This document shows positions 1 to 64,000 of a DNA stretch of 64,000 nucleotides, one piece after another. A program made the translations under genes and the position numbers. Positions within the stretch are counted from its first letter, which is position 1; the number at the start of each line of letters is the position of its first letter. The DNA lies in contig DASSVE010000163.1 of NCBI GenBank assembly GCA_035706345.1, positions 12,095-76,094 of the forward strand, read 5' to 3'. This DNA is from Acidimicrobiia bacterium. GTDB lineage: Bacteria > Actinomycetota > Acidimicrobiia > Spongiisociales > ZC4RG35. A model generated the notes under the pieces. It searched no databases, had not been told where the DNA came from, and was given only the letters and a program-made list of their open reading frames with translations.

Positions 1-1921
1 CCGGCGGGAAGGCGATCTGACGCACTCGCTCCTTGGCGGCGGCGAGAGCCTCTCCGTCGTTGGAGGCGATGCGGACGATGCCGACACCGTCGGTCTCCTC
101 GATCTCGATGTTGGCCCCGGTCTGCTCCTCGAGCTCGCGGATCACGGCGCCCTTGGGGCCGATCACCTCGCCGATCTTGTCCTTGGGGATCTCGAGCGAC
201 TCGATGCGCGGCGCCCACTTGTTCATCTCGGGCCGCGGCTCGGCGATGACCTCGGCCATGGCCGCCAGGATGAACAGCCGGGCCTCACGTGCCTGGTCCA
301 GAGCCGACCGCAGCACCTCGGAGGGCAGCCCCGAGATCTTCGTGTCCAACTGGAGGGCGGTGATCATGTCGGCAGTGCCGGCGACCTTGAAGTCCATGTC
401 GCCCAGGGCATCCTCGGCGCCCAGGATGTCGGTGAGGGTGACGAAGTCATCCCCCTCTTTGATCAAACCCATGGCGATGCCTGCCACCGGAGCCGCGATG
501 GGGACACCGGCGTCCATGAGGGACAGGGTCGAGCCGCACACCGAGGCCATCGAGGACGACCCGTTGGAGGCGAGCACTTCCGAGACCAGACGCAAGGCGT
601 ACGGGAACTCCTCGGAGGTGGGGATCACCGGAAGCAGGGCCTTCTCGGCGAGTGCGCCATGACCGATCTCCCGTCGCTTCGGGCCACGCATGAACCCTGC
701 CTCGCCCGTGGAGAAGGGCGGGAAGTTGTAGTGGTGCATGTAGCGCTTGGCCTCGGCGATGTCGAGCGTGTCGAGCATCTGCTCCATCTTGAGCATGCCG
801 AGGGTGGTGATGTTGAGCACCTGGGTCTCGCCACGCTGGAACAGAGCCGATCCGTGGGTTCTCTCCACGGTGCCGACCTCGATGCTCAGGGGACGGATGT
901 CGGCGGGGCCTCGGCCGTCGAGACGAACACCCTCTGCGACGACGCGCTTGCGGGCCATCTTCTTGAAGACCGACCGGAAGGCGTTCTTCACCTGGAGCAG
1001 TGTCTCCAAGTCGTCCTCGGGGACGCCCAACTCCGTGATCACCGCCTCGAGCGCCTCAGCCTCGGCATCCTGACGGGCGTGCTTGCCGGGGATCTCGAGA
1101 ACGTCGGCGATCCGGCTGGAGGCGGCTGCCTCGACCCGGGAGTAGATCTCCTCGCTGTAGTCGACCGCGGGAGTCCACTTGAACTCTTTGGGCTCGACCT
1201 TGGCGGCCAGTTCCTTCTGCAGGTCGATGAGAGCCGCAATGTGCGGCTTGGACTCCTCGATGCCGTCGGCGACCGCCTGCTCGTCGGAGGGCTGGTCACC
1301 GGAGGCCACGAGACGTACCCCGTCCTCGGTGGCGCCGGCTTCGACCATCACGATGTCGATCTGGCCCTCTTCGTTCCGACGACCGACGACCACCATCTCG
1401 AAAACGGACTCGTCCAGCTCTGCCTCGGTCGGGAAAGCGATCCACTCGCCCTTCTTCAGGGCGACTCGGACCCCGCCGATCGGTCCCTCGAAGGGCAGAC
1501 CGCTGATGGTGAGGGCAGCGGAGGCGCCGTTGAGGGCGACCACGTCGAACGGGTTCTCCTGGTCGACCGAGAGCGAGGTGACCACGATGTGGGTCTCGTT
1601 GCGATACCCGTCGGCGAATGACGGCCTGAGGGGACGGTCGATGAGACGGGAGGTGAGGATGGCTCGCTCCGAGGGGCGGCCCTCACGACGGAAGAACGAC
1701 CCCGGGATCCGGCCCACGGAGTACATCCGCTCCTCGAAGTCCACGGTCAGCGGGAAGAAGTCGACCCCTTCCCGGGGACGGTCGTTTGCGGTGGCGGTGA
1801 CCAGCATCTCGGTCCCGCCGATCTTGGCGACTACGGCGCCATTTGCTTGTGGGGCGAGTTTGCCGGTGCTCAGCACCAGCTCCTTGCCGCCGATGGTTCC
1901 TCTAACAGAGGTCTCGGGCAC
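1..1921 (-). CDS. pnp: Polynucleotide phosphorylase (PNPase). The 3' end is truncated by the window edge; probable GTG start near 1921.
   Basis: Reverse-strand translation gives the PNPase N-terminus (GGKELVLSTGKLAPQANGAVVAKIGGTEMLVTATA...FFPLTVDFEERMYSVGRIPGSFFRREGRPSE) and the C-terminal KH/S1 region (IGEVIGPKGAVIRELEEQTGANIEIEE) running off position 1. It sits downstream of rpsO as in most bacteria. It is not in the ORF track because it is open at the window edge. Confidence 0.85.
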   Translation of the reverse strand, partial: MPETSVRGTIGGKELVLSTGKLAPQANGAVVAKIGGTEMLVTATANDRPREGVDFFPLTVDFEERMYSVGRIPGSFFRREGRPSERAILTSRLIDRPLRPSFADGYRNETHIVVTSLSVDQENPFDVVALNGASAALTISGLPFEGPIGGVRVALKKGEWIAFPTEAELDESVFEMVVVGRRNEEGQIDIVMVEAGATEDGVRLVASGDQPSDEQAVADGIEESKPHIAALIDLQKELAAKVEPKEFKWTPAVDYSEEIYSRVEAAASSRIADVLEIPGKHARQDAEAEALEAVITELGVPEDDLETLLQVKNAFRSVFKKMARKRVVAEGVRLDGRGPADIRPLSIEVGTVERTHGSALFQRGETQVLNITTLGMLKMEQMLDTLDIAEAKRYMHHYNFPPFSTGEAGFMRGPKRREIGHGALAEKALLPVIPTSEEFPYALRLVSEVLASNGSSSMASVCGSTLSLMDAGVPIAAPVAGIAMGLIKEGDDFVTLTDILGAEDALGDMDFKVAGTADMITALQLDTKISGLPSEVLRSALDQAREARLFILAAMAEVIAEPRPEMNKWAPRIESLEIPKDKIGEVIGPKGAVIRELEEQTGANIEIEETDGVGIVRIASNDGEALAAAKERVRQIAFPP

Positions 1922-2077
1922 TATGTGCTCCTTCTTGTCTGGAGCCTGCGCCCGTTGGCAGTGATGATGTCTCGGATGACCGAGCCATCACCACTGACAA
2001 CCGACGTGGCTCTCTTTCTCTCGGCCCGCTCACGGGCCCATATACATGTGAGGAGCGGTCGAACCGCTCCTCTTCCG

Positions 2078-2335
2078 TCAGCGCCGCAGGCCCAACTTGG
2101 CGATGAGGCTCCTGTAGCGCTCCACGTCTTGACGACGCAGGTAGTCGAGGAGTCTCCGGCGCTTACCGACCATCAGCAACAGACCACGACGGCTGTGGTG
2201 GTCGTGCTTGTGGTCTCGAAGATGCTCGGTCAGATGGTTGATCCGCTCGGTGAGCAGAGCCACCTGAACCTCCGGTGAGCCTGTGTCGCTCCCGTGAGTG
2301 CCGAACTCTTCGACGATTTCAGTGGTTGTCTTCAT
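2078..2335 (-). CDS. rpsO: 30S ribosomal protein S15
   Basis: 85 aa with the S15 signature ([39 protein letters not shown]). Classic rpsO-pnp arrangement. Confidence 0.95.
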
Positions 2336-2399
2336 TGCGCGTAAAACCCGAAGTGATGTGGGGAATCGAGACCAACTCTAACAGCATCGGAATGCAATC

Positions 2400-3326
2400 T
2401 CATATTCCCGACCGGACCTGATCGAGACTGGCCCGGGTGTCGACAACATCCTGTTCCATCCGGGCCACGAGGTCCTCGACCCCGCTGAACTCGAGCTCCG
2501 GTCTCAGGTATTGGACGAACTCGATGCTCAGATCGTTCCCGTAGATGTCCTCGTCGAAGTCGAGGATGAAGGCCTCGACCAGGAGCTCCCCTCCTCCGAA
2601 GGTGGGGCGCACACCGACGTTGACCGCGGCGTCGTGCACCTCGCCGGCCACGGTTGCGAAACAGGCGTAAACGCCACGTGCCGGGATGACCTTCCGGGCG
2701 GGAGGGCGGAGATTGGCGGTCGGGAAACCGATCTGACGTCCTCGTTTGTCGCCGTCGACGACCACATTGGTGATGGTGAACCACGAGTCGAGCAGCTCGG
2801 ACGCCCCTGAGACGTCGCCCGACTCGATCAGCTCCCGGATGCGGCTCGAGGAGACCGGAATTTCGTCCCGGGTGACCAGCGGGGTGGTCTCCACGACGAA
2901 GCCCAGCTCCGTGCCCATCCTCTCCAGGAGCGCCACGTCCCCGGTGCGGTCCTTCCCGAACCTGAAGTCCTCGCCGACCACCAGGTGTGCCAGTCGCATC
3001 CGGTCGACCAGGATTCCCTTCACGAAGTCCTCGGGTGAGAGCTCCTTGATCTCGCTGAGGTCGAGCACGCCCACGCAGTCGATCCCGGCGCTCTCCAGGA
3101 GAGCCAGACGCTCCTCGAGGCTGGTGATGAGACGGGGTGGTGTCCCGGGACGGAGCACTTCGACGGGATGGGGCTCGAAGGTGAGGACGGTGGCTTCCGC
3201 ACCCCGGTCGAGACGGGAGAGCAGGGCACGATGCCCGATGTGGACCCCGTCCATGACGCCGATGGCCATCGAGGTGGGCCCGGTCACGACCGGCCAGGTC
3301 TGCCACGGGCCACGGAGGACGATCAT
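2400..3326 (-). CDS. ribF: Bifunctional riboflavin kinase / FAD synthetase
   Basis: MAIGVMDGVHIGH FAD-synthetase N-terminal motif; C-terminal riboflavin-kinase region (GFPTANL...GVYA). A start at the internal Met (about 3269) is possible. The start overlaps the truB stop. Confidence 0.9.
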   Translation of the reverse strand: MIVLRGPWQTWPVVTGPTSMAIGVMDGVHIGHRALLSRLDRGAEATVLTFEPHPVEVLRPGTPPRLITSLEERLALLESAGIDCVGVLDLSEIKELSPEDFVKGILVDRMRLAHLVVGEDFRFGKDRTGDVALLERMGTELGFVVETTPLVTRDEIPVSSSRIRELIESGDVSGASELLDSWFTITNVVVDGDKRGRQIGFPTANLRPPARKVIPARGVYACFATVAGEVHDAAVNVGVRPTFGGGELLVEAFILDFDEDIYGNDLSIEFVQYLRPELEFSGVEDLVARMEQDVVDTRASLDQVRSGI

Positions 3327-4198
3327 GCTGGGAGAACCACTTCGGGGACGGCGCTGTCACCGCTGCGCCGGTAGACCGCGATCAGATCCCCTCCCTCGTC
3401 CAACAGGGCGTAGGGCTCGTCTTCGGGACCGGTCACCGCCGGCCCTCCGACGAAACGCATGCCGTTGCGGGCCGCCTGGGCGGTCTCGGCGTCGACGGTG
3501 ACCGCCCGCAGGTGTGCCAATGCTCGGGCCGGGCTCATCAGATAGGACTCCCAGTCGGCCAAATCGTCGATGGTGATGCTGTCGCCGATCCCGAAGGCGC
3601 CGATGCGGGTGCGGCGAAGGGCGGTGAGGTGGGCCTCGCCACCGAGCATCGCCGCCATGTCGTCGGCGAGGGACCGGACGTACGTTCCCTTGCCACACAC
3701 GACCCGGAACTCGACTTCCGGGTAAGGCGGCGCCCCCACCGAGAGGATCTCCATCTCATGGACCTCGACCAGTCTGGCCTCCCGCTCCACGATCTGACCC
3801 TCGCGGGCCAGGGCGTAGAGCCGCCGCCCGTCCTTCTTGAGGGCGGAGACCATCGGCGGGACCTGGCTGATGGTCCCGATGAACCTGGGCACGATGGCCT
3901 CGAGGTCCTCCTCGGTGAAGTCCATCGGCTCCCGGGACAGGACCGCCCCGTCGGCGTCGAGGGTGTCCGTGGACACTCCGAACTGGGCGGTGGCGTAGTA
4001 CTCCTTGGGCTGGTCCTGGATGTAGCGGATGAGCCGGGTCACCTTCCCGATGGCGAGCACCATGACCCCGGTGGCCATCGGGTCGAGAGTGCCGGCGTGG
4101 CCGATCTTCTTGATCCCGGTCGCCCGCTTGACCTCCCCGACCACCTGGTTCGAGGTGATGCCTCGGGGTTTGTCCACCACCAGGAAGCCCCTGGTCAT
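3323..4198 (-). CDS. truB: tRNA pseudouridine(55) synthase TruB (291 aa). The ORF-track entry 3323..4702 carries a spurious Arg-rich N-terminal extension.
   Basis: MTRGFLVVDKPRGITSNQVV...GHAGTLDPMATGVMVLAIGKVTRL TruB catalytic-Asp motif. Start placed at the Met preceding the conserved VDKP motif. Confidence 0.9.
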   Translation of the reverse strand: MTRGFLVVDKPRGITSNQVVGEVKRATGIKKIGHAGTLDPMATGVMVLAIGKVTRLIRYIQDQPKEYYATAQFGVSTDTLDADGAVLSREPMDFTEEDLEAIVPRFIGTISQVPPMVSALKKDGRRLYALAREGQIVEREARLVEVHEMEILSVGAPPYPEVEFRVVCGKGTYVRSLADDMAAMLGGEAHLTALRRTRIGAFGIGDSITIDDLADWESYLMSPARALAHLRAVTVDAETAQAARNGMRFVGGPAVTGPEDEPYALLDEGGDLIAVYRRSGDSAVPEVVLPA

Positions 4199-5166
4199 CG
4201 ATAGGACTCCACCAGCGCGAATACCTTGGAGAGAACCTCTTCGACATCTCCCTCGACGGTGAAACCGGCGGCGAGACGGTGCCCGCCTCCCCCCATCTCC
4301 TGAGCGAGACCTCCGACGTCGGTGCCACCGCGGGAACGGAGGCTCACCTTGACCCGGCCGTCCTCGTGGACCTTGGCCAGCACGGCGGTGTCGGCCTCCA
4401 TGGCCAGACGAAGCACGTCGATGAGGTTGTCGGTGTCGCTCCAGTCGATGCCGGCAGCCTCGAGGTCCTCGTCGCTGATGTGGGTGGCCACCACACCGAG
4501 ATCCGCGTCGAGCCGGGCCCGGTCCATGGCGATCGCAAGGGCCTTGAGATAGCCGAAGGGGGCCTCCTCGTAAACATGGCGGCCGATGACACTCGGCTCG
4601 GCACCGGCTTCGACCAGCTCGGCGGCGATGCGCAACGTCTCGGGCTTGGTGTTCGAGTAGCTGAAACGGCCGGTGTCGGTGACCAGGGCGGTGTGGAGAC
4701 ACATCGCGATGGCGGGTGTGATCTCACAGCCAATGGCTCTCAGGACCTGGTACACCAGCTCGCCGGTGGCCGCCGCGGTCGGGTCGACCAGGGAGATGTC
4801 GCCGAACCCCTCGTTGGTGACGTGATGGTCGATCACGATCAGGGTCCCGGCCCTGGTGGCGTTGGCGGCCAGCTCCCCGATCCGGTCCGCCGAGCCGGTG
4901 TCGAGGACGACCATCAGCTCAGGGGCTTCGGGGAAGTCGCCCGGGGGGACCAGGTGGTCGATGGGGAGGAAGGCGAGATTGGGCGGGATCGCGAACGGCG
5001 ACCCGAAGCTGGCCACGACCTCCTTCCCGGCGTTCTCCATGGCCAGGGCGAGGGCCAGCATCGACCCGAGGGCGTCACCGTCGGGCCCGACATGGCAGGC
5101 CAGCGCCACCCGATCGGCGTTGGCCAGGGCGGTGGCCGCCTTCTCGACAGTGTCCGCGGTGCTCAC
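4195..5166 (-). CDS. nrnA: DHH/DHHA1 phosphoesterase (NrnA-like oligoribonuclease / pAp phosphatase)
   Basis: DHH motif (IVIDHHV), GGGH motif (EMGGGGHRLAAG). Conserved position between truB and rbfA in actinobacteria. Confidence 0.85.
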   Translation of the reverse strand: MSTADTVEKAATALANADRVALACHVGPDGDALGSMLALALAMENAGKEVVASFGSPFAIPPNLAFLPIDHLVPPGDFPEAPELMVVLDTGSADRIGELAANATRAGTLIVIDHHVTNEGFGDISLVDPTAAATGELVYQVLRAIGCEITPAIAMCLHTALVTDTGRFSYSNTKPETLRIAAELVEAGAEPSVIGRHVYEEAPFGYLKALAIAMDRARLDADLGVVATHISDEDLEAAGIDWSDTDNLIDVLRLAMEADTAVLAKVHEDGRVKVSLRSRGGTDVGGLAQEMGGGGHRLAAGFTVEGDVEEVLSKVFALVESYR

Positions 5167-5513
5167 TCTTCCTCTGCCTGCTCGGCTTTGAGGTCGCGCA
5201 GGATCTGCTCGATGCGCTCGCCGCCGGTGATGCCGGGGTCGATCTGGAACTCCAGGGTGGGCACGTACTTCATCCGGACCTGTCGCCCGATGCTCGATTG
5301 GAGACGGCGCGCCGCTCCCCGGAGTGCCTCGAGGGCGGTCTCGCGCTCCTCCACCCCGAGTACGTCGATGTACACCACGGCGCTGCGGAGATTGGGCGCG
5401 GTGTCCACCGCGGTGACCGAGACCAACTCGAGACGGGCATCACTCATCCTCTCGATCTCTTCGGCGAGCACCTCACGAATGGTCGAGTTGACCCGCAGCA
5501 TGCGGTCGCTCAT
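5163..5513 (-). CDS. rbfA: Ribosome-binding factor A
   Basis: 116 aa with an RbfA-like sequence (RVNSTIREVLAEEIER...VSVTAVDTAPNLRSAVVYI). Lies immediately downstream of infB. Confidence 0.9.
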   Translation of the reverse strand: MSDRMLRVNSTIREVLAEEIERMSDARLELVSVTAVDTAPNLRSAVVYIDVLGVEERETALEALRGAARRLQSSIGRQVRMKYVPTLEFQIDPGITGGERIEQILRDLKAEQAEEE

Positions 5514-5558
5514 GGTGTCCGGTCTGGCTGACCTCGGCGAACGTTAACGGTCACTGCA

Positions 5559-7574
5559 CTAGGTGCGGGCGACTTCCCGGACCGCGTAGACCTCGATCAG
5601 ATCCCCATCCTTGATGTCGTCGTAGTTCTCGAAGCCGATACCACACTCGAACCCGGACTGCACCTCGCGGACGTCGTCCTTGAAGCGTTTCAGCGATCCG
5701 ATCGTGCCGTCGTGGATCACGACGCCGTCGCGGAGCAGACGGGCCTTCGCACCCCTCTGCACCACGCCTTCGACCACGTAGCAGCCGGCGACGGTGCCGG
5801 TACGGGGCACCCGGAAGGTGGCTCTGACCTCGGCAGTCCCCAGCACCACCTCTTCCTCCTCGGGTGCCAGCTGGCCGACGAGGAGCTGCTCGATCTCGTC
5901 GAGTAGTTCGTAGATGATGCCGTAGGTGCGGATCTCGACCCCGGCCTCCTCGGCGGCGCGCCGGGCCTTGGGCTCGGGTCGGACGTTGAATCCGATGATC
6001 ACCGCATCGGTGACCTCGGCCAGGGTGACGTCGTTCTCGTTGATCCCGCCCACCGCGGTGTGCACGATCTGGATCCGCCCACCCTCACGCTCGATCTTCC
6101 CGATCGAGTCGCGCAGGGCCTCGAGTGACCCCTGGGCGTCTGCCTTGACGATCAGGTTGAGCTGGGCGTCCTCGCTGCGCAATTGCTCCAGGAGACCCTG
6201 GAGACGGTCCCGGGCCGAAGGAGCCACATTGGCCTCGGCTCGCATCGCCTCCTGACGCTCCTGGGCGATGCGACGGGCCTCGCGGTCGTTGGCGTGGACT
6301 TCGAAGAAGTCACCGGCGTTGGGGACGTCGTCCCAACCCATGATCTGCACCGGGGTGGAGGGCCCGGCGGAATCGAGACGCCGGCCGTTCTCGTCCATGA
6401 GGGCGCGGGCCCGCCCGGCGACCGGGCCTGCGGTGAAGGCATCTCCCTGGTGGAGCGTGCCCCGCTTGATGATGACCGTGGCCACGGGGCCGCGTCCCAC
6501 TTCGAGCTGCGCTTCGACGACCACGCCGCTGGCCGGCGCCTTGGCGTTGGCCTTGTAGTCCTCGAGCTGGGCGATGAGATCGATGACTTCGAGCAGCTCG
6601 TCGACCCCGTCGCCTTTCAGGGCCGAGACCTCGACCGTGGGGATGTCACCACCGAGATCCTCGGTGACCACTCCGTAGTTGGTGAGCTCTGTGCGCACCC
6701 GCATCGGGTCGGCGCCGGGCAGGTCCATCTTGTTGACGGCCACGATCATCTTCACCCCGGCCGCCTTGGCATGTGAGATCGCCTCGATGGTCTGGGGCAT
6801 GACACCGTCGTCGGCCGCCACGACCAGGACCACGATGTCGGTGATGTTGGCGCCGCGGGCCCGGAGGGCGGTGAACGCCTCGTGACCGGGGGTGTCGATG
6901 AACGTGATGAGACGATCGCCCAGCTCCACCTGGTAGGCGCCGATGTGCTGTGTGATCCCACCCTCTTCGCCCTCGACCACATTGGCCCTGCGAATGGTGT
7001 CGAGCAACGTGGTCTTGCCGTGGTCGACATGACCCATCACGGTGACGACCGGGGGGCGTGGGGTCAGGTCGGCTTCGTCGTCCTCGAACTCGGGCTGCTC
7101 GGCCACGGCCGGGGGCGGGGCAGCCTCGACGATCTCGACCATGTACCCGAAGCTCTCCGCGACCTCCTCGATGAGCTCGGCCGGGATCGGCTGCCCGGCG
7201 CCGGCGGGCACACCACGCTCCAACAGCGCCCGGACCACCTCGCCAGTCGGCTGACCGACGGCCTCGGCGAACTGGGCCACGCTGGCGCCGGCCTCGATCG
7301 TGGCGATCTTGATCTCAGGCTCCGGCTCCGGCCGGGGCTCCGGCGCGGCAGGTGCCTCGGCTTCCGGCTCCTCGGCCTCTTCGGTCGTCCCGGTTTCCGC
7401 CTCGGTCGCTTCCCCGGTGTCCTCCTCCGGGGCGAACGCCAGCCTGAGCAGCTCGGCGACCTCGTCGTCCAGACCGGACGAGGCGGTCTTCACCTCGACC
7501 CCTAGCTCCTCGGCCTGGGCCAGGACCTCCTTCGAATCGACGCCCAGTTCACGGGCGAGCTCATAAACCCTCAT
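5559..7574 (-). CDS. infB: Translation initiation factor IF-2
   Basis: 671 aa. GTPase G1-G4 motifs ([24 protein letters not shown]) and the IF-2 C-terminal domains. Confidence 0.95.
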
Positions 7575-7581
7575 TCAACGA

Positions 7582-8742
7582 TCACTCACTCTCGCTGTCG
7601 CTATCGATGACCTCGACGAGGTCCTCGTCATCACCCGTCACGGCAGCCGTTTCCACCTCGGCCGTGTCCGTGATCTCCTCGGCGTCCGTGATCTCCTCGG
7701 CGACGGTCTCCACGACCTCTTCCTCGGCGCCCTCGGTGTCGGAGCGTATATCGACCTTGTAGCCGGACAGCCGGGCGGCGAGACGGGCGTTCTGGCCCTC
7801 CTTGCCGATGGCGAGGGAGAGCTGATGCTCGGAGACGATCACCTCGGCGGTCTTCTCTTCCTCGTTGATGCGGACTTCCTTCACCTTGGCCGGGCCCAGA
7901 GCCTCGGCGATGAACATGGCGACGTCGTCGCGCCATTGCACGACGTCGACCTTCTCACCCCTCAGCTCGTTGACGACCTGACGGACCCTGGAGCCCCGGG
8001 CACCCACGCAGGCGCCCTTGGGATCGACGTTGGGATCGTGGGAGATGACCGCGATCTTGGTGCGATGACCGGGCTCGCGGGCGATGTTGACGATCTCCAC
8101 GGTCCCGTCGGTCAGCTCGGGCACCTCCAGCTCGAGCAGACGTCGGACCAGGTCGGGATGGCTGCGGGACACGACGATCTGCGCTCCCTTGGCCTCGTTT
8201 CGGACCTCGAGGATCAGGGCCTTGACCCGATTGCCCCGGTCGAGTCTCTCGAACGGGATCCGCTCGCTGCCCGGCAGGATCGCCTCGGCGTCACCGAGAT
8301 CGAGGATCACCGAGCGATAGTCCACCTGCTGGACGATGCCGGTCACCAGGTCGCCCTCGCGCCCCTCGTACATCTCGTAGACCTTCTCCCGCTTGGCCTC
8401 CCGCAGCTTGAACTGCATGACCTGCTTGAAGGACTGTGCGGCGATCCGGCCGAACGCCTCGCCTTCGGGGGTGTCCTCCCACTCGTCGATGACGTTCCCC
8501 TCCTCGTCGAGCTCCTGGGCGTACACGGTCACCTCACCCGACTCGGGGTCGATGGTGACGCGGGCCTCTTCGGCCGCGCCAGGACTGCGCTTGTAAGCCG
8601 CCACCAGTGCGTTGGCGAACGCGTCGAGGATGGCGTCCACGGGGACACCACGCTCACGGGCCAACACCTCGATGGCCTCCATCATCGTGTCGAGCTTCAT
8701 TGGTTCTCCTTCGCCTGACCTGGCTTCGGCGCTTTCTCCCAC
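7582..8742 (-). CDS. nusA: Transcription termination/antitermination factor NusA. The start is possibly at the internal MKLD (about 8703). Acidic C-terminal tail.
   Basis: NusA N-terminal, S1 and KH domains recognisable (MEAIEVLARERGVPVD...). Only 7 nt separate it from infB, so there is no ylxR/L7Ae gene in between. Confidence 0.93.
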   Translation of the reverse strand: MGESAEARSGEGEPMKLDTMMEAIEVLARERGVPVDAILDAFANALVAAYKRSPGAAEEARVTIDPESGEVTVYAQELDEEGNVIDEWEDTPEGEAFGRIAAQSFKQVMQFKLREAKREKVYEMYEGREGDLVTGIVQQVDYRSVILDLGDAEAILPGSERIPFERLDRGNRVKALILEVRNEAKGAQIVVSRSHPDLVRRLLELEVPELTDGTVEIVNIAREPGHRTKIAVISHDPNVDPKGACVGARGSRVRQVVNELRGEKVDVVQWRDDVAMFIAEALGPAKVKEVRINEEEKTAEVIVSEHQLSLAIGKEGQNARLAARLSGYKVDIRSDTEGAEEEVVETVAEEITDAEEITDTAEVETAAVTGDDEDLVEVIDSDSESE

Positions 8743-9182
8743 CGGAACACGGTCTTGGCGCTGACTACGTCTTCATAGGACACACTCACCGGCCCCTGCT
8801 CGGATTCGACCGTGAACCGTGAATCGTCGGCGGCGGTGAGTGTCCCCCGGTAGGTGGACTTCTGGTCGGCGCGAGCCGCCTTCACCACCACCTCGCGACC
8901 GAGGGACTTCCGATAGTGCGACGGAAGCCTGAGCTTGCGCTCCAAACCCGGTGAGCTGACTTCCAGCTGGTACCGCTCCTGGAGACCGGGCTGGTCGTCG
9001 AGGAGACGGGCCACGCCGCGGGACACCTCGGCGAGACGGTCGACACCGATGTCGTCACCGTCCACCGTCACCCGGAGCACCCTTCCCGGCCCGCGTCCGG
9101 ACAGCTCGAGATCATCGAGCTCGAGCCGCTCGGCGGCGAGGTAGGGCTCCAAGACCCTCCAAATGTCTTCTAGCTGCGTCAA
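8697..9182 (-). CDS. rimP: Ribosome maturation factor RimP
   Basis: 161 aa. RimP-like N-terminal domain (LELVDLEL...RVLRVTVDGDDIGVD...YQLEVSSPGLERKLR). Lies upstream of nusA. Confidence 0.85.
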   Translation of the reverse strand: MTQLEDIWRVLEPYLAAERLELDDLELSGRGPGRVLRVTVDGDDIGVDRLAEVSRGVARLLDDQPGLQERYQLEVSSPGLERKLRLPSHYRKSLGREVVVKAARADQKSTYRGTLTAADDSRFTVESEQGPVSVSYEDVVSAKTVFRWEKAPKPGQAKENQ

Positions 9183-9282
9183 TACGTAGGTGTCTCCACA
9201 CCAAACAGGTGGGTGCCAAAGGCGCCCACCTGACCGAAAAGCGTCCTGTTGTTGTCTTCGGATTATAGGTCGAAGCCGCCGC

Positions 9283-11007
9283 TCAACCCGAAATGCCGTG
9301 CCGGGCGGAGAAGACCCGTTCTGACACGGAGCTGACCACGGTGTCGAGTGGCACCTCGGCGCGCACCAGCCCCCGACGCTCCGTCACCTCGGCGACGCCC
9401 TCGGCCACGCCTTTGGGGCCGATGGTCACCCGGAAGGGGATCCCGACCAGTTCGGCGTCGGCGAATTTGACCCCGGGACGCTCCTCGCGGTCGTCGAGCA
9501 GCACCTCCACCCCGTTCTGCGAGAAGGTCTCGTAGAGCTGGTTGGCGATGGCCATGGTCGCCGTGTCGTCCACCCGGACCACCGTCAGCACCACCTCGTA
9601 GGGGGCCACCGAGACCGGCCAGACTATGCCCTTCTCGTCGTGATTGGACTCGACCACGGCCGCCACTCCCCGTTCCAGCCCGATGCCGTACGAGCCCATG
9701 ACAATGGGACGGCTCTCCCCTGCCTCGTCCTGGACATAGGCGCCGAAGGTCTCCGAGTACTTCGTGCCCAGCTTGAAGATGTGGCCGACCTCGATCGCCT
9801 TCCACAGCTCGAGCTTGCCCCCGTCCTGGACACAGAGGTCGCCGTCCACGACCTCGCGCAGATCGGTCCACGTGGTGACGGCGATGTCACGCTCGACGTC
9901 CACGCCCCGAAGATGCCAATCGTCCTCGTTGGCGCCGGTGGTCATGTTGCGACGCCCCTTCAGGGCGATGTCGGCGAAGATCGGGATGTCGGTGACCCCG
10001 ACCGCACCCAGACTGCCCGGATCGGCGCCCAGGAGCGGTCTGATCTCCTCGGGGCGAGCGGGTCTCCCCTCGGAGGCGCCGGCGGCGTCGAGCAGCTTCT
10101 GTTCCTGGAGGTCGTGGTCGCCTCTCAACAGCACCAGGACCGGCCGCTCGTCCACCAGGTAGACCAGGGTCTTGATCTGACGCTCCGGGGAGGCGATGTC
10201 GGGGAACGCCTCGGCCAGGGCGGCGATGGTCCTCAGACCCGGGGTCGGGAACCGCTCCAGGTCCTCGGTCTCGCCGTCGTCGACCGGGTCGATCGCCGAA
10301 GTGGCCCGCTCCAGGTTGGCCCGGTAGTCACAGGTGACACAGGTGACGATCCAGTCCTCACCCGCCTCGGAGCGCACAACGAACTCACGCGACTCCCGGC
10401 CCCCCATAGCTCCCGACGAAGCCTCCACGTCCACGGCGTCGAGACCCATGCGAGCGAAGATCCTCCGATAGGCCTCGTAGTGCTTGTCGAACCCTCGGTC
10501 GAGACCGGCCCGGTCGATGTCCAGGGTGTAGGAGTCCTTCATCGTGAACTCCCGGACCCGGAGCAGACCGGACTTGGGACGGGGCTCGTCGCGGAACTTG
10601 GTGTGGATCTGGTACCAGATCTGGGGCAACTGGCGATAGGAGAACAACTCGGTGGCGAGGATGGCGAAGATCTCCTCCTCGGTCATGCCGAGGACCAGTT
10701 CCACATCGCGCCGGTCGACCAGCCTGAACAGGTTGTCCCCCATGAGGTCGTAGCGGCCCGACTTCCTCCAGATCTCGGCGGGATGGAGGGTGGGCAGGAC
10801 CATCTCCTGGCCACCGATGGCGTCCATCTCCTCCCGGATGATCCCGGCGACCTTGAGACGGACACGCTGGCCGAGCGGGAGCATGGTGTAGGAGCCGGCG
10901 GCGAGCTGGCGGATGAACCCAGCCCGGACCAGGAGCTTGTGACTCACGGCCTCGGCGTCGGCGGGAGCCTCGCGGAGGGTTGGTATGAATGCCTGTGACC
11001 AGCGCAT
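9283..11007 (-). CDS. proS: Proline--tRNA ligase
   Basis: 574 aa. Class II aaRS motifs of the bacterial-type ProRS (FRDEPRPKSGLLRVREFTMKDSY...). Confidence 0.93.
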   Translation of the reverse strand: MRWSQAFIPTLREAPADAEAVSHKLLVRAGFIRQLAAGSYTMLPLGQRVRLKVAGIIREEMDAIGGQEMVLPTLHPAEIWRKSGRYDLMGDNLFRLVDRRDVELVLGMTEEEIFAILATELFSYRQLPQIWYQIHTKFRDEPRPKSGLLRVREFTMKDSYTLDIDRAGLDRGFDKHYEAYRRIFARMGLDAVDVEASSGAMGGRESREFVVRSEAGEDWIVTCVTCDYRANLERATSAIDPVDDGETEDLERFPTPGLRTIAALAEAFPDIASPERQIKTLVYLVDERPVLVLLRGDHDLQEQKLLDAAGASEGRPARPEEIRPLLGADPGSLGAVGVTDIPIFADIALKGRRNMTTGANEDDWHLRGVDVERDIAVTTWTDLREVVDGDLCVQDGGKLELWKAIEVGHIFKLGTKYSETFGAYVQDEAGESRPIVMGSYGIGLERGVAAVVESNHDEKGIVWPVSVAPYEVVLTVVRVDDTATMAIANQLYETFSQNGVEVLLDDREERPGVKFADAELVGIPFRVTIGPKGVAEGVAEVTERRGLVRAEVPLDTVVSSVSERVFSARHGISG

Positions 11008-11031
11008 GGATGCCGACGGTAGCCAGCGTGC

Positions 11032-12258
11032 CTAGAAGTCGGGCTCCGATTTGGCCCCGGCCACCTCGGCGACGCGGGCCCGTCGCTCCTCGGCGCGGTT
11101 GGCGTCTCCGCGGATCTCGATGAGCTGCAGCCGCTCTGCCGCCGCGATCTCCTCGGCATTGGCCTCGGCGTGGGCCAGACGGGCCTCCAGGCCCTCTTCG
11201 ACCAGACGCTTGGCCTCGTCGAGCAGGGCGTCGACCATCTCCTCCTCAGGGACGACCCGCACCACCTGGCCCTTGATGAACAGATGGCCCCGGCCCCGGC
11301 CGGCGGCGATCCCGATGTCGGCTTCCCGGGCCTCTCCGGGACCGTTGACCACGCATCCCATCACGGCCACCTGGATCGGCAGATTCGCCTCCTCCAGGGC
11401 CTTCTGGGCGCGGGTGGCCACGTCGATCACGTCCACCTCGGCCCGGCCGCAGGAGGGGCAGGCGATGAGGTCGAGACCCTTGCGCTCACGCAGACCCAGG
11501 AACTCGAGGAGCTGACGACCGGCCTTGGCCTCCTCGACCGGATCGGCTGTGAGCGAGAACCTGATGGTGTCCCCGATCCCCTCGTTGAGCAGGGTCCCGA
11601 TGCCGGCCACCGACTTGATCAGACCGGCCGGCGGCGGGCCGGCCTCGGTGACACCGAGATGGAGCGGGTAGTCGACGGTGTCGGCGAGGAGACGGTACGA
11701 CTCGACCATGAGCCGGACGTTGGAGTGCTTCACCGAGATCTTGATGTCGGTGAAGTCCACCTCCTCGAGATACCTCGCCTCGATCAGGGCCGACTCGACC
11801 AGGGCCTCGGGCACCGGCGACCCGTACTTGTCGAGGAGGTCCTTGTCGAGGGATCCGGCGTTGACCCCGATCCTGATCGGCAGACCCCGGTCACGGGCCT
11901 CCCGGGCCACCGTCTTGATCTGGTCCTCCTTGCGGATGTTGCCCGGGTTGAGCCGCAGACCGTGGACCCCTGCCTCGATGGCGGCGAGGGCCAGCCGGTA
12001 CTGGTAATGGATGTCGGCGATGATGGGGACCGGGCTGCGGGGGACGATCTCGGCGAGACCCTGCGCTGCCTCCACCTCGTTGCAGGTGATGCGGACGATG
12101 TCGGCCCCGGCGCCCGCCAGCGCGTACACCTGGGCCAGGGTGCCGTCGACGTCGGCAGTCTTGGTGGTGGTCATCGACTGCACGGTCACGGGCGCACCCC
12201 CGCCGACGGGCACGGTTCCGACGTTGAGTTGGCGGGTGGGCCGTCTCTCGATGCTCAC
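11032..12258 (-). CDS. ispG: 4-hydroxy-3-methylbut-2-enyl diphosphate synthase (IspG/GcpE), with a roughly 55-aa C-terminal extension
   Basis: TIM-barrel N-domain (VQSMTTTKTADV...IVRITCNEVEAA) and 4Fe-4S C-domain (CPSCGRAEVDV). Confidence 0.93.
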   Translation of the reverse strand: MSIERRPTRQLNVGTVPVGGGAPVTVQSMTTTKTADVDGTLAQVYALAGAGADIVRITCNEVEAAQGLAEIVPRSPVPIIADIHYQYRLALAAIEAGVHGLRLNPGNIRKEDQIKTVAREARDRGLPIRIGVNAGSLDKDLLDKYGSPVPEALVESALIEARYLEEVDFTDIKISVKHSNVRLMVESYRLLADTVDYPLHLGVTEAGPPPAGLIKSVAGIGTLLNEGIGDTIRFSLTADPVEEAKAGRQLLEFLGLRERKGLDLIACPSCGRAEVDVIDVATRAQKALEEANLPIQVAVMGCVVNGPGEAREADIGIAAGRGRGHLFIKGQVVRVVPEEEMVDALLDEAKRLVEEGLEARLAHAEANAEEIAAAERLQLIEIRGDANRAEERRARVAEVAGAKSEPDF

Positions 12259-12283
12259 TTGTCCAACGGTAGGGGCTGGAGGG

Positions 12284-13366
12284 CTATCCGAAACGGATCG
12301 GATTGGTGATGTCGAGGATTATCGCCACGAAACCCAGGAAGAACAACGTCCCCATCACGGCTGCGGCCACCGGCATCAGCTTGCGCACGTTGGCCTGGCG
12401 CCCGGTGATCTTCTCGTAGAGGGCGACCGCGAAGTGCCCGCCGTCGAGCGGGAACAGGGGCAGCAGGTTGATGGTGGCCAGGATCACGTTGATATAGGCC
12501 ATGATGCTGAGGAACCCGGCCACGCTCCCGGCTTGGTTGCCTATGGAGACGATCCCGATGGGGCTCACCGGCCTGATCTCGTCGGGGACGTCGGTGTCGC
12601 CGCCGAACACGGCGAAGTAGTGCGCCAGGCTCGAGGGTCGGAACATCTGGTACAGCGAGTAGAAGGTGTCCTGGATGCCCTGCCACACCGCCTCGCCTGC
12701 CATCCCGATGGCCTCGAAGAAGCCCACCGGAACGTTCTGCACGACCGGCACGAACCCGATGTAGCCGGAGCCGGGGACGGTCTCGCTCTCGGTGAGGGTC
12801 ACTTCGAGGGTCACCGTCTCCCCGTCCCGCTCGACGACGACGGTGGTCGGGCCGGGGCCCACCTCTGCCAGGGCATTGGTGGCGTCCTCCCAGGTGACCA
12901 CCTCGTGCTCGCCGATGGTGACGATGGTGTCCCCGGGCTGCAGACCGGCCTCGGCGCCCGGCGAGTCCTCGGCCAGCCTGTCGACCGTGGGAAGGAGCTC
13001 GTTGACACCCGTGGACATGAACACACCGCAGAACAGGATGAAGGCGATGAGGAAGTTGGTCCCGACTCCCGCCAGCACCACCACCGACTTCTCCCAGAAC
13101 TTCTTCTCGCGGTAGGTGCGCCCCAGATCCTCCGGGGCCACCTCCTCGAGCGGGTTCATCCCGATGATGCGGACGTACCCCCCGAGCGGGAACAGCTTGA
13201 CCCCGTACTCGGTCTCGCCGCGACGTGTCGACCAGATGCGCGGGCCGAACCCGAAGAAGAACTCGGTGGCCTTCATCCCGGTCGCCTTTGCCGCGAGGAA
13301 ATGCCCTGCCTCGTGTGCGGTGACGAAGAGCAGGATGGCAACGGCGGCGGCGATACCCCCGATCAT
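12284..13366 (-). CDS. rseP: Site-2 protease family zinc metalloprotease (RseP/Rip1-like) with a PDZ domain
   Basis: HEAGHFLAAK HExxH motif in a TM helix. PDZ segment. LDGG motif (LPLFPLDGGH). Confidence 0.88.
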   Translation of the reverse strand: MIGGIAAAVAILLFVTAHEAGHFLAAKATGMKATEFFFGFGPRIWSTRRGETEYGVKLFPLGGYVRIIGMNPLEEVAPEDLGRTYREKKFWEKSVVVLAGVGTNFLIAFILFCGVFMSTGVNELLPTVDRLAEDSPGAEAGLQPGDTIVTIGEHEVVTWEDATNALAEVGPGPTTVVVERDGETVTLEVTLTESETVPGSGYIGFVPVVQNVPVGFFEAIGMAGEAVWQGIQDTFYSLYQMFRPSSLAHYFAVFGGDTDVPDEIRPVSPIGIVSIGNQAGSVAGFLSIMAYINVILATINLLPLFPLDGGHFAVALYEKITGRQANVRKLMPVAAAVMGTLFFLGFVAIILDITNPIRFG

Positions 13367-13395
13367 CCGCAGAGGTTACCGGGCGACCGGTCCTA

Positions 13396-14541
13396 TCAAC
13401 AGACCCCCGCGATCAGGCTGGAGGCCACCGCCCGGGCCTCGGCGTCGACCGCGAGGACGTCCTCGATCGTCTTCAGCTCACGCCATTCGACCTCTTCGAT
13501 CGTCCTCGCCACCACGTCGGTTATGCCCAGGAACCCCAGCCGGCCCTGGAGGAACGCCCCCACCGCCATCTCGTCGGCGGCGTTCATGACCGCCGGCGCC
13601 GAACCCCCGGCCCGCCCGGCGGCATAGGCGATGTCGATGGCCGGGAACAGGGCGCGGTCCGGCTCCTCGAATCTGAGGTCCAGACCGGCGAGATCGAACC
13701 TGTCACCGGGGGCGGGCCCTCTCTCGGGAGCGGTGAGCGCGTACTGAATGGGAATCCGCATGTCGGGATGGCCGAACTGCCCTTTCCAGGACCCGTCGAC
13801 GAACTCCACGGCCGAGTGCAGGATCGACTGGGGATGTACCACCACCTCGATGTGGTCGTAGCCGACACCGAACAGGTAGTGGGCCTCGACGATCTCCAGC
13901 CCCTTGTTGAACATGGTGGCCGAGTCGATGGTGATCCGCTTCCCCATGTCCCAGTTCGGGTGTCGCAGCGCCTCGTCGGGGGTCACCGCGGCCAGGGACT
14001 CCCGGTCCCGGCCCCGGAAAGGGCCCCCGGAGGCAGTCAGGATCAACCGCGAGATCGACGCCGGGGACTCTCCGACCAGGCACTGGTAGAGCGCCGAGTG
14101 CTCCGAGTCCACCGGGATCAGCTCCCCGCCATGGGACTCCAACGCCGCGATGACCACCGGGCCACCGGCCACCAGGCTCTCCTTGTTGGCCAGCGCCACC
14201 CGGTTGCCTGCTTCGAGACCGGCGATCGTGGCCCGGAGACCGGCGGCGCCCACGATCCCGTTGACCACGATGCGGTCACTGGTCGCGGCCACCTCGATGA
14301 CCGCCTCCGACCCGTACCGGGCGGGACGGCGGAGTTGCCGCTCGAACTCGGCCCGTTCCTCGGAACTGCCCCCGGCCACCACGATCTCGGCGTCGGGATG
14401 CATCCGGCCCAATTCGGCTAGAGCCGGAGAAGGGCGATTGGCGGCGAGGGCGCTCACCTCGAGCCCGAGACCGGCGGCGACCTCGAGGGTCTGGGTGCCG
14501 ATCGATCCGGTCGCCCCGAGGACGACCAAGGGAGCGGTCAC
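13396..14541 (-). CDS. dxr: 1-deoxy-D-xylulose 5-phosphate reductoisomerase (381 aa; GTG start overlapping the cdsA stop as GTGA)
   Basis: VTAPLVVLGATGSIGTQTLEV NADPH-binding N-terminus and later Dxr motifs (NKESLV, PVDSEHSA). The ORF-track entry 13396..14760 is over-extended. Confidence 0.92.
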   Translation of the reverse strand: MTAPLVVLGATGSIGTQTLEVAAGLGLEVSALAANRPSPALAELGRMHPDAEIVVAGGSSEERAEFERQLRRPARYGSEAVIEVAATSDRIVVNGIVGAAGLRATIAGLEAGNRVALANKESLVAGGPVVIAALESHGGELIPVDSEHSALYQCLVGESPASISRLILTASGGPFRGRDRESLAAVTPDEALRHPNWDMGKRITIDSATMFNKGLEIVEAHYLFGVGYDHIEVVVHPQSILHSAVEFVDGSWKGQFGHPDMRIPIQYALTAPERGPAPGDRFDLAGLDLRFEEPDRALFPAIDIAYAAGRAGGSAPAVMNAADEMAVGAFLQGRLGFLGITDVVARTIEEVEWRELKTIEDVLAVDAEARAVASSLIAGVC

Positions 14542-15716
14542 AGAAGCCCGAAACCCCGGAACAGGATGTAGAGGGCCGGTGCCGCGAACAGGAAGCCGTC
14601 GATGCGGTCCAGCATGCCTCCATGACCGGGGAGGACCGATCCCATGTCCTTGACGTTGAGGGAGCGCTTCACCATCGACTCGGCGAGATCCCCGATCGGG
14701 GTGAGGATGCCGACCAGACCCGCGGCCACCAGGGCCTCGGTGATCTCGATGCCGGCCCATGGCGGGAACACGACCAGGATGGCGGCCACGATCAGACCGA
14801 GGAGGAACCCGCCGATGAGGCCTTCCACCGTCTTCGACCCCGACAGCACAGGCGCCAGGGGCCGCCGCCCGAAGGAGCGCCCGACGAAGTACGCCCCGAT
14901 GTCGTTGCTGGCCACCAGGATCACCAGGAAGAAGATGTGGGACACCGGGTGGGGGCCGCCCGCGATGAGGACGGCGAAGGCGAGCATCCCGACCCAGCTC
15001 AGACCGAGGATCGTCACCGAGGTGTTGGCCAGGGCGTAGGGCCGGGCAGCCAGGGAGAAGAAGAGGATGGTGACCGCGGCCATGGCGATGGCCCAGCCTG
15101 CGATGGCCATCGGCCCGGCGTTGTGGGCGCCGACGCCCATCAGGATGGCCCCGAGCAGGCCGAACAGGGCCAGCGGCCGGTAACCCCGGGTTCGCAGGGT
15201 GGCGTACAGCTCACCAACCGACACCACCATCACCAGGATGACGAACAGTGTGAACCACCAGCCGCCCAGCAGGAGACTCCCCAGGAACAGGCCGAACACG
15301 GCAAGTGCGGAGCCGATCCGCATGGTGAGGTCGGAGCTCGCCGCCTGCTCGACCGCCTCGTAGGACTCCTCGGACTCGGACACCGTTCCGGCGACGTCGT
15401 CGAAGCCGACCAGGCCGGTCTCGACGCCGGGGATGCTGGCGGCCACCGCCTGCAGCTCCCACTCCTCGGCAGAGGCCTTCTCGACCTCCTCGGCCAGACC
15501 CTGATACTCCTGAGTGGTCCCCTTCACGTACTCGGAGGTGAACTCCTCGATCTCGGAGGGGTCGGCCGCCATGGCCGACCAGTCAGGCCCGCCGTCGTCG
15601 ACTTCTACCGGCTCCTGTTCCTCATCCGACTCGTCGTCTGAGAAAGGCAGTTCCTCCTCGGCAGGAGCCTCGTTGGTCTCCTCCCCGGGGTCGGCGGGTT
15701 GGTCTCTATCGGTCAC
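14538..15716 (-). CDS. cdsA: Phosphatidate cytidylyltransferase, with an unusual highly acidic N-terminal extension of about 130 aa
   Basis: The C-terminal 260 aa is a canonical CdsA (multi-TM; SGSKTVEG...GHGGMLDRIDG). The N-terminal 130 aa is Asp/Glu-rich and GC3-rich, hence coding, and is in frame with no stop. Confidence 0.85.
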   Translation of the reverse strand: MTDRDQPADPGEETNEAPAEEELPFSDDESDEEQEPVEVDDGGPDWSAMAADPSEIEEFTSEYVKGTTQEYQGLAEEVEKASAEEWELQAVAASIPGVETGLVGFDDVAGTVSESEESYEAVEQAASSDLTMRIGSALAVFGLFLGSLLLGGWWFTLFVILVMVVSVGELYATLRTRGYRPLALFGLLGAILMGVGAHNAGPMAIAGWAIAMAAVTILFFSLAARPYALANTSVTILGLSWVGMLAFAVLIAGGPHPVSHIFFLVILVASNDIGAYFVGRSFGRRPLAPVLSGSKTVEGLIGGFLLGLIVAAILVVFPPWAGIEITEALVAAGLVGILTPIGDLAESMVKRSLNVKDMGSVLPGHGGMLDRIDGFLFAAPALYILFRGFGLL

Positions 15717-16268
15717 TCAAACCTCGAGGAGCTCTTCTTCTTTGTTGGCGAGCAGCTTGTCGATCCGCTCGGTGTAGCGATCGGTAAGCTTCTGCAGCTC
15801 CTCCTCACCACGTCGGATGTCGTCGTCGGAGATCTCCCCGTGCAAGTGCTCCATGTCCGCCTTGGCGGCGCGGCGGACGTTGCGCACCGAGACCCGCCCC
15901 TCCTCGGCCATGTGCCTGACCAGCTTGATCAGGTCCTTGCGGCGCTCCTCGGTGAGCGGGGGGAAGGCGATCCGGATCACCGAGCCGTCGTTGGTCGGGT
16001 TGAGACCGAGGTCGGCCTGCTGGATGGCCTTCTCGATGTCGTTGATCACGCTCTTGTCGTAGGGCTGGACCACGAGGAGGCGGGGCTCGGGCACCGAGAT
16101 CGAGGCCAGTTGCTGCAATGGGGTCGGCGATCCGTAATACGGGACGGTGATGCGATGGAGGAGCTGGGGGTTGGCCCGGCCCGTGCGCACGGTGCCGAAC
16201 TCGGAGGCGACGTGGTCCACTGCCATCTCCATCTTCTGTTCGGCTTCCGTCAAGAGATCACGGATCAT
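15717..16268 (-). CDS. frr: Ribosome recycling factor
   Basis: 183 aa RRF (MIRDLLTEAEQKMEMAVDHVASEFGTVRTGRANP...). Confidence 0.95.
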   Translation of the reverse strand: MIRDLLTEAEQKMEMAVDHVASEFGTVRTGRANPQLLHRITVPYYGSPTPLQQLASISVPEPRLLVVQPYDKSVINDIEKAIQQADLGLNPTNDGSVIRIAFPPLTEERRKDLIKLVRHMAEEGRVSVRNVRRAAKADMEHLHGEISDDDIRRGEEELQKLTDRYTERIDKLLANKEEELLEV

Positions 16269-16278
16269 CGAGGCCTCC

Positions 16279-16995
<717 letters not shown>

Positions 16996-17004
16996 GTGGT
17001 CTCC

Positions 17005-17616
17005 CTAACCGCCGACGGCGAGCCGCGCCATCCTCCGCACCGAGATGTTCTCACCCATCTTGGTGGCGAGTGCGCTGACCATATCGCCAACCGTGCCGTC
17101 GAAGCGCTCCGGGTTGACGAATTTCTGGTCGTACAAGACGTTCTCGGCGTACCAGGTCTCCAGCTTGCCTTCGACGATCCGGTCGATGACCTCGGCGGGC
17201 TTTCCCTCGGCCTCCGCCTGTTTGGCGATTATCCGCTTCTCCTCCTCCACGGCATCGGGATCCACCTGGTCGCGGGTGATCCACGTCGGGTTGGCCCAGC
17301 TGATGTGGAGGGCGATGTCGTTGGCGGTCCGCACGAACTCCTCGCTCTTGGCGACGAAGTCCGTTTCACAGGCCAGTTCGACGAGCACGCCCAGCACGGG
17401 CCGCTCGTTCTGGATGTGGATGTAGCTCCCGATGACGCCCTCATTGGCCTCGCGGTCGGCCCGCTTCGCCATCTTGGCCAGACCCCGCTCCCTCAGCAGC
17501 TCGAAGGCCTTGTCCATGTCGCCGCCGGCGTCGGTGAGCGCCTTCTTGGCGTCCATCATCCCCACCCCGGCAGCGACCCGGAGCTTCTGGATGTCCTGGG
17601 CCGTGATCTCACTCAT
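17005..17616 (-). CDS. tsf: Elongation factor Ts (203 aa; ATG at 17616, overlapping the rpsB stop by 8 nt)
   Basis: [48 protein letters not shown]-like N-domain. The ORF-track start at 17679 is over-extended. Confidence 0.93.
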
Positions 17617-18412
17617 CGTCGGCTCTCTCCCCGACGCCTTCGTCGTCGGCGCCGACTGCCACCGGGACTGGCTCCCCATCGGCCGTTGCCGGCTCGGTCT
17701 CCTCGGCGGGCTGGGGGCGCTTCTTGGCCGCGATCTCCTTGCCCTCGATGATGGCGTCGGCGAGGGCGCCGGCGATCAGATCGGCGGCGCGGATGGCGTC
17801 GTCGTTGCCGGGGATCACGAAGTCGACCGGATCGGGGTCGGAGTTGGTGTCGACCAGGGCGATCACGGGGATGCCGAGACGGTCGGCCTCCTTGACCGCG
17901 GTCTCCTCGGTGTTGACGTCGATCACGAACACCGCGTCGGGGAGCCGGGTCATCGTGGAGACTCCCCCGAGGTTCTTCTCCAGCTTCTCCAGCTCACGAC
18001 GCAGCTTGAGCCGCTCCTTCTTGGGGCGATCGTTCATCTCGCCCGTCTGCTCGAGCCGCTGCAGCTCTTTCATGTAGTAGACCCGCTTCTGGATGGTCGA
18101 GAAGTTGGTGAGCATCCCGCCCAGCCAGCGGTAGTTGACATAGGGCATGCCGGCGCGCCGAGCGGCCTCGGCGACCGCGGCCTGGGCCTGCTTCTTGGTG
18201 CCGACGAACAGCACCGTGCCCCCATCGATGGCGATCTGCTTGACGAAATCCATCGCCTCGGCGACCTGGCTGACGGTCTGCCGCAGGTCGATGATGTGGA
18301 TCCCGTTTCTCTCCCCGTAGATGTACGGGCGCATCTTGGGGTTCCAGCGACGGGTCTGATGACCGAAATGGACGCCGGCCTCCAAGAGCTGCTTCATGGT
18401 GACTTCAGCCAC
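17609..18412 (-). CDS. rpsB: 30S ribosomal protein S2, with an acidic C-terminal tail
   Basis: [44 protein letters not shown]2 N-terminus. Confidence 0.95.
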
Positions 18413-18495
18413 AACTCTTTCCTTTCTGGTTGTACCTCCGCCCGCTGGGCCAGGCCCCCGCTTCCGATGGATGCGGCCCTCTACGAATCCCGCGT

Positions 18496-19674
18496 ATGTG
18501 GAATCCGACCAGTGAGGGGTTGGCAGGCGTGCGTGATGGGCTGGATTCTACGGAGCCCCCTTACGCTTGGGTAATCGAGAGCCTGACGACGTCCGCCCTG
18601 GAGACGGTCGTCTCCGAACTGGGGGCGGCCGCTTTCGGCGTGACCACCGCCGGCCCCTTCGACCGCTCTCGCAAGACCATCGAGGAGCACCTCGCCTCGG
18701 GGATGTCGGGCCCGCTGCACTTCACCTACGAAGAGCCCGAGCGGTCCACCGACGTGACCAAGACCTTTCCGTGGGCGCGCAGCATCGTGGTCTTCGCCCA
18801 CGACTACCTGGGCACCGCCAGCACCCCCGCCTCCAGCGGCCCCGTGGTGGGGAGGTTCGCCACCAGGAACCACTACGGCGAGGTGCGGAGGATCGCCGAG
18901 GGCATCCGATCGGTCCTGACCGATGCCGGCGCCCGAGCCGAGGTGTCCGTGGACGAGAACCATCTCGTGGACCGCTCGGCGGCGGCGCGTGCCGGTGTCG
19001 GATGGCTGGGGAAGTCGACCATGCTCCTCGCCCCCGGTCACGGGCCCTGGCTGTTGCTGGGCTCGGTGATCACCGACGCGGATCTCGAGCCGACCCCTCC
19101 GATGCGTCGGACCTGCGGCATTTGTGTCGCCTGTATCCCGGCCTGTCCCACCGGCGCCATCACTCCGTCAGGTCTCGACGCCCGGCGTTGCATCTCGACC
19201 TGGCTCCAGTCCCCGGGCCCGATCCCGTTCTGGATACGCCCCCTGGTCGAGCGACGCATCTACGGGTGTGACGACTGTCTCACCTCGTGCCCGCCCGGGA
19301 GCCCGGCTCTGAACACGAACCCGGGCCGGGAGGATCCGATGTCCTTCGCCGAATTGCTCGGTCTGGGCGACGACGACCTGCTCGACCGGTTCGCCTGGTT
19401 CTACGTACCGCACCGGGACCCCCGTTTCATCCGACGCAACCTCTTGGTGGCCGCAGGCAACTCGGAGGAGGCGGAGGCGGTGGGGCCGATCCTCGACCAT
19501 TTCACCCATCGCTCGTCTCTGGTCCGGGGCCATGCCTATTGGGCCCTGGCCCGATCCCTGGGCGATCAGGCGTGGACCATCCTGCGCCGACGTCACGCCT
19601 ACGAGACCGTTCCCGATGCCATGGTCGAGCTGGAGCTGGCGCTGCTCATGGTGAGGGATCCCGTTGGCGTCTAA
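18496..19674 (+). CDS. queG: Epoxyqueuosine reductase QueG (start uncertain; ORF open from 18430)
   Basis: 4Fe-4S ferredoxin motif [14 protein letters not shown], cobalamin/HEAT-like C-terminal region, conserved [13 protein letters not shown]. Confidence 0.8.
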
Positions 19675-20149
19675 ACGTGCGCCGGTCACGCCGGCGCTGC
19701 GGGTGCTCCGGGAGGCCGGTGTCTCGTTCACCGAGCATCTCTTCGACTATCACCGGCACCCGGGCGCCGAGGAGGCGGCGGAAGCCATCCGTGTCGACCC
19801 GTTCGCCACCGCCAAGACCATCGTCTTCACCACCGACACCGGCGCCGGCGTGGTGGCCCTGATGCACGGGAACCTGGAGGTGTCGACCAAGAAGCTGGCC
19901 CGGGAGATGGGGGTGCGGTCGGTCCGGCCGGCCACCCAGCGTGAGGCGGACAGGTTCACCGGCTACCAGTTCGGCGGCACCTCGCCGCTCGGGATGCGAT
20001 CGGATCTGCCCGTGTTCGCCCAGCGGACGCTGGCCGATCTCGAGACCGTCTACGTCAACGGCGGCAGCCGGGGCTTTCTGATCGGGATCGACCCGGCGAC
20101 CTTGTTCGACCTCACCGGGGCCGTGCTCGCCGACGTGGCGGTGGAGTAG
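19664..20149 (+). CDS. ybaK: Cys-tRNA(Pro)/Cys-tRNA(Cys) deacylase (YbaK/EbsC family)
   Basis: 161 aa, YbaK-like (TAKTIVF...YVNGGSRGFLIGIDP). The start overlaps the queG stop. Confidence 0.8.
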   Translation: MASKRAPVTPALRVLREAGVSFTEHLFDYHRHPGAEEAAEAIRVDPFATAKTIVFTTDTGAGVVALMHGNLEVSTKKLAREMGVRSVRPATQREADRFTGYQFGGTSPLGMRSDLPVFAQRTLADLETVYVNGGSRGFLIGIDPATLFDLTGAVLADVAVE

Positions 20150-20152
20150 CGC

Positions 20153-20932
20153 TCAGCCCCAGGCGGGGTCGCCGAGACGGTTTCGCAGCGACATCATCGT
20201 CTTGGCGTGGATCTGGCAGACCCGTGACTCGGTCACCCCGAGGACGTCGCCGATCTCCGCCAGGGTCATCCCCTCGTAGTAGTAGAGGGTGACCACGAGT
20301 CGTTCCCGGCTGGGAAGACGGTTGATGGCGTCGAAGAGAGAGCGCCGGGTCTCCTCGGCCTGGAACTCGGTCTCCGGCGAGACGCCTCTGGGATCGGCGA
20401 TCATCTCCCCCATCGAGGTCGATGAGTCGCCGGAGACGAACTCGTCGAGGGCGGCGATTCCGGAACGCCCGATCTGGGCCAGTGCGTCGCGGAACTCCTC
20501 GATGTCCATCTCCAGGTCGTGGGCGATCTCCTCCTCGGTGGGAGGGCGCTGCAGCTTGTGCTCCAGCTCGGCGATCGAGGCCTCGATGCGACGGGCCCTG
20601 GAGCGGACCGAGCGGGGCACCCAGTCGAGGGCGCGCAACTCGTCGAGGATGGCGCCCTTGATCCGGTTGATGGCATAGGTCTCGAACTTGAACCCGCGAT
20701 CGAGGTCGAACTTGTCGATGGCGTCGATCAGCCCGAACAGCCCATAGCTGGCCAGGTCGTTCTGGTCCACGGAGCGGGGCAGACCGGTGCCCACCCTGCC
20801 GGCCACGTACTTCACGAGAGGGGAATAGTGGAGGATTAGACGCTCCCGGGCGTCTTCGTCACCATTGGCCTTGAAACGTTCCCAAAGCCCGTCGACCTGA
20901 GATTCCTCAGGCCCTGGGGTGGCTTTGGTCAT
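20153..20932 (-). CDS. whiG: RNA polymerase sigma factor, FliA/WhiG (sigma-28) family
   Basis: Region 2 (LILHYSPLVKYVAGR) and region 4 (LTLAEIGDVLGVTESRVCQIHAKTM), typical of the FliA/WhiG subfamily. No flagellar genes in the window. Confidence 0.85.
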   Translation of the reverse strand: MTKATPGPEESQVDGLWERFKANGDEDARERLILHYSPLVKYVAGRVGTGLPRSVDQNDLASYGLFGLIDAIDKFDLDRGFKFETYAINRIKGAILDELRALDWVPRSVRSRARRIEASIAELEHKLQRPPTEEEIAHDLEMDIEEFRDALAQIGRSGIAALDEFVSGDSSTSMGEMIADPRGVSPETEFQAEETRRSLFDAINRLPSRERLVVTLYYYEGMTLAEIGDVLGVTESRVCQIHAKTMMSLRNRLGDPAWG

Positions 20933-21797
20933 AGATCCCTCTCAAGTGCTTTCGGGTCACGGCAGTGTAGATCTGAGTGGTCGCCAGATCGGTATGTCCC
21001 AGCAGGTCCTGCACCGTGCGCAGATCGGCCCCTCCTTCGAGGAGATGGGTGGCGAAGCTGTGCCTGAGAGCGTGCGGGAATGTGGCCAGGTGCCGGTGCA
21101 CCACCCGCCGCAGGCTTCTCGGGCCCATGGGACCGCCCCTCGAACCAAGGAACAGGCTGTTCGTGCCCGGTCCCCGTTCGTGGAGGACCGGCCGACCCTG
21201 CGCGAGATACGCCCGGATGGCACGTTGAGCGGGTCGTCCCAGGGGAACCACCCTCATCTTGTTGCCCTTGCCCCTCACGGTGACGGTGTCCCCCTCGGTC
21301 TCCCCCACCCGCAGCGAGGCCAGCTCGGATATGCGCAATCCCGTGGCGTAGAGGGTCTCCACGATCGCCCGATCCCGCAGCCCTTCCGGTGTCGAGGTGT
21401 CGATGGTGTCGAGCGCCGCCGAAAGGCTTCGAGCCGGGAGGGCATGGGGCAGCGGCTTGTCCAGCTTGGGCGTCGCCACCCCGTCGAAGGGGTTGACCGG
21501 GGCGTGTCCCCTCAGGACGGCATCGGTGTAGAAGGTCCGGATCGAGGAGGCCTTGCGCGAGATCGTGGCCCGGGAGTAGCCCAGGGTGTCCAGAAACGCC
21601 AGGTAGCGCCGGGCGAGACGGCGGTCCACTCCGGCCACCGAGCCGACCCCGCCCCGGTCGCAGTAGTCGAAGAACTGGCAGAGATCCCGGCGGTAGGCGT
21701 CGAGCGTGTGCGCGGAGAGCCCGCGCTGATCGGCGAGACGGCTCAGATAGCCGTCGACGACAGCCCGGGACCAAACGGGTGCTGGCGGGACCTCCAC
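20907..21797 (-). CDS. xerC: Tyrosine recombinase XerC/XerD
   Basis: Catalytic R...HxxR...Y residues (ATGLRISELASL, HALRHSFATHLLEGGADLRTVQDLLGH, IYT). Conserved dprA-xerC neighbourhood. Confidence 0.9.
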   Translation of the reverse strand: MEVPPAPVWSRAVVDGYLSRLADQRGLSAHTLDAYRRDLCQFFDYCDRGGVGSVAGVDRRLARRYLAFLDTLGYSRATISRKASSIRTFYTDAVLRGHAPVNPFDGVATPKLDKPLPHALPARSLSAALDTIDTSTPEGLRDRAIVETLYATGLRISELASLRVGETEGDTVTVRGKGNKMRVVPLGRPAQRAIRAYLAQGRPVLHERGPGTNSLFLGSRGGPMGPRSLRRVVHRHLATFPHALRHSFATHLLEGGADLRTVQDLLGHTDLATTQIYTAVTRKHLRGIYDQSHPRA

Positions 21798-21839
21798 GGT
21801 CCCTGATGCTATTGCCCCGAGCCCTGGTTTCCCGGGTCT

Positions 21840-22664
21840 TCAGGTGGGGACCACGTGATCCCCTAGACGCCGGACTTTCCCCTCCAGCTCGAGACGTCCC
21901 AGTTTGACCAGCGTCTCGGTCACCGTGAGCGACCACAGGGCGGGGAGATCGTTCAACTGGACGCCCTCGGCGGGGATGCCGTGGTCGGGGTCGGTCAGTC
22001 TGGCAGGCGGGCCCATCACCAGACTCAGCTCGTCGATCAGGTCGGAGGCGCCCAGCACCGGGTGCGCCCCGTCCCGGATCAGCCGGTTGCACCCTTCCGA
22101 CATCTCCCGATCCACGTCCCCGGGAACAACGAACACCGGTCTCCCCATCTCGGCGCCGAGACGGGCGGTGATCAGGGCGCCTCCAGTCACAGCCGCCTCG
22201 ACCACCACGATGGCATCGGACATGGCGGCGATGAGCCGGTTTCGGGCCGGAAACCTCCACCGATCCGGTGGTGTCCCCGGCGGGTACTCCGAGACGATGG
22301 CGCCACGGCAGGCGAGGATCTGGTCGTAGACCGGCTGGTTCTCCCTCGGGTAGCAGTGGTCGATGCCCGATCCGAGCACCGCCACGGCGTGCCCGGTGAG
22401 GCGGAGCGTCCCCCGATGGGCCGCGGTATCGATCCCCCGCGCCAGCCCGCTGACGGTGCTCCACCCCGAGCGGGCGACGGCCGACCCGAAGGCCTCGGCG
22501 AGGTCGATGCCGTACCTGGTGCATCGTCTCGTCCCGACCACCGCCACCGCCGGGACCTCGCTGAGCGCTCCCATCACCCAGATCGGCGGCGGGTCCTCAA
22601 GGTCGTGGAGACCTGCGGGGTAGCCCTCCCCGCCCGGCTCCACCCGGAGTGGCCCGTTCACCAC
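21840..22664 (-). CDS. dprA: DNA processing protein DprA (short form, about 274 aa: Rossmann-fold DprA domain plus C-terminal winged helix, no N-terminal SAM domain). Probable GTG start overlapping the comM stop.
   Basis: VAVVGTRRCTRYGIDLAEAFGSAVARSGWSTVSGLARGIDTAAHRG...RFPARNRLIAAMSD DprA core. The ORF-track entry 21840..24278 (812 aa) is an artefactual read-through in another frame over comM. Confidence 0.85.
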   Translation of the reverse strand: MVNGPLRVEPGGEGYPAGLHDLEDPPPIWVMGALSEVPAVAVVGTRRCTRYGIDLAEAFGSAVARSGWSTVSGLARGIDTAAHRGTLRLTGHAVAVLGSGIDHCYPRENQPVYDQILACRGAIVSEYPPGTPPDRWRFPARNRLIAAMSDAIVVVEAAVTGGALITARLGAEMGRPVFVVPGDVDREMSEGCNRLIRDGAHPVLGASDLIDELSLVMGPPARLTDPDHGIPAEGVQLNDLPALWSLTVTETLVKLGRLELEGKVRRLGDHVVPT

Positions 22665-24091
22665 TCCGCCCTCAGACCGATGGCCTCGGCCACGTGCTCG
22701 TCGCCGACCCGTTCGGCACAGGCCAGGGCGGCGATGGTGACCGCCACACGTCTCACCCGCTCGACACCGCGGGCGGTGAGCAGGGCGCTCTTGAGCGCTT
22801 CCGCGAGGAGTTGGCGCGCCGCGCGATCCGGCTCGGGAGGCTCCCCGGCGAGACGCCGCCTGGCCTCGGCCACTCGCCGCCTCACCCCGGCACTGTCCTC
22901 GGGCGCCGGCTCGCCGTCTCCGGCCGTCTCGAGACGGTCCACCTTGACCACCATGTCGAAACGGTCGAGGAGCGGCCCCGACACTCTCTGGCGATAGCGG
23001 CTGACTGCGGCCGGGCGGCACTCGCAGGGTTTGCGGCGATCGCCCCGGAACCCGCAGGGGCACGGGTTGGTCCCGGCCACCAGCTGGAAGGCCGCCGGGA
23101 ATGTGGCGGTCACTCCCCTGCGACCCACGGTCACGAACCCGTCTTCGAGTGGCTGTCGCAGGGTGTCCAGGTTGGCCCGGGGGAACTCGGCCATCTCGTC
23201 CACGAACAGGACCCCGCGATGGGCGAGACTCACCTCGCCGGGCACCACGACACCGGTCCCCCCACCGACGAGCGCGGCACGCGAGGCGGTGTGATGCGGG
23301 GCACGGAACGGTCGGGACCGGCTGATCCCCACTCGCAGACCGGCGGCGGCATGTATCAGTGCCACCTCCACGGCCTCCTCGTCGCTGAGCGGGGGCAGGA
23401 TCCCCGGCAGACGTCTCGCCAGCATGGTCTTGCCGCCACCGGGTGGTCCGTGCATCAAGAGATGGTGACCACCGGCTGCGGCGACCTCGATCGCCCTCCG
23501 TGCCAGCGCCTGGCCGTGCACCTCCCGAAGATCGCCTTGGGGGATCGTCTCGACCGGAGCCCCGGCGTCGGCGGCCGGGTGGCTGTCCAGACCGCTCCGA
23601 AGCACGTCGACCGCCTCGGCCAGAGATGCGACGCCATGGACACGGGACCCGGGCACCGTCGCCACCTCGGACGCCGCTGCCGCCGCCACCAGACAGGGCT
23701 GACCTGATCGTGCGGAGAGCACTGCAGCCCCTATCGACCCCGCCCCGGTTCGAACCGACCCGTCCAGGGCCAGTTCCCCCACGACCACCGCCCGACCCGG
23801 GTGAGGGATCTCCCGGGATGCGGCCAGGACTCCCAACGCGATGGCCAGGTCGAAGTCGGTGCCGGACTTGGGGAGATGTGCCGGCGCCAGATTGACCGTG
23901 ACCGCCCGGTTGGGAAAGTCGAGCCCCGAGGACACCACCGCCGCCCGAACCCGGTCCTTCGCCTCCCGCACCGCCGTGTCGGGCAGACCGCTGAGCTTGA
24001 ACTGCTCGTTCTGCTTCCCGACGTGCACCTGGACCTCGACCGGCCGGACGTCGCCGGATACCAGGGCCACTGAGGTGGTGGCCGCATACAT
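22658..24091 (-). CDS. comM: YifB/ComM family Mg-chelatase-like AAA+ ATPase
   Basis: N-terminal Lon-like domain (MYAATTSVALVSGDVRPVEVQVHV...GLPD), Walker A GPPGGGKTMLARR, Walker B LFVDEMAEF, C4 zinc motif CPCGFRGDRRKPCEC. Confidence 0.9.
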   Translation of the reverse strand: MYAATTSVALVSGDVRPVEVQVHVGKQNEQFKLSGLPDTAVREAKDRVRAAVVSSGLDFPNRAVTVNLAPAHLPKSGTDFDLAIALGVLAASREIPHPGRAVVVGELALDGSVRTGAGSIGAAVLSARSGQPCLVAAAAASEVATVPGSRVHGVASLAEAVDVLRSGLDSHPAADAGAPVETIPQGDLREVHGQALARRAIEVAAAGGHHLLMHGPPGGGKTMLARRLPGILPPLSDEEAVEVALIHAAAGLRVGISRSRPFRAPHHTASRAALVGGGTGVVVPGEVSLAHRGVLFVDEMAEFPRANLDTLRQPLEDGFVTVGRRGVTATFPAAFQLVAGTNPCPCGFRGDRRKPCECRPAAVSRYRQRVSGPLLDRFDMVVKVDRLETAGDGEPAPEDSAGVRRRVAEARRRLAGEPPEPDRAARQLLAEALKSALLTARGVERVRRVAVTIAALACAERVGDEHVAEAIGLRAEW

Positions 24092-24159
24092 GACCCGAAC
24101 GTACGACCCGGCCTCGCCGGGTTCTAGGGGGTCGAGTAGCGTGCAACAGCATCCGAACC

Positions 24160-24603
24160 ATGGCCATCCCCGGGCTCGAAGCTGCCATCGAAGAGGCACT
24201 GATCGGGCTGGACGAGGGTGGCATCCCGATCGGCGCCACCCTCGAGATCGACGGGGAGATCGTGGGCCGCGGGCACAACCAGAGGGTTCAGAAGGGGTCG
24301 GCGATCCGGCACGGCGAGATGGACGCCCTGGAGAACGCCGGACGGCTCGATGCCCGCTCCTACCGACGCTCGATCATGTACACGACCCTGTCCCCTTGTC
24401 ACATGTGCACGGGGGCGATCCTCCTCTACGAGATCCCCAGGGTGGTAATCGGCGAGAACCGGACCTTTCTCGGCGCCGAGGACCTGCTCCGCGCCAACGG
24501 CGTGGAAGTCGAGGTGGTCGACGATCCCCGGTGCGTCGCGATGATGATGGAGTTCATCACCGCCCACCCGGACCTGTGGAGCGAGGACATCGGCGAGATC
24601 TGA
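24160..24603 (+). CDS. Zinc-dependent cytosine deaminase of the yeast FCY1 type (CDA fold)
   Basis: HGEMDALE...SPCHMCTGAILLYEIPRVVIGEN...VVDDPRC...WSEDIGE. In my recollection this is nearly collinear with the FCY1/cytosine-deaminase core (HxE, PCxxC). Confidence 0.65.
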   Translation: MAIPGLEAAIEEALIGLDEGGIPIGATLEIDGEIVGRGHNQRVQKGSAIRHGEMDALENAGRLDARSYRRSIMYTTLSPCHMCTGAILLYEIPRVVIGENRTFLGAEDLLRANGVEVEVVDDPRCVAMMMEFITAHPDLWSEDIGEI

Positions 24604-24607
24604 GCGG

Positions 24608-26860
24608 TCATCGGGAGATGGCGGCGGCGATCCGCTCGGTCAGCTCCCCGATGTCGTCGAATCCTGAGGCCCTACGGGCGACATGGAAGGTGTCCACGAC
24701 TTCCCCTCCCCGGCTGTCGATCTTGGCCAGCCGGATCTCCAAGTCGCAGCCCTCCAGGACCGACAGGATCTCGGCGAGCCTGCCGATCCGGTCGGCGCAG
24801 CGGACGGTGAGCAGCAGGTCACCGGTGGCGGGGTCGATGCTCCCCCGGGCCACCGGGGCCGACCCCGGCGTGGAGGGATAGGCGGACGCCCGACCGGCGA
24901 GCCGGGCCGTCGTGTCGAGCTCCCCGCTCAGACCTGCTTCGATCTCCGTCTTCACCCGGTCCCATTTCTCGGGCCGGACCGCTCCCCCGATACGGTCGTC
25001 GCGAGCGCGGAAGATGTCGACCAGGAGCCCGTCGGAGCGACCCAGAAGACGCGCCTCGAGCACATCGATCCCGTTGGCGGCCAGTACCTCGGCCACCTTG
25101 CGGCGGAAGCCGGGTCGCTCCCAACCGGCTACCACCACGGTCTGGGCGGGGTCTCCCCCGGTGACGCCGATGTTGGAGACGCCGTCGATGCCGGCGATGA
25201 CCTCGAGATGCCACAGGACCTCCTCGGCCTCCATCCCCCTCAGGTAGTCCCCAGGCATCCCGTCGAGATGGCTCGCAGCCGTCGCCACGACACCGGCTGC
25301 GGCGGCCAGGGCCATCACTTCCTCCCGCGTGGCGGCCGACGTCGCCGGCTCGCGACCCTCCAAACGGGCGGCGCAGCGAATGAACAGGGTGCGCAACAAG
25401 GTCTCCTTCCAGGGAGACCACATCGCGGGCCCGGTGGCCCGGGAGTCGGCCACCGTGAGCAGGTAGAGCACATGGAGAGTGCGCAGGTCACCGACCGTGG
25501 CCACGACCTCGTCGATCACGGCCGGGTCGTCCAGGTCGCGGCGGGTCGCGGTCAGTGCCAGGAGCAGATGGTGTCGCACCGTCTCCGTTATCAACCGGGT
25601 CACGTCTTCGGAAAGCCCCATCCTCCGGCAAACGGCCTCGGCGGTGTTGGCGCCGGTCTCGGAGTGATCGCCACCGTGCCCCTTGCCGATGTCGTGGAGG
25701 AATCCGGTCAGGACCAGAGTCCCGGGGTCGCCGACCTCGGCGGCGACCTGTGCGTAGTGACCACCCCCCTCCATCAACGTCATCATCTCGTCCACGGTCC
25801 GCCATAGATGGGACGCCACCGGATGCTCGTGGAATGGCGCCAGCTGAGGAAGGAACCTGACCACCTCCCACTCGGGGAGGACCTCGGCCAGAGCGCCTTC
25901 GCGCCACGAGCGGTCGAAGTCGACCCGGCCCTGCTCCCCGGAGGAGAGGAGGGCCACGAGCCGCTCGACACCGGGTCTCTCGGATCCGTTGCCGGGCCGT
26001 CGTCTCCCCGCCGGTCGGGACCAAGCTCGTCTGGGCCGGTCTTCGATCACCTCGGGCCAGCGTCTGGCCGCCAGCAGGTCCACGGTCTCCAAAGCCTCGA
26101 CCAGTCTGGTGGCCACGTCGAAGGGCTCCTCGCCGAGCCAGCGCGCCGCCTGCTCCCGATAGTCCGGCGAGAACATGTCGTGGGCCCGACCCGCCACGGC
26201 ATGGAGGGCGTTGCGGACCTGGAGGAGGGTCTCCCTGGACTCCGCCTCCTCCTTGTCGTGATCCGTCGAGAAGCGCCCGATCAGGTCCTCACGACGCCGC
26301 TCCCACTCGAAGCCCTGCAGCGTGCGCAGGCCACCCCGTCCGTTCTTGACGTCGGTGGACATGAGCAGATAGGGGCTCTTGCGACGGCGCTCCCTCTCCT
26401 CGGAGACGAGGTAGCGGCGCAAGGGACGGGCCCTGGTCACGCCGACCACCTCGCTCATGAGACGGGTGAACAGTTCCTCGTCGCCGGTCACCAGACGACC
26501 GGTCAGCAACGTGGTTTGGGTGTCGAAGCTCTCCTTGGCCGCGCCCGCCGCCTCGCGCACCGTCCGCACCGCGTGGCCGACCCGGAGCCCGGCGTCCCAG
26601 AGAGGGCGAAACACGGCCGCGGCGACGTCGGAGGGGTCGTCGAGGGCGTGGAGGACCATCAGGTCCACGTCCGAGTACAGACTGAGATCGCCGCGGCCGT
26701 AGCCGCCGATCGCGATCAGGGCGACGCCGTCGGGATGAGGAGGAGCGAGTGCCCCGACGGCGTCGTCCATGGCCCTGGTGAGTGCTTGACAGACCTCGCC
26801 GCCCCCCCGGCCGGGTCGATCCCCCCGCAACGTCTCACGCAGGTCGATGAACCGGGCTAC
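24608..26860 (-). CDS. glnD: [Protein-PII] uridylyl/adenylyl-transferase GlnD. Start approximate; the ORF-track start 26989 would overlap glnK.
   Basis: Nucleotidyltransferase motif (GGYGRGDLSLYSDVDLMVLH), HD domain (HDIGKG), two C-terminal ACT domains. Lies downstream of amt-glnK. Confidence 0.88.
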   Translation of the reverse strand, partial: VARFIDLRETLRGDRPGRGGGEVCQALTRAMDDAVGALAPPHPDGVALIAIGGYGRGDLSLYSDVDLMVLHALDDPSDVAAAVFRPLWDAGLRVGHAVRTVREAAGAAKESFDTQTTLLTGRLVTGDEELFTRLMSEVVGVTRARPLRRYLVSEERERRRKSPYLLMSTDVKNGRGGLRTLQGFEWERRREDLIGRFSTDHDKEEAESRETLLQVRNALHAVAGRAHDMFSPDYREQAARWLGEEPFDVATRLVEALETVDLLAARRWPEVIEDRPRRAWSRPAGRRRPGNGSERPGVERLVALLSSGEQGRVDFDRSWREGALAEVLPEWEVVRFLPQLAPFHEHPVASHLWRTVDEMMTLMEGGGHYAQVAAEVGDPGTLVLTGFLHDIGKGHGGDHSETGANTAEAVCRRMGLSEDVTRLITETVRHHLLLALTATRRDLDDPAVIDEVVATVGDLRTLHVLYLLTVADSRATGPAMWSPWKETLLRTLFIRCAARLEGREPATSAATREEVMALAAAAGVVATAASHLDGMPGDYLRGMEAEEVLWHLEVIAGIDGVSNIGVTGGDPAQTVVVAGWERPGFRRKVAEVLAANGIDVLEARLLGRSDGLLVDIFRARDDRIGGAVRPEKWDRVKTEIEAGLSGELDTTARLAGRASAYPSTPGSAPVARGSIDPATGDLLLTVRCADRIGRLAEILSVLEGCDLEIRLAKIDSRGGEVVDTFHVARRASGFDDIGELTERIAAAISR

Positions 26861-26873
26861 CGGCCCGGTGTGA

Positions 26874-27212
26874 TCAGATGGCGTCGGTGCCACGCTCCCC
26901 GGTGCGGATGCGCACCACCTCCTCGACGCCGATGACCCAGATCTTCCCGTCACCCACGTTGTCGCTGCGGGCGGCCTCGGCGATGGCATCTACGATCTCG
27001 GCAACCGCCGGGTCGTCACACAGGATCTCCAGCTTGGACTTGGGCACGAACTCGACGTTGTACTCGGTGCCCCGATAGATCTCGGTGTGCCCGAACTGGC
27101 GACCGAAGCCGTTCACGTCGCTCAGTGTCATGCCGAGCACACCTTTCGCCTTGAGCGCCTCCTTGACCACGTCGACCCGGCTCGGCCTCACGATTGCTGT
27201 GACGAGTTTCAT
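26874..27212 (-). CDS. glnK: Nitrogen regulatory protein P-II
   Basis: 112 aa. MKLVTAIVRPSRVDVVKEALKAKGVLGMTLSDVNGFGRQFGHTEIYRGTEY T-loop signature (Tyr51). The ORF-track entry 26874..28088 is an artefactual fusion. Confidence 0.93.
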   Translation of the reverse strand: MKLVTAIVRPSRVDVVKEALKAKGVLGMTLSDVNGFGRQFGHTEIYRGTEYNVEFVPKSKLEILCDDPAVAEIVDAIAEAARSDNVGDGKIWVIGVEEVVRIRTGERGTDAI

Positions 27213-28450
27213 CATCCCTCCGATCGTCCTGCCATGCTGAAGCTGCCGCTGCTGTAGGCCGTCTCGGCATGCTCGGGGAGGTCCAGACCCCCGACCTCCA
27301 CATCCTCGCTGACCCGCACGCCGATCGTCGCCTTGAGCACCAGCATCAACAGCGTGGTCACGACGAAGCAGTAGACGATGGTGCCGGCGTTGCCCAGGGC
27401 CTGGGCGCCCAGCAGCTCCACCCCGCCTCCGTAGAAGAGACCGGGAAGGAAGTCCAAGCCGAAGAACTCGGGGTCGGCGAACAGACCGACGGCGAGCGAT
27501 CCGACCAGGCCGCCGACGAAGTGGACCCCGACCACGTCGAGGGCGTCGTCGTAACCGACCTTGGTCTTGAGAGTCACCGCGTAGCAGCAGATGACGCCGG
27601 CGATGAGACCGATCCAGATCAGCGCCATCCCCGACACGAACCCGGCCGCCGGTGTGATCGCCACCAGACCGGCGACGATCCCCGACGCCGTCCCCAGATT
27701 GGTGAAGTGGCCGTCCCGGATCCTCTCCACCACTGCCCAGGCGAGACCGGCGGCGGCGGCGGCGAGGAAGGTGTTCATGAACGCCTGGATGGCCTGACCG
27801 TTGGCCGCCAGGGCGGACCCGGCGTTGAAGCCGAACCACCCGAACCAGAGGATGCCGGTCCCCAGCATGACCAGCGGCATCGAGTGCGGCGGGTGTCCTT
27901 CCTTCGGCCATCCCCGGCGTCTCCCCAGCACGAGGACGGCGGCGAGGGCGGCAATGCCCGCGTTGACGTGGATGGCGGTGCCCCCGGCGAAGTCGAGTGC
28001 CCCCAGATCGGAGATCCACCCTCCGTAGACCCACTTGAACACCGGGACGAAGACCAGGAGGAGCCAGAGCGGGGCGAACAACGCCCAAGCCGCGAACTTC
28101 ATTCGATCGGCGACCGCTCCGGAGATAAGTGCCGGCGTGATCACGGCGAACATGCCGAGAAACGCCACCACCGCCAGACCCAGCCCTCCGTCCTCACCGG
28201 TGATCTCGAGACCACGCAGGAACGCCACGTCGAAGTTCCCGATCCAGTTCCCGTCGCCGGACTGAGCCAGCGAGTAGCCGACCACCGCCCAGATGACCGG
28301 GATGATGAGCAGGCACCAGAAGTTCATCATCAGCATGTTGAGAACGCTCCGCGAGCGATCCATGCCTCCGTAGAACAGTGCCAGACCGGGTGTCATGAAC
28401 AGCACGAGTGCCGCTGAGGTCAGCAGCCAGGCCACATCACCGGTGTCCAT
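27212..28450 (-). CDS. amt: Ammonium transporter (Amt family)
   Basis: 412 aa, 11-TM Amt signature (DFAGGTAIHVNAGIAALA...GWFGFNAGSA). amt-glnK-glnD operon. Confidence 0.93.
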   Translation of the reverse strand: MDTGDVAWLLTSAALVLFMTPGLALFYGGMDRSRSVLNMLMMNFWCLLIIPVIWAVVGYSLAQSGDGNWIGNFDVAFLRGLEITGEDGGLGLAVVAFLGMFAVITPALISGAVADRMKFAAWALFAPLWLLLVFVPVFKWVYGGWISDLGALDFAGGTAIHVNAGIAALAAVLVLGRRRGWPKEGHPPHSMPLVMLGTGILWFGWFGFNAGSALAANGQAIQAFMNTFLAAAAAGLAWAVVERIRDGHFTNLGTASGIVAGLVAITPAAGFVSGMALIWIGLIAGVICCYAVTLKTKVGYDDALDVVGVHFVGGLVGSLAVGLFADPEFFGLDFLPGLFYGGGVELLGAQALGNAGTIVYCFVVTTLLMLVLKATIGVRVSEDVEVGGLDLPEHAETAYSSGSFSMAGRSEG

Positions 28451-28503
28451 CGATCCTCCTCCCTTGGTTGACTCGGGGACGATCGAGATCTTGGGGCGGC
28501 CGT

Positions 28504-28519
28504 GTTACGTGCGCGTTTC
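28504..28519 (-). promoter_or_regulatory. Candidate GlnR-type operator half-sites (GAAAC-n6-GTAAC) about 60-75 nt upstream of the amt start codon
   Basis: On the amt strand the upstream sequence reads ...cgattcgtttgcacGAAACgcgcacGTAACacgg... Then a GGGAGGAGG RBS 6 nt before the ATG. Pattern match only. Confidence 0.25.
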
Positions 28520-28551
28520 GTGCAAACGAATCGACGATTAACTGGGGCCGC

Positions 28552-29352
28552 TCAGCGACCTTTCCAGTTCGGGTCCCGTTTCTCCAGGAAGGCGGTCACC
28601 CCCTCCACCACGTCCTCGGTCCCGGAGAGGATGGCCTGGGACTGACCTTCCCAGCTGGTCGCCTCGGCGAACGACGAGTGAAAGGAGGCGTCGATCCCCT
28701 GTTTGGCGAACTTCTGGGCGACCGGTGCGCCGGCCAGGAAAGAGGCTGCCATCTCGCGAACCCGATCGGCCAGAGCGTCGGGGGCCACCACATCGAGGAC
28801 GAGACCGAGACGGAGCGCTTCGTCGGCGTTCACCATCCGGCCCGACAGGGCCAGTTCCTTGGCCCGTTGCAGCCCGACGATCCTGGGCAGGAGCCAGGTG
28901 CCGCCGAAGTCCACCGTCAGACCCCGGCGGACGAAGATCTCCGAGAACCGGGCCCGGTCGGTGGCGATGACGACGTCGCAGCCGAGTGCCATGTTCATAC
29001 CCGCTCCCACCGCCACCCCGTCGACGGCGGCGATGGTCGGCTTGGTGATCCGGTGCAGGGCGGTGGCCGCCCGCTCCACCACCTTCATCCGGCGGTGGCC
29101 GTCGGCCACCGACATGGCGCCCCCGAACCGTGTCAGGTCGAGATCGGCCCCGGCGCAGAACTCACCCGCGGCCCCGGTGATCACCAGCACCCGGTCGTCG
29201 CCGTTCTCGAAGTCGATGAACGCCTCGGCGAGGAGGGGCCAGCCGTCGGAGGGAATGGCGTTCTTCCGATCCGGGCGGTCGATCGTCAGCCAACGCACTT
29301 GCCCTTCGGTCTCGATGTTGAGCCAGGTCACGTCGGTGACAGTAGACACCAA
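28552..29352 (-). CDS. Enoyl-CoA hydratase/isomerase (crotonase) family protein
   Basis: 266 aa. Crotonase-fold motifs (LTIDRPDRKNAI...VITGAAGEFCAGADL). Confidence 0.85.
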   Translation of the reverse strand: MVSTVTDVTWLNIETEGQVRWLTIDRPDRKNAIPSDGWPLLAEAFIDFENGDDRVLVITGAAGEFCAGADLDLTRFGGAMSVADGHRRMKVVERAATALHRITKPTIAAVDGVAVGAGMNMALGCDVVIATDRARFSEIFVRRGLTVDFGGTWLLPRIVGLQRAKELALSGRMVNADEALRLGLVLDVVAPDALADRVREMAASFLAGAPVAQKFAKQGIDASFHSSFAEATSWEGQSQAILSGTEDVVEGVTAFLEKRDPNWKGR

Positions 29353-29467
29353 CCTGGAGCGGTTACCGTCCCGGTGTGGGTTTCAATCCGTTCCGGGAGC
29401 ATGACAAGAGCACCCTCGACATAGTGCTGGTCGTCATCGCCCTCCTCGCCATCGTGGCCGTGATCTC

Positions 29468-29686
29468 ATGGGCGATCTTCGGAGGGTGACCGTCACCCCG
29501 GTCCAGCCGTACCAGGCGGTCAAGGAGTACCTCTGCCCGGGATGTCACAGAACCATCCCGCCTGGGACCTTTCACGTGGTGGTGGTCCCCGAGGACGAAG
29601 TCGACCTGCGTCGTCACTGGCACCACGGGTGCTGGCACAAGGAGTTGCGCCGGGTCTACGGCCGGTCTCAGGCGTCGCGCCGCTGA
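29468..29686 (+). CDS. Small hypothetical CxxC...HxxCxH zinc-ribbon-like protein (72 aa)
   Basis: CPGCHRTIPPGTFHVVVVPEDE...RRHWHHGCWHKEL. GC3-rich. The 3' end overlaps the ABC-permease gene convergently. Confidence 0.45.
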   Translation: MGDLRRVTVTPVQPYQAVKEYLCPGCHRTIPPGTFHVVVVPEDEVDLRRHWHHGCWHKELRRVYGRSQASRR

Positions 29687-30432
29687 AGACCCCACCAGGT
29701 GAGCCCGAGGCCCACCAGGGTCCACCCGGCCAGGATGGCCAGTTTGTGCCCCATGCTCAGACCCATCCCGGGGATGAGGCCGCCGAGACCGCCGCCAAAG
29801 TCCACTTCGAACAACGCCGTCGACGCCGCGGTGAGGGACACGTTCTCCCAGGGGTCCCACAGGGCCAGGAAACTCTCGGCGAAGTAGATGGCGAGACCGG
29901 CGCCGATGGCGGGGCCGACCGACCTGAGGAGTGAAACGGCCGCCGTCCCGACCGAGGTCCACGCCAGACTGATCAAGGCCGTCTTCCACAGGAAGTCGAC
30001 GAAGTCCTTGAAGGTCATGAATCCGTCGCCGGGGGCGAATATGAGCGCCATGACGATCCAGACGCCAAAGGCCACGACCGCGGCCACCAGGCTCGCCAAC
30101 GCGTATGTGAGCACGCGGGCCACGATGTGACGGCCCTTGCGCGAGTCCCGGGTCAGCGCCGTGGCCCACACGGTGGTGCTCAACTCCCCCCCGAGCAGGA
30201 CCACGGCCAGGATCAGCGGGAACCAGGTCTGGGTCGCCGCCTGCTGGGCGCCCAACACGTAGACCAGTGGCTTCTCGATCCGCGGGATCTGCTCGGCCGC
30301 CTCGGGCGAGATCTGCGGGAACACCACCAGGAAGAAGGCGGCCAGACCCACGAAGACCACCAGCAGCAGGATCATGATCGGGACCAGCTTGCGGTGGGTG
30401 ATCTTGCGGAACTCGGCTCGGAGAAGATTCAC
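29668..30432 (-). CDS. ABC-2 family transporter permease
   Basis: 254 aa, six predicted TM helices. 4-nt overlap with the upstream ATPase gene. Confidence 0.8.
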   Translation of the reverse strand: MNLLRAEFRKITHRKLVPIMILLLVVFVGLAAFFLVVFPQISPEAAEQIPRIEKPLVYVLGAQQAATQTWFPLILAVVLLGGELSTTVWATALTRDSRKGRHIVARVLTYALASLVAAVVAFGVWIVMALIFAPGDGFMTFKDFVDFLWKTALISLAWTSVGTAAVSLLRSVGPAIGAGLAIYFAESFLALWDPWENVSLTAASTALFEVDFGGGLGGLIPGMGLSMGHKLAILAGWTLVGLGLTWWGLQRRDA

Positions 30433-31325
30433 TCCTGCTCGCCTCCGGTGAGCCCGAGGAACACCGACTCGAGCGAGCTTCGCTCCGGACGCACCTCTGT
30501 GGGGTATATGCCGGAACGGGCCAGGGCCTCGAGGACGGCGGAGACGTCTGTCGAGCCGACGACCAGACCCTCCTGATCGACGCTGACTTCGTATCCGGCC
30601 GTGCGCAGAACCTCGGCGGCCCGGCTGTCGTCGGTCTTGATCCGGGTGCCGCTCCCCTCGAGCAGCGACTCCAGGGGGCCCTGGACGACGAGACGGCCCT
30701 TGTCGATCACCACCACATAGTCCGCCAGCGCCTCGACGTCCGCGAGGTCGTGGCTGGAGACCACCACGGTGCGGCCTTCCTGAGCCAGGTTCTTCAGCCG
30801 GGCCCGGAAGGCGTGCTGCCCGGCGGGGTCGAGACCGTCGAGGGGCTCGTCGAGGATGAGCAGCTCAGGGTCGCCGACCATCGCAGCGGCGAGGGCAAGA
30901 CGCTGGCGCATTCCCTTCGAGTAGTCGCTCACCTTGCGATGGGCGTCGGCGCTCAGGCCTACGAATTCGATCAGCTCCTCGATGCGATCGTGCCCGAAGC
31001 CCAGGGTGTCGGCGGCGACCTCCATGTTGACCCGACCGGAGAGGGCGGGGATCAGACCGGGCTCCTCGACGATCACACCCACCTTCTTGACGATCTCCGG
31101 CAGATGGTCGGGTACCGACCGGCCGAGGACTTCGATCTCCCCGGCGTCGGGCCGGGTGAGACCGAGGATGCAGCGGAAGGTGGTGGTCTTGCCGGCGCCG
31201 TTCGGGCCCAGGAAACCGGTCAGCTGGCCGGCGGGGATCTCGAAGTCGAGACCGTCGAGAGCTTGGGTGCGCCGGTACCTCTTGTGGAGACCGCGCACAC
31301 TGATGGCAGCCGAACCGGTGGACAT
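30429..31325 (-). CDS. ABC transporter ATP-binding protein (298 aa; partner of the ABC-2 permease)
   Basis: Walker A GPNGAGKTT, signature LSGGM-like YSKGMRQRL, Walker B LLILDEP. The ORF-track N-terminal extension to 31607 is spurious (Arg-rich). Confidence 0.88.
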   Translation of the reverse strand: MSTGSAAISVRGLHKRYRRTQALDGLDFEIPAGQLTGFLGPNGAGKTTTFRCILGLTRPDAGEIEVLGRSVPDHLPEIVKKVGVIVEEPGLIPALSGRVNMEVAADTLGFGHDRIEELIEFVGLSADAHRKVSDYSKGMRQRLALAAAMVGDPELLILDEPLDGLDPAGQHAFRARLKNLAQEGRTVVVSSHDLADVEALADYVVVIDKGRLVVQGPLESLLEGSGTRIKTDDSRAAEVLRTAGYEVSVDQEGLVVGSTDVSAVLEALARSGIYPTEVRPERSSLESVFLGLTGGEQE

Positions 31326-31336
31326 CGGCTTCGAGA

Positions 31337-31609
31337 CTAACCGGGCACCCAGTGGATCTCGGCACCCCACTGGTGGAGGGAGATCCCGATGTAGTCGACT
31401 CTCGCCACCCCGAGCCGGCCGCCGAGCCGTCGGACGTGGGCTCGTTTGCCGGGCCCGACCGCGTCGATGGGGTCGCCACCGGTGCTGACCGTCCTCACCT
31501 CCACGGCAACGCGACGCCCGTGATCTGTCATGAGCAGATCGACCTCGCCCCCGGAGACCTGGAGATTCCGACCCTCGAGCCGGAGACCCTGGCCGGTCAG
31601 CCAACACAA
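31337..31609 (-). CDS. yraN: UPF0102/YraN-family endonuclease-like protein. The N-terminus is unresolved: the conserved N-terminal helix is encoded upstream of the only available start (TTG at 31609).
   Basis: GEVDLLMTDHGRRVAVEVRT...RLGGRLG...VDYIGISL matches the YraN core (GElDli...vFVEVKtR). The in-frame upstream codons (31610-31650) encode SLGAAGEDLALCWL, matching the YraN helix-1 consensus, but contain no ATG/GTG/TTG. Confidence 0.6.
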   Translation of the reverse strand: MCWLTGQGLRLEGRNLQVSGGEVDLLMTDHGRRVAVEVRTVSTGGDPIDAVGPGKRAHVRRLGGRLGVARVDYIGISLHQWGAEIHWVPG

Positions 31610-31653
31610 GGCCAGATCCTCCCCGGCGGCACCGAGGGAGACCCGGCGTCGGC

Positions 31654-31977
31654 TCAGAGCTTGAGCTCCGTCTTCTCCAGCTTCTCGACGTTGACGTCGC
31701 GGAAGGTGAGCACCTGCACCTTCTCCAGGAACCGGGCCGGGCGGAACATGTCCCAGACCCAGGCGTCGCGCATCACGACCTCGAAGTAGATCGAGCCGTT
31801 GGCGTCCTTGACCTCGACCTCTACCTCGTTGGCGAGATAGAAGCGTCTCTCCGTCTCGACGACGAACTCGAACATGGGGAGCACGTCGTGGTACTCCTTG
31901 TAGAGCTTGAGCTCAACCTCTGTCTCGTAGCGCTCCAGGTCTTCGTCCATGTTCTCCTCATCTCTCACACGACTCAC
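31654..31977 (-). CDS. Conserved actinobacterial DUF2469-like protein (Rv2901c-like)
   Basis: 107 aa: ...YETEVELKLYKEYHDVLPMFEFVVETERRFYLANEVEVE...DAWVWDMFRPARF... From memory it resembles the M. tuberculosis Rv2901c family that sits between yraN and rnhB/lepB. Confidence 0.6.
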   Translation of the reverse strand: MSRVRDEENMDEDLERYETEVELKLYKEYHDVLPMFEFVVETERRFYLANEVEVEVKDANGSIYFEVVMRDAWVWDMFRPARFLEKVQVLTFRDVNVEKLEKTELKL

Positions 31978-32056
31978 TGCATCCTGGTGAGGTGCCTCGG
32001 TCCGGCGATGTTATCCCTGACCCGGGACAACACCTATCGCATCCAGGGGACAGTTT

Positions 32057-32689
32057 CTAGAGACCGCCGAAATTGGAGAGCGGCCAGATGATCACGAAGG
32101 CCCTCCCCACCAGGTCCTCGAGGGGGATGTTCCCGAATCTGCGACTGTCGAAGCTGAACTCGCGGTTGTCCCCCATGACGAAGACCTCGTCCTCGCCGAC
32201 CTGGAACGGGCCCTCGTCGGGCATGACCACGTCCTCGTCGAGATAGGGCTCGTCGATTGCCACCCCGTCGACGTGCACCCGATTGTCCGAGATCGTGATG
32301 GTCTCGCCGGGGAGACCGACGACCCGCTTGATCAGGTCGTCCTCGCCGCGGGTGCGGATGCCCACTGCTTCGAGGACCGACCGGATCACCGCCTCGGGTA
32401 TCGACTCATCGGTGTCGGGCTCGGAAGGGTTCTCGAAGACGACGACGTCACCCCGCTGCGGCTCCCCGAACCGGTAGGCCAGCTTGTTGACCATCACCCG
32501 GTCGTTGACGTGGATCGTGTCCAGCATCGACTCGGACGGGATCCAGAACGGCTGCACCAGGAAGGTCTTGATCAGGACCGCGATGATCAGCGCGGTCACC
32601 AGGAGACCGGGCAGCTCAGCCCAGAAGGAGCGCTTCTTGGTCTTCGGGGCCGATGACTGATCCGGACGCGGCTCTTCCGGCTCGGGCAC
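32057..32689 (-). CDS. lepB: Signal peptidase I
   Basis: Catalytic Ser (IPSESMLDT) and Lys box (GDNREFSFDSR) motifs with an N-terminal TM anchor. Confidence 0.9.
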   Translation of the reverse strand: MPEPEEPRPDQSSAPKTKKRSFWAELPGLLVTALIIAVLIKTFLVQPFWIPSESMLDTIHVNDRVMVNKLAYRFGEPQRGDVVVFENPSEPDTDESIPEAVIRSVLEAVGIRTRGEDDLIKRVVGLPGETITISDNRVHVDGVAIDEPYLDEDVVMPDEGPFQVGEDEVFVMGDNREFSFDSRRFGNIPLEDLVGRAFVIIWPLSNFGGL

Positions 32690-32727
32690 CGGGTCCCCTA
32701 GGAGATGACGGCCGCGTGGTTGGTTAC

Positions 32728-33072
32728 TCAGTCGCGCAGCTCCTTGATGCGAGCCGATTTCCCGGCCCGATCACGGAGGTAATAGAGCTTGGAACGGCGG
32801 ACGTCTCCCCGACGCACCACTTCGATCTTGGAGATGATGGGCGCATGGACCGGGAAGACACGCTCGACGCCGACGCCGAAGCTCAGCTTGCGGACGGTGA
32901 ACGAGGCACGGGGGCCGGAGCCGTTGCGAGCGATGACCACGCCTTCGAAGACCTGGATGCGCTCACGGCCACCTTCGACCACGCGCACGTGGACCTTGAC
33001 CGTGTCGCCTGCGCGGAACTCCGGGATGTCATCGCGCACATGCGCGGTCTCTACAGCTTGAAGATCGTTCAT
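32728..33072 (-). CDS. rplS: 50S ribosomal protein L19
   Basis: 114 aa L19 ([33 protein letters not shown]). Confidence 0.95.
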
Positions 33073-33130
33073 GGAGGGCTCCTAGAAACAGCCGGGAGCG
33101 GTCAGTGCTGGTCCCGGAACCGGAATTGTA

Positions 33131-33817
33131 TCAGCTATCCGTTTCCTTGCCATTCGGGAAGAGATCGGGGCGTCGCTCCCTCGTCCGCCGGAGACGCTGC
33201 TCGCGGCGCCACTCCTCGATCCGTGCGTGGTCCCCGCTGAGCAGGACATCGGGCACCTCGCGCCCCTCGAAGACGGCCGGTCTCGTGTACACGGGCTCCT
33301 CCAGCAGACCGTCCCGGAACGACTCCGACCGGGTCGAGTCCGGGTTCCCAATCACTCCCGGGATGAGACGGGCAATTCCCTCGATGACCGCGGCCGCGGC
33401 CACCTCGCCGCCGGCGAGCACGTAGTCGCCGAGACTCACCTCCTCGTCGACGAACAGGTCGACGACCCTCTGGTCGACCCCCTCGAACCGACCACAGACC
33501 AGGGTCAGCTCTTCGAGATCCGCCCAGCGATCCAGCGTCTCCTGGGTCAGCGGGTCGCCACCCGGCGTGAAGAGGACCCGATGGGTGTCCGACAGGGGCT
33601 CCAGGGCGGCGGCCAGCGGCTCGACCATCATCACCATTCCCGGGCCTCCGCCAAACGGGGCGTCGTCGAGCTGGCGGTGCTTGCCCAGCCCGTACTCCCG
33701 CAGATCGATGAGGTTCACCTCGAGCAGGCCGTCGGCGATGGCCCGGCCCACGATCGACGTCTCCAGAGGGCCCGAGAAGTACCCGGGGAACATGGTGACG
33801 ACGTTGATCCTCACCAT
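33131..33817 (-). CDS. trmD: tRNA (guanine37-N1)-methyltransferase
   Basis: MVRINVVTMFPGYFSGPL...SPOUT knot (DDAPFGGGPGMVMMVEPL). Confidence 0.93.
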   Translation of the reverse strand: MVRINVVTMFPGYFSGPLETSIVGRAIADGLLEVNLIDLREYGLGKHRQLDDAPFGGGPGMVMMVEPLAAALEPLSDTHRVLFTPGGDPLTQETLDRWADLEELTLVCGRFEGVDQRVVDLFVDEEVSLGDYVLAGGEVAAAAVIEGIARLIPGVIGNPDSTRSESFRDGLLEEPVYTRPAVFEGREVPDVLLSGDHARIEEWRREQRLRRTRERRPDLFPNGKETDS

Positions 33818-33838
33818 GTTGAGGTTAGGGGTGGAGGT

Positions 33839-35032
33839 TCAGACGAGCCGCTCTACGATCATCGCCATCCCCTGGCCTCCACCGACGCACATGGTCTCCA
33901 ACCCGTATGTGGCGTCCATGGTCTGCAGGCCGTTGAGCAACGTCCCCATGATGCGGGCCCCGGTCATGCCGAAAGGATGACCCAGCGCGATGGCGCCCCC
34001 ATGGGGATTGAGCTTGTCGATGTCGATCCCCAGCTGGTCGACGCAGGCGAGCACCTGGGCCGCGAAGGCCTCGTTCAACTCGATCAGGTCGATGTCGTCG
34101 AGGGTCATCCCGGTCTGTGCCAGGACCTTGCGCACCGCCGGCACCGGGCCGAGACCCATGTACTCCGGCTCCAGACCGGCGACCGAGGAGGCGACGATCC
34201 TGGCCAGTGGCTCCACGCCGAGCTCTGCGGCCCGGTCGGCGGACATCACCAGCACCGCGGCGGCGCCGTCGTTCAACGGGCAGGAGTTCCCCGCGGTGAC
34301 CGTGCCCTCCGGGTCGAACACCGGTGGCAGCTCTGCGAGCTTCTCCAGGGTCGTGTTGGGCCTGGGCCCGTCGTCATCGGCGATCACGCGGCCGTCGGGC
34401 AGCTCGATCGGGGTGATCTCACGCTCGAAGAACCCGTTCTTCTGCGCCTCCACCGCCCGGTCCTGAGACCTCTTGGCGAACTCGTCCTGCCGCTCCCTGG
34501 TGATCCCGTGGCGTTTGGCGACGTTCTCCGCCGTGTTCCCCATGGGGATGTAGACGTAGTTGATGAAGTCGTCACGCCCGGGATCGGTGAAACGGGGATT
34601 GAAGTCCTCGGGGTCGAGGGCCCGACCGTAGGTGCGGGTCACCGACTCTGTTCCCGCCGCCACGTAGGTGTGGCCCTCCCCCCTGGTGATGGCGTGATAG
34701 GCCATGCGGATGGTCTGCAAGGAGGAGGCGCAGAAGCGATTGACCGTGGTGGCCGGGACCGTGTCGGGCATGCCCCCGAGTAGTGACGCCGGTCGGGCCA
34801 CGTTGAGGCCCTGCTCGTGATGGGTGAGCCCGCAGCCGAGCATGACGTCCTCGACCGACGCCCGGTCGACCGCCGGGACCTTCTTCATCACCGCATCGAT
34901 GGCGAAGCCGGCCAGGTCGTCGGCCCTGACGTCGACCAGAGACCCCTTGTATGCCCGACCGATGGGAGTCCGGGCGGTGGCGACGATGACGGCATCTGGC
35001 ATGGGCACCTCAATTCTTGAATACACACTCAA
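33839..35032 (-). CDS. Acetyl-CoA C-acyltransferase (thiolase)
   Basis: Thiolase active-site regions (NRFCASSLQ; NEAFAAQV; GGAIALGHPFGMTGAR; C-terminal CVGGGQG). Confidence 0.88.
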   Translation of the reverse strand: MSVYSRIEVPMPDAVIVATARTPIGRAYKGSLVDVRADDLAGFAIDAVMKKVPAVDRASVEDVMLGCGLTHHEQGLNVARPASLLGGMPDTVPATTVNRFCASSLQTIRMAYHAITRGEGHTYVAAGTESVTRTYGRALDPEDFNPRFTDPGRDDFINYVYIPMGNTAENVAKRHGITRERQDEFAKRSQDRAVEAQKNGFFEREITPIELPDGRVIADDDGPRPNTTLEKLAELPPVFDPEGTVTAGNSCPLNDGAAAVLVMSADRAAELGVEPLARIVASSVAGLEPEYMGLGPVPAVRKVLAQTGMTLDDIDLIELNEAFAAQVLACVDQLGIDIDKLNPHGGAIALGHPFGMTGARIMGTLLNGLQTMDATYGLETMCVGGGQGMAMIVERLV

Positions 35033-35060
35033 ACTTAGCCGAAGTCATACTGTCGGCGAC

Positions 35061-35909
35061 ATGAAGGCGCTGGGGCTGATCCTCATCCTGGTGGTGGCGG
35101 GCGGCTGCACGCCCGGGACCACCGCCGACAGCGGGCCGGAGTCCACGGTGCCGGCCACGACCGCGACGCCAACATCGATCCTGCCCCCGATCGTCGAGTG
35201 CCCGGGGGTCGGCGAGTTCGAGGAGGGCGGCGGCATCGCCGACATTCCGGGGGAGGGATCGGACTCCCGGCTGATCGGTCAGATGTCGTGGGAGGCGAGC
35301 GACCAATGCGAGAGCTTCCACATCGACTTCGCCACATCCGAGGGCGCACCGGCAACGGCGGTCCCCGAGATCAGAGTCGACCATCTGGAGTCGTTCCAGG
35401 TGATCAGGGTGAGCATGAATGTCGAGTCCACCGTCGTCACGGATCAGCTCGTGGAGACTGCGATGGTGAAGCGTCTCTATGTCGTGCGCTCTCTGTCGGG
35501 GGGGATGTTCCTCGACCTGCATCTGTCGGCGCCGGCGGCGGTCAGGGTCTCGGTCTCCTCCTCACCAGCCCAGCTCACACTGGACCTTCGCCCCGGGTTC
35601 GTCCCCTTCAACGGGGCGGCGACGATCGGGGAGGACGTCGTGCTCACCTCCCCGGCGCTCCGCACCGGTTTGGACCAGACCGTCCAGTTCATCGGCTACG
35701 CCCGGACCTCCGATGGGAACGTGAGCCTGGAGGCGACTCAGGACGGGACAGTGGTCGCCGAGGCCGAAGGGAGCGCGGGCTCATCCGACACGTGGGGTGA
35801 GTACCGCATCGGCGTGACGCTGCCCACGGGCCCGGTGTCTGTTGTGTTGGGCGAGCCCGACGCCGACGATGTGATTCAGGGGATCAATCTCGATCTGTCG
35901 GTGGGATGA
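35061..35909 (+). CDS. Putative lipoprotein (GerMN/Gmad2-like beta-rich secreted domain?)
   Basis: Signal peptide with lipobox MKALGLILILVVAGGC. The ORF-track entry 34824..35909 is over-extended antisense into the thiolase gene. Confidence 0.6.
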   Translation: MKALGLILILVVAGGCTPGTTADSGPESTVPATTATPTSILPPIVECPGVGEFEEGGGIADIPGEGSDSRLIGQMSWEASDQCESFHIDFATSEGAPATAVPEIRVDHLESFQVIRVSMNVESTVVTDQLVETAMVKRLYVVRSLSGGMFLDLHLSAPAAVRVSVSSSPAQLTLDLRPGFVPFNGAATIGEDVVLTSPALRTGLDQTVQFIGYARTSDGNVSLEATQDGTVVAEAEGSAGSSDTWGEYRIGVTLPTGPVSVVLGEPDADDVIQGINLDLSVG

Positions 35910-36366
35910 GCCCCTCGATCTCCACGATTTCGACGACTCCTGTCTCCAGATCGACCCTGGGGACGAATGCCTCCACGAAGGGGACCTCGAAACGGATGGC
36001 GTCCCTCTCCACCACCAGCCGGTCCTGAGCCGGGCCGAAAACGACGTCGACCACCCGCCCGCCGCCGGGGGTCACCTCGAGACCGATCAGGTCTCGAGGC
36101 CAGAACTCGTCCGCGCCGAGAGGGCGCCGCTCGGCGACATGCACATCGAGGCCCCGCAGCTCCTCCGCACCGGACCTGTCCCGGATCTCCTCGAAGGCGA
36201 CCTGTGGCCCCTTCGCGCCCTGTCGGAGAGAGCGCACGGTGTAGCTGCGGCCTTCTATGGAGACCACCGAACCGGGCTGGAGATGGACGAGGTCCGCCTC
36301 GTCGACGTAGACGCCGATGAAGCCCTCGAGACCGCTGGGCTTGCCGAGGCGGCCGATAAGGAACAC
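35884..36366 (-). CDS. rimM: Ribosome maturation factor RimM (GTG start 36366)
   Basis: VFLIGRLGKPSGLEGFIGV RimM N-terminus and PRC-barrel C-domain. Conserved rpsP-KH-rimM-trmD order. Confidence 0.88.
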   Translation of the reverse strand: MFLIGRLGKPSGLEGFIGVYVDEADLVHLQPGSVVSIEGRSYTVRSLRQGAKGPQVAFEEIRDRSGAEELRGLDVHVAERRPLGADEFWPRDLIGLEVTPGGGRVVDVVFGPAQDRLVVERDAIRFEVPFVEAFVPRVDLETGVVEIVEIEGLIPPTDRD

Positions 36367-36373
36367 GGGTCGA

Positions 36374-36625
36374 TCAGTCGAGGAACTCGACTCCGGCGCT
36401 GATGCCCTCTTCGTCGCCGGCGGCGCCGGCCACGGCGCGAATCGCCTTGGCGACACGGCCCCGGCGGCCGATCACACGGCCCATGTCGGGCTTGGCCGTC
36501 CTCACCTCGGCGACGTACTCGTCGGGGCCCTGCTCGACCATGGTCACCTGTACGGCGTCGGCATCCTCGACGATGCTCTTCACCACGTAGGTGACGACTC
36601 TCTCTACGATCTCGCCCTTGGCCAC
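36374..36625 (-). CDS. KH-domain RNA-binding protein (UPF0109 family)
   Basis: About 84 aa. VAKGEIVERVVTYVVKSIVEDADAVQV...GRVIGRRGRVAKAIRAV KH GxxG-like motif. GTG start 1 nt after the rpsP stop. Confidence 0.8.
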   Translation of the reverse strand: MAKGEIVERVVTYVVKSIVEDADAVQVTMVEQGPDEYVAEVRTAKPDMGRVIGRRGRVAKAIRAVAGAAGDEEGISAGVEFLD

Positions 36626-36626
36626 C

Positions 36627-36980
36627 TCACTCCTCCTCGGATGAGGCGGCGGCTTCTTCCGCAGGCTCCTCGACCGGAGCCGGCTTCGCCTTCTCGACAC
36701 CTACCACGTGGATGCCACCGGTCTTGATCTTCATGGTGTTCATCGCACCGGAGATGTTGAGCAGCTTCTCCACCGTCTCCGAAGGCTGAGCGCCTTTCGC
36801 CAGCCAGTCGGCGGCCCTCTCGTTGTCGATCTCGACCAGCGAGGGCTCCTGACGGGCGTCGTAACGCCCGATCTGCTCGATGTACCGGCCGTCCCGGGGG
36901 GCGCGTTGGTCCATCACGACGACGCGGTACACGGGCTGCTTGGTCTTGCCCATCCGCATCAGTCTCATTCGAACTGCCAT
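36627..36980 (-). CDS. rpsP: 30S ribosomal protein S16
   Basis: MAVRMRLMRMGKTKQPVYRVVVMDQRAPRDGRYIEQIGRYD. Confidence 0.95.
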   Translation of the reverse strand: MAVRMRLMRMGKTKQPVYRVVVMDQRAPRDGRYIEQIGRYDARQEPSLVEIDNERAADWLAKGAQPSETVEKLLNISGAMNTMKIKTGGIHVVGVEKAKPAPVEEPAEEAAASSEEE

Positions 36981-36998
36981 CTATTCACCTCTGTGACG

Positions 36999-38333
36999 TC
37001 ATCTCTTCGGACGCCGGCCGCCAGTCAGGGCCTCGAGTGACGGTAGGCCCTTCCCACCCGCCAGCGTCTTCATCATCCTTTGTGTCTCGGTGAATTGCTT
37101 GAGGACCCGATTCACGTCCTGGGGCGTTGTGCCCGACCCGGCCGCGATCCGGCGTTTACGACTACCACCGATGATCTTGGGAGCCCGGCGCTCTTCGGGG
37201 GTCATCGACTGGATGATCGCCTCGACCCTCTTGAGGTCTCGATCGTCTATTTCGACCTCGCGTAGGAGCGACCCGGACCCGGGCAGCATAGCAAGGATCT
37301 CCTGGAGAGGCCCCATCGACTTGACCGCCTGGAACTGGCCCAGGAAGTCCTCCAGGTCGAACTCGCCCTTCTGGAGACGTTTCGCTGCCTTCTCCGCCTG
37401 GGCCTGGTCGAAGACGGTCTCTGCCTTCTCGATCAGGGTGAGGACGTCCCCCATCCCCAGGATCCGGCTCGCCATCCGCTCGGGGTGGAACGGCTCGAGG
37501 TCTTCGAGACCCTCGCCGACACCGGCGAACTTGACCGGGGCGCCGGTGACCGCCCGAACCGAGATCGCAGCCCCGCCGCGGGCGTCCCCGTCCAGCTTGG
37601 AGAGGATGACGCCGGTGAGGCCGATCTGGTCTGAGAAACCCTGTGCCACGTTGACGGCGTCCTGGCCTGTCATGGCATCGACGACGAGGAGCACCTCGTC
37701 GGGTGAGACAGCCTGACGCACGGCGGCCAGCTCCTTCATCAGGGCGTCGTCGATCTGGAGCCGACCGGCGGTGTCGACGATGACGACGTCCCGTCCGGTG
37801 TCGGACGCCTTCTTACGCGCCGTCTTGGCCAGCTTGGCCGGCTTCCCCTTGCGGTCTGCGAGCACGGGGACGTCGATGCGGCGGCCCAGGGTCTCCAGCT
37901 GGTCGATGGCTGCCGGTCGCTGCAGGTCGGCGGCCACCAGCAGGGGTCGTCGACCCTGTTTCGCCAACAGCCTGGCCAGCTTGGCCGCGGTGGTGGTCTT
38001 GCCCGAGCCCTGGAGACCGACCATGAGGATCACCAGCGGGGGCGACGTCTTCACCAGACCGGTCGATTCCCGCCCCAGGGTCTCCACCAGCTCCTCGTGG
38101 ACGATCTTGATCACCTGCTGGCCGGGGGTGATCGACCTGGAAACGTCCTCGCCGAGGGCACGCTCTTTGACCCGGGCCAGGAAGTCCTTGACCACGGTGA
38201 CGTTGACGTCCGCCTCCAGCAGAGCGATGCGGACCTCGCGGAGGGCTCCGTCGATGTCCTTCTCGGAGAGCTTTCCCTTCCCTCTGAGCGCGGAGAAGAC
38301 GGTCTCGAACCTCTGGGTGAGCGTGTCGAACAT
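36999..38333 (-). CDS. ffh: Signal recognition particle protein Ffh
   Basis: N, G (GLQGSGKTTTAAKLA; DTAGR) and M domains. 444 aa. Confidence 0.95.
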   Translation of the reverse strand: MFDTLTQRFETVFSALRGKGKLSEKDIDGALREVRIALLEADVNVTVVKDFLARVKERALGEDVSRSITPGQQVIKIVHEELVETLGRESTGLVKTSPPLVILMVGLQGSGKTTTAAKLARLLAKQGRRPLLVAADLQRPAAIDQLETLGRRIDVPVLADRKGKPAKLAKTARKKASDTGRDVVIVDTAGRLQIDDALMKELAAVRQAVSPDEVLLVVDAMTGQDAVNVAQGFSDQIGLTGVILSKLDGDARGGAAISVRAVTGAPVKFAGVGEGLEDLEPFHPERMASRILGMGDVLTLIEKAETVFDQAQAEKAAKRLQKGEFDLEDFLGQFQAVKSMGPLQEILAMLPGSGSLLREVEIDDRDLKRVEAIIQSMTPEERRAPKIIGGSRKRRIAAGSGTTPQDVNRVLKQFTETQRMMKTLAGGKGLPSLEALTGGRRPKR

Positions 38334-38354
38334 GAGCGGTCTAGGTTATGTGAA

Positions 38355-38693
38355 GTGGCGCTCCAAGTAGACACGGTGTTCGTCTGGGTGACCGATCTGG
38401 AAGAGTCCCTGCCCTGGTACCAGAAGATTGGGTTCACCGCCGGGGACCGTTACGGCACATGGCAGGTCCTCGAGGTCGACGGCGAGACGAGGTTCGCCCT
38501 CCATCAGGGGATCAGGGAGGAGGGGCCGCCCACTGCGGTGGTCTCGTTCCTGGTCGACGATCTCCAGGCCACCATCGATCGGCTCGGGGAGCAGTCGATC
38601 CGCCCCATCGACCAGATCACCGACACCGGGACCACCCGATTCGTCACCTACCGCGACCCGGACGGCAACGAGATCCAGCTCCTTCAGCGCTGA
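38355..38693 (+). CDS. VOC (glyoxalase/bleomycin-resistance/dioxygenase) family protein, about 112 aa
   Basis: VFVWVTDLEESLPWYQKIGF...FLVDDLQATIDRL...YRDPDGNEIQL paired beta-alpha-beta-beta-beta VOC module. The ORF-track start 38097 is over-extended antisense into ffh. Confidence 0.7.
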   Translation: MALQVDTVFVWVTDLEESLPWYQKIGFTAGDRYGTWQVLEVDGETRFALHQGIREEGPPTAVVSFLVDDLQATIDRLGEQSIRPIDQITDTGTTRFVTYRDPDGNEIQLLQR

Positions 38694-38711
38694 TAGGTCC
38701 CGCCCGCCGGC

Positions 38712-39536
38712 TCACCTGACGCAGTGCGGGTACGCGGCCAGGACGTCTTCCTGCGGTGCAGGCAGGGTCACACTCGGCTCGGTGCCACCCACCACAGTGA
38801 AGGTCGCCGCCTCGTATCCGAACTCCTCGGCATGCCCCGTTTCGTAGACCCTCGGGGTCACTGTCCCGTCGCTGTAGCCGAACCGGGCCATGGTGACCGA
38901 CTCCGGGCCGCAGGAGAACCAATCGTCATGCGTCGCCCCTCCCCCGAACCAGATCTCGGGGACCTCGCCGTCGGCGGTGTCGACCACCGAGAGCTCGCAG
39001 TCGTCGAGCAGGAAGAAGCCGAACAGCTCGCCGGGGAGGATCCCGGCGATGGCAGCCACGATCAACTGGTCGCCGCTCATGGAGACGACCTTCTCAGGCC
39101 GGGCCAGGAGCACGTCGAAGCCCAAACCCAATTGAGCGACGTCGATCGCCGTCGTGTACCCGGAGGCGAGCTCGACGTGGAGAACGGCGCCGGTGGCCGC
39201 AGCCGGGTCCTCGGAACCGAGGAGGTAGCCGGTGATCATGTCCTCGAAGCCGTCTCCGTCCACGTCACCCGCCACAGAGGTGGCCGCCAGCGCCTCCGGG
39301 TCGACCGGGACCTGGTTCTCACCGACGCACGTCTGTGACGGGCCCGTGGTGGTGGTGAGAGCGACGCTCGTGGTGGTGGGAGCGACGCTCGTGGTGGTGG
39401 TGGCCATGGTCGTATCGGTGACCTCACTCGATGGCGCCGTGGAACCGGTGCTGGTCGACGGCGCCGAGCCCCGCTGCGAGCACGCCACGAGACCCAGCAA
39501 AAAGGTCAGAGCCAATGCTGCGCCGGCCCGGTCCAC
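38712..39536 (-). CDS. Hypothetical lipoprotein with a Thr/Ser-rich linker
   Basis: GTG start at 39536. Signal peptide and lipobox VDRAGAALALTFLLGLVACSQ, then a TTTSVAPTTTSVALTTTT low-complexity linker and a beta-rich domain. Confidence 0.6.
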   Translation of the reverse strand: MDRAGAALALTFLLGLVACSQRGSAPSTSTGSTAPSSEVTDTTMATTTTSVAPTTTSVALTTTTGPSQTCVGENQVPVDPEALAATSVAGDVDGDGFEDMITGYLLGSEDPAAATGAVLHVELASGYTTAIDVAQLGLGFDVLLARPEKVVSMSGDQLIVAAIAGILPGELFGFFLLDDCELSVVDTADGEVPEIWFGGGATHDDWFSCGPESVTMARFGYSDGTVTPRVYETGHAEEFGYEAATFTVVGGTEPSVTLPAPQEDVLAAYPHCVR

Positions 39537-39576
39537 GATCGGGCAAAGCTTATAGATTGGCCCGGGTACGGCGTCG

Positions 39577-40011
39577 ATGATGACCACCTCCAGCCTGATC
39601 ACTGCGGACGAGTTCACCCAGAGACTTGCCTCTCTCTGTCTCGGCGGCGGGCACAGCTTCCCCAGGAAGACCCGCGACCTGCACATCCTCCTGGCCGCCG
39701 CCACCCTCTGGATGGAGGCGGGTGCCGTCTACACCGAGCGTGAGGTCAACGAAGGACTGGCCGACTGGCTGGATCGGGCCTGTCCCGCTCTTCGGGTGGA
39801 TGTGGTCAGCCTGCGCCGCGAACTGGTCGACCATCTCTACCTCGACCGCGACGACTCGGGCACCCACTACTCCCCCGGCGCCGGTCCGGCTGGATGGCGT
39901 TTTGCCGACGAGGTGGCCGATGTGGACCCGGTCGACGTCCTGATGAAGGCACGCGCCGAGCGGGAGGCGCGGCGCCGGGAACACGAGGCGCGAAACCGGA
40001 AGGAGGAGTGA
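39577..40011 (+). CDS. Hypothetical protein (DUF2087-like)
   Basis: 144 aa. GC3-rich. Family assignment from memory only. Confidence 0.45.
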   Translation: MMTTSSLITADEFTQRLASLCLGGGHSFPRKTRDLHILLAAATLWMEAGAVYTEREVNEGLADWLDRACPALRVDVVSLRRELVDHLYLDRDDSGTHYSPGAGPAGWRFADEVADVDPVDVLMKARAEREARRREHEARNRKEE

Positions 40012-40382
40012 TGGAGAGGGTGACCGGGATCGGCGGGGTCTTCTTCCGGGCGGCAGACCCTTCTGCGTTGGCCGGGTGGTACGAGGAGCATCTGGGGGTG
40101 AAACGGACACCACAGTCGTACGACGAGGAGCCCTGGGTGCAGGAGGGCGGGCCCACCGTCTGGGAGCCGTTCGCCGAGGACACGGACTACTTCGATCGGT
40201 CGAAGCAGTGGATGGTCAATTTCAGAGTCGACGATCTCGACGCGATGGTGGCCCAGTTGAACGAAGCCGGCATCGAGGTCGAAGTAGCCACTCAGACGTA
40301 CCCCAACGGGCGTTTCGCCCACCTGAACGACCCGGAGGAAAACCGCATCGAGCTCTGGGAGCCTGCCGACCCCGGCGCCTGA
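40011..40382 (+). CDS. VOC/glyoxalase family protein (124 aa)
   Basis: MERVTGIGGVFFRAADPSALAGWYEEHLGV...FRVDDLDAMVAQLNEAGIEVE...LNDPEENRIELWEP. AGGAGGAG RBS. TGATG overlap with the upstream gene. Confidence 0.7.
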   Translation: MERVTGIGGVFFRAADPSALAGWYEEHLGVKRTPQSYDEEPWVQEGGPTVWEPFAEDTDYFDRSKQWMVNFRVDDLDAMVAQLNEAGIEVEVATQTYPNGRFAHLNDPEENRIELWEPADPGA

Positions 40383-40383
40383 T

Positions 40384-41007
40384 TTGACCGGCGTCCGTCG
40401 ATCCGCGGTCGTGGCATTGCTGGCCGTGTCGAGCCTGACCGGGTGCGTCTCCGATGACGCCACGACCTCTGCATCCACCATCGGCCAGGCGACCACAACT
40501 CCCACCACGGTGGCCGACATCGCGTTCGACCGGGCGCTGCACGACGAGCTGATCGAGATGGCAGAGCGTGATCAAGCCGGCCGGACGGGTGGGTCCGATC
40601 CCGAAGGCGACCCGGCCCGGACCGCCAGGCTGAAGATCGTCGACGTGTTCGGATGGCCCATATTCGACCTCGTCGGTGAGGACGGTGAGGACGCCGCCTG
40701 GTTGATCGCCCAGCACTCGGATCAGGATCCCGAGTTCCAGGCGCGCGCCGTGGAGTTGCTGAGGGAGGCCGTCGAAGCCGGTCAGGCATCTCCGGGGAAC
40801 CTGGCCTATCTAGAAGACCGGGTTCTCGTCGGAAAGGGCGAGCCACAGGTGTACGGGACCCAGATCAGATGTGGGGCCGACGGGCCGGAGCCGGCGACCC
40901 CGATCTCCGAGGAAGCCACCCTCGACGAGAGGCGAATCGCCGCCGGGTTGCAGCCTCTGTCCGTTTACTACGAGGAGCTCGCCGAGATCTGCGCCGCAGA
41001 GGGCTAG
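40384..41007 (+). CDS. Hypothetical lipoprotein
   Basis: TTG start. Signal peptide and lipobox AVVALLAVSSLTGC, then a globular domain (AWLIAQHSDQDPEFQ...LAYLEDRVLVGKGEPQVYGTQ). Confidence 0.55.
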   Translation: MTGVRRSAVVALLAVSSLTGCVSDDATTSASTIGQATTTPTTVADIAFDRALHDELIEMAERDQAGRTGGSDPEGDPARTARLKIVDVFGWPIFDLVGEDGEDAAWLIAQHSDQDPEFQARAVELLREAVEAGQASPGNLAYLEDRVLVGKGEPQVYGTQIRCGADGPEPATPISEEATLDERRIAAGLQPLSVYYEELAEICAAEG

Positions 41008-41060
41008 AGCACCTCTGCCGTCTCTGACACATCACCGACCTGCGGCTTAACCTGAAGCCT

Positions 41061-41939
41061 GTGATTCCGAGCACGATCGAAGATCTCCAGCACGCCCTGG
41101 ACAGCCGCGACTACTTCGCCGGTGAGGACCTGACCGTCGCCATCCATCTGGCTCTCCAGCTGGGCCGACCCCTGTTCCTCGAAGGGGAGGCGGGCGTGGG
41201 CAAGACCGAGGTGGCCAAGGTCCTCGCAGCCATCGCCGGCGAGGACCTGATCCGTCTCCAGTGCTACGAGGGTCTCGACGTGGGCCACGCCCTATACGAG
41301 TGGGACTACGCCCTGCAGATGATGGAGATCCGCTTGCTCGAGGCTCGGGGCGAGGGGTCCAGGGCCACCGCCCGTGACATCATGAGCCGGGACTTCCTGA
41401 TCGCACGTCCGCTCCTGCAGGCGATCGAGTCCGCCCGCGGTGGGCGCCGCCCGGTCCTGCTCATCGACGAGCTCGACCGGGCCGACGAGGAATTCGAGGC
41501 TTTCCTCCTCGAGCTTCTCTCCGACTTCCAGGTCACCATCCCCGAGATCGGGACCATCGCCGCCGAGGACCCGCCCATCGTCGTCCTGACGTCGAACCGG
41601 ACCAGGGAGATCCACGACGCCTTGAAGCGACGCTGCATCTACCACTGGATCGACTACCCATCCCCCGAGTTGGAGGCGGCGATCGTCACCCGGAAGGTGC
41701 CCGGTGTCGAGGAGGATCTGGCCACCAGCCTGGCGGCGGCGATGGGTCGTCTCCGCCAGATGGACCTGTTCAAGCCACCAGGTGTCGCCGAGACGTTGGA
41801 TTGGGCACAGTCGCTGCAACTGCTCCACGACGGCGAGCTCACCGCGGCTCTGGCAGATCGGACCCTGGGGGTCGTCCTGAAATACAAGGACGACATCGAC
41901 GCCGTGCGTCAGGCCGGTCTGGAAGCACTGGTGGGATGA
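41061..41939 (+). CDS. coxD: MoxR-family AAA+ ATPase (CoxD)
   Basis: Walker A GEAGVGKTEVAK, Walker B LLIDELDRAD, sensor motifs. Immediately followed by a VWA gene. Confidence 0.85.
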   Translation: MIPSTIEDLQHALDSRDYFAGEDLTVAIHLALQLGRPLFLEGEAGVGKTEVAKVLAAIAGEDLIRLQCYEGLDVGHALYEWDYALQMMEIRLLEARGEGSRATARDIMSRDFLIARPLLQAIESARGGRRPVLLIDELDRADEEFEAFLLELLSDFQVTIPEIGTIAAEDPPIVVLTSNRTREIHDALKRRCIYHWIDYPSPELEAAIVTRKVPGVEEDLATSLAAAMGRLRQMDLFKPPGVAETLDWAQSLQLLHDGELTAALADRTLGVVLKYKDDIDAVRQAGLEALVG

Positions 41940-43063
41940 CCGGCCCGGTCCGGGACCTGGTCACTTTCGCCCAGGAGCTGCGCGGGCGCGGCCTCACCGT
42001 CACCCCCGACCAAGTGGCGGACATGACCCGGGCCATCACCCTGGTCGACCCGGCGAGCCGGTCGGAAGTCCACGCAGCCCTCCTCGCCCTGGCAGTGACG
42101 GACCCGGCCCAGCGGCGCTCGTTCGACGAGGTCTTCAGCCGCTTCTTCGAGGGGAGGTTGGATCCCGGCGGCGTCTCCGACCAGACCGGCTTGGCCACGG
42201 CCTCCGCGGTCAAGCCGATCGTCCAACCGATCGGCGAGATGCCCAGCGAGGCCACCCAGTCGCAGGCGGGCGCCTCCGCGATGGACCGTCTGGCCACAAG
42301 GGACTTCGCCGACCTGGACGAGGACCAGCTCAACGAGGCACGCCGGATGGTGATGGCCATGATGTGGCAGCCGTCCGACGTCAGGACGCGCCGCTGGCGT
42401 GTCTCCACCACCGGCGTGAGCCCGGACCTGCGCCGCACGCTGCGTGGCTCCACCCGCCCCGAGGGGGACCTCATGCCCATCGTGTTTCGGGAGAGACGAC
42501 GCCGCCAGCGACCACTCATCGTCATCGCCGACATCTCGGGGTCGATGGAGAAGTACGCCGAGCTGTTCCTGGTCTTCGCCCACGCCGCCCTGCGCCGTCT
42601 CGACGACGTCGAGGTGTTCACCTTCTCGACGCATCTCACCCGCATCACCGAAGACCTGCGGAAGCGGGACGCACGCGTGGCGCTGGACAAGGTCTCGGTC
42701 CGGGTGCCCGACTGGTCCGGCGGCACCAAGATCGGCGATGCGCTCGCCGACTGGAACAGGCTGTGGAGCCGCAGACTCGCCCGGGGTGGCCCCATCGCCA
42801 TGATCCTCTCCGACGGTTGGGACTGCGGGGACCCCGACGTGCTGGCGGTGGAGATCGCCCGCCTCGCCCGGACCGTGCACAGCATCCTCTGGCTCAACCC
42901 GCTGGCGGCCCGGACCGACTTCCGACCCGCCACCCGCGGCATGCAGACCGTCCTGCCCCACATCGACCACCTGCTCCCTGCTGCGAGCGTGGTCGATCTG
43001 AGGGGTGTGGTCCGGCTTCTCGACTCGATGGCCATGCCGGGCCCGCGAATTCACAATCACTGA
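41936..43063 (+). CDS. coxE: VWA-domain protein (CoxE family)
   Basis: C-terminal von Willebrand A domain with MIDAS (IVIADISGSM...T...LSDGWD). Start overlaps the coxD stop (ATGA). The ORF-track start 41801 is over-extended. Confidence 0.82.
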   Translation: MTGPVRDLVTFAQELRGRGLTVTPDQVADMTRAITLVDPASRSEVHAALLALAVTDPAQRRSFDEVFSRFFEGRLDPGGVSDQTGLATASAVKPIVQPIGEMPSEATQSQAGASAMDRLATRDFADLDEDQLNEARRMVMAMMWQPSDVRTRRWRVSTTGVSPDLRRTLRGSTRPEGDLMPIVFRERRRRQRPLIVIADISGSMEKYAELFLVFAHAALRRLDDVEVFTFSTHLTRITEDLRKRDARVALDKVSVRVPDWSGGTKIGDALADWNRLWSRRLARGGPIAMILSDGWDCGDPDVLAVEIARLARTVHSILWLNPLAARTDFRPATRGMQTVLPHIDHLLPAASVVDLRGVVRLLDSMAMPGPRIHNH

Positions 43064-43149
43064 TCAATGCCCGTTTCCAGGGTCCCCACCAGCAAGGCCC
43101 GTGTAGTCTGCCGGTAAGTGACACTGTTCACCGCGACGGAGGGCAGCAG

Positions 43150-43419
43150 ATGACCGAGGAGAGATCCAGCCGGGGCAATCCTCGGCTGTACGAGTTGATC
43201 GAGCACTCGCCCAAGACCGGCAAGGGCCCGACGATCTGGGCATGGCCCCAGGTGATCGAGTACCTCAAAGTGGCCGGTCAGCCGGTCCAAGGGCCTTGGC
43301 CCCCGCATCAACTGCCGCGGCCGGACCCGACCGACGAGGCCCTCCCGGTCGCGGTCCCCGATCCGCAATCGAGCATGGGTGACCGTTCGCCCGACACGGG
43401 CAGCGACACCACGGACTGA
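43150..43419 (+). CDS. Small hypothetical protein (89 aa) between coxE and coxM
   Basis: GGAGGG RBS 7 nt upstream of the ATG. High GC3. Structured N-terminal half (RLYELIEHSPKTGKGPTIWAWPQVIEYLK) and Pro-rich tail. Confidence 0.4.
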   Translation: MTEERSSRGNPRLYELIEHSPKTGKGPTIWAWPQVIEYLKVAGQPVQGPWPPHQLPRPDPTDEALPVAVPDPQSSMGDRSPDTGSDTTD

Positions 43420-43448
43420 ACTGGGAGGCAGCCATTTACCCGTCACGT

Positions 43449-44309
43449 ATGAAGTACGACGCCCCCCGCTCTCTGGAAGAGGCCTGTTCCCTGCTCTCCG
43501 AGGGTGGTGGCGAGGCCAAGATCCTCGCCGGGGGCCAGAGCCTGGTCCCGATGCTCAAGCTGCGCTTCGCCTCACCCGAGATGCTGGTGGACATCAACGA
43601 GATCCCGGGTCTCGACTACCACGAGCGCGATCCTGACGGCGCCATCCGGGTGGGTGCCCTGTGCCGGCACGCCGACCTGGAACGGTCCGACCTCCTCGCC
43701 CGGCACCAACCGACCATGGCCGGGGCGGCACCCCTGGTCGCCGACCCGATCGTGCGCAACCGGGGCACGCTGGTCGGCTCGCTCTGCCATGCTGACCCGC
43801 AGGGCGACTGGGCATCGGTCGTGACCGCCCTGGACGGCTCGGTTGTGGCCCACAGCTCGAGAGGGCGGCGCACGATCCCGATCAGGGAATTGTTCAGCGG
43901 GCCTTTCCAGAACACGCTCGCCTACGACGAGATCGCGGTGGAGGCGGTGCTGCCGGCGCCAAAGGGCACCCCGGCCGGCGGTTACCTGAAGCTGGAGCGA
44001 CGGGTCGGCGACTACGCCACCGTCGGCGTGGCCGTGGCCGTCGATCTCGCCGCCGCCAAGGTGGCACGGGCCGGCATCGGCCTCACGGGAGTCGGTGGCT
44101 CCACCATCGCTGCCGACGAGGCGGCCGCCCTCCTCGTAGGGCAGTCGCTGTCACCCGAGCTCATCGGTGAGACCGCCGAGCTCGCCGCCCGGGCCGCCCA
44201 GCCGCACAGCGACCATCGCGGCAGCGCCGACTTCAAACGGCAACTGGTGCGGGTCTTCACAACACGTCTTCTGAACAGCATCACCAGGTCCGGAGAGGAG
44301 GCGGCCTGA
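43449..44309 (+). CDS. coxM: Carbon monoxide dehydrogenase medium subunit (FAD-binding)
   Basis: FAD-binding PCMH fold ([15 protein letters not shown]...) and CO dehydrogenase flavoprotein C-domain. Confidence 0.9.
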
Positions 44310-44310
44310 C

Positions 44311-44865
44311 ATGACCAGTCTTTTCGAGGAGATCAGCCCGGCCCCGGCCGACGACGTCCCTGTTCGCCAGGTGACCTTGACGATCAACGGGGAGCGGCGC
44401 TCCGCCATGGTCGAGCCCCGGCTCCTGCTGGTGCATCTGCTGCGGCAGGGTTTCAAGCTGACCGGCACCCACGTCGGATGTGACACGACCAACTGTGGCG
44501 CCTGCACGGTGCTGTTCGACGGCCGGCCGGTGAAGAGCTGCACGATGCTGGCCGTCCAGGCCGACGGCCACGATGTGATGACGGTGGAAGGCCTCGCCGG
44601 GCCCAGCGAGCTGCACGCCCTCCAGGAAGGGTTCAAGGAGGAGCACGGCCTCCAGTGCGGGTTCTGCACCCCGGGGATGATGATGGCGTCCAAGGCCCTG
44701 CTCGACGAGAACCCGCACCCCACCGAGGACGAGATCCGGTGGGCGCTCAGCGGGAACCTGTGCCGCTGCACGGGCTATCAGAACATCGTCAAGGCCGTCA
44801 TGTGGGCGGCGGACAAGCTCAGCCAAGGTGTTGCACCGGAGACCGATACGGAGGTGATGGCGTGA
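44311..44865 (+). CDS. coxS: Carbon monoxide dehydrogenase small subunit (2x[2Fe-2S])
   Basis: Plant-type ferredoxin cluster motif [11 protein letters not shown] and second cluster CGFCTPGM...CRCTGY. Confidence 0.92.
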
Positions 44866-47246
44866 CGGCTGTCGATGAGGTCAAGATCGGCGGTATCGGA
44901 GCCAGCCGGAAGCGGGTCGAGGACAACCGGTTCATCCGAGGCAAAGGCAACTATCTCGACGACATCACGCTGCCCGGGATGTTGCACATGGAGATCCTGC
45001 GCAGCCCCCTGGCACACGCCCGGATCAACTCCATCGACATCTCCAAGGCCATGGCCATGCCCGGTGTCCGCCTCGTGCTCACCGGGGAGATGATGGCGGC
45101 GCGCAACCTGGCGTGGATGCCGACGCTCTCCTACGACACCCAGGCAGTGCTGGCCACCGACAAGGTCAGGTTCCAGGGCCAGGAGGTCGCCTGCGTCATC
45201 GCCGACGATCCCTACATCGCCAAGGACGCCTGTCAGGCCATCGTCGTCGACTATGAGCCGCTCCCTGTCATCGTCAACCCGAACCAGGCGCTGGCCGACG
45301 GGGCGCCTCTGATCCGCGACGACAAGGAGAACCAGCCCGACAATGTGATCTACGACTGGGAGGTGGGCGACAAGGAGGGGACCGACCGCGCCTTCGCCGA
45401 GGCGGACGTCATCTCCAAGCTGGAGCTGCACTATCCCCGCTCCCACCCCTCCCCCATCGAGACCTGCGGGTCGATCGCCGACTTCAACCGGGCCACCTCG
45501 AAGCTGACCGTCTATCTGACCACTCAGGCGCCGCACATCATCCGGGCCGCGGTCGCCCTGGTCGCCGAGCTCCCCGAGCAGATGATCAGGATCGTGGCCC
45601 CTGACATCGGCGGCGGCTTCGGAAACAAGGTCCCGGTCTACCCGGGGTACGTGGCCTCCATCCTGGCCTCCATCCTCCTGGAGCGGCCGGTCAAGTGGAT
45701 CGAGGATCGGACCGGAAACCTGATCTCGACCGGTTTCGCCCGCGACGTCTACCTGAAGGGCGAGCTGGCACTTCGGCGTGACGGGAAGATCCTCGGTGTG
45801 CGGATGAACACCCTGGCCGACCATGGCGCCTTCTTCTCGGACGCCCAGCCCTCCAAATTCAAGATCGGGCTGATGCACTCGGCGTTCGCCTGTTACGACA
45901 TCCCGACCGCCCATCTGGTCGCCCGGGGCGTGTACACCAACAAAGCGCCCGGCGGGGTGGCCTACCGCTGCTCCTTCCGGATCACCGAGGCGATGTTCTT
46001 CCAGGAGCGAATGGCCCAGGCCGCCGCCGACGACCTGGGGATGGACCAGGCCGAGTTCCGCCGGATCAACTTCGTGCGCGACGACGACTTCCCGCACCGG
46101 ACCCCATTCGGGTTCCTGACCGACTCGGGTCAATACGGGAAGTGCCTGGACGTCGGTCTGGAGGCCATCGGCTACCAGGACTTCCTCCGCCAGAAGGAGG
46201 AGGCGGCCAAACGGGGCCGTCTGCTCGGGATCGGCATCTCGACCATGACCGAGCCGCTCGGCGCCGGCAACAGCCGGGAGTACGACATCCTCGGTATCAA
46301 GATGTTCGACTCCGCGGAGTTGAAGATCCACATGACCGGGAAGGCGCTCCTCCGCACTGGCGCCAAGTCCCAGGGTCAGGGGCACGAGACGACGTGGGCG
46401 CAGATCGTCGCCCACGAGCTCGGGATCCCGGCCGAGGACGTGGCCGTCGAGGAGGGCGACACGGACACGGCGCCGTTCGGCATGGGCACCTACGCATCCC
46501 GCAGCACGCCCGTGGCCGGGGCCGCCGTGGCCATGGTCTCCCGCAAGATCAGGGCCAAGGCTCGCAAGATCGCCGCCCATCTCCTCGAGATCTCCGAAGA
46601 GGACGTCGAGTGGGAGCTGGGCCGCTTCTACGTCCGGTCCAACCCCGAGCGGGGCGTGACCATCCAGGAGTGCGCGGCAGCCGCTTACTCCAACATGCCC
46701 GACGGAATGGAGCCCGGGCTGGAGAACGTGGCCTACTACGACCCGCCCAACCTCACCTGGCCCTTCGCCTGCTACATCGCCACGGTGGAGGTCGACCCCG
46801 AGACCGGGGTGTGGGATGTGCTCCGGGTGGTGGCCGTGGACGACTGCGGCGTCCGCATCAACCCGATGATCGTCGAGGGTCAGATCATGGGTGGTCTCAC
46901 CGAGGCGTACGCCATGTCCAACATGCAGTTCATCACCTTCGACGAGAACGGCAACTGCATCGGGGCCAACTTCACCGACTACCTGCTGCCCACCGCCTGG
47001 GAGACCCCGGGATTCGAGCTGCACGAGGTGGTCACGCCCTGTCCTCACCACCCAATCGGGGCCAAGGGGATCGGCGAGTGCGCCGCGGTTGGTGGCCCGG
47101 CCGCCTTCGTCAACGCGGTGATGGACGCTCTCAAGGGCACCGGGGTACGGAACATCGACATGCCCCTGTTCCCGGACCGTGTCTTTCAAGCTCTGCAGAC
47201 CGGTCGGGACGTGAGCGGCGCACCCCCGGTGAGGGTCGACGCATGA
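44862..47246 (+). CDS. coxL: Carbon monoxide dehydrogenase large subunit, form I (molybdopterin MCD cofactor, Mo-S-Cu site)
   Basis: GTG start overlapping the coxS stop. Active-site loop VAYRCSFR (form I AYXCSFR signature) and MoCo-binding GGGFGNK motif. The ORF-track start 44655 is over-extended. Confidence 0.9.
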
Positions 47247-48172
47247 GCCCGAGGTCGGGCGAGGGTTGGCGGATCCTGCAGCTGGCCGACGAGTTGGCCG
47301 CCAAGGGCGAGAAGTTTGCCCTGGCCACCGTGGTCTGGCGGCAGGCCCCTTCATCCGGCCATGAGGGCGCCCGCGCCATCGTCACCGCCGACGGGGAGAT
47401 CCACGGGTGGATAGGCGGGGCCTGCGCCGAGCCGGTCGTGATCCGTGAGGCGCAACGGGTGATGGCCGAAGGCGAACCGCAGCTGATCCTGCTCGGCGCG
47501 CCCGATGACTTCGGTCATGTTCCCGAGGGCATGCTGCAGGTCCCGATGGCGTGCCAATCGGAGGGGGCTTTGCAGGTCTACATCGAGCCGGTCCTGTCTG
47601 CACCGCGTCTGGTGGTGGTGGGCCGGTCCCCGATGGCGACCACCCTGGTCGACCTGGCATCGATCCTGGGGTGGCGGGCCGAGTTGGTCGACTCCCATGA
47701 CTTCACCGCCGACCGGGTCGAGAGGGACGCCATTGTCATCGTCGCCACCCAGGGCCACGACGACGAGGACACCCTGGAGCGGGCCGTGACCGCAGACCCC
47801 GCCTTCGTCGGCCTGGTCGCCTCCCGGAAACGGGGCGAGGCCGTCCTCGGATACCTCGCCGACCGTGGTCTCGACAGGGAGTCGCTGCAGAGGGTCCGAT
47901 TCCCTGTGGGGGTGGATCTCGGGCACACCACACACAACGAGATCGCGGTCTCGGTGCTCGCCGAGTTGGTCTCCCTCCGGGCCAAGGGCGAGCTGGAAAG
48001 AACCGCGACGGCCGTCACCGAGCCGCCGGCCACCGCCATCGACCTGGTTTGCGGGATGACCGTGCCGGCCGACGAGACCAGCCGCCCGTTCGTCTACCAA
48101 GGCACCACTTACTACTTCTGCGCTCCGGGATGCCGGACCGCGTTCGAGAAGAACCCGACTGCCTACCTCTGA
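47243..48172 (+). CDS. coxF: XdhC/CoxF-family accessory protein fused to a C-terminal YHS/TRASH-type metal-binding domain
   Basis: XdhC_CoxI N-domain (FALATVVWRQAPSSGHEGARAIVTADGEIHGWIGGACAE), Rossmann-like XdhC_C domain (PRLVVVGRSPMATTLVDLASILGW), C-terminal DLVCGMTVPADE...YYFCAPGCRTAF (YHS motif). Confidence 0.8.
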   Translation: MSPRSGEGWRILQLADELAAKGEKFALATVVWRQAPSSGHEGARAIVTADGEIHGWIGGACAEPVVIREAQRVMAEGEPQLILLGAPDDFGHVPEGMLQVPMACQSEGALQVYIEPVLSAPRLVVVGRSPMATTLVDLASILGWRAELVDSHDFTADRVERDAIVIVATQGHDDEDTLERAVTADPAFVGLVASRKRGEAVLGYLADRGLDRESLQRVRFPVGVDLGHTTHNEIAVSVLAELVSLRAKGELERTATAVTEPPATAIDLVCGMTVPADETSRPFVYQGTTYYFCAPGCRTAFEKNPTAYL

Positions 48173-48184
48173 GGAGAAGACAGA

Positions 48185-48769
48185 GTGCTGATCAAGAACT
48201 CGATCGAAGTCGACCAGCCGATCGACAAGGTGTGGGAGTTCTGCCAGGACGTGCCCCAGGTCGCGTCGTGTCTCCCCGGCGCCGAGCTCACCGACGAGCT
48301 GGGCCCCGACCAGTACGCCGGGAAGGTCGGTATCGCCATGGGCCCGGTCAAGATGCAGTTCGCCGGGACCGCCGACGTCAAGCAACGCGACCCCGAGACC
48401 AAGACCATCATCATCGACGCCGCCGGCGCCGACGCCAAGGGGCAGGGTCAGGCGGCCCTGGGGCTCTCCGTCCGTCTGGTCCCCACGGCCGGTGGCACCA
48501 GACTGGAGGTGGAACAGGACATACAGCTGTCCGGGGCCGCGGCCCAGTACGGGCGGGGCATGATCAGCGACGTCTCACAGGTGATGATGCGCGACTTCGC
48601 CGTCAACATGCAGGCCCGTCTCGACGCGTTCGCCCGTGGCGTCAGCCCGGCCCAGGTGCAGACGGCGCAGAGTGCAAGCGGGCTCACGATCGGTTTGAGG
48701 GCGGCGTGGATGGCCTTGAAACGGGTGGCCAGGCGCTTCTTCCTCCCCTACCAGCCAACGGGTAACTGA
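48185..48769 (+). CDS. coxG: CoxG (SRPBCC-family CO dehydrogenase subunit G)
   Basis: MLIKNSIEVDQPIDKVWEFCQDVPQVASCLPGAELTD...DAAGAD...; polyketide-cyclase-like SRPBCC fold typical of CoxG. Confidence 0.8.
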   Translation: MLIKNSIEVDQPIDKVWEFCQDVPQVASCLPGAELTDELGPDQYAGKVGIAMGPVKMQFAGTADVKQRDPETKTIIIDAAGADAKGQGQAALGLSVRLVPTAGGTRLEVEQDIQLSGAAAQYGRGMISDVSQVMMRDFAVNMQARLDAFARGVSPAQVQTAQSASGLTIGLRAAWMALKRVARRFFLPYQPTGN

Positions 48770-48779
48770 GGAGGTCGAC

Positions 48780-49034
48780 ATGACATGGTGGTGGATCGGG
48801 AACGTGATCCTGCTGGTAGCGGTGATCCCCGTGCTGATAGCCCTGCTCAACCGGGTGCTGGCGGCGCTGGAGCGGATCCGGGGAGCATCGGACCGGATAT
48901 TGGCGGGCGGTGTGCAACTGATCGGAGAGGTCGATCGGGTGCCTGAGCTGCTCGCAACGACAGACGAGACCATCGAAGACGTGTCGGTCGGCGCGGTCAG
49001 GTACGCCGGGTCGGTCGCCAAGCTGCTGGGTTGA
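48780..49034 (+). CDS. Small single-pass membrane protein, paralog 1 of 5 (84 aa)
   Basis: N-terminal TM helix (WWWIGNVILLVAVIPVLIALL) then an amphipathic helical segment. GAGGAGG RBS. GC3-rich. Confidence 0.6.
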   Translation: MTWWWIGNVILLVAVIPVLIALLNRVLAALERIRGASDRILAGGVQLIGEVDRVPELLATTDETIEDVSVGAVRYAGSVAKLLG

Positions 49035-49044
49035 GAGGAGAGTC

Positions 49045-49272
49045 ATGCCAGCTGCAGCCGTAGTCACCCTGGTGCTAGCGACGCTGATAATCGCCGCCGC
49101 GGCACTGGGCCTCATCCGGGTTATAGGCCATCTCTCGGCGATCTTGAAGACGCTGCGCGCCCTCACCGGAGGCGTCGATGTGGTCGCCGAGAAGACCAGC
49201 ACCGTTCCCGCCGTCGTCGGTTCTGTGAACGCCAACCTGAAGCCGGTCAGCGACTTCGCCGAGTCGATCTAG
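49045..49272 (+). CDS. Small single-pass membrane protein, paralog 2 of 5 (75 aa)
   Basis: TM helix (AVVTLVLATLIIAAAALGLI) plus amphipathic tail. GAGGAGAG RBS. Confidence 0.6.
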   Translation: MPAAAVVTLVLATLIIAAAALGLIRVIGHLSAILKTLRALTGGVDVVAEKTSTVPAVVGSVNANLKPVSDFAESI

Positions 49273-49278
49273 GGGGTC

Positions 49279-49542
49279 GTGATGAGTGAATTGTTCGAGG
49301 GCAACACCGGCTGGCTGGTCGGATACATCATCGGGATCGTCGTGGTCCTGGTGGTCGTGGCGCTGGTGGTCCCGATCCTGGTCCTGGCCCGAAAGATCGG
49401 GAACGAGGCGGAGCTGATCAACGAGAGCCTGAAGCGGTCCGTGCAGAACACGGCCGCCCTGGCCGATCTGGCCACCACCAACACCATGGCGATCAACGTC
49501 ATCGAGGGCCTGAAGCGCGGTCGTCAGCGTCTGGGAGGTTGA
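49279..49542 (+). CDS. Small single-pass membrane protein, paralog 3 of 5 (87 aa)
   Basis: TM helix (WLVGYIIGIVVVLVVVALVVPILVLA) plus amphipathic tail. AGGGGG RBS. Confidence 0.6.
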   Translation: MMSELFEGNTGWLVGYIIGIVVVLVVVALVVPILVLARKIGNEAELINESLKRSVQNTAALADLATTNTMAINVIEGLKRGRQRLGG

Positions 49543-49832
49543 GGATGGTTCTAGGACTCACCGAATCGCAGGAGACCCTTTGGACCATCGCCAACTGGGC
49601 CGGGCTGGCCGTTGTCGTGGCGGTGGCCGTCCTGCTCACCATCCTGGTTCTCCTGGTGCGGCGGATCGATCACAAGGTGGTCGAGATCAAGGCGACCCTG
49701 AAAGAGGCCGAGGCCAACACCGCCAAGGCCTCCCTGCTCGACACCACGTCGGCGGGCGTCGACATGGTCCTCGCCGAGGGTCTCGAGCATCACCTCTTCC
49801 TGGGCCGGGTGCTGGGGAAGGTGCGCTCATGA
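49539..49832 (+). CDS. Small single-pass membrane protein, paralog 4 of 5 (97 aa)
   Basis: TM helix (WAGLAVVVAVAVLLTILVLLV) plus amphipathic tail. ATGA overlap with paralog 3. Confidence 0.6.
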   Translation: MRMVLGLTESQETLWTIANWAGLAVVVAVAVLLTILVLLVRRIDHKVVEIKATLKEAEANTAKASLLDTTSAGVDMVLAEGLEHHLFLGRVLGKVRS

Positions 49833-50188
49833 ACGGGCTGGTGCTGTTCACCGTGATCGACATCGTCCTGCTGATCGCCGGTCTGGCGATCTACCTCTGG
49901 ATCGTCGGCTCACAGCTCAATCGGATCGCAGCCAATTTGGAGGAGTGCGACGAGCTGGTGGCGAAGATCAACGCCAATGCCGCCACCATCGAGGGCAACC
50001 TCGAGCACGTGAACCGGACCGGCGGTGTCATCGCCGGCGCATTGCCGCTGCTGTACAGCATGGCGGAGGGCATCGTCACCGGGGCCACCTACGACCCGGA
50101 GAAGGTCCCGGAGCGTGGCCCGGCCGTGCCCGCGTCCGGTCGTCGGCGTTCCCGACTCCACGAGGCGGTCGGCTACCGGCCGGACTGA
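49829..50188 (+). CDS. Small single-pass membrane protein, paralog 5 of 5 (119 aa)
   Basis: TM helix (LVLFTVIDIVLLIAGLAIYLWIV) plus a longer amphipathic tail. ATGA overlap with paralog 4. The ORF-track start 49580 is over-extended. Confidence 0.6.
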   Translation: MNGLVLFTVIDIVLLIAGLAIYLWIVGSQLNRIAANLEECDELVAKINANAATIEGNLEHVNRTGGVIAGALPLLYSMAEGIVTGATYDPEKVPERGPAVPASGRRRSRLHEAVGYRPD

Positions 50189-50189
50189 G

Positions 50190-50633
50190 TCAGGGTCGGG
50201 ACGGGTCCCGACCCGTGGTCAGGGGGCCGGTGGTGCCGGGGGCGTCGTAGTCCCCGATCCAGTGCTCCTCCCAGGCCTGGTCGTAATGGTCGGAGTTGCA
50301 CCCGGGTTTGTAGATGGCGACCAGCTCGCGGGTGATCTGCTCCCGATGCGTCGGCAGCGCTCCCGGTGCCTCCAGATAGCAGACGTGGAGGCGGTAGCGA
50401 TCCCCTCCCACCCTGTTCAGCCAGCACCGGGCTGCGGGATGACGAAACGGGAACCCCTCCCCGCTCAGGTCGTCGCTGTGACCGACGTAGATCACTCCGT
50501 AGCGCTCGGGTTTGGCCTCAGGCTCGGGCCGATAGAGGAGGGCGTAGACACCGGCCCTCTTGGGCGGTGTCCAGCCGGCGAGGAGCCGGGGACCCTCGAA
50601 CGAGTAGCCGGCGAGGGTGCCGAGACGGATCAC
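50190..50633 (-). CDS. Hypothetical protein with a GIY-YIG-nuclease-like motif set (147 aa)
   Basis: GVYALLY...(17 aa)...YGVIYVGHSDDLSGEG...R...E...ELVAIYKPGCN resembles the GIY/YIG-R-E-N pattern of the GIY-YIG superfamily. GTG start overlapping (GTGA) the upstream acidic-protein gene. Confidence 0.45.
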   Translation of the reverse strand: MIRLGTLAGYSFEGPRLLAGWTPPKRAGVYALLYRPEPEAKPERYGVIYVGHSDDLSGEGFPFRHPAARCWLNRVGGDRYRLHVCYLEAPGALPTHREQITRELVAIYKPGCNSDHYDQAWEEHWIGDYDAPGTTGPLTTGRDPSRP

Positions 50634-50953
50634 TCGGCCTCCTCCCCGGTGACCCAGGCGTCGGGTATGTCCTGGTACCAGTCCATCTCCTCCTCGTCGG
50701 CGATGGTCTCCACGTTCACGATGGGCCACACCGGCAGACCGGCCTTCTGGACCGCCTCGCCGAACACGTCCCGGGCCAGGAGAACCGCTTGGTCGGAGTC
50801 GTCGGCCTCGACCAGGATCTGGATGCCATAGGAAGGCGTGCCCATCCCGGTGGCGATGCCACCGTGGACCGCCACGGCGTCGGCCAGCTCCACCACCTCA
50901 TCGAGGGAGATCACCCGATCGCCCTCAGCCTGCAGTGACACACTCCACATCAT
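50630..50953 (-). CDS. Hypothetical acidic protein (107 aa)
   Basis: GC3-rich; Asp/Glu-rich C-terminus (ADEEEMDWYQDIPDAWVTGEEAE). Translationally coupled to the downstream GIY-YIG-like gene. Confidence 0.45.
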   Translation of the reverse strand: MMWSVSLQAEGDRVISLDEVVELADAVAVHGGIATGMGTPSYGIQILVEADDSDQAVLLARDVFGEAVQKAGLPVWPIVNVETIADEEEMDWYQDIPDAWVTGEEAE

Positions 50954-50960
50954 GAGACGC

Positions 50961-52097
50961 TCATCTCAGGCCGGGGAGCACTTCGGCCAGCGACTCCAGC
51001 CCGGCCAGGTCGCGGCCCGACATCAGGAGGTCGATGTGTGGCTCGGCCACGATCATTCCGAGGCTGCCGGGGAGGTCTCCGACGTCCTCGCCGACATGGG
51101 GGTTGACCCACACCACCTTGTGGCAGAGCAGCGAGAGCCTCTCCATCGCCTGTTCGAGGACGGCGGGATCGCCTCGATCGAGCCCGTCGGAGCAGATGAC
51201 GACGATCGCCCCACGGCTCATCCCGCGGCGACCCCATCCCTTCACGAATGCAGTGATCGAATCGCCGATCCGGGTCCCACCCTCCCAGTCGAAGACGAGA
51301 CGGGCGGCCCGATCCAGTGCATCGTCAGGTCTCCGTCTCTCCAGGGCCGGGGTGATCCGGGTGAGACGGGTCCCGAAGCAGAACACCTCGACCTTGGTGC
51401 TGGCGCGCCGTGCCGAGTAGGCGAACTGCAGCAGGTTGCGGGAGTACTCGGCCATGGATCCGGAAACGTCCAGAAGCAGGACCAATGGCCGGATCTTGGG
51501 CCGTCGGCTGCGCCAGAACAGCTCTGTTGGCTCCCCCTGCTGACGCATGGTGGCCCGGACCGTCCTTCGCAGGTCGGGGCGACCCGATGCCGCCGGCCGG
51601 GTCCGTCGGGTTCGGCGTCGGGGCGGGATGAGCTTCATCCGGTTCATGATCCGACGCAGGGCTGCGAGCTCCTCCTCGGTGCAGAGTGCGAAGGCCTTGT
51701 TGCGCCAGATCTCGATGTCCGACGCCACCAGACCGAGGGTCGCCTCCTCCTCCCGGTCCGTGCCCTCCGGGCCCGATTCGGTGGCCGGGACCTCGATGAC
51801 CGCCTGGTTCTCGATCTCCGATCTCTTCAGGACGGCGCGCACCGGCTCGGGCAGCCGGTCGTCGTAGCCGAGGAAGTAGCGGCGGAACACCCGGTCGTAG
51901 ATGGGGATCTGCTCCCGTTTCGTCAACAGGGTGGTCCTCCCCGCCCAGTACAGGTCGAGGATGTCACCCGGCTCCAGGACCGCCATGGCGGCGCAGTAGG
52001 CGAGCACCTCGCCGGTCCCCACAGCCAGGCCCTCGTCTCTCAGCTCGGCGCCGAAGTCGGCGACCATCTCCACGAAGGGGAGACGGTCGTCAGCCAT
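50961..52097 (-). CDS. VWA-domain protein (second CoxE-like paralog)
   Basis: C-terminal VWA with MIDAS (LVLLLDVSGSM...T...CSDGLD). Start overlaps the upstream MoxR gene by 8 nt. Confidence 0.8.
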   Translation of the reverse strand: MADDRLPFVEMVADFGAELRDEGLAVGTGEVLAYCAAMAVLEPGDILDLYWAGRTTLLTKREQIPIYDRVFRRYFLGYDDRLPEPVRAVLKRSEIENQAVIEVPATESGPEGTDREEEATLGLVASDIEIWRNKAFALCTEEELAALRRIMNRMKLIPPRRRTRRTRPAASGRPDLRRTVRATMRQQGEPTELFWRSRRPKIRPLVLLLDVSGSMAEYSRNLLQFAYSARRASTKVEVFCFGTRLTRITPALERRRPDDALDRAARLVFDWEGGTRIGDSITAFVKGWGRRGMSRGAIVVICSDGLDRGDPAVLEQAMERLSLLCHKVVWVNPHVGEDVGDLPGSLGMIVAEPHIDLLMSGRDLAGLESLAEVLPGLR

Positions 52098-52959
52098 CGA
52101 CCAGCTCGTCGATCCGCTCCAGGACCATCTCGAGGTCGTCCCGCTCCTTGACCACGGCACCCAGAGTCTCGGAGGCGGTGACCTTGTCGAGATCGGGCTC
52201 GCCCAGGACCTGGAGAGTGCTGACCCAGTCGATGGTCTCGGCGACGCCGGGCGGCTTGGCCAGGTCGAGCTGGCGCAGACGGTTCACCGCCGCCACCACT
52301 TTGCGGGCGATCTCCTCGGTGGCGCCAGGTGCCCGCACCAGGACGATCTCGACCTCCCGCTCGGCGGACGGGTACGGGACCCAGTGGTACAGACAGCGCC
52401 GTTTCAACGCGTCGTGCAGCTCGCGGGTCCGGTTCGAGGTCAGGATCACCAACGGCGGCGAGTCGGCGCTGATGGTCCCGATCTCGGGGATGGTGATCTG
52501 GAAGTCGGAGAGCAGCTCGAGCAGGAAAGCCTCGAACTCGTCGTCGGCGCGATCGATCTCGTCGATCAGCAACACCGCTGTCGACCCGGCGCGGACGGCG
52601 GTGAGAAGCGGTCGCTCCAGGAGGAACTTGGGGCCGAAGAGCTGGTCCACCTGGGTCTCGTCGGCGAGCTGCGCCTCGGAGAGGGCGCGGATCTGCAGCA
52701 TCTGACGGGCGTAGTCCCACTCGTACAGGGCCTGGTTGGTGTCGATGCCCTCGTAGCACTGGAGACGGATCAGACGACGATCGAATACCGAGGCCAGCGC
52801 CTTGGCCAACTCGGTCTTGCCCACCCCGACCTCACCTTCGAGCAACAGGGGCCGACCCAGCTCCATGGCCACGTAGACCGCCGTGGCCAGACCGCGGTCA
52901 GCAAGGTACCCGCCCTCGGCGAGACGCTCGGTCAGGGTGGCGACGTCGGTGGGGGCCAT
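52090..52959 (-). CDS. MoxR-family AAA+ ATPase (second CoxD-like paralog)
   Basis: Walker A GEVGVGKTELAK, Walker B LLIDEIDRAD. Roughly 55% identical to coxD at 41061 by eye. Confidence 0.85.
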   Translation of the reverse strand: MAPTDVATLTERLAEGGYLADRGLATAVYVAMELGRPLLLEGEVGVGKTELAKALASVFDRRLIRLQCYEGIDTNQALYEWDYARQMLQIRALSEAQLADETQVDQLFGPKFLLERPLLTAVRAGSTAVLLIDEIDRADDEFEAFLLELLSDFQITIPEIGTISADSPPLVILTSNRTRELHDALKRRCLYHWVPYPSAEREVEIVLVRAPGATEEIARKVVAAVNRLRQLDLAKPPGVAETIDWVSTLQVLGEPDLDKVTASETLGAVVKERDDLEMVLERIDELVDG

Positions 52960-52975
52960 GCCCGGCCCCTCCCCG

Positions 52976-53230
52976 CTACTGATCGTTCCGGCCAAGGACG
53001 AGGTCGCGGATCGAGCCGCCGTCGGTGCTCAGCTTCCCCTCACGCTCCAATCGGGCCCGCCAGGCGGCGCCGATGTCGGTGCCGGGCTCGGCGAGCCCGT
53101 CGAAGGACACTCCCCGCATGTTCCGGCACGGCTTGGAGGGGCTGCAGTCCTCGTCTAGGTCGAAATGATCGTGACTCACCATCCAGACCGACTGGAGGAC
53201 ATCGGCGCTGGTGTCTTCCTGGGCATTCAT
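52976..53230 (-). CDS. Small hypothetical protein (84 aa), translationally coupled (ATGA) to the upstream XdhC gene
   Basis: GC3 about 85%. Start overlaps the xdhC stop. No recognisable motif. Confidence 0.4.
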   Translation of the reverse strand: MNAQEDTSADVLQSVWMVSHDHFDLDEDCSPSKPCRNMRGVSFDGLAEPGTDIGAAWRARLEREGKLSTDGGSIRDLVLGRNDQ

Positions 53231-54147
53231 CGCTCGACCAGTCTACCGGCGGAGGCCCGCTCGGCTATCGCCTCGGCCACGATCGAGACCGCGATCTCCT
53301 CCGGTGAGTCGGCCCCGATGTCGAGCCCTGCAGGGCCCCGTACCCTGCTCAGGTCGGTCTTGCCCCGGTATGCCAGCCAGTCGGCCCGATCGCCCTGCAT
53401 CTTGTGACTCCCCACCGAGCCGATGTACCCGGCACCACTGTCCAGGGCGGCGGCGAGAGCCGACCCGGCCAGCTCCAGGTCGTGCGCAGCCACCACCACC
53501 ATGTCGTTGGCCGACGTGGTCGCGATCAGACCGGTGGCTTCGGCGGTGCTCGTGCTGAGACGCGACTGCCAGCCCAGGTAGGCGCCCAGCGAGACCAACG
53601 CCTCGGCAATCGGCCCGCCGCCAACGACGATCAGTTGGGGGACGGCGGAGAACACCGAGACCACCCGATTCTCGGCGATGGTCGAACCCGGTGGCCCTTG
53701 GAACGCCTCCCGAATCACATCGTCGGCGTCGGCGACATTCTCCTCCCAGTAGACCTCGCCGGCAACCACGGTGTCGTCGGCCAGCCGGACGTCGAGACAG
53801 AACTTGCGGCGCTCCAGAGCCAGGTCCCATACCCCTCCGGGAATCGTCTCGGCAGGAATCACCAGACATGTGGCGCGGCCACCGGATGCCAGACCGGCGA
53901 TCAGGGCGTCGACCTCGGAGACCTCGAGCTCTACGAGCCTGCCCTCGGCGAGTCTCCCGACGTGATCGGCGAGCTTCCCGTCGAGTGCGCCGCCGGCGAC
54001 ACCACCGATCCGGCCCCCACCCGGTGTGAACACGACGGCATCGGAAGGGTCGGAGACCGCCAGTCCCTCCGAGGCCACTATCCAGGCCACATCAGCCCTG
54101 GTGCCCGCCTGGAGACACGCCGCAACGGTGAGCGCGATGCTGTACAT
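53227..54147 (-). CDS. XdhC/CoxI-family molybdoenzyme maturation factor (306 aa)
   Basis: N-domain (AWIVASEGLAVSDPSDAVVFTPGG...GGALDG) and Rossmann-like C-domain (PQLIVVGGGPIAEALVSLGAYLGW). ATG at 54147. The ORF-track start 54429 is over-extended. Confidence 0.78.
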   Translation of the reverse strand: MYSIALTVAACLQAGTRADVAWIVASEGLAVSDPSDAVVFTPGGGRIGGVAGGALDGKLADHVGRLAEGRLVELEVSEVDALIAGLASGGRATCLVIPAETIPGGVWDLALERRKFCLDVRLADDTVVAGEVYWEENVADADDVIREAFQGPPGSTIAENRVVSVFSAVPQLIVVGGGPIAEALVSLGAYLGWQSRLSTSTAEATGLIATTSANDMVVVAAHDLELAGSALAAALDSGAGYIGSVGSHKMQGDRADWLAYRGKTDLSRVRGPAGLDIGADSPEEIAVSIVAEAIAERASAGRLVER

Positions 54148-54196
54148 GACGGGGACTCTACGTCCAGGTCCTGAATGAGAGTCGACGGCTACCGTT

Positions 54197-54511
54197 GTGC
54201 GCATGAGAAGCCAATTGGCACTCCGTGACAAGTGGGTCAGCGAGGGCAAGAAGGTGGCCGTGGCCACGGTGATCAAGGTCCACGGCAGCGCCCCCCGACC
54301 GGAAGGGTCCAAGTTCCTCGTCTCGTCCGACGGTGACATGGAGGGCTCGGTGAGCGGGGGTTGTGTGGAGAACGACGTCTTTCTCCATGCCCAGGAGGTC
54401 ATCGAGACCGGGAAGCCCAAGAAGGTCACCTACGGCATCGCCGACGAGGACGCCTTCGAGGTCGGCATGTCCTGCGGCGGCACCATCGACGTCTTCATCG
54501 AGCCCTGGTGA
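54197..54511 (+). CDS. Stand-alone XdhC_CoxI N-terminal-domain protein (104 aa)
   Basis: [41 protein letters not shown]...[10 protein letters not shown], the canonical XdhC N-domain including the GGC motif. Confidence 0.65.
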
Positions 54512-55281
54512 GCGATCTGAATCAGGCCATCCAGAGCCTGCTCGACGCCGAGGTCTTCGGCTCGGTCGCCACCGTCGTCGAGGGCCCGGACACGGGGGCC
54601 AAGGCGGTGATCGACGGCGCCGGCGTGATACTCGCCGGTGAGCTCCCGGCGGCCATCGTCGACGACGTCGTCGCCGACGCCCGGACACTGATGAGTCACG
54701 AGCAGCATCGAACCCTCGACTACGGCGAGCACTCCGTCTTCATCGAGACCCTGGCCCCGCCCCCCGATCTCCTCATCTTCGGTGCGGTGCACATCGGCCA
54801 GGCCCTGGCTTCCTTCGCCACCCAGATGGGTTATCGGGTCACGGTCGTGGACTCGAGGGCCCCCTTCGTCACCGAGGCCCGGTTCCCGACGGCCCATCGT
54901 CTCCTGGTGGGCTGGCCCCGGGATCTCATGGACCAGCTCCAGTTCGACCGCCGCACCTGGGTGGTCGTGCTGTCCCACGACCCGCGGCACGAGACCCCTC
55001 CGCTGGAGGCCGCGCTCAAGTCGGAGGCCCGCTACATCGGGGCCATGGGATCGAGACGCACCCACGATCTGAGGGCTGCCCGGCTGAAGGAGCTCGGGTT
55101 CGACGACGAGGACCTGGCCAGGATCCACTCCCCCGTCGGCCTCGACATCGGCGCCGAGACCCCGCAGGAGGTCGCGGTGTCGATCCTGGCCGAGATGACG
55201 TTGGTCCGGTACGGAGCCGGCTCGGGGATCTCGCTGCGCGGGGTCGAGGGCCGGGTCCACAAGCAACGCGGAGACGAGTGA
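54508..55281 (+). CDS. XdhC-family protein (second XdhC_CoxI-like segment plus Rossmann-like XdhC_C domain). GTG start overlaps the preceding stop (GTGA) in a different frame, so this may be a split or frameshifted gene.
   Basis: [28 protein letters not shown]...[28 protein letters not shown]...IGAMGSRRT. Confidence 0.65.
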
Positions 55282-55955
55282 CCGACCACGACCTGGCCGC
55301 CCTGGTCATGTCGGCGGAGCGCCGCTGGATGGACAGCTGGGTGGCCGGGCCGACCTACGAGGGGACACCGATACGCCGCGGCGGGCTAGCGCCCGACCTG
55401 GAACTGACCGACGAGAGCGGGGAACGGGTCAAGCTGAGCGGGTTCTGGGAGAACGGTCCCGCCCTGGTCATGATGTGGCGTCACCTCGGGTGCGGGTGCG
55501 GTCTGAAGCGGATCGACCGGCTCTCGGAGGAGTACCAGCGCTATCTCGACGCCGGGCTCGAGGTCGTCGTGGTGGCCCCCGGGGAGAGGGAGCGGGTCCT
55601 CGCCTACAAGGAGAAGTACGGGCTGTTGCCGCCGGCGCTCGCCGACCCCGAGTACCGGGCTCATCGCGCCTTCGGCCTGTCTCATTGGTCGAGAGAGCAG
55701 GTGTTGTACGGCCAGCCCGACGAGTACTGCTCGCTGACCACCGAGATGGGCGAGAGATACCAGGCGGAACGTCGCGCCGAGGGGCGCAGCCTGGTCGACG
55801 ACGCCTGGATGCAGTCCGCCGAGTTCGTGGTCGATCAGACCGGCACGATCAAGGTGGCCTACTACTACAACTACTGCGAGGACTACCCGGATCCACGCAT
55901 CTTCGAGACCGCGGCTCGTCTCGCCGTCTCCGACCTTCCCACAGATCGGCACTGA
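55278..55955 (+). CDS. Thioredoxin-fold (AhpC/TSA/redoxin-like) protein with a CGC motif
   Basis: 225 aa. [21 protein letters not shown] in the position of the peroxiredoxin/redoxin active site. GTG start overlapping the upstream stop. Confidence 0.5.
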
Positions 55956-55986
55956 GGGCGCCAGCCCCGTTCTCTACTCTCCCCCC

Positions 55987-58578
55987 ATGCTGTTGCTGGA
56001 GCGGGAGGCCCTGGTTGCTGCTCTCGACGAGCGTCTGACCGCGGCGGCATCGGGGTCAGGGTCACTGGTGCTGATCGCAGGTGAGGCCGGGGCGGGCAAG
56101 ACCTCGCTGATGCGCTCCTTCGTCTCCTCGGCGGGCGAGCGGGTGCTGGTGATCGAGGGCGCCTGCGACCCGCTCACAACCCCCCGGCCAATGAGCCCGC
56201 TGCTCGACTTCGCAGCCGATCCCGACTCGGGGCTAACGGGCATCGTTTCCGAAGGTCGGACCGGAATCGACGTGTTCGCCGAAGTCCTCGACCGGCTGAG
56301 GAACTCGATCCGTCCCATAGTGCTGTTCATAGAGGACATCCATTGGGCCGACGACGGCACGCTCGACTTCCTTCGCTACATCGGGCGACGTATCACTCAG
56401 ACCAAGTCGGTCATGGCCTGCACCTACCGGGACGACGAAGTGGGTGTGGATCACCCGCTTCGCTCGGTTCTCGGCCAACTGGTGCCACTCCCCTCCACGC
56501 ATCGCCTGACCGTTCCGCCGCTGACCCTCGATGCGGTCGCCCTCCTCGCCAAGGACCAGGCCCTGGATCCAGAGGAGCTGCTCGACCTCACCGGGGGCAA
56601 CGCCTTCTTCGTCACCGAGGTGCTGGCGACCGGCTCGGACCTGCCGGCCACGGTCCAGGATGCCGTCCTGACCCGGGTGGCAGGGCTCGGTCCCGAGACG
56701 CGCAGGGTGGTCGAATCGGTCTCGATCGCCCCCCGCTCTCTCGAGATCGACCGGGCTGCGGCACTGGCGAAGACCAGCGTCGAGAGCGCCGACGAGGCGG
56801 TCGGCGCCGGTGTGCTGCGCAGCGACGGTGTCAGCCTGGGCTTCAGGCACGAGATCGCCCGCGCCGCCGTCGAGGCGGCCATCCCGCCGGCCCGTCGTCT
56901 CCAGATGCATCGGTCGATGATCGCTCTCCTCGAGGAGGAGGGGATTCGGGACGCGGCCCGCATGGCCCATCACGCTCGTGAGGCACAAGAGCCGCATCTC
57001 ATCGCCCTCTACGCGCCCGAGGCAGGAGAGCGCGCCCTCGCCAATGGCGCGAGACGGGAGGCGGTCGAGTTCTACCGAACGGCCCTGGACCACGGAACCG
57101 GGATGGACGAGGATGCAGCCGCCGACCTCAGGGTGAAGCTGGGGAGCCAGCTCCGGATCATCGATCGGCCCGAGGAGTCGATCGAGCATCTCGACCTGGC
57201 CATAGCCCGCTACCGGGAGACGGGCGCCACCGAGAAGCTGGCCGACGCATTGGGTCTCCTCCAGGGGGCGTTGTGGAACCTGCGCCGCTTCGCGGGAGGT
57301 CAGGCTGCGATCGACGAGGCCATCGCCGCATTGGAGCCCCTCGGTCCTTCCGAGGCATTGGGCATGGCCCTCTACCGCGACGCCCACCACCAGATGCTGG
57401 CCCGCCACGCCCGCCCGGCCTTCGCGCAGATCGAACGCGCCGCCGCGATCGCCGATCGGGTCGGGTCGGAGCGGGTGGGATGGCTGGCGCAGATGATGAC
57501 TGGCACCATCCACATCGTGGTCGGCGATGCCGAAGAGGGGGCACGTCTGCTGGAACACTCGGCGCAGAGGGCCGAAGACATGGAGGACAGCCACTTCCTC
57601 TCCATTGCCCTTGGGATGTTGGGCAGTGGCGGCGGCGAGGCTCGTCTGTATCCAATCGCCATCGACGCCCTGGAGCGGGGTGTCGAACAAGGCATAGCCA
57701 CCGACGAGGACTACGGGGTCGCCTACAACCGGTCCTGGCTGGCACGAATCGCCTTCGAGCAGGGCCGGTGGGACGAGGTCTCCGAGATGACGGAGCTGGT
57801 CTACAGGAGCACCGCCCAGCGAGAAGGGATCGCCTTGCTGACGGCGATGAGCGCCCTGGGAAGGGTCAGGGTGCGACGGGGCGACCCGGGTGGGCTCTCG
57901 CTTCTCGAGGAGATGGTGGAGTTGGGAAGGGACCACGAGCTGCAGCACGCCTGGACCGCCATCTGCGGCAGGGCGGAGTATCACTGGCTCACCGGCGCCC
58001 CCGAGAAGGGTCTCGACGCCCTCGGACCGGCCTACGAGCGCGCCCTGGACACGGACAGCTCCTGGGCCCGCGGGGAGATCGGGTTCTGGATGTGGCGGGC
58101 CGGGGCCATCGACCGGCCCCCTCCTGGCGCCGCCGAGCCGTTCGCTTTGCAGATGTCCGGTGATTGGCGTGCCGCCGCCGACACCTGGAGGGCGATCGGC
58201 TGCCCCTACGAGGTGGCGATGGCGCTCGCCGACGGGGAGGTGGAGGACCAGCTGGAGGCGCTGGAGATCCTGGACGTCTTGGCGGCCCGCCCCCTTGCCG
58301 ATCGGATCAGGGCCTCGCTTCGCGACCGGGGCCATCCGGCGGTGCCGAGGGGACCAAACCGCGACACCATGTCCAACCCGGCGGGCCTGACCAACCGTCA
58401 ACTCGAGGTAGTCCGGCTCATAGCCGAAGGGCTCAGCAACGACGAGATCGCCGCCAGGCTGTTCCTGTCGAAGAAGACAGTCGAGCACCACGTCTCCGCC
58501 ATCTACTCCAAGCTGGGTGTCGAGACGCGCGCCAAAGCGGTCAAGGCCGCCGCCGAAGTCGGGGCGTTGCAGAGATAG
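55987..58578 (+). CDS. LuxR-family (LAL/MalT-like) transcriptional regulator: N-terminal AAA/NACHT-like ATPase, TPR-like middle, C-terminal LuxR HTH
   Basis: Walker A GEAGAGKTSLMR. C-terminal LTNRQLEVVRLIAEGLSNDEIAARLFLSKKTVEHHVSAIYSKLGV (LuxR/FixJ HTH). Confidence 0.85.
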   Translation: MLLLEREALVAALDERLTAAASGSGSLVLIAGEAGAGKTSLMRSFVSSAGERVLVIEGACDPLTTPRPMSPLLDFAADPDSGLTGIVSEGRTGIDVFAEVLDRLRNSIRPIVLFIEDIHWADDGTLDFLRYIGRRITQTKSVMACTYRDDEVGVDHPLRSVLGQLVPLPSTHRLTVPPLTLDAVALLAKDQALDPEELLDLTGGNAFFVTEVLATGSDLPATVQDAVLTRVAGLGPETRRVVESVSIAPRSLEIDRAAALAKTSVESADEAVGAGVLRSDGVSLGFRHEIARAAVEAAIPPARRLQMHRSMIALLEEEGIRDAARMAHHAREAQEPHLIALYAPEAGERALANGARREAVEFYRTALDHGTGMDEDAAADLRVKLGSQLRIIDRPEESIEHLDLAIARYRETGATEKLADALGLLQGALWNLRRFAGGQAAIDEAIAALEPLGPSEALGMALYRDAHHQMLARHARPAFAQIERAAAIADRVGSERVGWLAQMMTGTIHIVVGDAEEGARLLEHSAQRAEDMEDSHFLSIALGMLGSGGGEARLYPIAIDALERGVEQGIATDEDYGVAYNRSWLARIAFEQGRWDEVSEMTELVYRSTAQREGIALLTAMSALGRVRVRRGDPGGLSLLEEMVELGRDHELQHAWTAICGRAEYHWLTGAPEKGLDALGPAYERALDTDSSWARGEIGFWMWRAGAIDRPPPGAAEPFALQMSGDWRAAADTWRAIGCPYEVAMALADGEVEDQLEALEILDVLAARPLADRIRASLRDRGHPAVPRGPNRDTMSNPAGLTNRQLEVVRLIAEGLSNDEIAARLFLSKKTVEHHVSAIYSKLGVETRAKAVKAAAEVGALQR

Positions 58579-58683
58579 GGGCGGCTCCCCTCCGACATAG
58601 GGGTGCGCCCCGATGATCCGCTCCCCTTCTCTCCATACCTTCGCCCCCAGGCCGGAGATGCCGGCAGCGAAAGGAGAGAGGAA

Positions 58684-58974
58684 ATGCCTCGATACATGGT
58701 GGAAAGGGACTTCTCGCAGGGTCTGGAGATCCCGACCGATGCCGACGGGCTCAGGACATGTCTCGCCGTGGTGAACAACAACGCCACCGAGCAGGTGACC
58801 TGGATCCAGTCGTTCGTGACCGACGACCATCTGAAGACCTTCTGCATCTACGACGGCCCCTCGCCGGAGGCGATCCGCAAGGTCGCCGGGCTCAACGACC
58901 TCCCGGTGGACAAGATCTCCCAGATCAGCGTCCTCGACCCCTACTTCTACGTCAGCGCCGGGAGCCCGTCATGA
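58684..58974 (+). CDS. DUF4242-like small protein (96 aa)
   Basis: MPRYMVERDF...FCIYDGPSPEAIRKV...; GAAAGGAGAGAGG RBS. Family call from memory. Confidence 0.5.
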   Translation: MPRYMVERDFSQGLEIPTDADGLRTCLAVVNNNATEQVTWIQSFVTDDHLKTFCIYDGPSPEAIRKVAGLNDLPVDKISQISVLDPYFYVSAGSPS

Positions 58975-59543
58975 GGAGACGACTGATGGCGGCGTTGGCG
59001 GCCACCCTCCTGCTGGCAGCCTGTGCCGCCGAGGGTGAGGGCACGTCGCCGACTGTCGAAACGGGCAGCCACGGCGCCGATGCCCAAGTCGACTCGTCGA
59101 AGATCGCCGCCGCCAGTCTGGCCACCGCAGCGTTCCAGGATGTCGCGGCGGCGGAGTCGGCCGGCTACGGCTCCACGATCGACGCCCTGGGTTGTTTCGA
59201 GAGCTCCGAGGAAGGGGGGATGGGTCTCCACTATCTGAACGAGGGTCTCATGGACGACCAGGTGGACGTGACCCAGCCCGAGGCGCTGGTTTACGAGATG
59301 AACGCCGACGGCGAAATAGCCGGTCTCGTGGCGCACGAGTACATCGTCCCCGTGGACGCATGGACTTCGGAGGAGCCACCGAGCCTCTTCGGCCTCGAGT
59401 TCCACCAGCACCCGGTGCTCCCGCTGTGGGTGCTGCACGCCTGGATCTGGAAGGACAACCCGGCGGGCATGTTCAACGACTGGAACCCGAAGGTGCGCAT
59501 GTGCCCCGAGGGCGCGCCGGTGTTCGGGGTGGATCTGCCCTGA
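58971..59543 (+). CDS. Hypothetical lipoprotein (190 aa)
   Basis: MRRRLMAALAATLLLAACAAEG lipobox; ATGA coupling with the preceding gene. Confidence 0.55.
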   Translation: MRRRLMAALAATLLLAACAAEGEGTSPTVETGSHGADAQVDSSKIAAASLATAAFQDVAAAESAGYGSTIDALGCFESSEEGGMGLHYLNEGLMDDQVDVTQPEALVYEMNADGEIAGLVAHEYIVPVDAWTSEEPPSLFGLEFHQHPVLPLWVLHAWIWKDNPAGMFNDWNPKVRMCPEGAPVFGVDLP

Positions 59544-59582
59544 CCGGGGAAACCAACCGCTTGCGCACATCGTTGGGATGGT

Positions 59583-60995
59583 GTGCGCAAGCGGACACCC
59601 TCCTCTTTCGGGGCGGCCATGCGCTCCACCGTCCTCCCGGGGTGGGGTCAGATCGTCTCCGACCGCTTGCTGATCGGGAAGACCCTGGTCTTCGTCACCG
59701 GCCTGCTCGGGATCGCTCTCCTTACCGTGTTCCTGTTCGTGGAGCCCATCGAGTGGGCCGCCTGGCTGGCCGACCCCGATGTGCTCCTGCTGGTGGTGGC
59801 GGGCAACGTCGCCCTGGCCGCCATGCGCCTTTTCGCCGCCGGTCATGCCTGGGTGGTGAACGGAGGGCGGCGATGGTTCGCCGCCCTGTTCCTGGTCACG
59901 ATCGTGGCGACACCCCATGCCGCCGTCGCCTGGGTCGGGCTGGAGACGAGGGACTCCTTGATAAAGGTGTTCCCCGGGCCCGCCATCCCCGTCGCCGCCG
60001 CCGCCGGCACCACGACCACGACCACTACGGCCCCAACGACGACCACGACCCGTCTCGAGCTGGTGACCGTGGAGACGGCGCCCGGCGAGTACGGGGACGA
60101 CGAGATCGACCCGGGTGAGTTCGCGCTCTGGCGGCCGTTTGGCGATGAACGGCTCAACCTCCTGGTGTTGGGTGGTGATGCCGGGCCCCGTCGCTCCGGT
60201 CTGAGGACGGACACCATCATGGTGGCCTCGGTCGACCCGGTCAGCGGCCGAGCCGCCCTCATCGGTCTCCCCCGCAACTTCGGAGGAGTGTCCCTCACGG
60301 ACGGGACCGTGGTGCCGGTGGAGCTGCTGAACGCCGTGTACGGGTGGGGCCAGAAGCACCCGGAGCTCTTCGCCGGCCCCGATCCCGGAGCGGCGGCGAC
60401 CCGCAACGTCGTGGAGAACATCACCGGTCTCCAGATCGACTACTACATGCTGGTGGACCTCACCGGGTTCGGTGACCTGGTAGACGCCTTCGGCGGCGTC
60501 CAGCTCGAGGTGGCCAAGCCCGTGGAGGGACCGCTCTACGACCCCGAGACCGGTGGGTACGAGATGACCCGGATCGAGACGGGGAGCCAGCATCTGGACG
60601 GCGATCATGCCCTGGCGTATGCCCGGGCCCGTTACGGCTCCTCCGACTATGCGCGGATGGGTCGTCAGCGCTGCATCCTCGCCTCGATGGCCCGTCACGC
60701 CGATCCCCTGCAGCTCCTGAGAAGTCTCCCGGACCTGCTCTCTGTCATCGAGGCCAACATGAGCACCGACCTTCCCGTCGAGCTCCTCCCCGAGCTGATC
60801 AGGCTCGCCCCACGTGTCGACCCGGGGTCCGTCTCAGTGATCGGGTTCGACTCCAAATGGGGTGCAGGCCGAACCCAGGACGGCGCGGTGATCCCCGACG
60901 TGGAGCGGATCAGGGCCGCGGTCGTCTCCATGATCGAAGATCCAGGATCGGCCGAGACGTTCGGCGCCGCCACGGCGGAGGCGGCCTGCGGCTGA
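59583..60995 (+). CDS. LytR-CpsA-Psr (LCP) family cell-wall polymer transferase
   Basis: N-terminal TM region, Thr-rich linker (TTTTTTTAPTTTTT), LCP core (LNLLVLGGDAGPRRSGLRTDTIMVASVDP...YYMLVDLTGF...GDHALAYARARY). Confidence 0.82.
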   Translation: MRKRTPSSFGAAMRSTVLPGWGQIVSDRLLIGKTLVFVTGLLGIALLTVFLFVEPIEWAAWLADPDVLLLVVAGNVALAAMRLFAAGHAWVVNGGRRWFAALFLVTIVATPHAAVAWVGLETRDSLIKVFPGPAIPVAAAAGTTTTTTTAPTTTTTRLELVTVETAPGEYGDDEIDPGEFALWRPFGDERLNLLVLGGDAGPRRSGLRTDTIMVASVDPVSGRAALIGLPRNFGGVSLTDGTVVPVELLNAVYGWGQKHPELFAGPDPGAAATRNVVENITGLQIDYYMLVDLTGFGDLVDAFGGVQLEVAKPVEGPLYDPETGGYEMTRIETGSQHLDGDHALAYARARYGSSDYARMGRQRCILASMARHADPLQLLRSLPDLLSVIEANMSTDLPVELLPELIRLAPRVDPGSVSVIGFDSKWGAGRTQDGAVIPDVERIRAAVVSMIEDPGSAETFGAATAEAACG

Positions 60996-61010
60996 CCTAG
61001 CCTCCCGCCC

Positions 61011-63716
61011 GTGACCAAGACCGACGAGGCCCTACGAGCCGACATCCGACGACTGGGGAATCAGCTCGGAGAGGCCCTGGTGCGTCAGCACGGGCCGGAG
61101 CTCCTCGAATTGGTCGAAGAGGTCCGCTCGCTGGGCAAGTCGGCGCGTCGTGGCGGCAGCGCCACCGCCGCCCGCGAGCTCAACGAACGTCTGTCGGGAC
61201 TGGGCACCGGTGACGTGATCCCGGTGGTGCGGGCGTTCACCACCTACTTCTACCTGGCCAACGTGGCCGAGCAGGTGCACCGTGTCGAGGAGCTGGCGAC
61301 CGACGACCGGTATCTCCGCCAGACGGTCGACAGGGTCGTCGCCTCGGGTCTCGACCAGAAGCTCCTCGACGAGGTCCTGTCCCGCTTCGAGGTGCGGCCG
61401 GTGTTCACCGCACATCCCACCGAGGCCGCCCGCCGCAGCATCCTCACCAAACGGGGCGAGATCACAAAGCTCCTGAGCCGAAGGGCCAGCACCGAGGACG
61501 CGGACCGGATCGAGCTGATCGACCGCCGCTCCGCGGAGCTGATCGACCAGATCTGGCAGACCGACGAACTGCGCACGGAGCGCCCCACGGTGGTCGACGA
61601 GGCCCGCTCGGCTCTCTATTACCTGGTCGGGCTGGCCAACGACGTACTCCCTGAGCTCTCCGAGGTGGTGGAGACCCAGCTGCGTCGTCTCTCCCCCAGA
61701 GTGGGCACCCCGCTCCGCTTCGGTACCTGGGTCGGCGGCGACCGCGACGGCAACCCGAGCGTCACCCCGGCCACGACCATGGAGACTCTGGCCCTCCAGC
61801 ACGACCGCGGCCTGACGCTGCTGATCGCCGCCATAGAGGGCCTCAGCGAGGAGCTGTCGATGTCGGGGGAGCTCACCCACCCGAGCGACGAGTTGATGGC
61901 GTCGCTGGAGGATCATCGCAAGTCCCTTCCCGAGGTCTGGCAGCGGGAGGAGCGGCGCACCGCGGGAGCGCCCTACCGGCTGATGTGCTCCTACATCCAC
62001 GCCAAGCTCATCAACACCAGGACGCGGATCAAGAGCGGAGCGCTCCACACGCCCGGCCAGGACTATGCCCGTCCCCAGCAGCTGGCCGCCGATCTCGACC
62101 TGATGGCCGACTCGCTCAGACGGTCACGGGGAGAGCTGATCGCCGACGGTGCGGTGCGGCGGGTCCGCCGGGCCGTGGACATGCTCGGTTTTCAGATGGC
62201 GGTGCTCGACATCCGTCAGCACTCGGCCAAGCACACCGCCGCCATCACCGAGCTCTTCGACAAGGTCGGTGTGGATCTCGCCGGCGCCAACGAGGAAGAC
62301 CGGGCCAAGACACTCTCCCTCGAGCTGGTCAGCCCCCGGCCCCTCTCCGGGCCGACCACGACCCTGAGCGATGAGGCCGAGGAGACGATGGCCACCTTCA
62401 GATCGATAAGGGAGGCGCATCTCCGATACGGCAAGCAGGTGATCGAGAGCTATGTGGTGTCCATGACCGAGTCCCCGGCACACGTTCTGGAGACGGCGGT
62501 GCTGGCCCGGGAAGCGGGTCTGATCCACCTCGGCCAGGGGATCGCCGACATCGGCCTGGTGCCGCTGGTGGAGACGATCGAGGACCTACGGGGCTCGGGC
62601 GAGTTGCTCGATGCCCTGCTGGGCGATCCCCAGTACCGGAAGCTGGTCGCCCTCCGTGGCGACCATCAGGAGGTGATGCTGGGCTACTCGGACTCGAACA
62701 AGCTGGGTGGGATCACCGCCTCGCAGTGGGAGATCTACAAGGCGCAGCGGGTCATGCGCACGGTGGCCGAGCGTCACGGTGTCAGGCTGACCCTCTTCCA
62801 CGGGCGGGGCGGGACCATCGGCCGGGGGGGAGGGCCGACCCATGCAGCCATCCTGGCCCAGCCGTACGGGACCGTGGACGGCACCATCAAGATCACCGAG
62901 CAAGGTGAGGTGATCTCGGAGAAGTACGGCAACCCCGAGATCGCCGCCCGCAACCTGGAGCTGATGATCGCCTCGGTGCTGGAGAGCTCGCTGCTCCACC
63001 GCCAGTCGCGTCGCCCCAAGGAGACCCTCGACCAATGGACCGAGGCCATGGAGCTCTTTGCCTCCGCCTCCTACCGGCGGTACCGCGACTTCGTGGAAGA
63101 CCCCCGGCTGGTCCCCTACTTCCTGTCCTCCACACCGGTGGAGGAACTGGGGAAGATGAACATCGGGAGCCGGCCCTCGCGTCGTCCCGGTGGGGTCGGG
63201 GGGATCGAAGACCTGAGAGCGATTCCCTGGGTGTTCGGATGGACCCAGACCCGCCAGATCGTCCCGGGCTGGTTCGGCGTCGGGTCCGGGCTGCGACAGG
63301 CCCGGGAGGAGGGGTTCGGCGGGCTGCTCGAGGAGATGGCCGCCGAGTGGAGTTTCATGCGCACCTTCATCTCCAACGTGGAGATGACCCTCTTCAAGAC
63401 CGACCTCGACATCTCGGCCGCCTACGTCGAGGAGCTGGTCGATCCGGCCGACCGCGGCCTGCTCGATGTGATCCGGCAGGAGTACGAGACCACGATCGCC
63501 GAGGTGCTGGCCCTGCGGGGGTCGTCCGAGCTTCTGGAGGACTCCCCGATCCTCCGCCGGACGCTCTCCGTTCGCAATGTCTACCTGGACCCGATCAACT
63601 ACCTCCAGGTGTCCCTGCTCGCCCGTAGCCGTCGCGGTGAGGAGTCACCCGAGCTGGATCGAGCCCTGCTGCTGACGGTCAACGGGATCGCCGCCGGCAT
63701 GCGCAACACCGGCTGA
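61011..63716 (+). CDS. ppc: Phosphoenolpyruvate carboxylase
   Basis: 901 aa. VFTAHPTEAARRS and FHGRGGTIGRGGGP signature motifs. C-terminal ...NTG. Confidence 0.95.
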   Translation: MTKTDEALRADIRRLGNQLGEALVRQHGPELLELVEEVRSLGKSARRGGSATAARELNERLSGLGTGDVIPVVRAFTTYFYLANVAEQVHRVEELATDDRYLRQTVDRVVASGLDQKLLDEVLSRFEVRPVFTAHPTEAARRSILTKRGEITKLLSRRASTEDADRIELIDRRSAELIDQIWQTDELRTERPTVVDEARSALYYLVGLANDVLPELSEVVETQLRRLSPRVGTPLRFGTWVGGDRDGNPSVTPATTMETLALQHDRGLTLLIAAIEGLSEELSMSGELTHPSDELMASLEDHRKSLPEVWQREERRTAGAPYRLMCSYIHAKLINTRTRIKSGALHTPGQDYARPQQLAADLDLMADSLRRSRGELIADGAVRRVRRAVDMLGFQMAVLDIRQHSAKHTAAITELFDKVGVDLAGANEEDRAKTLSLELVSPRPLSGPTTTLSDEAEETMATFRSIREAHLRYGKQVIESYVVSMTESPAHVLETAVLAREAGLIHLGQGIADIGLVPLVETIEDLRGSGELLDALLGDPQYRKLVALRGDHQEVMLGYSDSNKLGGITASQWEIYKAQRVMRTVAERHGVRLTLFHGRGGTIGRGGGPTHAAILAQPYGTVDGTIKITEQGEVISEKYGNPEIAARNLELMIASVLESSLLHRQSRRPKETLDQWTEAMELFASASYRRYRDFVEDPRLVPYFLSSTPVEELGKMNIGSRPSRRPGGVGGIEDLRAIPWVFGWTQTRQIVPGWFGVGSGLRQAREEGFGGLLEEMAAEWSFMRTFISNVEMTLFKTDLDISAAYVEELVDPADRGLLDVIRQEYETTIAEVLALRGSSELLEDSPILRRTLSVRNVYLDPINYLQVSLLARSRRGEESPELDRALLLTVNGIAAGMRNTG

Positions 63717-63720
63717 AGGT

Positions 63721-64000
63721 TCAACCGAAGAGGTCGAGGGCGACGCTCCGATGGGTGTCGACCGCCTCCACCAGATACCAGAGGTAGGCGATTCCGAACA
63801 TGGCGCGTTGCCACAGACCGGCGTAGCCAGTGGTCATGGTCATGCCGATGGGGACCGCGACCGTTGCGACAAGGGCGAGGAAGTCGATCGGCTTCCACCC
63901 CGATACCCGCCGCCACCCGACCACGAGCACACCCAAGGCGAAGGCGAAACCCATCGCCGTGGCTGCGATCGAGTGCAGCGTGTCCTCCACCTGGTCGAAC
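63721..64000 (-). CDS. Hypothetical integral membrane protein, 5' end running off the window
   Basis: Three predicted TM helices; the frame stays open beyond position 64000. Confidence 0.4.
   Translation of the reverse strand, partial: FDQVEDTLHSIAATAMGFAFALGVLVVGWRRVSGWKPIDFLALVATVAVPIGMTMTTGYAGLWQRAMFGIAYLWYLVEAVDTHRSVALDLFG

Follow-up and report, generated by a model that had tools for sequence, protein, structure and literature searches.

The window, a 64,000-nucleotide stretch of DNA from an Acidimicrobiia bacterium, carries genes for an aerobic CO dehydrogenase (CODH) in the order coxD-E-M-S-L-F-G. The coxF product ends in a predicted metal-binding domain of the YHS family, and we refer to this gene as coxF-YHS. 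The features of the cluster are given below by their positions in the window.

41061..41939, plus strand: coxD-like MoxR/AAA+ ATPase (AAA_5/AAA; 56% identity to Oligotropha carboxidovorans CoxD by tblastn)
41801..43063, plus strand: coxE-like VWA protein, longest open reading frame (VWA_CoxE, 183.7 bits), whose true start is probably near 41936
43449..44309, plus strand: coxM, FAD subunit (FAD_binding_5 and CO_deh_flav_C)
44311..44865, plus strand: coxS, [2Fe-2S] subunit (Fer2_2 and Fer2)
44862..47246, plus strand: coxL, form I Mo-Cu CO dehydrogenase large subunit as assigned by TIGR02416 (1103.8 bits, cut-off 991.15)
47243..48172, plus strand: coxF-YHS, XdhC-family factor for CODH maturation, fused to a C-terminal YHS domain (309 amino acids; Pfam XdhC_CoxI, XdhC_C and YHS)
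47297..47488, plus strand: XdhC_CoxI N-domain, residues 19-82 (71.8 bits, Pfam cut-off 24.3)
47546..47572, plus strand: M102-x-C104-Q-S-E-G-A motif (M102 kept in 125 and C104 in 126 of 126 sequences)
47609..47968, plus strand: XdhC_C Rossmann domain, residues 123-242 (90 bits, Pfam cut-off 29.7)
47969..48037, plus strand: variable Ala/Pro-rich linker, residues 243-265 (pLDDT <50 at residues 254-260)
48038..48169, plus strand: YHS domain (PF04945), residues 266-309; D267, C270, C293 and C297 are its predicted metal tetrad
48185..48769, plus strand: coxG, SRPBCC protein (PF06240 COXG, 62.5 bits)

The coxL gene starts with GTG overlapping the coxS stop codon, and coxF-YHS runs from an ATG that shares bases with the stop of coxL (ATGA) to a TGA. 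The TIGR02416 score, together with an AYRCSFR active-site loop at residues 367-373 (nt 45960-45980), assigns coxL to form I, as the preliminary description of this DNA had proposed.

The codon-position GC content of 47243-48172 (0.70/0.49/0.87) is what a genuine coding frame shows. These values are even throughout the part of the gene that encodes the YHS domain, and a minus-strand open reading frame that overlaps the gene (47351-48385) has the mirror pattern, as in a shadow reading frame. The identical protein is recorded on 24 contigs (P0001), and the same three Pfam domains are present in all 120 of the 120 closest homologs; thus, the fusion is no assembly artefact.

Both Pfam profiles used to define the XdhC family (PF02625 and PF13478) match above their gathering scores. 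In the AF2 model of the full-length protein (mean pLDDT 84.9), both domains are predicted with confidence and the linker is disordered, such that with a pTM of 0.61 the relative placement of the domains is unreliable. Foldseek searches with this model return the XdhC structures 2we7/2we8 (E 1e-16) and 3on5 (E 1e-13). Its Pfam domains and predicted fold identify the product as a member of the XdhC family. Within the N-domain, Cys61 (GGACAEP) is invariant in 126 of 126 sequences. The linker ranges from 16 to 224 residues among homologs (median 28) and is rich in Ala, Pro, Arg and Gly.

Three XdhC paralogs are encoded in the window, including coxF-YHS and a separate gene of the CoxI/Rv0376c type with a duplicated N-domain (54197-55281). 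CoxF-YHS matches O. carboxidovorans CoxF with an E-value of 1e-43 (33% identity over residues 11-250) and O. carboxidovorans CoxI at only 1e-9, whereas the other two paralogs match CoxF at 1e-22 and 4e-9. As the best CoxF match among the three, it is assigned as the CoxF ortholog. This agrees with the preliminary description, which had already named the XdhC-type factor after coxL as CoxF. Proteins of the Rhodobacter capsulatus XdhC type and of the Rv0376c/CoxI type (2we7/2we8) have the same fold and the same generic conserved cysteines (phmmer E 8e-19), but both lack a YHS domain, and the latter type has a duplicated N-domain.

The C-terminal module matches PF04945 with 44.0 bits (E 2.1e-11, gathering cut-off 30.3) over profile positions 2-44 of 47. 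The peptide IDLVCGMTVPADETSRPFVYQGTTYYFCAPGCRTAF, which corresponds to residues 266-301, has the cysteine spacing C-x22-C-x3-C with D-x2 ahead, giving the tetrad D267-x2-C270...C293-x3-C297, each residue of which is kept in 123-125 of 126 sequences. The pattern (D/C)-x2-C ... C-x3-C provides the metal ligands of YHS/TRASH domains (PMC4626032). By profile and ligand pattern the module qualifies as a bona fide YHS domain, which upholds the YHS assignment of the preliminary description; a match to TRASH_HVO_1752_C is weak (19 bits) and falls under its cut-off. In the full-length model, the YHS region is predicted at a pLDDT of about 90, with strands in residues 264-290 and a helix at 295-308. No other YHS domain is encoded in the 64-kb window, the neighboring open reading frames encode no further metal-binding domain, and we see no other copper chaperone gene in the cluster.

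Outside XdhC proteins, the nearest relatives of this domain are found in Cu/Ag-translocating P-type ATPases, whose YHS domains are 40-54% identical to it along all 49 residues (E-values down to 2e-8). This kinship had also been suspected from the cysteine spacing. A YHS search of plasmids gave 563 matches that are mostly Cu/Ag P-type ATPases. A PDB sequence search with the isolated peptide gave only marginal matches (phenol hydroxylase, E 0.4; the TRASH domain of ZMYM5, E 1.1) and no copper-bound YHS structure that could anchor metal specificity.

The fusion is a very common architecture and no peculiarity of this genome. Beyond the closest homologs, the YHS domain is present in 116 of the 150 best cluster representatives at 50% identity and in the best 80 species loci of GTDB. 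The XdhC-YHS architecture also occurs in Thermomicrobium, in haloarchaea and in Burkholderiaceae, and in degenerate form in Deinococcus; the same arrangement relative to coxL is seen in Thermomicrobium roseum, Natronorubrum bangense, a Deinococcus sp., Paraburkholderia aromaticivorans and Caballeronia. The genomes with this architecture are independent of one another, number in the hundreds and span five or more phyla, and their ligand residues are invariant; the Deinococcus-type variants have lost the first YHS cysteine and score under the Pfam cut-off. We found no description of an XdhC-YHS or CoxF-YHS fusion in the open-access papers searched.

This survey covers CoxF-like sequences among the best-scoring matches, and any XdhC-YHS proteins in other XdhC clades would score below the matches listed. 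Among these matches, which favor CoxF-like sequences, no XdhC-YHS clade separate from CoxF is seen: the YHS-bearing representatives do not fall into distinct XdhC sub-clades but are all connected at 42% identity or more, together with O. carboxidovorans CoxF. There are also triple MocA-XdhC-YHS fusions, which tie the YHS domain to molybdenum cofactor handling. A few loci from long-read metagenome-assembled genomes (L049, L067, L070, L071 and L074) carry frameshifts in the coxF-YHS gene.

The genomic context of the fused gene is highly uniform. Our context survey comprised 85 loci, 5 of which have too little DNA, leaving 80 that are informative. A form I coxL lies directly upstream in 64 of the 85 loci and elsewhere in the locus in 4, and a coxL fragment cut by a contig end or a frameshift lies upstream in 9. 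Thus, coxL is beside or near the gene in 77 of the 80 informative loci, and the form I loop is visible in 68 of those 77. One apparent exception (L065) has a MoCoBD_2 fragment directly upstream, indicating that its coxL is probably disrupted or frameshifted. Three loci have no form I coxL in the available DNA. In one of these (L080), coxM and coxS lie where the contig ends and coxG is adjacent; another (L064) has coxD, coxE and coxG close by and a metallophosphoesterase gene upstream, and the third (L055) is a genuine orphan flanked by an amidohydrolase gene and a DUF202 gene.

Other XdhC genes serve as an internal comparison. None of 24 other XdhC paralogs in the same loci has the YHS motif. 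Similarly, only the 6 CODH-linked XdhC genes on plasmids align through the YHS region, and the non-CODH XdhC homologs on plasmids are without it. Within this survey, YHS-bearing CoxF is near-exclusively tied to form I coxL across several phyla; the opposite outcome, fusions just as common beside non-Cu molybdoenzymes, would have argued against the idea raised in the preliminary description.

The only CoxF that has been studied genetically is that of O. carboxidovorans (Afipia) OM5, encoded on pHCG3. The two proteins have in common the XdhC_CoxI and XdhC_C core, Cys61 and an M-x-C-x-S-x-G motif, and both are encoded in a cox cluster with coxMSL and coxD/E/G. However, the O. carboxidovorans protein has 280 amino acids and stops just past the Rossmann domain with no YHS domain, and no YHS coding is found across its cox locus. 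The gene order also differs, being coxL-F-G in the window and coxL-D-E-F-G in O. carboxidovorans. The carriage of a Cu-ATPase-type metal domain, as judged from sequence, is a trait of CoxF in most lineages other than that of the studied alphaproteobacterium.

Mutants of O. carboxidovorans lacking coxE or coxF produce a CODH that has Mo-SH but no copper, and both CoxF and CoxE are needed for copper insertion into its Mo-Cu CODH (PMC4240915). Sulfuration requires CoxD and still happens in the coxE and coxF mutants, and the M107CPSHGTM stretch of CoxF has been proposed as a copper site (PMC4240915). Its counterpart in the window protein is the M102-x-C104-Q-S-E-G-A motif. Because the O. carboxidovorans protein works without a YHS domain, this domain is not essential for copper insertion in every lineage.

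In other systems, XdhC holds or protects the sulfurated molybdenum cofactor and acts on the apo-enzyme. We think it somewhat probable that the tethered YHS domain adds to such a protein a module for the acquisition and hand-off of Cu(I) during assembly of the Mo-S-Cu site, where both the identity of the metal as copper and its transfer to the Mo-S site are what we infer. Specifically, the YHS domain would take Cu(I) out of the tightly buffered cytoplasmic pool and, by means of the flexible Ala/Pro-rich linker of about 20 residues that joins it to the XdhC core, would swing the metal over to the core (Cys61 and Cys104) or straight into the active site of CoxL. There, Cu(I) would come to sit between the Mo-sulfido ligand and the cysteine of the AYRCSFR loop, with the CoxD/CoxE (MoxR-VWA) pair perhaps providing ATP-driven remodelling.

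This proposal can be compared with systems that employ a similar domain. Cu(I)/Ag(I) P1B-type ATPases of the CopA/ActP/SilP type, with a cytosolic N-terminal YHS domain, and stand-alone 'YHS domain-containing proteins' have the same D-x2-C...C-x3-C pattern. In these proteins the domain is part of a membrane export pump or is encoded close to one, whereas here it is carried by a chaperone for cofactors in the cytoplasm, and this points to delivery to an enzyme rather than to detoxification.

A more far-reaching version is conceivable, although we hold it to be doubtful. Most CoxF proteins may be YHS-bearing, and this form is possibly also the ancestral one, with O. carboxidovorans CoxF as a reduced alphaproteobacterial exception. 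Taken together with the MocA-XdhC-YHS fusions, which would unite a cytidylyltransferase, a cofactor holder and a copper site in a single chain, this might mean that CoxF is where the whole [CuSMoO2]-MCD cofactor is put together: MCD synthesis would come first, then sulfuration and then the loading of Cu(I) from the tethered YHS domain, all before insertion into CoxL. Such a route would differ from the O. carboxidovorans model, in which copper is added in situ to a cofactor that is already in the folded apo-enzyme.

Among explanations that compete with copper hand-off, the one that survives best is that the YHS domain is a structural zinc ribbon or a docking module that binds CoxF to CoxL, CoxE or the membrane and carries no copper. 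The fold search groups the domain with the YHS domains of phenol, toluene and methane monooxygenase hydroxylases and with zinc ribbons of the ribosomal L24e/TRASH type. The nearest solved folds are the C-terminal YHS domains of alpha subunits of bacterial multicomponent monooxygenase hydroxylases (2inp, 3dhg and 1t0q; Foldseek probability 0.97 with a TM of about 0.56-0.59 relative to the query), as found with a low-confidence, single-sequence model of the isolated domain (pLDDT 63) whose best matches are YHS/TRASH domains at E 0.03 or worse. The YHS domain of phenol hydroxylase holds a structural zinc. The solved YHS/TRASH domains include L24e with cadmium and toluene 4-monooxygenase with no metal, and a copper role is seen at none of these sites, which have Cd, Zn or nothing (PMC4626032). 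A structural zinc ribbon is possible on this basis, and the ability of O. carboxidovorans CoxF to work without the domain also speaks for this explanation.

Nevertheless, the sequence is far nearer to the YHS domains of Cu/Ag P-type ATPases than to those of the monooxygenases, for which similarity is marginal (E 0.4). Moreover, the domain occurs only on the XdhC paralog that is tied to a Cu-containing enzyme, and a long, variable and flexible tether is more in keeping with a carrier that swings than with docking at a fixed place. On balance, we judge the zinc-ribbon or docking explanation to be unlikely.

Less probable still is that the YHS domain acts as a copper sensor, such that CoxF is switched on only when copper is available and the metal is not donated. 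The only biochemically characterized YHS domain with the D/C/C/C tetrad is indeed a copper-dependent regulatory module (PMC4626032). This domain lies at the C-terminus of a Mycobacterium phlei adenylyl cyclase of class IIIc, to which it is joined by a short linker, and it confers copper-specific activation on the enzyme, with Cu2+ binding inferred from activity and fluorescence (PMC4626032). It is thus a sensor on a signalling enzyme, and it provides the only direct biochemical evidence of a copper response for such a domain. CoxF, however, has no known enzymatic activity to regulate, and a source of Cu(I) is needed in a cluster where no other candidate chaperone is seen. The sensor and donor roles of a YHS domain are compatible with each other.

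It is very improbable that the three YHS cysteines form a persulfide relay that brings the bridging sulfur to molybdenum, in the classical XdhC/NifS4 role, with no metal involved. XdhC proteins have been linked to cofactor sulfuration (PMC4240915) and the conserved residues are cysteines, but together with the Asp they make the canonical YHS/TRASH metal tetrad. Furthermore, the XdhC proteins of other sulfurated molybdoenzymes lack a YHS domain, and the CoxD-dependent sulfuration in O. carboxidovorans persists when coxE or coxF is mutated (PMC4240915). Finally, a functionless chance or artefactual join through frameshift, misassembly or a recent accidental gene fusion can be rejected with near certainty, given that the architecture recurs across five or more phyla, in independent genomes numbering in the hundreds, and given the invariant ligands and the even codon-position GC.

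If copper hand-off by the tethered YHS domain is indeed the correct explanation, it bears on the route by which copper gets to the Mo-S site buried in aerobic CO dehydrogenase, the enzyme behind the scavenging of atmospheric CO by bacteria of soil and sea. The current model for copper insertion derives from mutants of a single alphaproteobacterium and from short motifs in its CoxF sequence, and the restriction of the YHS domain to the paralog that is tied to a Cu-containing enzyme adds independent comparative evidence for CoxF as a copper-handling step. YHS-bearing CoxF proteins should also be tractable for studies of Cu(I) binding and transfer, and may improve the heterologous production of active Mo-Cu CODH; examples are the proteins from Thermomicrobium roseum (WP_143714800.1) and Paraburkholderia aromaticivorans (WP_035477365.1). 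In addition, the finding refines the annotation of these proteins, since the names in use today go no further than 'XdhC family protein' or 'xanthine dehydrogenase accessory factor'.

The ORF coxF-YHS (309-aa product) lies within a complete aerobic carbon monoxide dehydrogenase (CODH) cluster, in a window with a G+C content of 67%. The genes of this cluster and its surroundings are as follows.

41061-41939, plus strand: coxD-like MoxR ATPase (AAA_5/AAA)
up to 43063, plus strand: coxE-like VWA protein (VWA_CoxE)
43449-44309, plus strand: coxM (FAD_binding_5 and CO_deh_flav_C)
44311-44865, plus strand: coxS (Fer2_2 and Fer2)
44862-47246, plus strand: coxL (TIGR02416, AYRCSFR loop)
47243-48172, plus strand: coxF-YHS (XdhC and YHS)
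48185-48769, plus strand: coxG (COXG)
50630-54150, minus strand: second maturation operon, downstream of the cox cluster and convergent with it, with the next five genes
50630-50953, minus strand: small ORF
50961-52160, minus strand: coxE2, coxE-like VWA
52090-52995, minus strand: coxD2, coxD-like AAA+
52976-53230, minus strand: small ORF
53227 to about 54150, minus strand: XdhC-like gene
55278-55955, plus strand: AhpC/TSA-type redoxin adjoining the cox region
55987-58578, plus strand: large AAA_16/TPR/LuxR-type regulator (863 aa) adjoining the cox region
58603-58974, plus strand: SCO4226-like 'nickel-responsive' small protein adjoining the cox region

The ATG start of coxF-YHS overlaps the coxL stop codon (ATGA), its TGA stop is followed 12 nt further on by the GTG start of coxG, and its GC content by codon position (0.70/0.49/0.87) is that of real genes in the window. 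An overlapping minus-strand ORF (47351-48385) carries the mirror pattern expected of a shadow ORF. The assignment of coxL to form I holds: the product has the AYRCSFR loop at residues 367-373 and scores 1103.8 bits against TIGR02416, the NCBIfam equivalog for the aerobic CODH large subunit (cut-off 991.15).

Pfam places XdhC_CoxI at residues 19-82 of the coxF-YHS product, XdhC_C at residues 123-242, and YHS (PF04945) at residues 266-309 (44.0 bits, gathering score 30.3, E 2.1e-11). Thus, the preliminary description was correct in stating that this XdhC-family protein ends in a YHS domain, and the peptide it quoted (residues 266-301) falls inside that domain. A TRASH-type model matches weakly, at 19 bits, below its cut-off. 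The predicted structure of the full-length protein is confident (mean pLDDT 84.9) and resembles the solved XdhC-type proteins 2we7/2we8 (E 1e-16). The best database match, P0001, is identical in sequence and is annotated 'XdhC family protein' in an Acidimicrobiia MAG.

Three XdhC-family proteins are encoded in the window. The second maturation operon, whose arrangement is kept in most actinobacterial loci compared, together with a third XdhC gene therefore gives the cluster two CoxD/CoxE pairs and three XdhC paralogues. We compared the window proteins by blastp with the two XdhC proteins that O. carboxidovorans encodes in its cox cluster (locus L005). The coxF-YHS product aligns with CoxF over residues 11-250 (33% identity, E 1e-43) and with CoxI at only E 1e-9, whereas the third, plus-strand paralogue (54361-55281 in blastp) groups with CoxI-type proteins. 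Because of this difference in match, and the structural match to XdhC-type proteins, we call coxF-YHS the CoxF orthologue. This assignment is of consequence: when coxE or coxF is mutated in O. carboxidovorans, the CODH produced is folded and sulfurated yet contains no copper (PMC4240915).

The ligand tetrad of YHS/TRASH domains is (D/C)-x2-C...C-x3-C, with D178, C181, C204 and C208 of the M. phlei adenylyl cyclase as reference (PMC4626032). Its predicted counterpart here is D267, C270, C293 and C297. In an alignment of 126 sequences (the window protein and its 120 best homologues, with four YHS-bearing proteins from plasmids and the CoxF of O. carboxidovorans), these positions are kept in 123-125; the exceptions are O. 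carboxidovorans CoxF, which has no YHS domain, and a degenerate Deinococcus variant. The YHS domain is predicted with confidence in the model of the whole protein (pLDDT of about 90), and linker residues 254-260 fall below 50. Across cluster representatives, the linker between XdhC core and YHS spans 16-224 residues (median 28) and is rich in Ala, Pro, Arg and Gly. The picture is one of a folded, putatively metal-binding bead on a flexible string.

When the YHS domain alone (49 residues) was searched against 72,556 plasmid records, 563 matched. The best matches, and an even sample down the ranking, are mostly genes for 'heavy metal translocating P-type ATPase' and the SilP Ag(+)-ATPase, with some stand-alone YHS proteins and haloarchaeal permeases (40-54% identity). 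Solved phenol/toluene monooxygenase YHS domains are far more distant in sequence (E 0.4); these and L24e/TRASH are the nearest folds to the isolated domain, whose model is weak.

Two variations at this end of the protein were observed. About 25 of 80 related proteins (L007-L032 and others) run 6-10 residues past the YHS domain to a terminal Cys (...QEATC, ...RETRC), which could provide a fifth thiol close to the predicted metal site; the window protein, whose C-terminal end is encoded at 48160-48172, lacks this tail. In the Deinococcus-type variant (L003 8992-10053; P0196, P0253) the first Cys is gone, with VDGE or TSGS for VCGM, and F-(T/S)-C-x2-C replaces F-C-x3-C. This variant scores 24-29 bits, below the Pfam cut-off, and its ligand set appears either degenerate or altered.

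The window copy of the fusion is one of many. All three Pfam domains are present in 120 of the 120 best homologues from a 5.8-billion-protein collection. Exhaustive searching of 1.84 billion 50%-identity representatives with phmmer returned 439 proteins at E 1e-30 or better; the YHS cysteine motif occurs in 116 of the best 150, and those without it are mostly fragments or frameshifted reads. When one genome per GTDB species was scanned, at least 556 relatives emerged. The best 80 loci, all with the YHS region (a few shifted in frame or cut by a contig end), represent Acidimicrobiia, several Actinomycetes families, Thermoleophilia/Gaiellaceae, Anaerolineales, Roseiflexaceae and others. Plasmid tblastn adds Thermomicrobium roseum, the haloarchaeon Natronorubrum bangense, Paraburkholderia aromaticivorans, two Caballeronia strains and the degenerate Deinococcus copy, each fusion gene lying inside an aerobic CODH cluster identified by PGAP or tblastn.

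Elaborated architectures also occur. Some representatives of CoxF have two tandem YHS domains (P0130), and four proteins of 533-565 aa (P0202, P0209, P0238, P0252) join an N-terminal MobA/MocA-like nucleotidyltransferase to XdhC and YHS. CODH uses the cytosine dinucleotide form of its cofactor, the product of MocA-type enzymes; the triple fusion therefore places cofactor synthesis, cofactor holding and a putative copper site on one chain.

Among 85 YHS-bearing loci, a form I coxL with its loop ends within about 200 nt upstream in 64 and lies elsewhere in the locus in four (order coxMSL-G-D-E-F). Nine have a coxL fragment directly upstream, cut by a contig end or frameshift, and five have too little upstream DNA. 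No form I coxL was found within the locus DNA of the remaining three: in L080 coxM and coxS lie at the edge of the contig, in L064 the gene has coxD, coxE and coxG next to it, and L055 is a true orphan. Other XdhC paralogues of the same loci (CoxI type and second-operon type) lack a YHS-like motif (0/24), and the form II-like large subunits (AYRGAGR) of several loci have no YHS-bearing XdhC associated. Among the XdhC homologues on 55 plasmid records, alignment extends through the YHS region in just the six linked to CODH, and not in the rest, which comprise YqeB, enterobacterial XdhC and alphaproteobacterial CoxF among others. Thus, in these samples, which were ranked by similarity to the window CoxF so that the listed matches would outscore any YHS fusion from a distant XdhC clade, the fusion is not equally common beside non-copper molybdoenzymes.

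The best reading is that YHS on CoxF may be a tethered module for Cu(I) acquisition and hand-off. The analysis shows the domain architecture, the orthology to CoxF, the conserved ligands, the flexible tether and the genomic association; copper as its metal, and the transfer itself, we infer. Cu(I) would be picked up by the YHS domain and passed to the invariant Cys61/Cys104 of the XdhC core, Cys104 lying in the counterpart of the O. carboxidovorans CoxF stretch proposed as a copper site. Alternatively, the direct recipient of Cu(I) might be the Mo-SH site, beneath the loop cysteine of CoxL. The apo-enzyme would be remodelled by CoxD and CoxE.

The main rival is that YHS serves as a structural zinc ribbon or docking module. 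In solved YHS/TRASH structures the site is occupied by Zn or Cd or is empty, and one lineage does without the domain on CoxF. CoxF of alphaproteobacteria, including the experimentally studied protein of O. carboxidovorans, ends shortly after the Rossmann domain, whereas the window CoxF adds YHS, and the cox locus of O. carboxidovorans encodes no YHS at all. A sensor role, or a persulfide relay through the YHS cysteines, is a lesser rival to copper hand-off.

The YHS match on these proteins is already in precomputed Pfam annotations, so the architecture can be seen by anyone who consults them. Named source annotations read only 'XdhC family protein' or 'xanthine dehydrogenase accessory factor', and full-text searching of 8 million open-access papers and preprints found none linking XdhC, CoxF or coxL to YHS or TRASH. 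The idea of CoxF as copper supplier is already published (PMC4240915). We classify the domain carried by CoxF here as a putative dedicated copper-type metal domain; the new contribution is a far stronger case from sequence for copper supply by CoxF, and a set of culturable organisms for testing it.

Several further features of these clusters were observed. The AhpC/TSA-type redoxin showed no conservation in related loci by tblastn. A second coxMSL(-coxD) set lies next to the form I cluster in many actinomycete genomes (at positions of about 500-4800 in each of L016, L017, L020, L022, L023, L027, L030, L031, L041, L070, L071 and L074); the CoxL of this second set has the active-site loop AYSCSFR or AYACSFR, not AYRCSFR, is about 53-56% identical to the window CoxL, and comes without a CoxF-YHS of its own. 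Straight after coxG lie four small plus-strand ORFs of 75-97 aa (48780-49034, 49045-49272, 49279-49542 and 49539-49832), each with a single hydrophobic helix at the N-terminus and a helical tail behind it. Pfam gives no significant match for any of them, tblastn recovers them in 40-46 of 80 related genome loci, and they appear to form a conserved and so far undescribed membrane component of the cox cluster in actinobacteria. Finally, the CoxI/Rv0376c-type XdhC of the window is encoded by two plus-strand ORFs in different frames, 54197-54511 (104 aa, XdhC_CoxI only, 92 bits) and 54508-55281 (XdhC_C), joined by a GTGA stop/start overlap. The same split recurs in three other genomes (L007, L008 and L059), and is therefore real rather than an assembly error.

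Follow-up and report, generated by a model that had tools for sequence, protein, structure and literature searches.

Five small membrane protein genes next to coxG: a conserved cassette of form I CO dehydrogenase operons in Actinomycetota with a possible role in membrane docking

Aerobic CO oxidation by Mo-Cu CO dehydrogenase (CODH) ranks among the major sinks for atmospheric CO and aids the survival of soil and marine bacteria. The form I cox cluster of O. carboxidovorans encodes CoxB, CoxC, CoxH and CoxK, large polytopic membrane proteins for which anchoring or sensing roles have been proposed. To our knowledge, the connection of CODH to the membrane quinone pool was solved only recently and in Mycobacterium only, where CoxG carries its own anchor. 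Huc, a mycobacterial trace-gas oxidizing hydrogenase reportedly described by Grinter et al. 2023 (Nature), is said to have an accessory helical protein, HucM, that serves as a membrane-associated coiled-coil stalk linking the soluble oxidoreductase to membrane menaquinone; HucM reportedly builds a tube from copies of one protein and reportedly lacks an N-terminal transmembrane (TM) helix.

In M. smegmatis, CoxG shuttles menaquinone, and its C-terminal helix is a membrane anchor that holds CoxG, and thereby Mo-CODH, at the cytoplasmic membrane (Kropp et al., 2025; PMC12202499). A second described architecture is that of FacZ, which starts with a short extracellular N-terminus and a single TM helix, continues in the cytoplasm as a coiled coil close to the membrane, and ends in a disordered tail of positive charge, in which an Arg-rich motif binds a cytoplasmic partner; FacZ is predicted to form an oligomeric rod that reaches about 15 nm into the cytoplasm (PMC10914604).

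The window analyzed here, a 64,000-nucleotide stretch of an Acidimicrobiia genome, contains a form I cox operon in which coxG is followed by five small genes, here called s1 to s5:

coxM, 43449-44309, + strand: form I Mo-Cu CODH structural gene, head of the operon
coxS, 44311-44865, + strand: form I Mo-Cu CODH structural gene
coxL, about 44862-47246, + strand: Pfam Ald_Xan_dh_C, MoCoBD_1 and MoCoBD_2; AYRCSFR at residue 367
XdhC/CoxI-type maturation factor with a C-terminal YHS domain, 47243-48172, + strand: XdhC_CoxI 4.5e-20, XdhC_C 2.3e-25, YHS 2.1e-11
coxG, 48185-48769, + strand: Pfam COXG (E 4.7e-17); SRPBCC quinone-carrier domain, short linker, C-terminal helix
s1, 48780-49034, + strand: 84 aa, single-pass, N-out/C-in; motifs WWIGN, LLNRVLAALERIR, GGV and GAVRYAGSVAKLL
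s2, 49045-49272, + strand: 75 aa, single-pass; motifs RV..HL, GGV, T.TVP and SVNA.LKPV.DFCE
s3, 49282-49542, + strand: 86 aa, single-pass, paralogue of s4; motifs VVALVVPIL.LA..IG, NTAAL..L.TT and GL.RGR.RLGG
s4, 49545-49832, + strand: 95 aa, single-pass, paralogue of s3; invariant motif EGL.HHLFLGRV
s5, 49829-50188, + strand: 119 aa; TM helix, coiled-coil region, GALPLLYGMAE segment and disordered basic tail PASGRRRSRLHEAVGY

All five are real genes. The NCBI annotation (PGAP) of identical sequences has five 'hypothetical protein' entries of exactly these lengths, in agreement with an earlier note on this DNA that had described five consecutive genes of 75-119 aa after coxG. Their GC3 (0.80-0.88) and GC2 (0.38-0.46), in a window of 67% GC, are typical of coding DNA, and orthologues are present in more than 150 loci. 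Coding potential, on which the earlier note had made its proposal depend, is retained in these orthologues (median dN/dS 0.23-0.48 for s1-s5 against 0.40 for coxG, a crude estimate). The purine-rich ribosome-binding site that it had ascribed to each gene is likewise found ahead of all five starts (AGGAGG, AGAGGAGAG, AGGGGG, GGGAGG and GGGGAAGG). On spacing, two of its details needed correction: the spacer between coxG and s1, given as 11 nt, measures 10 nt in the window (11 nt is the median across loci), and of two supposed ATGA junctions the one at 49829-49832 (s4/s5) stands, whereas position 49539 reads TTGA. That TTG is an alternative start of s4; ATG 49545, 2 nt past the s3 stop, is favored by orthologue N-termini and by PGAP. 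An alternative GTG start also exists for s3, at 49279. No terminator-like site was found on the + strand between 43000 and 51000, and so there is none internal to coxM-s5.

The linkage of s1-s5 to coxG is conserved. In loci seeded independently, with s5 as one query and the CoxG N-domain only as the other, the five genes occur in the same order in all 96 loci that have coxG and at least 1500 nt downstream of it; the attachment to the CODH operon noticed earlier in this single genome is thus kept in relatives. The cassette ranges over two classes of Actinomycetota (Acidimicrobiia, Pseudonocardia, Nocardioides, Streptosporangiaceae and Sporichthyaceae) and is present in cultured Pseudonocardia strains such as P. 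acidicola K10HN5 and P. bannensis DSM 45300. Its spacing is also kept, s3 and s4 lying 2 nt apart in 57 of 104 loci and s4 and s5 overlapping by 4 nt in 81 of 100. CoxL carries the form I signature AYRCSFR in the window and in 83/83 checkable loci, and s1-s5 are co-located and co-oriented with AYXCSFR-type coxMSL, as would be expected of an accessory component of form I CODH gene clusters. A search of plasmid records for relatives of s5 found none. Where a second CODH cluster had been expected downstream in the window as an internal control, the genes are XdhC-like and a LuxR-type regulator.

The cassette is previously undescribed in the databases and literature searched. No family cut-off was reached in Pfam and NCBIfam scans that covered s1-s5 and 18-35 orthologues per protein (for s1, none of 19 members scanned had a Pfam match), none of 4149 s5 homologues has a Pfam domain, profile searches of PDB sequences returned only designed coiled coils and chance matches, and full-text literature searches found no account of it. 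The earlier note, which recognized no named family in these proteins, is thus in line with the profile searches. For s3, DUF2561 (PF10812) was considered; 13 of 22 orthologues match it at E 1e-4 to 1e-2, all below the Pfam cut-off of 27.8 bits and in the Val-rich TM region only. The further view that all five are paralogues could be kept in part: s3 and s4 are demonstrably homologous (hhalign probability 97%, E 8.8e-11 over 75 columns of the orthologue alignments), whereas every other pair (at most 47%, P 1.9e-4 or weaker) lies in the range of reversed-sequence controls, which reach 36%. The small size and single helix of s1-s5 also set them apart from CoxB, CoxC, CoxH and CoxK, with which they have no Pfam family in common. 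Two candidate relatives of s5 were rejected: P0121 (2718 aa, 13 matched stretches), the top hit of an exhaustive search, is an adhesin-like repeat protein with a compositional match to the s5 coiled coil, and P0179 is a repeat artefact too.

Hydropathy bears out the shared architecture, a TM helix followed by an amphipathic segment, that had been read from the sequence. A single hydrophobic stretch lies at the N-terminus of every protein (Kyte-Doolittle 19-residue maximum 2.7-3.5; for s5, 2.68 at residues 3-21), and the soluble parts of s1, s2, s3 and s5 show a hydrophobic periodicity of 3.4-3.5 residues. In all five families there is no basic n-region before the helix and Lys or Arg residues lie just after it; the predicted topology is therefore N-out/C-in, which would place the soluble parts on the cytoplasmic side, as are CODH and CoxG. 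An AlphaFold2 model of s5, made with an alignment, is one long helix over residues 2-85 with low confidence at 105-117, and a single-sequence model of s4 is all-helical over residues 3-94 (pLDDT 75). Residues 26-64 of s5 match designed coiled coils, as does s2. Conservation is concentrated in the cytoplasmic parts, and their near-invariant motifs point to specific protein contacts; in s5 the tail motifs are kept in 53-62 of 73 sequences, and s1-s4 are without a long basic tail. Gly-containing breaks follow the TM helix in s1 and s2 (GGV) and in s5 (RTGG), so that these three resemble HAMP-type two-helix modules, in which a TM segment also leads into amphipathic helices with such a break. However, s1-s5 have no signaling output domain after the helices, and neither they nor P0298, a distant s5-like protein labelled 'HAMP domain-containing' in one source, match HAMP (PF00672) at E up to 1.

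The CoxG that accompanies the cassette differs from its M. smegmatis counterpart at the C-terminus. Window CoxG matches M. smegmatis CoxG (PDB 8UDS chain D) at E 8.5e-24 and ends in the following element:

CoxG residues 165-190, 48677-48754, + strand: conserved basic amphipathic C-terminal helix, ..GLxIGLRAAWMALKRVxRRFFLPY

The Kyte-Doolittle 19-residue maximum of this helix is 0.78 and its hydrophobic moment 1.19, against 1.83 and 0.21 for the C-terminal TM helix of M. smegmatis CoxG, which is hydrophobic and follows a linker of ~60 residues. A basic amphipathic C-terminus is general in the cassette clade (median Kyte-Doolittle 1.14, n=68), and the helix is as conserved (0.74) as the SRPBCC domain (0.72), the linker being less so (0.51). 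We propose that residues 165-190 are a partner or membrane-contact element. The cox cluster of M. smegmatis was found to contain neither the cassette nor small membrane genes; the comparison with a cassette-free cluster covers a single lineage, Mycobacterium, with a CoxL identity of just 56%. Thus, the anchor lies within CoxG itself in M. smegmatis, while in the cassette clade a basic amphipathic CoxG end is combined with five separate membrane proteins.

An exploratory analysis of co-variation used partial Mantel tests, which are known to be liberal for related sequences. With CoxL distance removed, the residual divergence of s1-s5 tracks that of the CoxG C-helix (r 0.50) and CoxM (r 0.46), a modest positive correlation is seen with CoxE (r 0.29) and a positive one with CoxS, and there is no tracking of the CoxG N-domain (r 0.07) or CoxD (r -0.09).

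The reading we prefer, at a probability of roughly 45%, is that s1-s5 make up a hetero-oligomeric, FacZ-like platform of membrane-anchored coiled coils that docks CoxG and CODH at the membrane, the job done in M. smegmatis by the TM anchor of CoxG. Such a role is consistent with the C-in topology, the absence of a hydrophobic anchor from CoxG and the selective tracking of divergence; the assembly of the five proteins with one another, their binding to CoxG or CODH and the tethering purpose are inferred from sequence and genomic context. Under the docking model, s1-s5 would be five subunits of one membrane-anchored, mostly cytoplasmic complex belonging to the form I Mo-Cu CODH of this clade, each with its N-terminus outside, one TM helix and a cytoplasmic amphipathic helix of 50-90 residues able to form coiled coils, and tight translational coupling would fix their proportions. 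The assembled rod or bundle would be a docking site for CoxG and, via CoxG, for CoxMSL, with the conserved basic C-terminal helix of CoxG and the conserved s5 tail as the likely contacts. The quinone carrier would thereby be held at the membrane, where it could take up menaquinone and return menaquinol, as CoxG of M. smegmatis does by means of its own TM helix. Against this model, CoxG may need no protein dock, because a basic amphipathic helix can bind acidic lipids alone, some features of the cassette loci point towards metal handling, and there are distant s5-like proteins that function with no cox genes around them.

The metal-handling features belong to an alternative in which s1-s5 are a membrane platform for maturation of the [CuSMoO2] site that recruits CoxD (AAA+), CoxE (VWA), the XdhC/CoxI-YHS protein and perhaps a metal donor, and in which the mature enzyme would not be tethered by s1-s5. 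The accessory genes concerned form a convergent operon downstream of the cassette:

coxD, 52090-52995, - strand: convergent accessory operon; Pfam AAA_5 (2.3e-14)
coxE, 50961-52160, - strand: convergent accessory operon; Pfam VWA_CoxE (6.6e-55)
d107, 50630-50953, - strand: convergent accessory operon; conserved, unannotated
d179, 50190-50729, - strand: convergent accessory operon; conserved, unannotated, true start probably further in
Perfect 10-bp inverted repeat, 50193-50214, no strand assigned: directly 3' of the s5 stop, overlapping the 3' end of the convergent gene

This operon (50190-52995) is kept beside the cassette in most loci, and it includes the conserved d107 and d179, which have no match in a Pfam scan, joined to coxE and coxD. 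In locus L154, coxD-coxE-d107-d179 run on right after s5 on the same strand. Maturation is further suggested by the clade-specific XdhC-YHS fusion directly upstream of coxG, which recurs in loci L080-L082 and whose YHS domain is putatively metal-binding, by a true DUF1059 protein with conserved Cys and His residues between s2 and s3 in about 12 cassettes, by the modest correlation with CoxE, and by the description of O. carboxidovorans CoxD as a membrane protein in PMC3471820. However, it is with coxG and the structural genes that s1-s5 are coupled, not with coxD and coxE, which lie in a separate convergent operon at most loci, and CoxD lacks residual co-variation with the cassette. Moreover, the TM helices of s1-s5 are without conserved Cys, His or Met residues of the kind that would hint at metal passage, and the Cys residues of s2 and s5 are not invariant among orthologues, the window s2 having Ala where its family usually has Cys. 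We consider a maturation platform unlikely, but it is the main rival of the docking model. The inverted repeat at 50193-50214 (folding energy -28.4 kcal/mol, z only -1.9) may, on weak evidence, be a bidirectional terminator; as an intrinsic terminator after s5 it was rejected, being a GC-rich hairpin with a weak z-score and no T-run.

The solitary relatives of s5 bear on another alternative, that s1-s5 are generic adaptors of the DUF948/FacZ type, coiled coils anchored in the membrane that place or regulate the enzyme, for example in a membrane domain or during dormancy, without direct involvement in electron transfer or maturation. Pseudonocardiales genomes also encode distant s5-like proteins at other sites, as solitary genes that adjoin rsfS, ligA or moeA, and the TM plus coiled-coil architecture is therefore not unique to CODH. 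Matches to DUF948 (PF06103; Pfam gathering score 37.2 bits) in the s5 superfamily are weak but collinear: 6 of 35 s5 orthologues (best E 0.0078) and 5/9 and 4/4 of the solitary proteins (E 0.005-0.17) match below threshold, the best score, also below the cut-off, is that of the C-terminal half of P0222 (24.3 bits), and window s5 has no match at E up to 1. P0222 (325 aa), which has an s5-like start, had been considered as a Rosetta-stone fusion, but its second half is unrelated to s3 or s4 and it is thus uninformative on contacts. A remote homology to DUF948 is possible for s5, alone among the five, on these sequence matches, and membership is not established. In architecture s5 is like FacZ of Firmicutes, with a predicted N-out TM helix, cytoplasmic coiled coil and basic disordered tail, and FacZ is itself an adaptor that works through a tail motif. 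The GpsB-binding motif (S/T/N)RxxR(R/K), a feature of S. aureus FacZ and not of the whole DUF948 family, is present in 0 of 73 s5 tails. Furthermore, FacZ functions in cell division as a homo-oligomer of one protein, whereas the cassette encodes five different subunits in the operon of a respiratory enzyme. The invariant linkage to coxG, the maintenance of five distinct subunits, purifying selection equal to that on coxG and selective co-variation with the CoxG C-helix and CoxM together favor a stoichiometric structural partner over a loose regulator, and we regard a generic adaptor as rather improbable.

More improbable again, in our judgment, is a 1:1:1:1:1 hetero-pentameric helical stalk or barrel that would rise from the membrane and, beyond tethering, offer a hydrophobic path or hand-over site giving menaquinone to CoxG or CoxM. 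The likeness to HucM is functional and speculative, drawn by description, and the cassette consists of five single-pass proteins. Finally, the idea that s1-s5 are not genes but annotation errors, or frames that stay open by chance in GC-rich DNA, where long false ORFs are abundant and several in other frames overlap this region, is already refuted by their conservation (dN/dS, motif-conserving orthologues in two classes, ribosome-binding sites and stop/start coupling kept across loci), together with the GC3/GC2 pattern and the identical PGAP calls.

The cassette is carried by lineages that abound in soils and oceans, the Acidimicrobiia and several Actinomycetes orders. These lineages differ from Mycobacterium in having an anchor-less CoxG together with five conserved, unnamed membrane subunits. 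Were the improbable stalk to prove correct, CODH would have its own equivalent of the Huc stalk HucM, one composed of five distinct single-pass subunits, which would represent a new class of small-protein respiratory adaptor. The docking model is directly testable, since the cassette is present in cultured Pseudonocardia. If s1-s5 are a docking site, current models would understate the size of the membrane-associated CODH complex in these bacteria, and five families of 'hypothetical protein' would gain a function.

A form I CO dehydrogenase (CODH) operon on the + strand closes with the five small single-pass membrane protein genes s1-s5, together called the cassette:

43449-44309, +, coxM, structural gene of the operon
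44311-44865, +, coxS, structural gene of the operon
about 44862-47246, +, coxL, with the AYRCSFR signature at CoxL residue 367
47243-48172, +, XdhC/CoxI-type maturation factor fused to a C-terminal YHS domain
48185-48769, +, coxG (Pfam COXG, 4.7e-17)
48780-49034, +, s1, 84 aa
49045-49272, +, s2, 75 aa
49282-49542, +, s3, 86 aa
49545-49832, +, s4, 95 aa
49829-50188, +, s5, 119 aa

Purine-rich sites precede all five starts, in agreement with the earlier note, and the spacer after the coxG stop is 10 nt, not the 11 nt reported there. Of the two ATGA overlaps that it described, the one at s4/s5 (49829-49832) stands; the sequence at 49539 is TTGA, and s4 starts at ATG 49545, 2 bases past the s3 stop, as orthologues and the NCBI call support. 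Neither terminator-like nor promoter-like sites were found on the + strand inside the operon. Five nucleotides past the s5 stop, a perfect 10-bp inverted repeat (50193-50214) forms a GC-rich hairpin, the folding energy of which (-28.4 kcal/mol) only marginally beats shuffles and is not statistically striking; the repeat falls within the final codons of the convergent d179 ORF. The interval from s5 to coxE (50190-50953, -) is occupied by two unannotated genes, d179, which encodes about 145 aa in most loci, and d107, which encodes about 95-107 aa; no Pfam or PDB relative was found for either. The cox region also contains two CoxD/CoxE pairs (41061-43063, +, upstream; 50961-52995, -, downstream and convergent) and three XdhC-like genes (listed with 53227-54429, -, and 54361-55281, +). 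A large AAA_16 and GerE (LuxR-type) protein encoded just past the cox accessory genes (55987-58578) may regulate them.

The five ORFs are real genes. Their GC3 is 0.80-0.88 and GC2 about 0.4 (window GC, 67%), and orthologues of all five were recovered, at more than 150 loci. Median dN/dS values are 0.23-0.48, a range that includes coxG (0.40), although these crude Nei-Gojobori estimates are rough, synonymous divergence being close to saturation; coding potential is thus retained in the orthologues. Database searches returned 4149 relatives of s5 at E up to 1e-3. Identical s1-s5 proteins are recorded from an Acidimicrobiia metagenome-assembled genome (HET8740313-317), and NCBI annotates the same five genes at the same lengths, each as 'hypothetical protein', as do the source annotations.

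An s5-seeded scan limited to one genome per species yielded 77 loci, from Acidimicrobiia, Microthrixaceae, Nocardioides, Aeromicrobium, Micromonosporaceae, Streptosporangiaceae, Sporichthyaceae, Ca. Poriferisodalis and cultured Pseudonocardia. A second, independent scan, of metagenomes and with the CoxG N-terminal domain as its sole seed, added 80 more. Conservation beside cox genes was borne out: of the 96 loci that include coxG and extend 1500 nt or more beyond it, 92 gave the complete s1-s5 series in order by tblastn; three of the other four do have an s3 ORF, which tblastn overlooked, and the fourth has a frameshifted s5. The AYRCSFR signature occurs in all 83 loci covering that site. Spacing is likewise maintained, with a coxG-s1 median of 11 nt, +2 nt at s3-s4 in 57/104 and -4 nt at s4-s5 in 81/100. 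Downstream lie coxD, coxE, d107 and d179, usually convergent, d107 and d179 being kept beside the cassette in most of the homologous loci (L001-L167); at L154 all four directly follow s5 on its strand, as one operon. At L075 (1032-1193), s5 is reduced to its last 54 residues (87% identical), which adjoin coxE/coxD with s1-s4 and coxG absent upstream; the locus is either what rearrangement left of a cassette or a chimeric assembly. Many metagenome-assembled genome records titled 'uncultured Acidobacteriota bacterium' (L002-L004, L007-L009, L011, L013, L014, L017, L018 and others) carry cox clusters with an s5 81-86% identical to that of the window, an Acidimicrobiia assembly, and these titles may be mislabelled.

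The common architecture described for the five proteins holds, each combining an N-terminal helix, the single strongly hydrophobic stretch (19-residue Kyte-Doolittle maximum 2.7-3.5), with a cytoplasmic part. None has a basic n-region, the N-flanks of s3 and s4 are acidic, and Lys/Arg immediately follow the helix throughout all orthologue families; by the positive-inside rule, this placement predicts an external N-terminus and a cytoplasmic remainder. The soluble parts of s1, s2, s3 and s5 show a hydrophobic periodicity of 3.4-3.5 residues. The PDB proteins matched by profiles of s5 residues 26-64 and s2 residues 35-68 are designed coiled coils, none of them natural. In the AlphaFold2 models, residues 3-94 of s4 and 2-85 of s5 are helical, and the tail of s5 has low confidence. 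Conservation lies mostly in the cytoplasmic parts, with the motifs GAVRYAGSVAKLL in s1, SVNA.LKPV.DFCE in s2, GL.RGR.RLGG in s3, EGL.HHLFLGRV in s4, and GALPLLYGMAE and a basic tail, PASGRRRSRLHEAVGY, in s5. The proposal of five paralogs survives for s3 and s4 (profile-profile probability 97%, E 9e-11, 75 columns). Because all other pairs scored no higher than reversed-alignment comparisons, the cassette consists of one paralogous pair and three distinct families.

In M. smegmatis, CoxG carries menaquinone within its SRPBCC domain, and a C-terminal transmembrane helix behind a flexible linker tethers the protein (Kropp et al., 2025, PMC12202499). In this 231-aa protein, the linker spans about 60 residues rich in Pro, Ala, Glu and Thr, and the tail is hydrophobic (Kyte-Doolittle 1.83, hydrophobic moment 0.21). 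Its cluster is ordered xdhC-coxM-coxS-coxL-xdhC-coxD-coxG-coxE and contains no relatives of s1-s5, d107 or d179; its CoxL is 56% identical to that of the window, versus 76-96% for cassette-bearing loci. In contrast to this built-in anchor, CoxG of the cassette clade (about 194 aa) ends in a basic amphipathic helix, ..GLxIGLRAAWMALKRVxRRFFLPY (Kyte-Doolittle 0.78 in the window, clade median 1.14; moment 1.19). In the window, residues 165-190 (48677-48754) form this highly conserved helix with its RRFFLPY motif, not a hydrophobic transmembrane helix. Across the clade it is as conserved as the SRPBCC domain, the linker being variable, and because this conservation is sequence-specific, it suggests contact with a protein rather than plain lipid embedding.

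The best-supported reading, to which we assign a probability of roughly 45%, is that s1-s5 form a platform of coiled coils, hetero-oligomeric and anchored in the membrane. The platform would be produced at a constant ratio to CO dehydrogenase and would dock CoxG, and via CoxG also CODH, at the cytoplasmic membrane face, standing in for the anchor of mycobacterial CoxG. In an exploratory analysis of 29 loci with all proteins complete, in which pairwise distances were regressed on CoxL distance, the mean s1-s5 residual correlated with the CoxG C-helix (r 0.50, Mantel p 2e-4), CoxM (r 0.46), CoxS (r 0.36) and CoxE (r 0.29), and not significantly with the CoxG N-domain (r 0.07) or CoxD (r -0.09). 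Such tests are liberal for related sequences, so that the contrast between partners alone counts, and it is suggestive.

The main rival, that s1-s5 are a membrane platform for Cu/S cofactor maturation, is unlikely, though several features favor it. The operon contains the XdhC-YHS fusion, whereas the M. smegmatis counterpart (245 aa) lacks YHS, and coxD, coxE, d107 and d179 adjoin the cassette. Furthermore, about a dozen cassettes (L080:7154-7333, L081:7147-7326 and L111:3604-3792; also L033, L035, L046, L047, L056, L109, L110, L124, L137 and L138) have a genuine DUF1059 protein, scoring 41.9 bits versus a cut-off of 21.1, inserted after s2 and before s3. This soluble insert of about 60 aa, MYEFRCGSPVCKTHF...H..KH..., has conserved Cys and His, which hints at metal binding inside the module.

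In line with the earlier note, s1-s5 were assigned to no named family: neither the proteins nor 18-35 orthologues of each reached a Pfam or NCBIfam cut-off, and profile searches against PDB sequences found no solved relative. The s5 family is narrow, with only 181 relatives among the 1.84 billion cluster representatives that were searched exhaustively. Its remotest members, at 33-45% identity, are grouped in a branch of proteins 120-170 aa long whose Ala/Pro-rich tails end in GVGYLD; their genes are solitary, lie near rsfS, ligA or moeA in Pseudonocardiales, and fall outside cox clusters. The same profile also retrieved 120-aa proteins, which are typical s5 orthologues encoded within cox clusters. 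Solitary genes occur at L078, L079 and L083-L087, beside rsfS/comEA/comEC, ligA or moeA, and the proteins P0274, P0282, P0375 and P0354 have Ala/Pro-rich tails with repeated GVGYLD/GVGYMD motifs. Sub-threshold but collinear matches to DUF948 came from the solitary s5-like proteins and from a minority of the s5 orthologues. DUF948 includes S. aureus FacZ, in which a transmembrane helix at the N-terminus is followed by a cytoplasmic coiled coil, predicted to assemble into a rod of 15 nm, and by a disordered basic tail, where an Arg motif binds GpsB (PMC10914604). FacZ is the closest known system to s5 in layout and in likely mode of action. The sub-threshold matches do not establish membership of DUF948, and s5 lacks the GpsB motif. 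For s1-s5, a function as looser, FacZ-like adaptors or regulators is somewhat less likely than the maturation rival, and a more radical reading, a five-subunit stalk handing menaquinone to CoxG or CoxM, is less probable still.

Full-text literature searches, which covered recent CoxG and marine CODH surveys, turned up no mention of the s1-s5 genes. Judging from sequence, we infer that they may represent membrane attachment of a respiratory dehydrogenase by new protein families, in a well-conserved cassette that is testable in cultured Pseudonocardia.

Follow-up and report, generated by a model that had tools for sequence, protein, structure and literature searches.

A small GIY-YIG-fold protein and its acidic partner in the actinobacterial CO dehydrogenase accessory operon: a candidate maturation pair

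The window analyzed here, a 64,000-nucleotide stretch of DNA from an Acidimicrobiia bacterium, carries two small overlapping genes on its minus strand, referred to as A and B. Gene A (50630..50953) begins with ATG at 50953, ends with a stop codon at 50630-50632 and encodes 107 amino acids, while gene B (50190..50633) begins with GTG at 50633, ends with a stop codon at 50190-50192 and encodes 147 amino acids. The stop codon of A and the start codon of B share the four nucleotides GTGA (50630..50633), an arrangement for translational coupling. The initial annotation had described both genes, the overlap and the Asp/Glu-rich C-terminus of the A protein, and had correctly placed the pair at the tail of a MoxR/VWA operon: the genes that precede it encode CoxD, a MoxR-type AAA+ ATPase, and CoxE, a VWA_CoxE protein.

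These genes form an accessory operon with the order XdhC-like gene, orf84, coxD, coxE, A, B, all on the minus strand. The XdhC/CoxF-like gene that opens it (53227..54147; Pfam XdhC_C, 7.9e-25) has its likely start at 54147, the longest ORF extending to 54429, and its homologue in a related locus (L001) encodes 307 amino acids. Between this gene and coxD lies orf84 (52976..53230), a conserved ORF of 84 codons that tblastn recovered in 76 related loci with a median identity of 57%; an 83-aa gene is called at the equivalent place in L001. CoxD (52090..52995) matches the Pfam AAA_5/AAA families and the NCBIfam MadB family (1.3e-86), and is 68-87% identical in 76 related loci. CoxE (50961..52097; PF05762, E 6.6e-55) retains an intact DxSxS MIDAS motif and likely begins at the ATG at 52097, within a longest ORF that starts at 52160. 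CoxD and coxE overlap by 8 nt, a 7-nt gap separates coxE from A, and A and B overlap by 4 nt. Translational coupling within the accessory operon is a mark of cox accessory genes, and A and B share it.

The remainder of the cluster lies on the plus strand and converges on this operon. It begins with coxM-coxS-coxL (43449..47246), the structural genes of form I [MoCu] CO dehydrogenase (CODH), recognized from their ORFs and from Pfam matches of syntenic genes. The motif AYRCSFR is found at residue 367 of the window's CoxL, and AYxCSFR in 64 of 83 related loci. The coxL stop codon overlaps by ATGA with a gene for an XdhC protein fused to a YHS/TRASH domain (47243-48172; Pfam matches of syntenic genes), which is a copper-binding domain. 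Further along are coxG (48185-48769; COXG, 4.7e-17) and five small single-pass membrane-protein genes (48780..50188), which are conserved in 70-71 related loci and point toward B; the last of them has its stop codon 1 nt from that of B. An ORF for a LuxR/LAL-type regulator (55987-58578) is situated near the accessory operon.

A and B are real genes rather than chance ORFs of high-GC DNA, as is evident from their 217 and 1150 database homologues, respectively, the presence of B in at least 593 species genomes, and the confident cores of both AlphaFold2 models. A 179-aa ORF beginning at 50729 was rejected as the reading frame of B because every homologue begins at M/L/V-IRLG and because a four-base NTGA overlap is retained in 74 of the 78 related loci that carry A. 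Apparent A-B fusion proteins from the representative search (P0247, P0255, P0264, P0267, P0273 and P0304) were attributed to frameshifted assemblies, since good matches alternate in them with Arg/Pro-rich out-of-frame stretches.

By structure prediction and remote profile similarity, B is a GIY-YIG-fold protein. It is predicted to consist of a degenerate GIY-YIG-fold core (approximately residues 5-116; pI 8.86) and a disordered C-terminal tail. AlphaFold2 models the core with a pLDDT of ~90 and the order beta(28-34), beta(46-53), alpha, beta, alpha, giving the helix-packed three-stranded sheet with GIY and YIG strands that characterizes the fold. When the model was compared with the PDB using Foldseek, the top 19 matches were all GIY-YIG proteins, each a chain of either the UvrC N-domain or R.Eco29kI (E values between 5e-3 and 7e-2, probabilities of 0.87-1.0, target TM as high as 0.64), and the named matches in BFVD were nearly all GIY-YIG or intron endonucleases. 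An hhalign comparison of the wider B family with UvrC/I-TevI gave a probability of 84.7% (E 6.6e-6); the cox-linked B clade alone gave 6.5%. Searches of Pfam and NCBIfam with B returned zero matches even at E <= 1, so that the gathering score of the Pfam GIY-YIG family (PF01541) was not reached; this family was the sole recurring weak match in the wider family (7 of 38 members, best E 0.011). The wider-family profile found just a chance match among PDB sequences (IcmQ, E 1.5). The motifs quoted in the initial annotation are all found in B, as G28-V29-Y30, Y49-V50-G51-H-S-D-D-L56 and I107-Y-K-P-G-C-N113. Its placement of B in the GIY-YIG superfamily thus holds for the fold and the remote profile, and fails with respect to a significant Pfam match and the full catalytic set.

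The active-site residues of B were assessed across the cox-linked clade (199 unique sequences), with 83 distant relatives for comparison. In the hhalign mapping, Y30, Y49, E59, T101 and N113 of B correspond to Y19, Y29, R39, E76 and N88 of UvrC. Position 59 is Glu in 178 of the 199 clade sequences and Arg in none; position 101 is Ala, Thr, Val or Met in 184, its six commonest residues all being non-acidic; and the GIY tyrosine, Y30, is Phe in 64 (32%). Among the distant relatives, position 59 is Arg in 58, position 101 is Glu in 55 and position 30 is Tyr in 67. The canonical set (Tyr, Tyr, Arg, metal-binding Glu, Asn) is therefore incomplete in B: Y30, Y49 and N113 are present and, as read from the alignments, the catalytic Arg and metal-binding Glu are missing from the clade and the first Tyr from part of it. 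Because these residues have been lost, B is most likely no longer a DNA nuclease. Several positions vary little or not at all across the 199 sequences, namely E59, H65, C70, R74, H96, R97, E98, E103 and C112, and the tail shows the invariant pattern W125-I-G-x-Y-x-x-P-x-x-T-G-P-L-T-T-x-R142. Because Y49, H65 and N113 are retained and the invariant E98, E103, H96 and R97 all share one helix, the catalytic site may instead have relocated.

Protein A is highly acidic, with a pI of 4.05 and 23 Asp and Glu residues versus 3 Lys and Arg; its last 22 residues include 10 Asp/Glu and zero Lys/Arg. This property is general, as the pI of all 78 A orthologues lies between 4.05 and 4.61. AlphaFold2 predicts a ferredoxin-like core (residues 1-89; beta-alpha-beta-beta-alpha-beta; pLDDT ~96) followed by a disordered Asp/Glu-rich tail. 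The PDB fold matches of the model were heterogeneous (S6 permutant, BMC shell, acylphosphatase and NikR-C/ACT), and Pfam and NCBIfam contained no family matching A. On its predicted structure, A is a generic ferredoxin-like acidic protein, a class that the PDB matches do not narrow further.

In the actinobacterial CODH accessory operon, the A/B pair is a constant component that is passed on by vertical descent. Synteny was examined in the best 80 of the at least 593 species genomes with B matches, which span Acidimicrobiia and Actinomycetes genera; Angustibacter sp. McL0619, Amycolatopsis ultiminotia and Planosporangium flavigriseum are among the carriers. The initial annotation had stated that universal conservation of the pair with MoxR/VWA genes would speak against its idea and imply a maturation role. 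This is the pattern of the 80 loci, in each of which B is preceded on its own strand by coxE, either directly or with A alone in between. A is present in 78, whereas B directly follows coxE in the other two (L051 and L083), and some lineages thus keep B without needing A. Form I coxL (CoxL >80% identity) was found less than 10 kb away in 64 of the 80 loci, and in 60 it is convergent downstream; co-location and co-orientation with coxMSL and coxDE are thus conserved across species, as is the gene order XdhC-like, (orf84), coxD, coxE, A, B, which converges on coxMSL, the XdhC/YHS gene, coxG and the genes for small membrane proteins. A 58%-identical member of the B family (L091) shows the identical cluster layout, and one 51%-identical member, on a 969-bp contig, has no A upstream. 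B identity covaries with CoxL identity across loci (r = 0.62, n = 58), and with a median identity of 66% versus 62% for CoxE, B is as constrained as CoxE. The relatives of A and B in the database searches are all labeled Actinomycetota, except for some MAGs labeled Acidobacteriota or Acidobacteria, and none carries a proteobacterial label. Furthermore, the Oligotropha cox literature consulted (PMC4240915; PMC6011924) names no counterpart. These two observations indicate that the pair is not a universal requirement. The pair was described nowhere in the literature searched for GIY-YIG proteins together with CODH or for the small genes of cox clusters.

The hallmarks of mobile elements are lacking at the locus. 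The GC content of the A/B region (0.678) is that of the window (0.672), PADLOC and PHROGs returned nothing for A or B, and among the ORFs listed for positions 44000-60000, some of which were searched against protein families, none stood out as an integrase or transposase. The patchy distribution, variable neighborhood and signs of mobility expected of toxin-antitoxin and defense genes are not seen, nor are a toxin always accompanied by its antidote and a match to a known defense or antitoxin family. The suggestion that A/B might be a hitchhiking selfish or defense module is thus not supported, in view of the adjoining CoxE in 80 of 80 loci, nearby coxL in 64 of 80, unremarkable GC content and lack of PADLOC and PHROGs matches.

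Because operon membership is fixed, inheritance is vertical and two key catalytic residues are missing, A/B is taken, with a probability of about 0.7, for a hitherto undescribed, lineage-specific pair of CODH accessory genes in which a nuclease fold has been repurposed, most likely a maturation helper rather than a toxin or defense module. A repurposed fold was one of the options in the initial annotation, and the replaced canonical residues and fixed cox context make it the best fit. The accompanying remark that the pair has no obvious role in molybdoenzyme maturation reflected the absence of annotation only; linkage in the genome speaks in favor of one. The conserved four-base overlap would cause A and B to be made in a fixed ratio, and the two probably act as a complex. 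B keeps the GIY-YIG scaffold, its working surfaces likely being a remodeled putative polar pocket, made up of the nine residues from E59 to C112 listed above, and the disordered tail, both of which are invariant. It most likely serves as a binding or hand-over module for the machine formed by CoxD (AAA+) and CoxE (VWA), which builds the CuSMoO2 site into the already folded apo-CODH. A, as an acidic ferredoxin-like partner, may stabilize or mask B; alternatively, its acidic residues may engage the MIDAS site of CoxE. The fold of B was apparently recruited from small stand-alone GIY-YIG-like proteins of variable genome regions.

A more specific proposal concerns the putative pocket of B, delineated by E59, H65, C70, H96, R97, E98, E103 and C112. 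Here, Glu in place of the catalytic Arg, together with invariant His, Cys, Arg and Glu residues, might create a new ligand site for Cu(I), sulfur or a dinucleotide cofactor, through which B, with A, would directly build the CuSMoO2 center; this proposal is doubtful at present. If true, it would represent the conversion of a nuclease fold to a metallocenter assembly factor. A related alternative, which we regard as unlikely, is that B still takes part in CODH maturation as an enzyme or as a ligand carrier, its pocket binding or transferring Cu(I) or sulfur, or else hydrolyzing or binding a phosphodiester other than DNA, for example the cytosine dinucleotide cofactor. In favor of this role, the pocket has two Cys, two His and several Glu and Arg residues with little or no variation across the 199 sequences, the YHS/TRASH domain on the neighboring XdhC suggests that copper is handled in the cluster, and Cu and S insertion are CoxD/E/F-dependent steps (PMC4240915). 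However, C70, C112, H65 and R97 are perhaps structural, as they are also conserved in distant relatives outside a cox context, and B matches no known metal-binding family in Pfam, NCBIfam or the profile search of PDB sequences.

It is distinctly unlikely that B is a non-cleaving regulator of cox expression that binds DNA or mRNA, with A as an acidic, nucleic acid-mimicking anti-factor that sequesters it. The GIY-YIG scaffold of known members binds nucleic acid, the B core is basic and A strongly acidic, and the synthesis of the two is coupled. Nevertheless, a position at the distal end of a maturation operon, chained translationally to coxD-coxE, would be unusual for a regulator, and the LuxR/LAL-type ORF close by offers a dedicated one. 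The invariant Cys, His and Glu residues of the putative pocket and the invariant tail are atypical of nucleic acid binding, and the Pfam search detected neither a helix-turn-helix nor another DNA-binding domain in B. Finally, the initial annotation had likened A/B to a toxin/immunity or nuclease/inhibitor pair. The GIY-YIG fold of B, the small, very acidic and translationally coupled A, and the proximity of distant B relatives to integrases, ThsB_TIR, SLFN_AlbA_2 and prophage genes speak for this reading. It is nevertheless very improbable that B is an active GIY-YIG nuclease serving as toxin or defense effector, with A its inhibitor or immunity protein, in a selfish or defense module at the operon end by chance, because all 80 loci share one context and B covaries with CoxL, unlike patchy toxin-antitoxin or defense genes, other residues stand in for the catalytic Arg and Glu throughout the clade and Phe often takes the place of the GIY Tyr, B occurs without A in two lineages, GC content, PADLOC and PHROGs reveal nothing foreign, A has no DNA-binding antitoxin domain, and B identity of 59-77% across classes reflects far slower evolution than is typical of immunity pairs.

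The actinobacterial form I Mo-Cu CO dehydrogenases are major sinks of atmospheric CO, and their maturation is poorly understood. Several linked assembly factors are needed for Mo-CODH maturation, and production of the enzyme is difficult: at native expression, Kropp et al. purified no more than 2-5 ug per litre, citing complex maturation (PMC12202499). Being as conserved as coxE across at least 593 species, and linked in a chain with coxD-coxE, A and B, along with other small genes of the cluster, are concrete candidates for the missing CODH assembly factors.

Comparison with known systems places the maturation-helper reading in context. MoxR-VWA remodelers with client-specific partners, such as CbbQ/CbbO and NorQ/NorD, consist of an AAA+ ring and a VWA adaptor whose MIDAS site takes hold of an acidic client residue. 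CoxE likewise has an intact DxSxS motif, and contact of A/B with it is hypothetical by analogy; we know of no small GIY-YIG-fold or ferredoxin-like accessory subunits for CbbQ/CbbO or NorQ/NorD. The CoxD, CoxE and CoxF proteins of Oligotropha (Afipia) carboxidovorans resemble the present set in combining a MoxR-type AAA+ protein and a VWA protein with XdhC-family genes beside form I coxMSL, although the actinobacterial cluster has extra unannotated small genes, orf84 and those for the five single-pass membrane proteins. CoxD and CoxE act in post-translational assembly of CuSMoO2 (PMC4240915).

Nuclease/inhibitor and type II toxin-antitoxin pairs share with A/B two small, adjacent, co-transcribed genes and one acidic partner, whereas A/B stands apart in its constant genomic context, degenerate active site and slow rate of evolution. 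One such pair, adjoining cox genes, is Rv0366c-Rv0367c of M. tuberculosis. Rv0366c is a Zeta_toxin protein (PF06414) and Rv0367c is ParD-like (PF11903), and the pair adjoins Rv0368c (PMC6362051, Fig. 1); because A and B match no Pfam family, these genes were rejected as their homologues.

Compared with the GIY-YIG superfamily (UvrC N-terminal domain, 1ycz/1yd6; I-TevI, 1ln0; R.Eco29kI, 3mx4; PF01541), B has the same alpha/beta fold and order of elements, paired GVY and YVG strands, a His that follows the YIG strand, and a C-terminal helix followed by P-x-C-N, which aligns with Y-R-P-K-Y-N88 of UvrC. Peculiar to B are the 19-residue spacing between the two Tyr residues, an additional N-terminal strand, a conserved 30-residue tail without counterpart, and its location in a metalloenzyme accessory operon instead of a repair, homing or restriction setting. 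Unannotated stand-alone proteins of about 110 aa with GIY-YIG-like character, the P0322/P0305 type, are homologous to B (profile E 1e-12 to 1e-19; 34-36% core identity) and share with it F12, G14, P15, H65, C70, W71, R97, L104, P110, C112 and N113. Unlike B, they mostly keep the Arg (58/83) and the Glu (55/83), as part of a largely preserved Y/Y/R/E/N set, and they have neither the tail nor an A-like partner. Three sampled loci of this type are in low-GC genomes, all three without cox genes nearby; two adjoin integrases as well as prophage genes or genes for DUF87/TraG, TIR or Schlafen proteins, and the third belongs to an archaeal-like region. Such relatives in mobile contexts, with catalytic residues retained, provide a comparison group for B, and the A/B pair is a clear candidate for a nuclease fold that was stripped of its canonical catalytic residues and drawn into another cellular process.

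The plus strand of the window carries a cluster for form I Mo-Cu CO dehydrogenase (CODH): coxM (43449-44309), coxS (44311-44865), coxL (44862-47246, with the AYRCSFR signature at residue 367), a gene for XdhC fused to a YHS/TRASH domain (47243-48172, overlapping the coxL stop by ATGA; counterpart at 14547-15536 of a related locus, L001), coxG (48185-48769) and, consecutively downstream of coxG, five genes for small single-pass membrane proteins of 84, 75, 87, 97 and 118 aa (48780-50188). Because XdhC is fused to a YHS/TRASH domain, a copper-binding domain, handling of copper by the cluster is suggested. The five membrane-protein genes are kept in 70-71 of 83 related loci (median identity 63-78%), and a Pfam search matched their products to no family; faint similarities between the first and second (tm1/tm2) and third and fourth (tm3/tm4) proteins (E about 0.04) hint at old paralogy.

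Convergent with this cluster is a minus-strand accessory operon comprising an XdhC-like gene, an 84-aa ORF, coxD, coxE and the two genes considered here, A and B, with one base separating the B stop from that of the last membrane-protein gene. The coxD and coxE genes overlap by 8 nt, and a 7-nt gap lies between coxE and A. The MoxR/VWA genes reported upstream of the pair were recovered as a MoxR-type AAA+ protein and a CoxE protein matching VWA_CoxE (PF05762, E 6.6e-55, Pfam). The 84-aa ORF (52976-53230, minus strand), between the XdhC-like gene and coxD, overlaps the XdhC stop by 4 nt and recurs, at a median identity of 57%, in 76 related loci, with an 83-aa gene at the equivalent place in L001. 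Just past the accessory genes, an 863-aa ORF (55987-58578, plus strand) appears by eye to have a P-loop ATPase-like N-terminus and a LuxR-type helix-turn-helix-like C-terminus, an appearance that makes it a possible regulator of the cluster. Many related genomes contain a second, divergent CoxD/CoxE pair (for example at L001 4365-6352 and, in another related locus, L003 4301-6288), with identities of ~55% and ~34%; a split XdhC (102 aa and 256 aa) comes after it, and A and B are absent; no such second pair was noted in the ORF listing of window positions 44000-60000.

In that listing, A extends from an ATG at 50953 to a stop at 50630-50632 (minus strand, 107 aa) and B from a GTG at 50633 to a stop at 50190-50192 (minus strand, 147 aa), the end of A and the start of B sharing GTGA. 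The initial annotation was correct on this overlap and its position, on the motifs quoted for B, all of which are in its sequence, and on the acidity of the partner: A has a pI of 4.05, with 23 Asp or Glu and 3 Lys or Arg residues, and its last 22 residues include ten acidic and no basic ones. The pI of all A orthologues is 4.05-4.61. A 179-aa variant of B starting at 50729 was also listed and was rejected in favor of the 50633 start because all homologues open with M/L/V-IRLG and because other loci share the 4-base overlap, NTGA being conserved in 74 of 78. In GC content the pair (0.678) matches the whole window (0.672).

A collection of 5.8 billion proteins yielded 1150 homologues of B and 217 of A, all unnamed, the labelled ones coming from Acidimicrobiia or Actinomycetota MAGs. 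A genome scan in which each species was represented once found B encoded in at least 593 species, including Angustibacter, Amycolatopsis, Planosporangium, a Mycobacterium MAG, Trebonia and members of the Micromonosporaceae, Streptosporangiaceae, Frankiaceae and Nitriliruptoraceae. When window proteins were compared by tblastn with the best 80 of these loci, CoxE directly preceded B, on the same strand, in all 80, CoxD came ahead of CoxE in every one of the 76 loci with a CoxD match, and in 78 A was the gene separating CoxE from B. Within 10 kb, 64 of the 80 had a CoxL with identity above 80%, downstream and convergent in 60 of those, and the loci without one were mostly short contigs; the AYxCSFR signature was present in 64 of 83 loci. 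Median identity to the window was 88% for CoxL, 77% for CoxD, 66% for B, 62% for CoxE and 56% for A, and identities of B and CoxL were correlated (r = 0.62, n = 58). The layout is unchanged in a locus with a more divergent B (L091, 58% identity), while in two Actinomycetota genomes (L051, ~8228-8250; L083, ~9984-10001) A is missing and B starts a few bases past the CoxE stop. This constant linkage to the MoxR/VWA genes is the outcome that the initial annotation had itself named as refuting a hitchhiking module.

An AlphaFold2 model of B (42 homologues) has a confident core at ~5-116 (pLDDT ~90; beta 13-17, 28-34, 46-53 and 82-88, alpha 68-74 and 94-108) and a predicted-disordered tail at 117-147. 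In a Foldseek search of the PDB, ranks 1-19 were all GIY-YIG chains (UvrC N-domain 1yd6/1yd2-5 and R.Eco29kI 3mx4/3mx1/3nic; E 5e-3 to 7e-2, probability 0.87-1.0), below which the list was noise, with I-TevI at rank 25; named matches among viral models were nearly all GIY-YIG or intron-associated endonucleases. When 1.84 billion representatives were searched by profile, a second class of relatives emerged, ~110 aa long and covering the core alone. The wider family alignment including these distant relatives matched an alignment of T. maritima UvrC, E. coli UvrC and I-TevI by hhalign (84.7% probability, E 6.6e-6, 83 columns), the T. maritima UvrC and I-TevI sequences being confirmed against PDB entries; the cox-linked B sequences alone (the cox clade) gave 6.5%. 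PF01541 was the only recurring Pfam match, and a weak one (7 of 38 members, best E 0.011). The conclusion is that B has the GIY-YIG fold in very divergent form.

The hhalign mapping pairs Y30, Y49, E59, T101 and N113 of B with UvrC Y19, Y29, R39, E76 and N88. The PDB matches include UvrC point mutants Y19F, Y29F, Y43F and N88A, which means that those positions were chosen for mutation there, and all four are functionally important in UvrC. Among 199 unique cox-clade sequences, position 30 is Y in 135 and F in 64, position 49 is Y in 177, position 59 is E in 178 and R in none, position 101 is A in 66, T in 60, V in 39 and M in 19 (the six commonest residues all being non-acidic), and position 113 is N in 198; the counts in 83 distant relatives are Y 67, Y 74, R 58, E 55 and N 72, respectively. 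Two of the five canonical residues (positions 59 and 101) are thus replaced in the cox clade and the loss of a third (position 30) is tolerated, and the distant relatives look catalytically intact. The proposed GIY-YIG likeness of B holds for the fold and for the remote hhalign similarity, but no Pfam or NCBIfam model matches B and the catalytic residues do not fit, so B should be called a degenerate GIY-YIG-fold protein rather than a GIY-YIG nuclease.

Three distant relatives whose genomic setting was looked up are all in low-GC genomes, with no A, CoxD, CoxE or CoxL nearby. One (L084) lies near phage integrase genes and adjoins an ORF of 142 aa (7535-7963) that faintly matches Pfam GIY-YIG and is followed by a DUF87/TraG-like ATPase, a set that may be a small multi-gene module of a variable region; the second adjoins an integrase, a ThsB_TIR gene, a Schlafen/AlbA_2 gene and prophage capsid and portal genes; and the third shares its region with archaeal-type genes, among them class I lysyl-tRNA synthetase. 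Read most simply, a small nuclease family of variable genome regions was taken into the cox accessory operon of Actinomycetota and lost its nuclease chemistry thereafter. Another architecture of the B-like fold is seen in a 256-aa distant relative (P0362), in which the domain follows an N-terminal region that by eye contains an anti-sigma zinc-finger-like segment and a hydrophobic stretch.

In Oligotropha, the CuSMoO2 center is assembled after folding, sulfuration requiring CoxD and copper insertion implicating CoxE and CoxF (PMC4240915), and for actinobacterial Mo-CODH a requirement for several linked assembly factors is reported (PMC12202499). A probability of roughly 0.7 is given to the view that the pair has its function in the CODH system, B being no canonical nuclease. 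A and B would be synthesized stoichiometrically together with CoxD and CoxE, B serving the CoxD/CoxE machine as a module for binding or hand-over that does not cleave nucleic acid, and A as the acidic partner of B. The predicted-disordered tail of B is as conserved as the core and is therefore inferred to fold upon binding a partner, as such segments typically do. Residues invariant or nearly so in the cox clade are F12, G14, P15, R16, D55, P62 and H65 (N-terminal region and loop), C70 (190 of 199), W71 and R74 (first helix), P90, G91, H96, R97, E98, E103, L104 and Y108 (loop and second helix), P110, C112 and N113 (C-terminal loop), and W125-I-G-x-Y129, P132, T135-G-P-L-T-T140 and R142 (tail). 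A sharper form of the same maturation role, in which B would have a rebuilt catalytic site or one carrying metal, sulfur or a cofactor, is considered improbable.

The A core is predicted with high confidence (AlphaFold2, beta-alpha-beta-beta-alpha-beta, pLDDT ~96), the tail from ~residue 90 being disordered, and its PDB matches are mixed ferredoxin-like proteins (best E 1.6e-3), namely S6 permutants, microcompartment shell proteins, acylphosphatase, the NikR C-domain and ACT domains, from which no family assignment was possible. Its invariant residues (G11, D12, E19, E22, D25, G32, G36, G38, Y42, G43, G72-L-P74 and P77) include no Cys or His. Slightly less probable than a rebuilt site in B is that B would be a non-cleaving, nucleic-acid-binding regulator and A an acidic anti-factor. 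An active toxin/immunity pair, as the initial annotation had entertained from a nuclease-like domain beside a small acidic protein, is very improbable given the replaced catalytic residues.

No family in Pfam, NCBIfam, PADLOC or PHROGs matched A or B, and full-text literature searches found no description of either. In M. tuberculosis, Rv0368c adjoins the cox genes. Rv0368c is in turn adjoined by the pair Rv0366c/Rv0367c (PMC6362051, Fig. 1), which was rejected as a counterpart of A/B because it consists of a zeta toxin and a ParD-like protein and thus belongs to different families. A/B is not a new defense system; the two proteins are specific candidates, amenable to testing, for the assembly factors that are missing for Mo-Cu CODH, and B is a clear candidate case of nuclease-fold exaptation.
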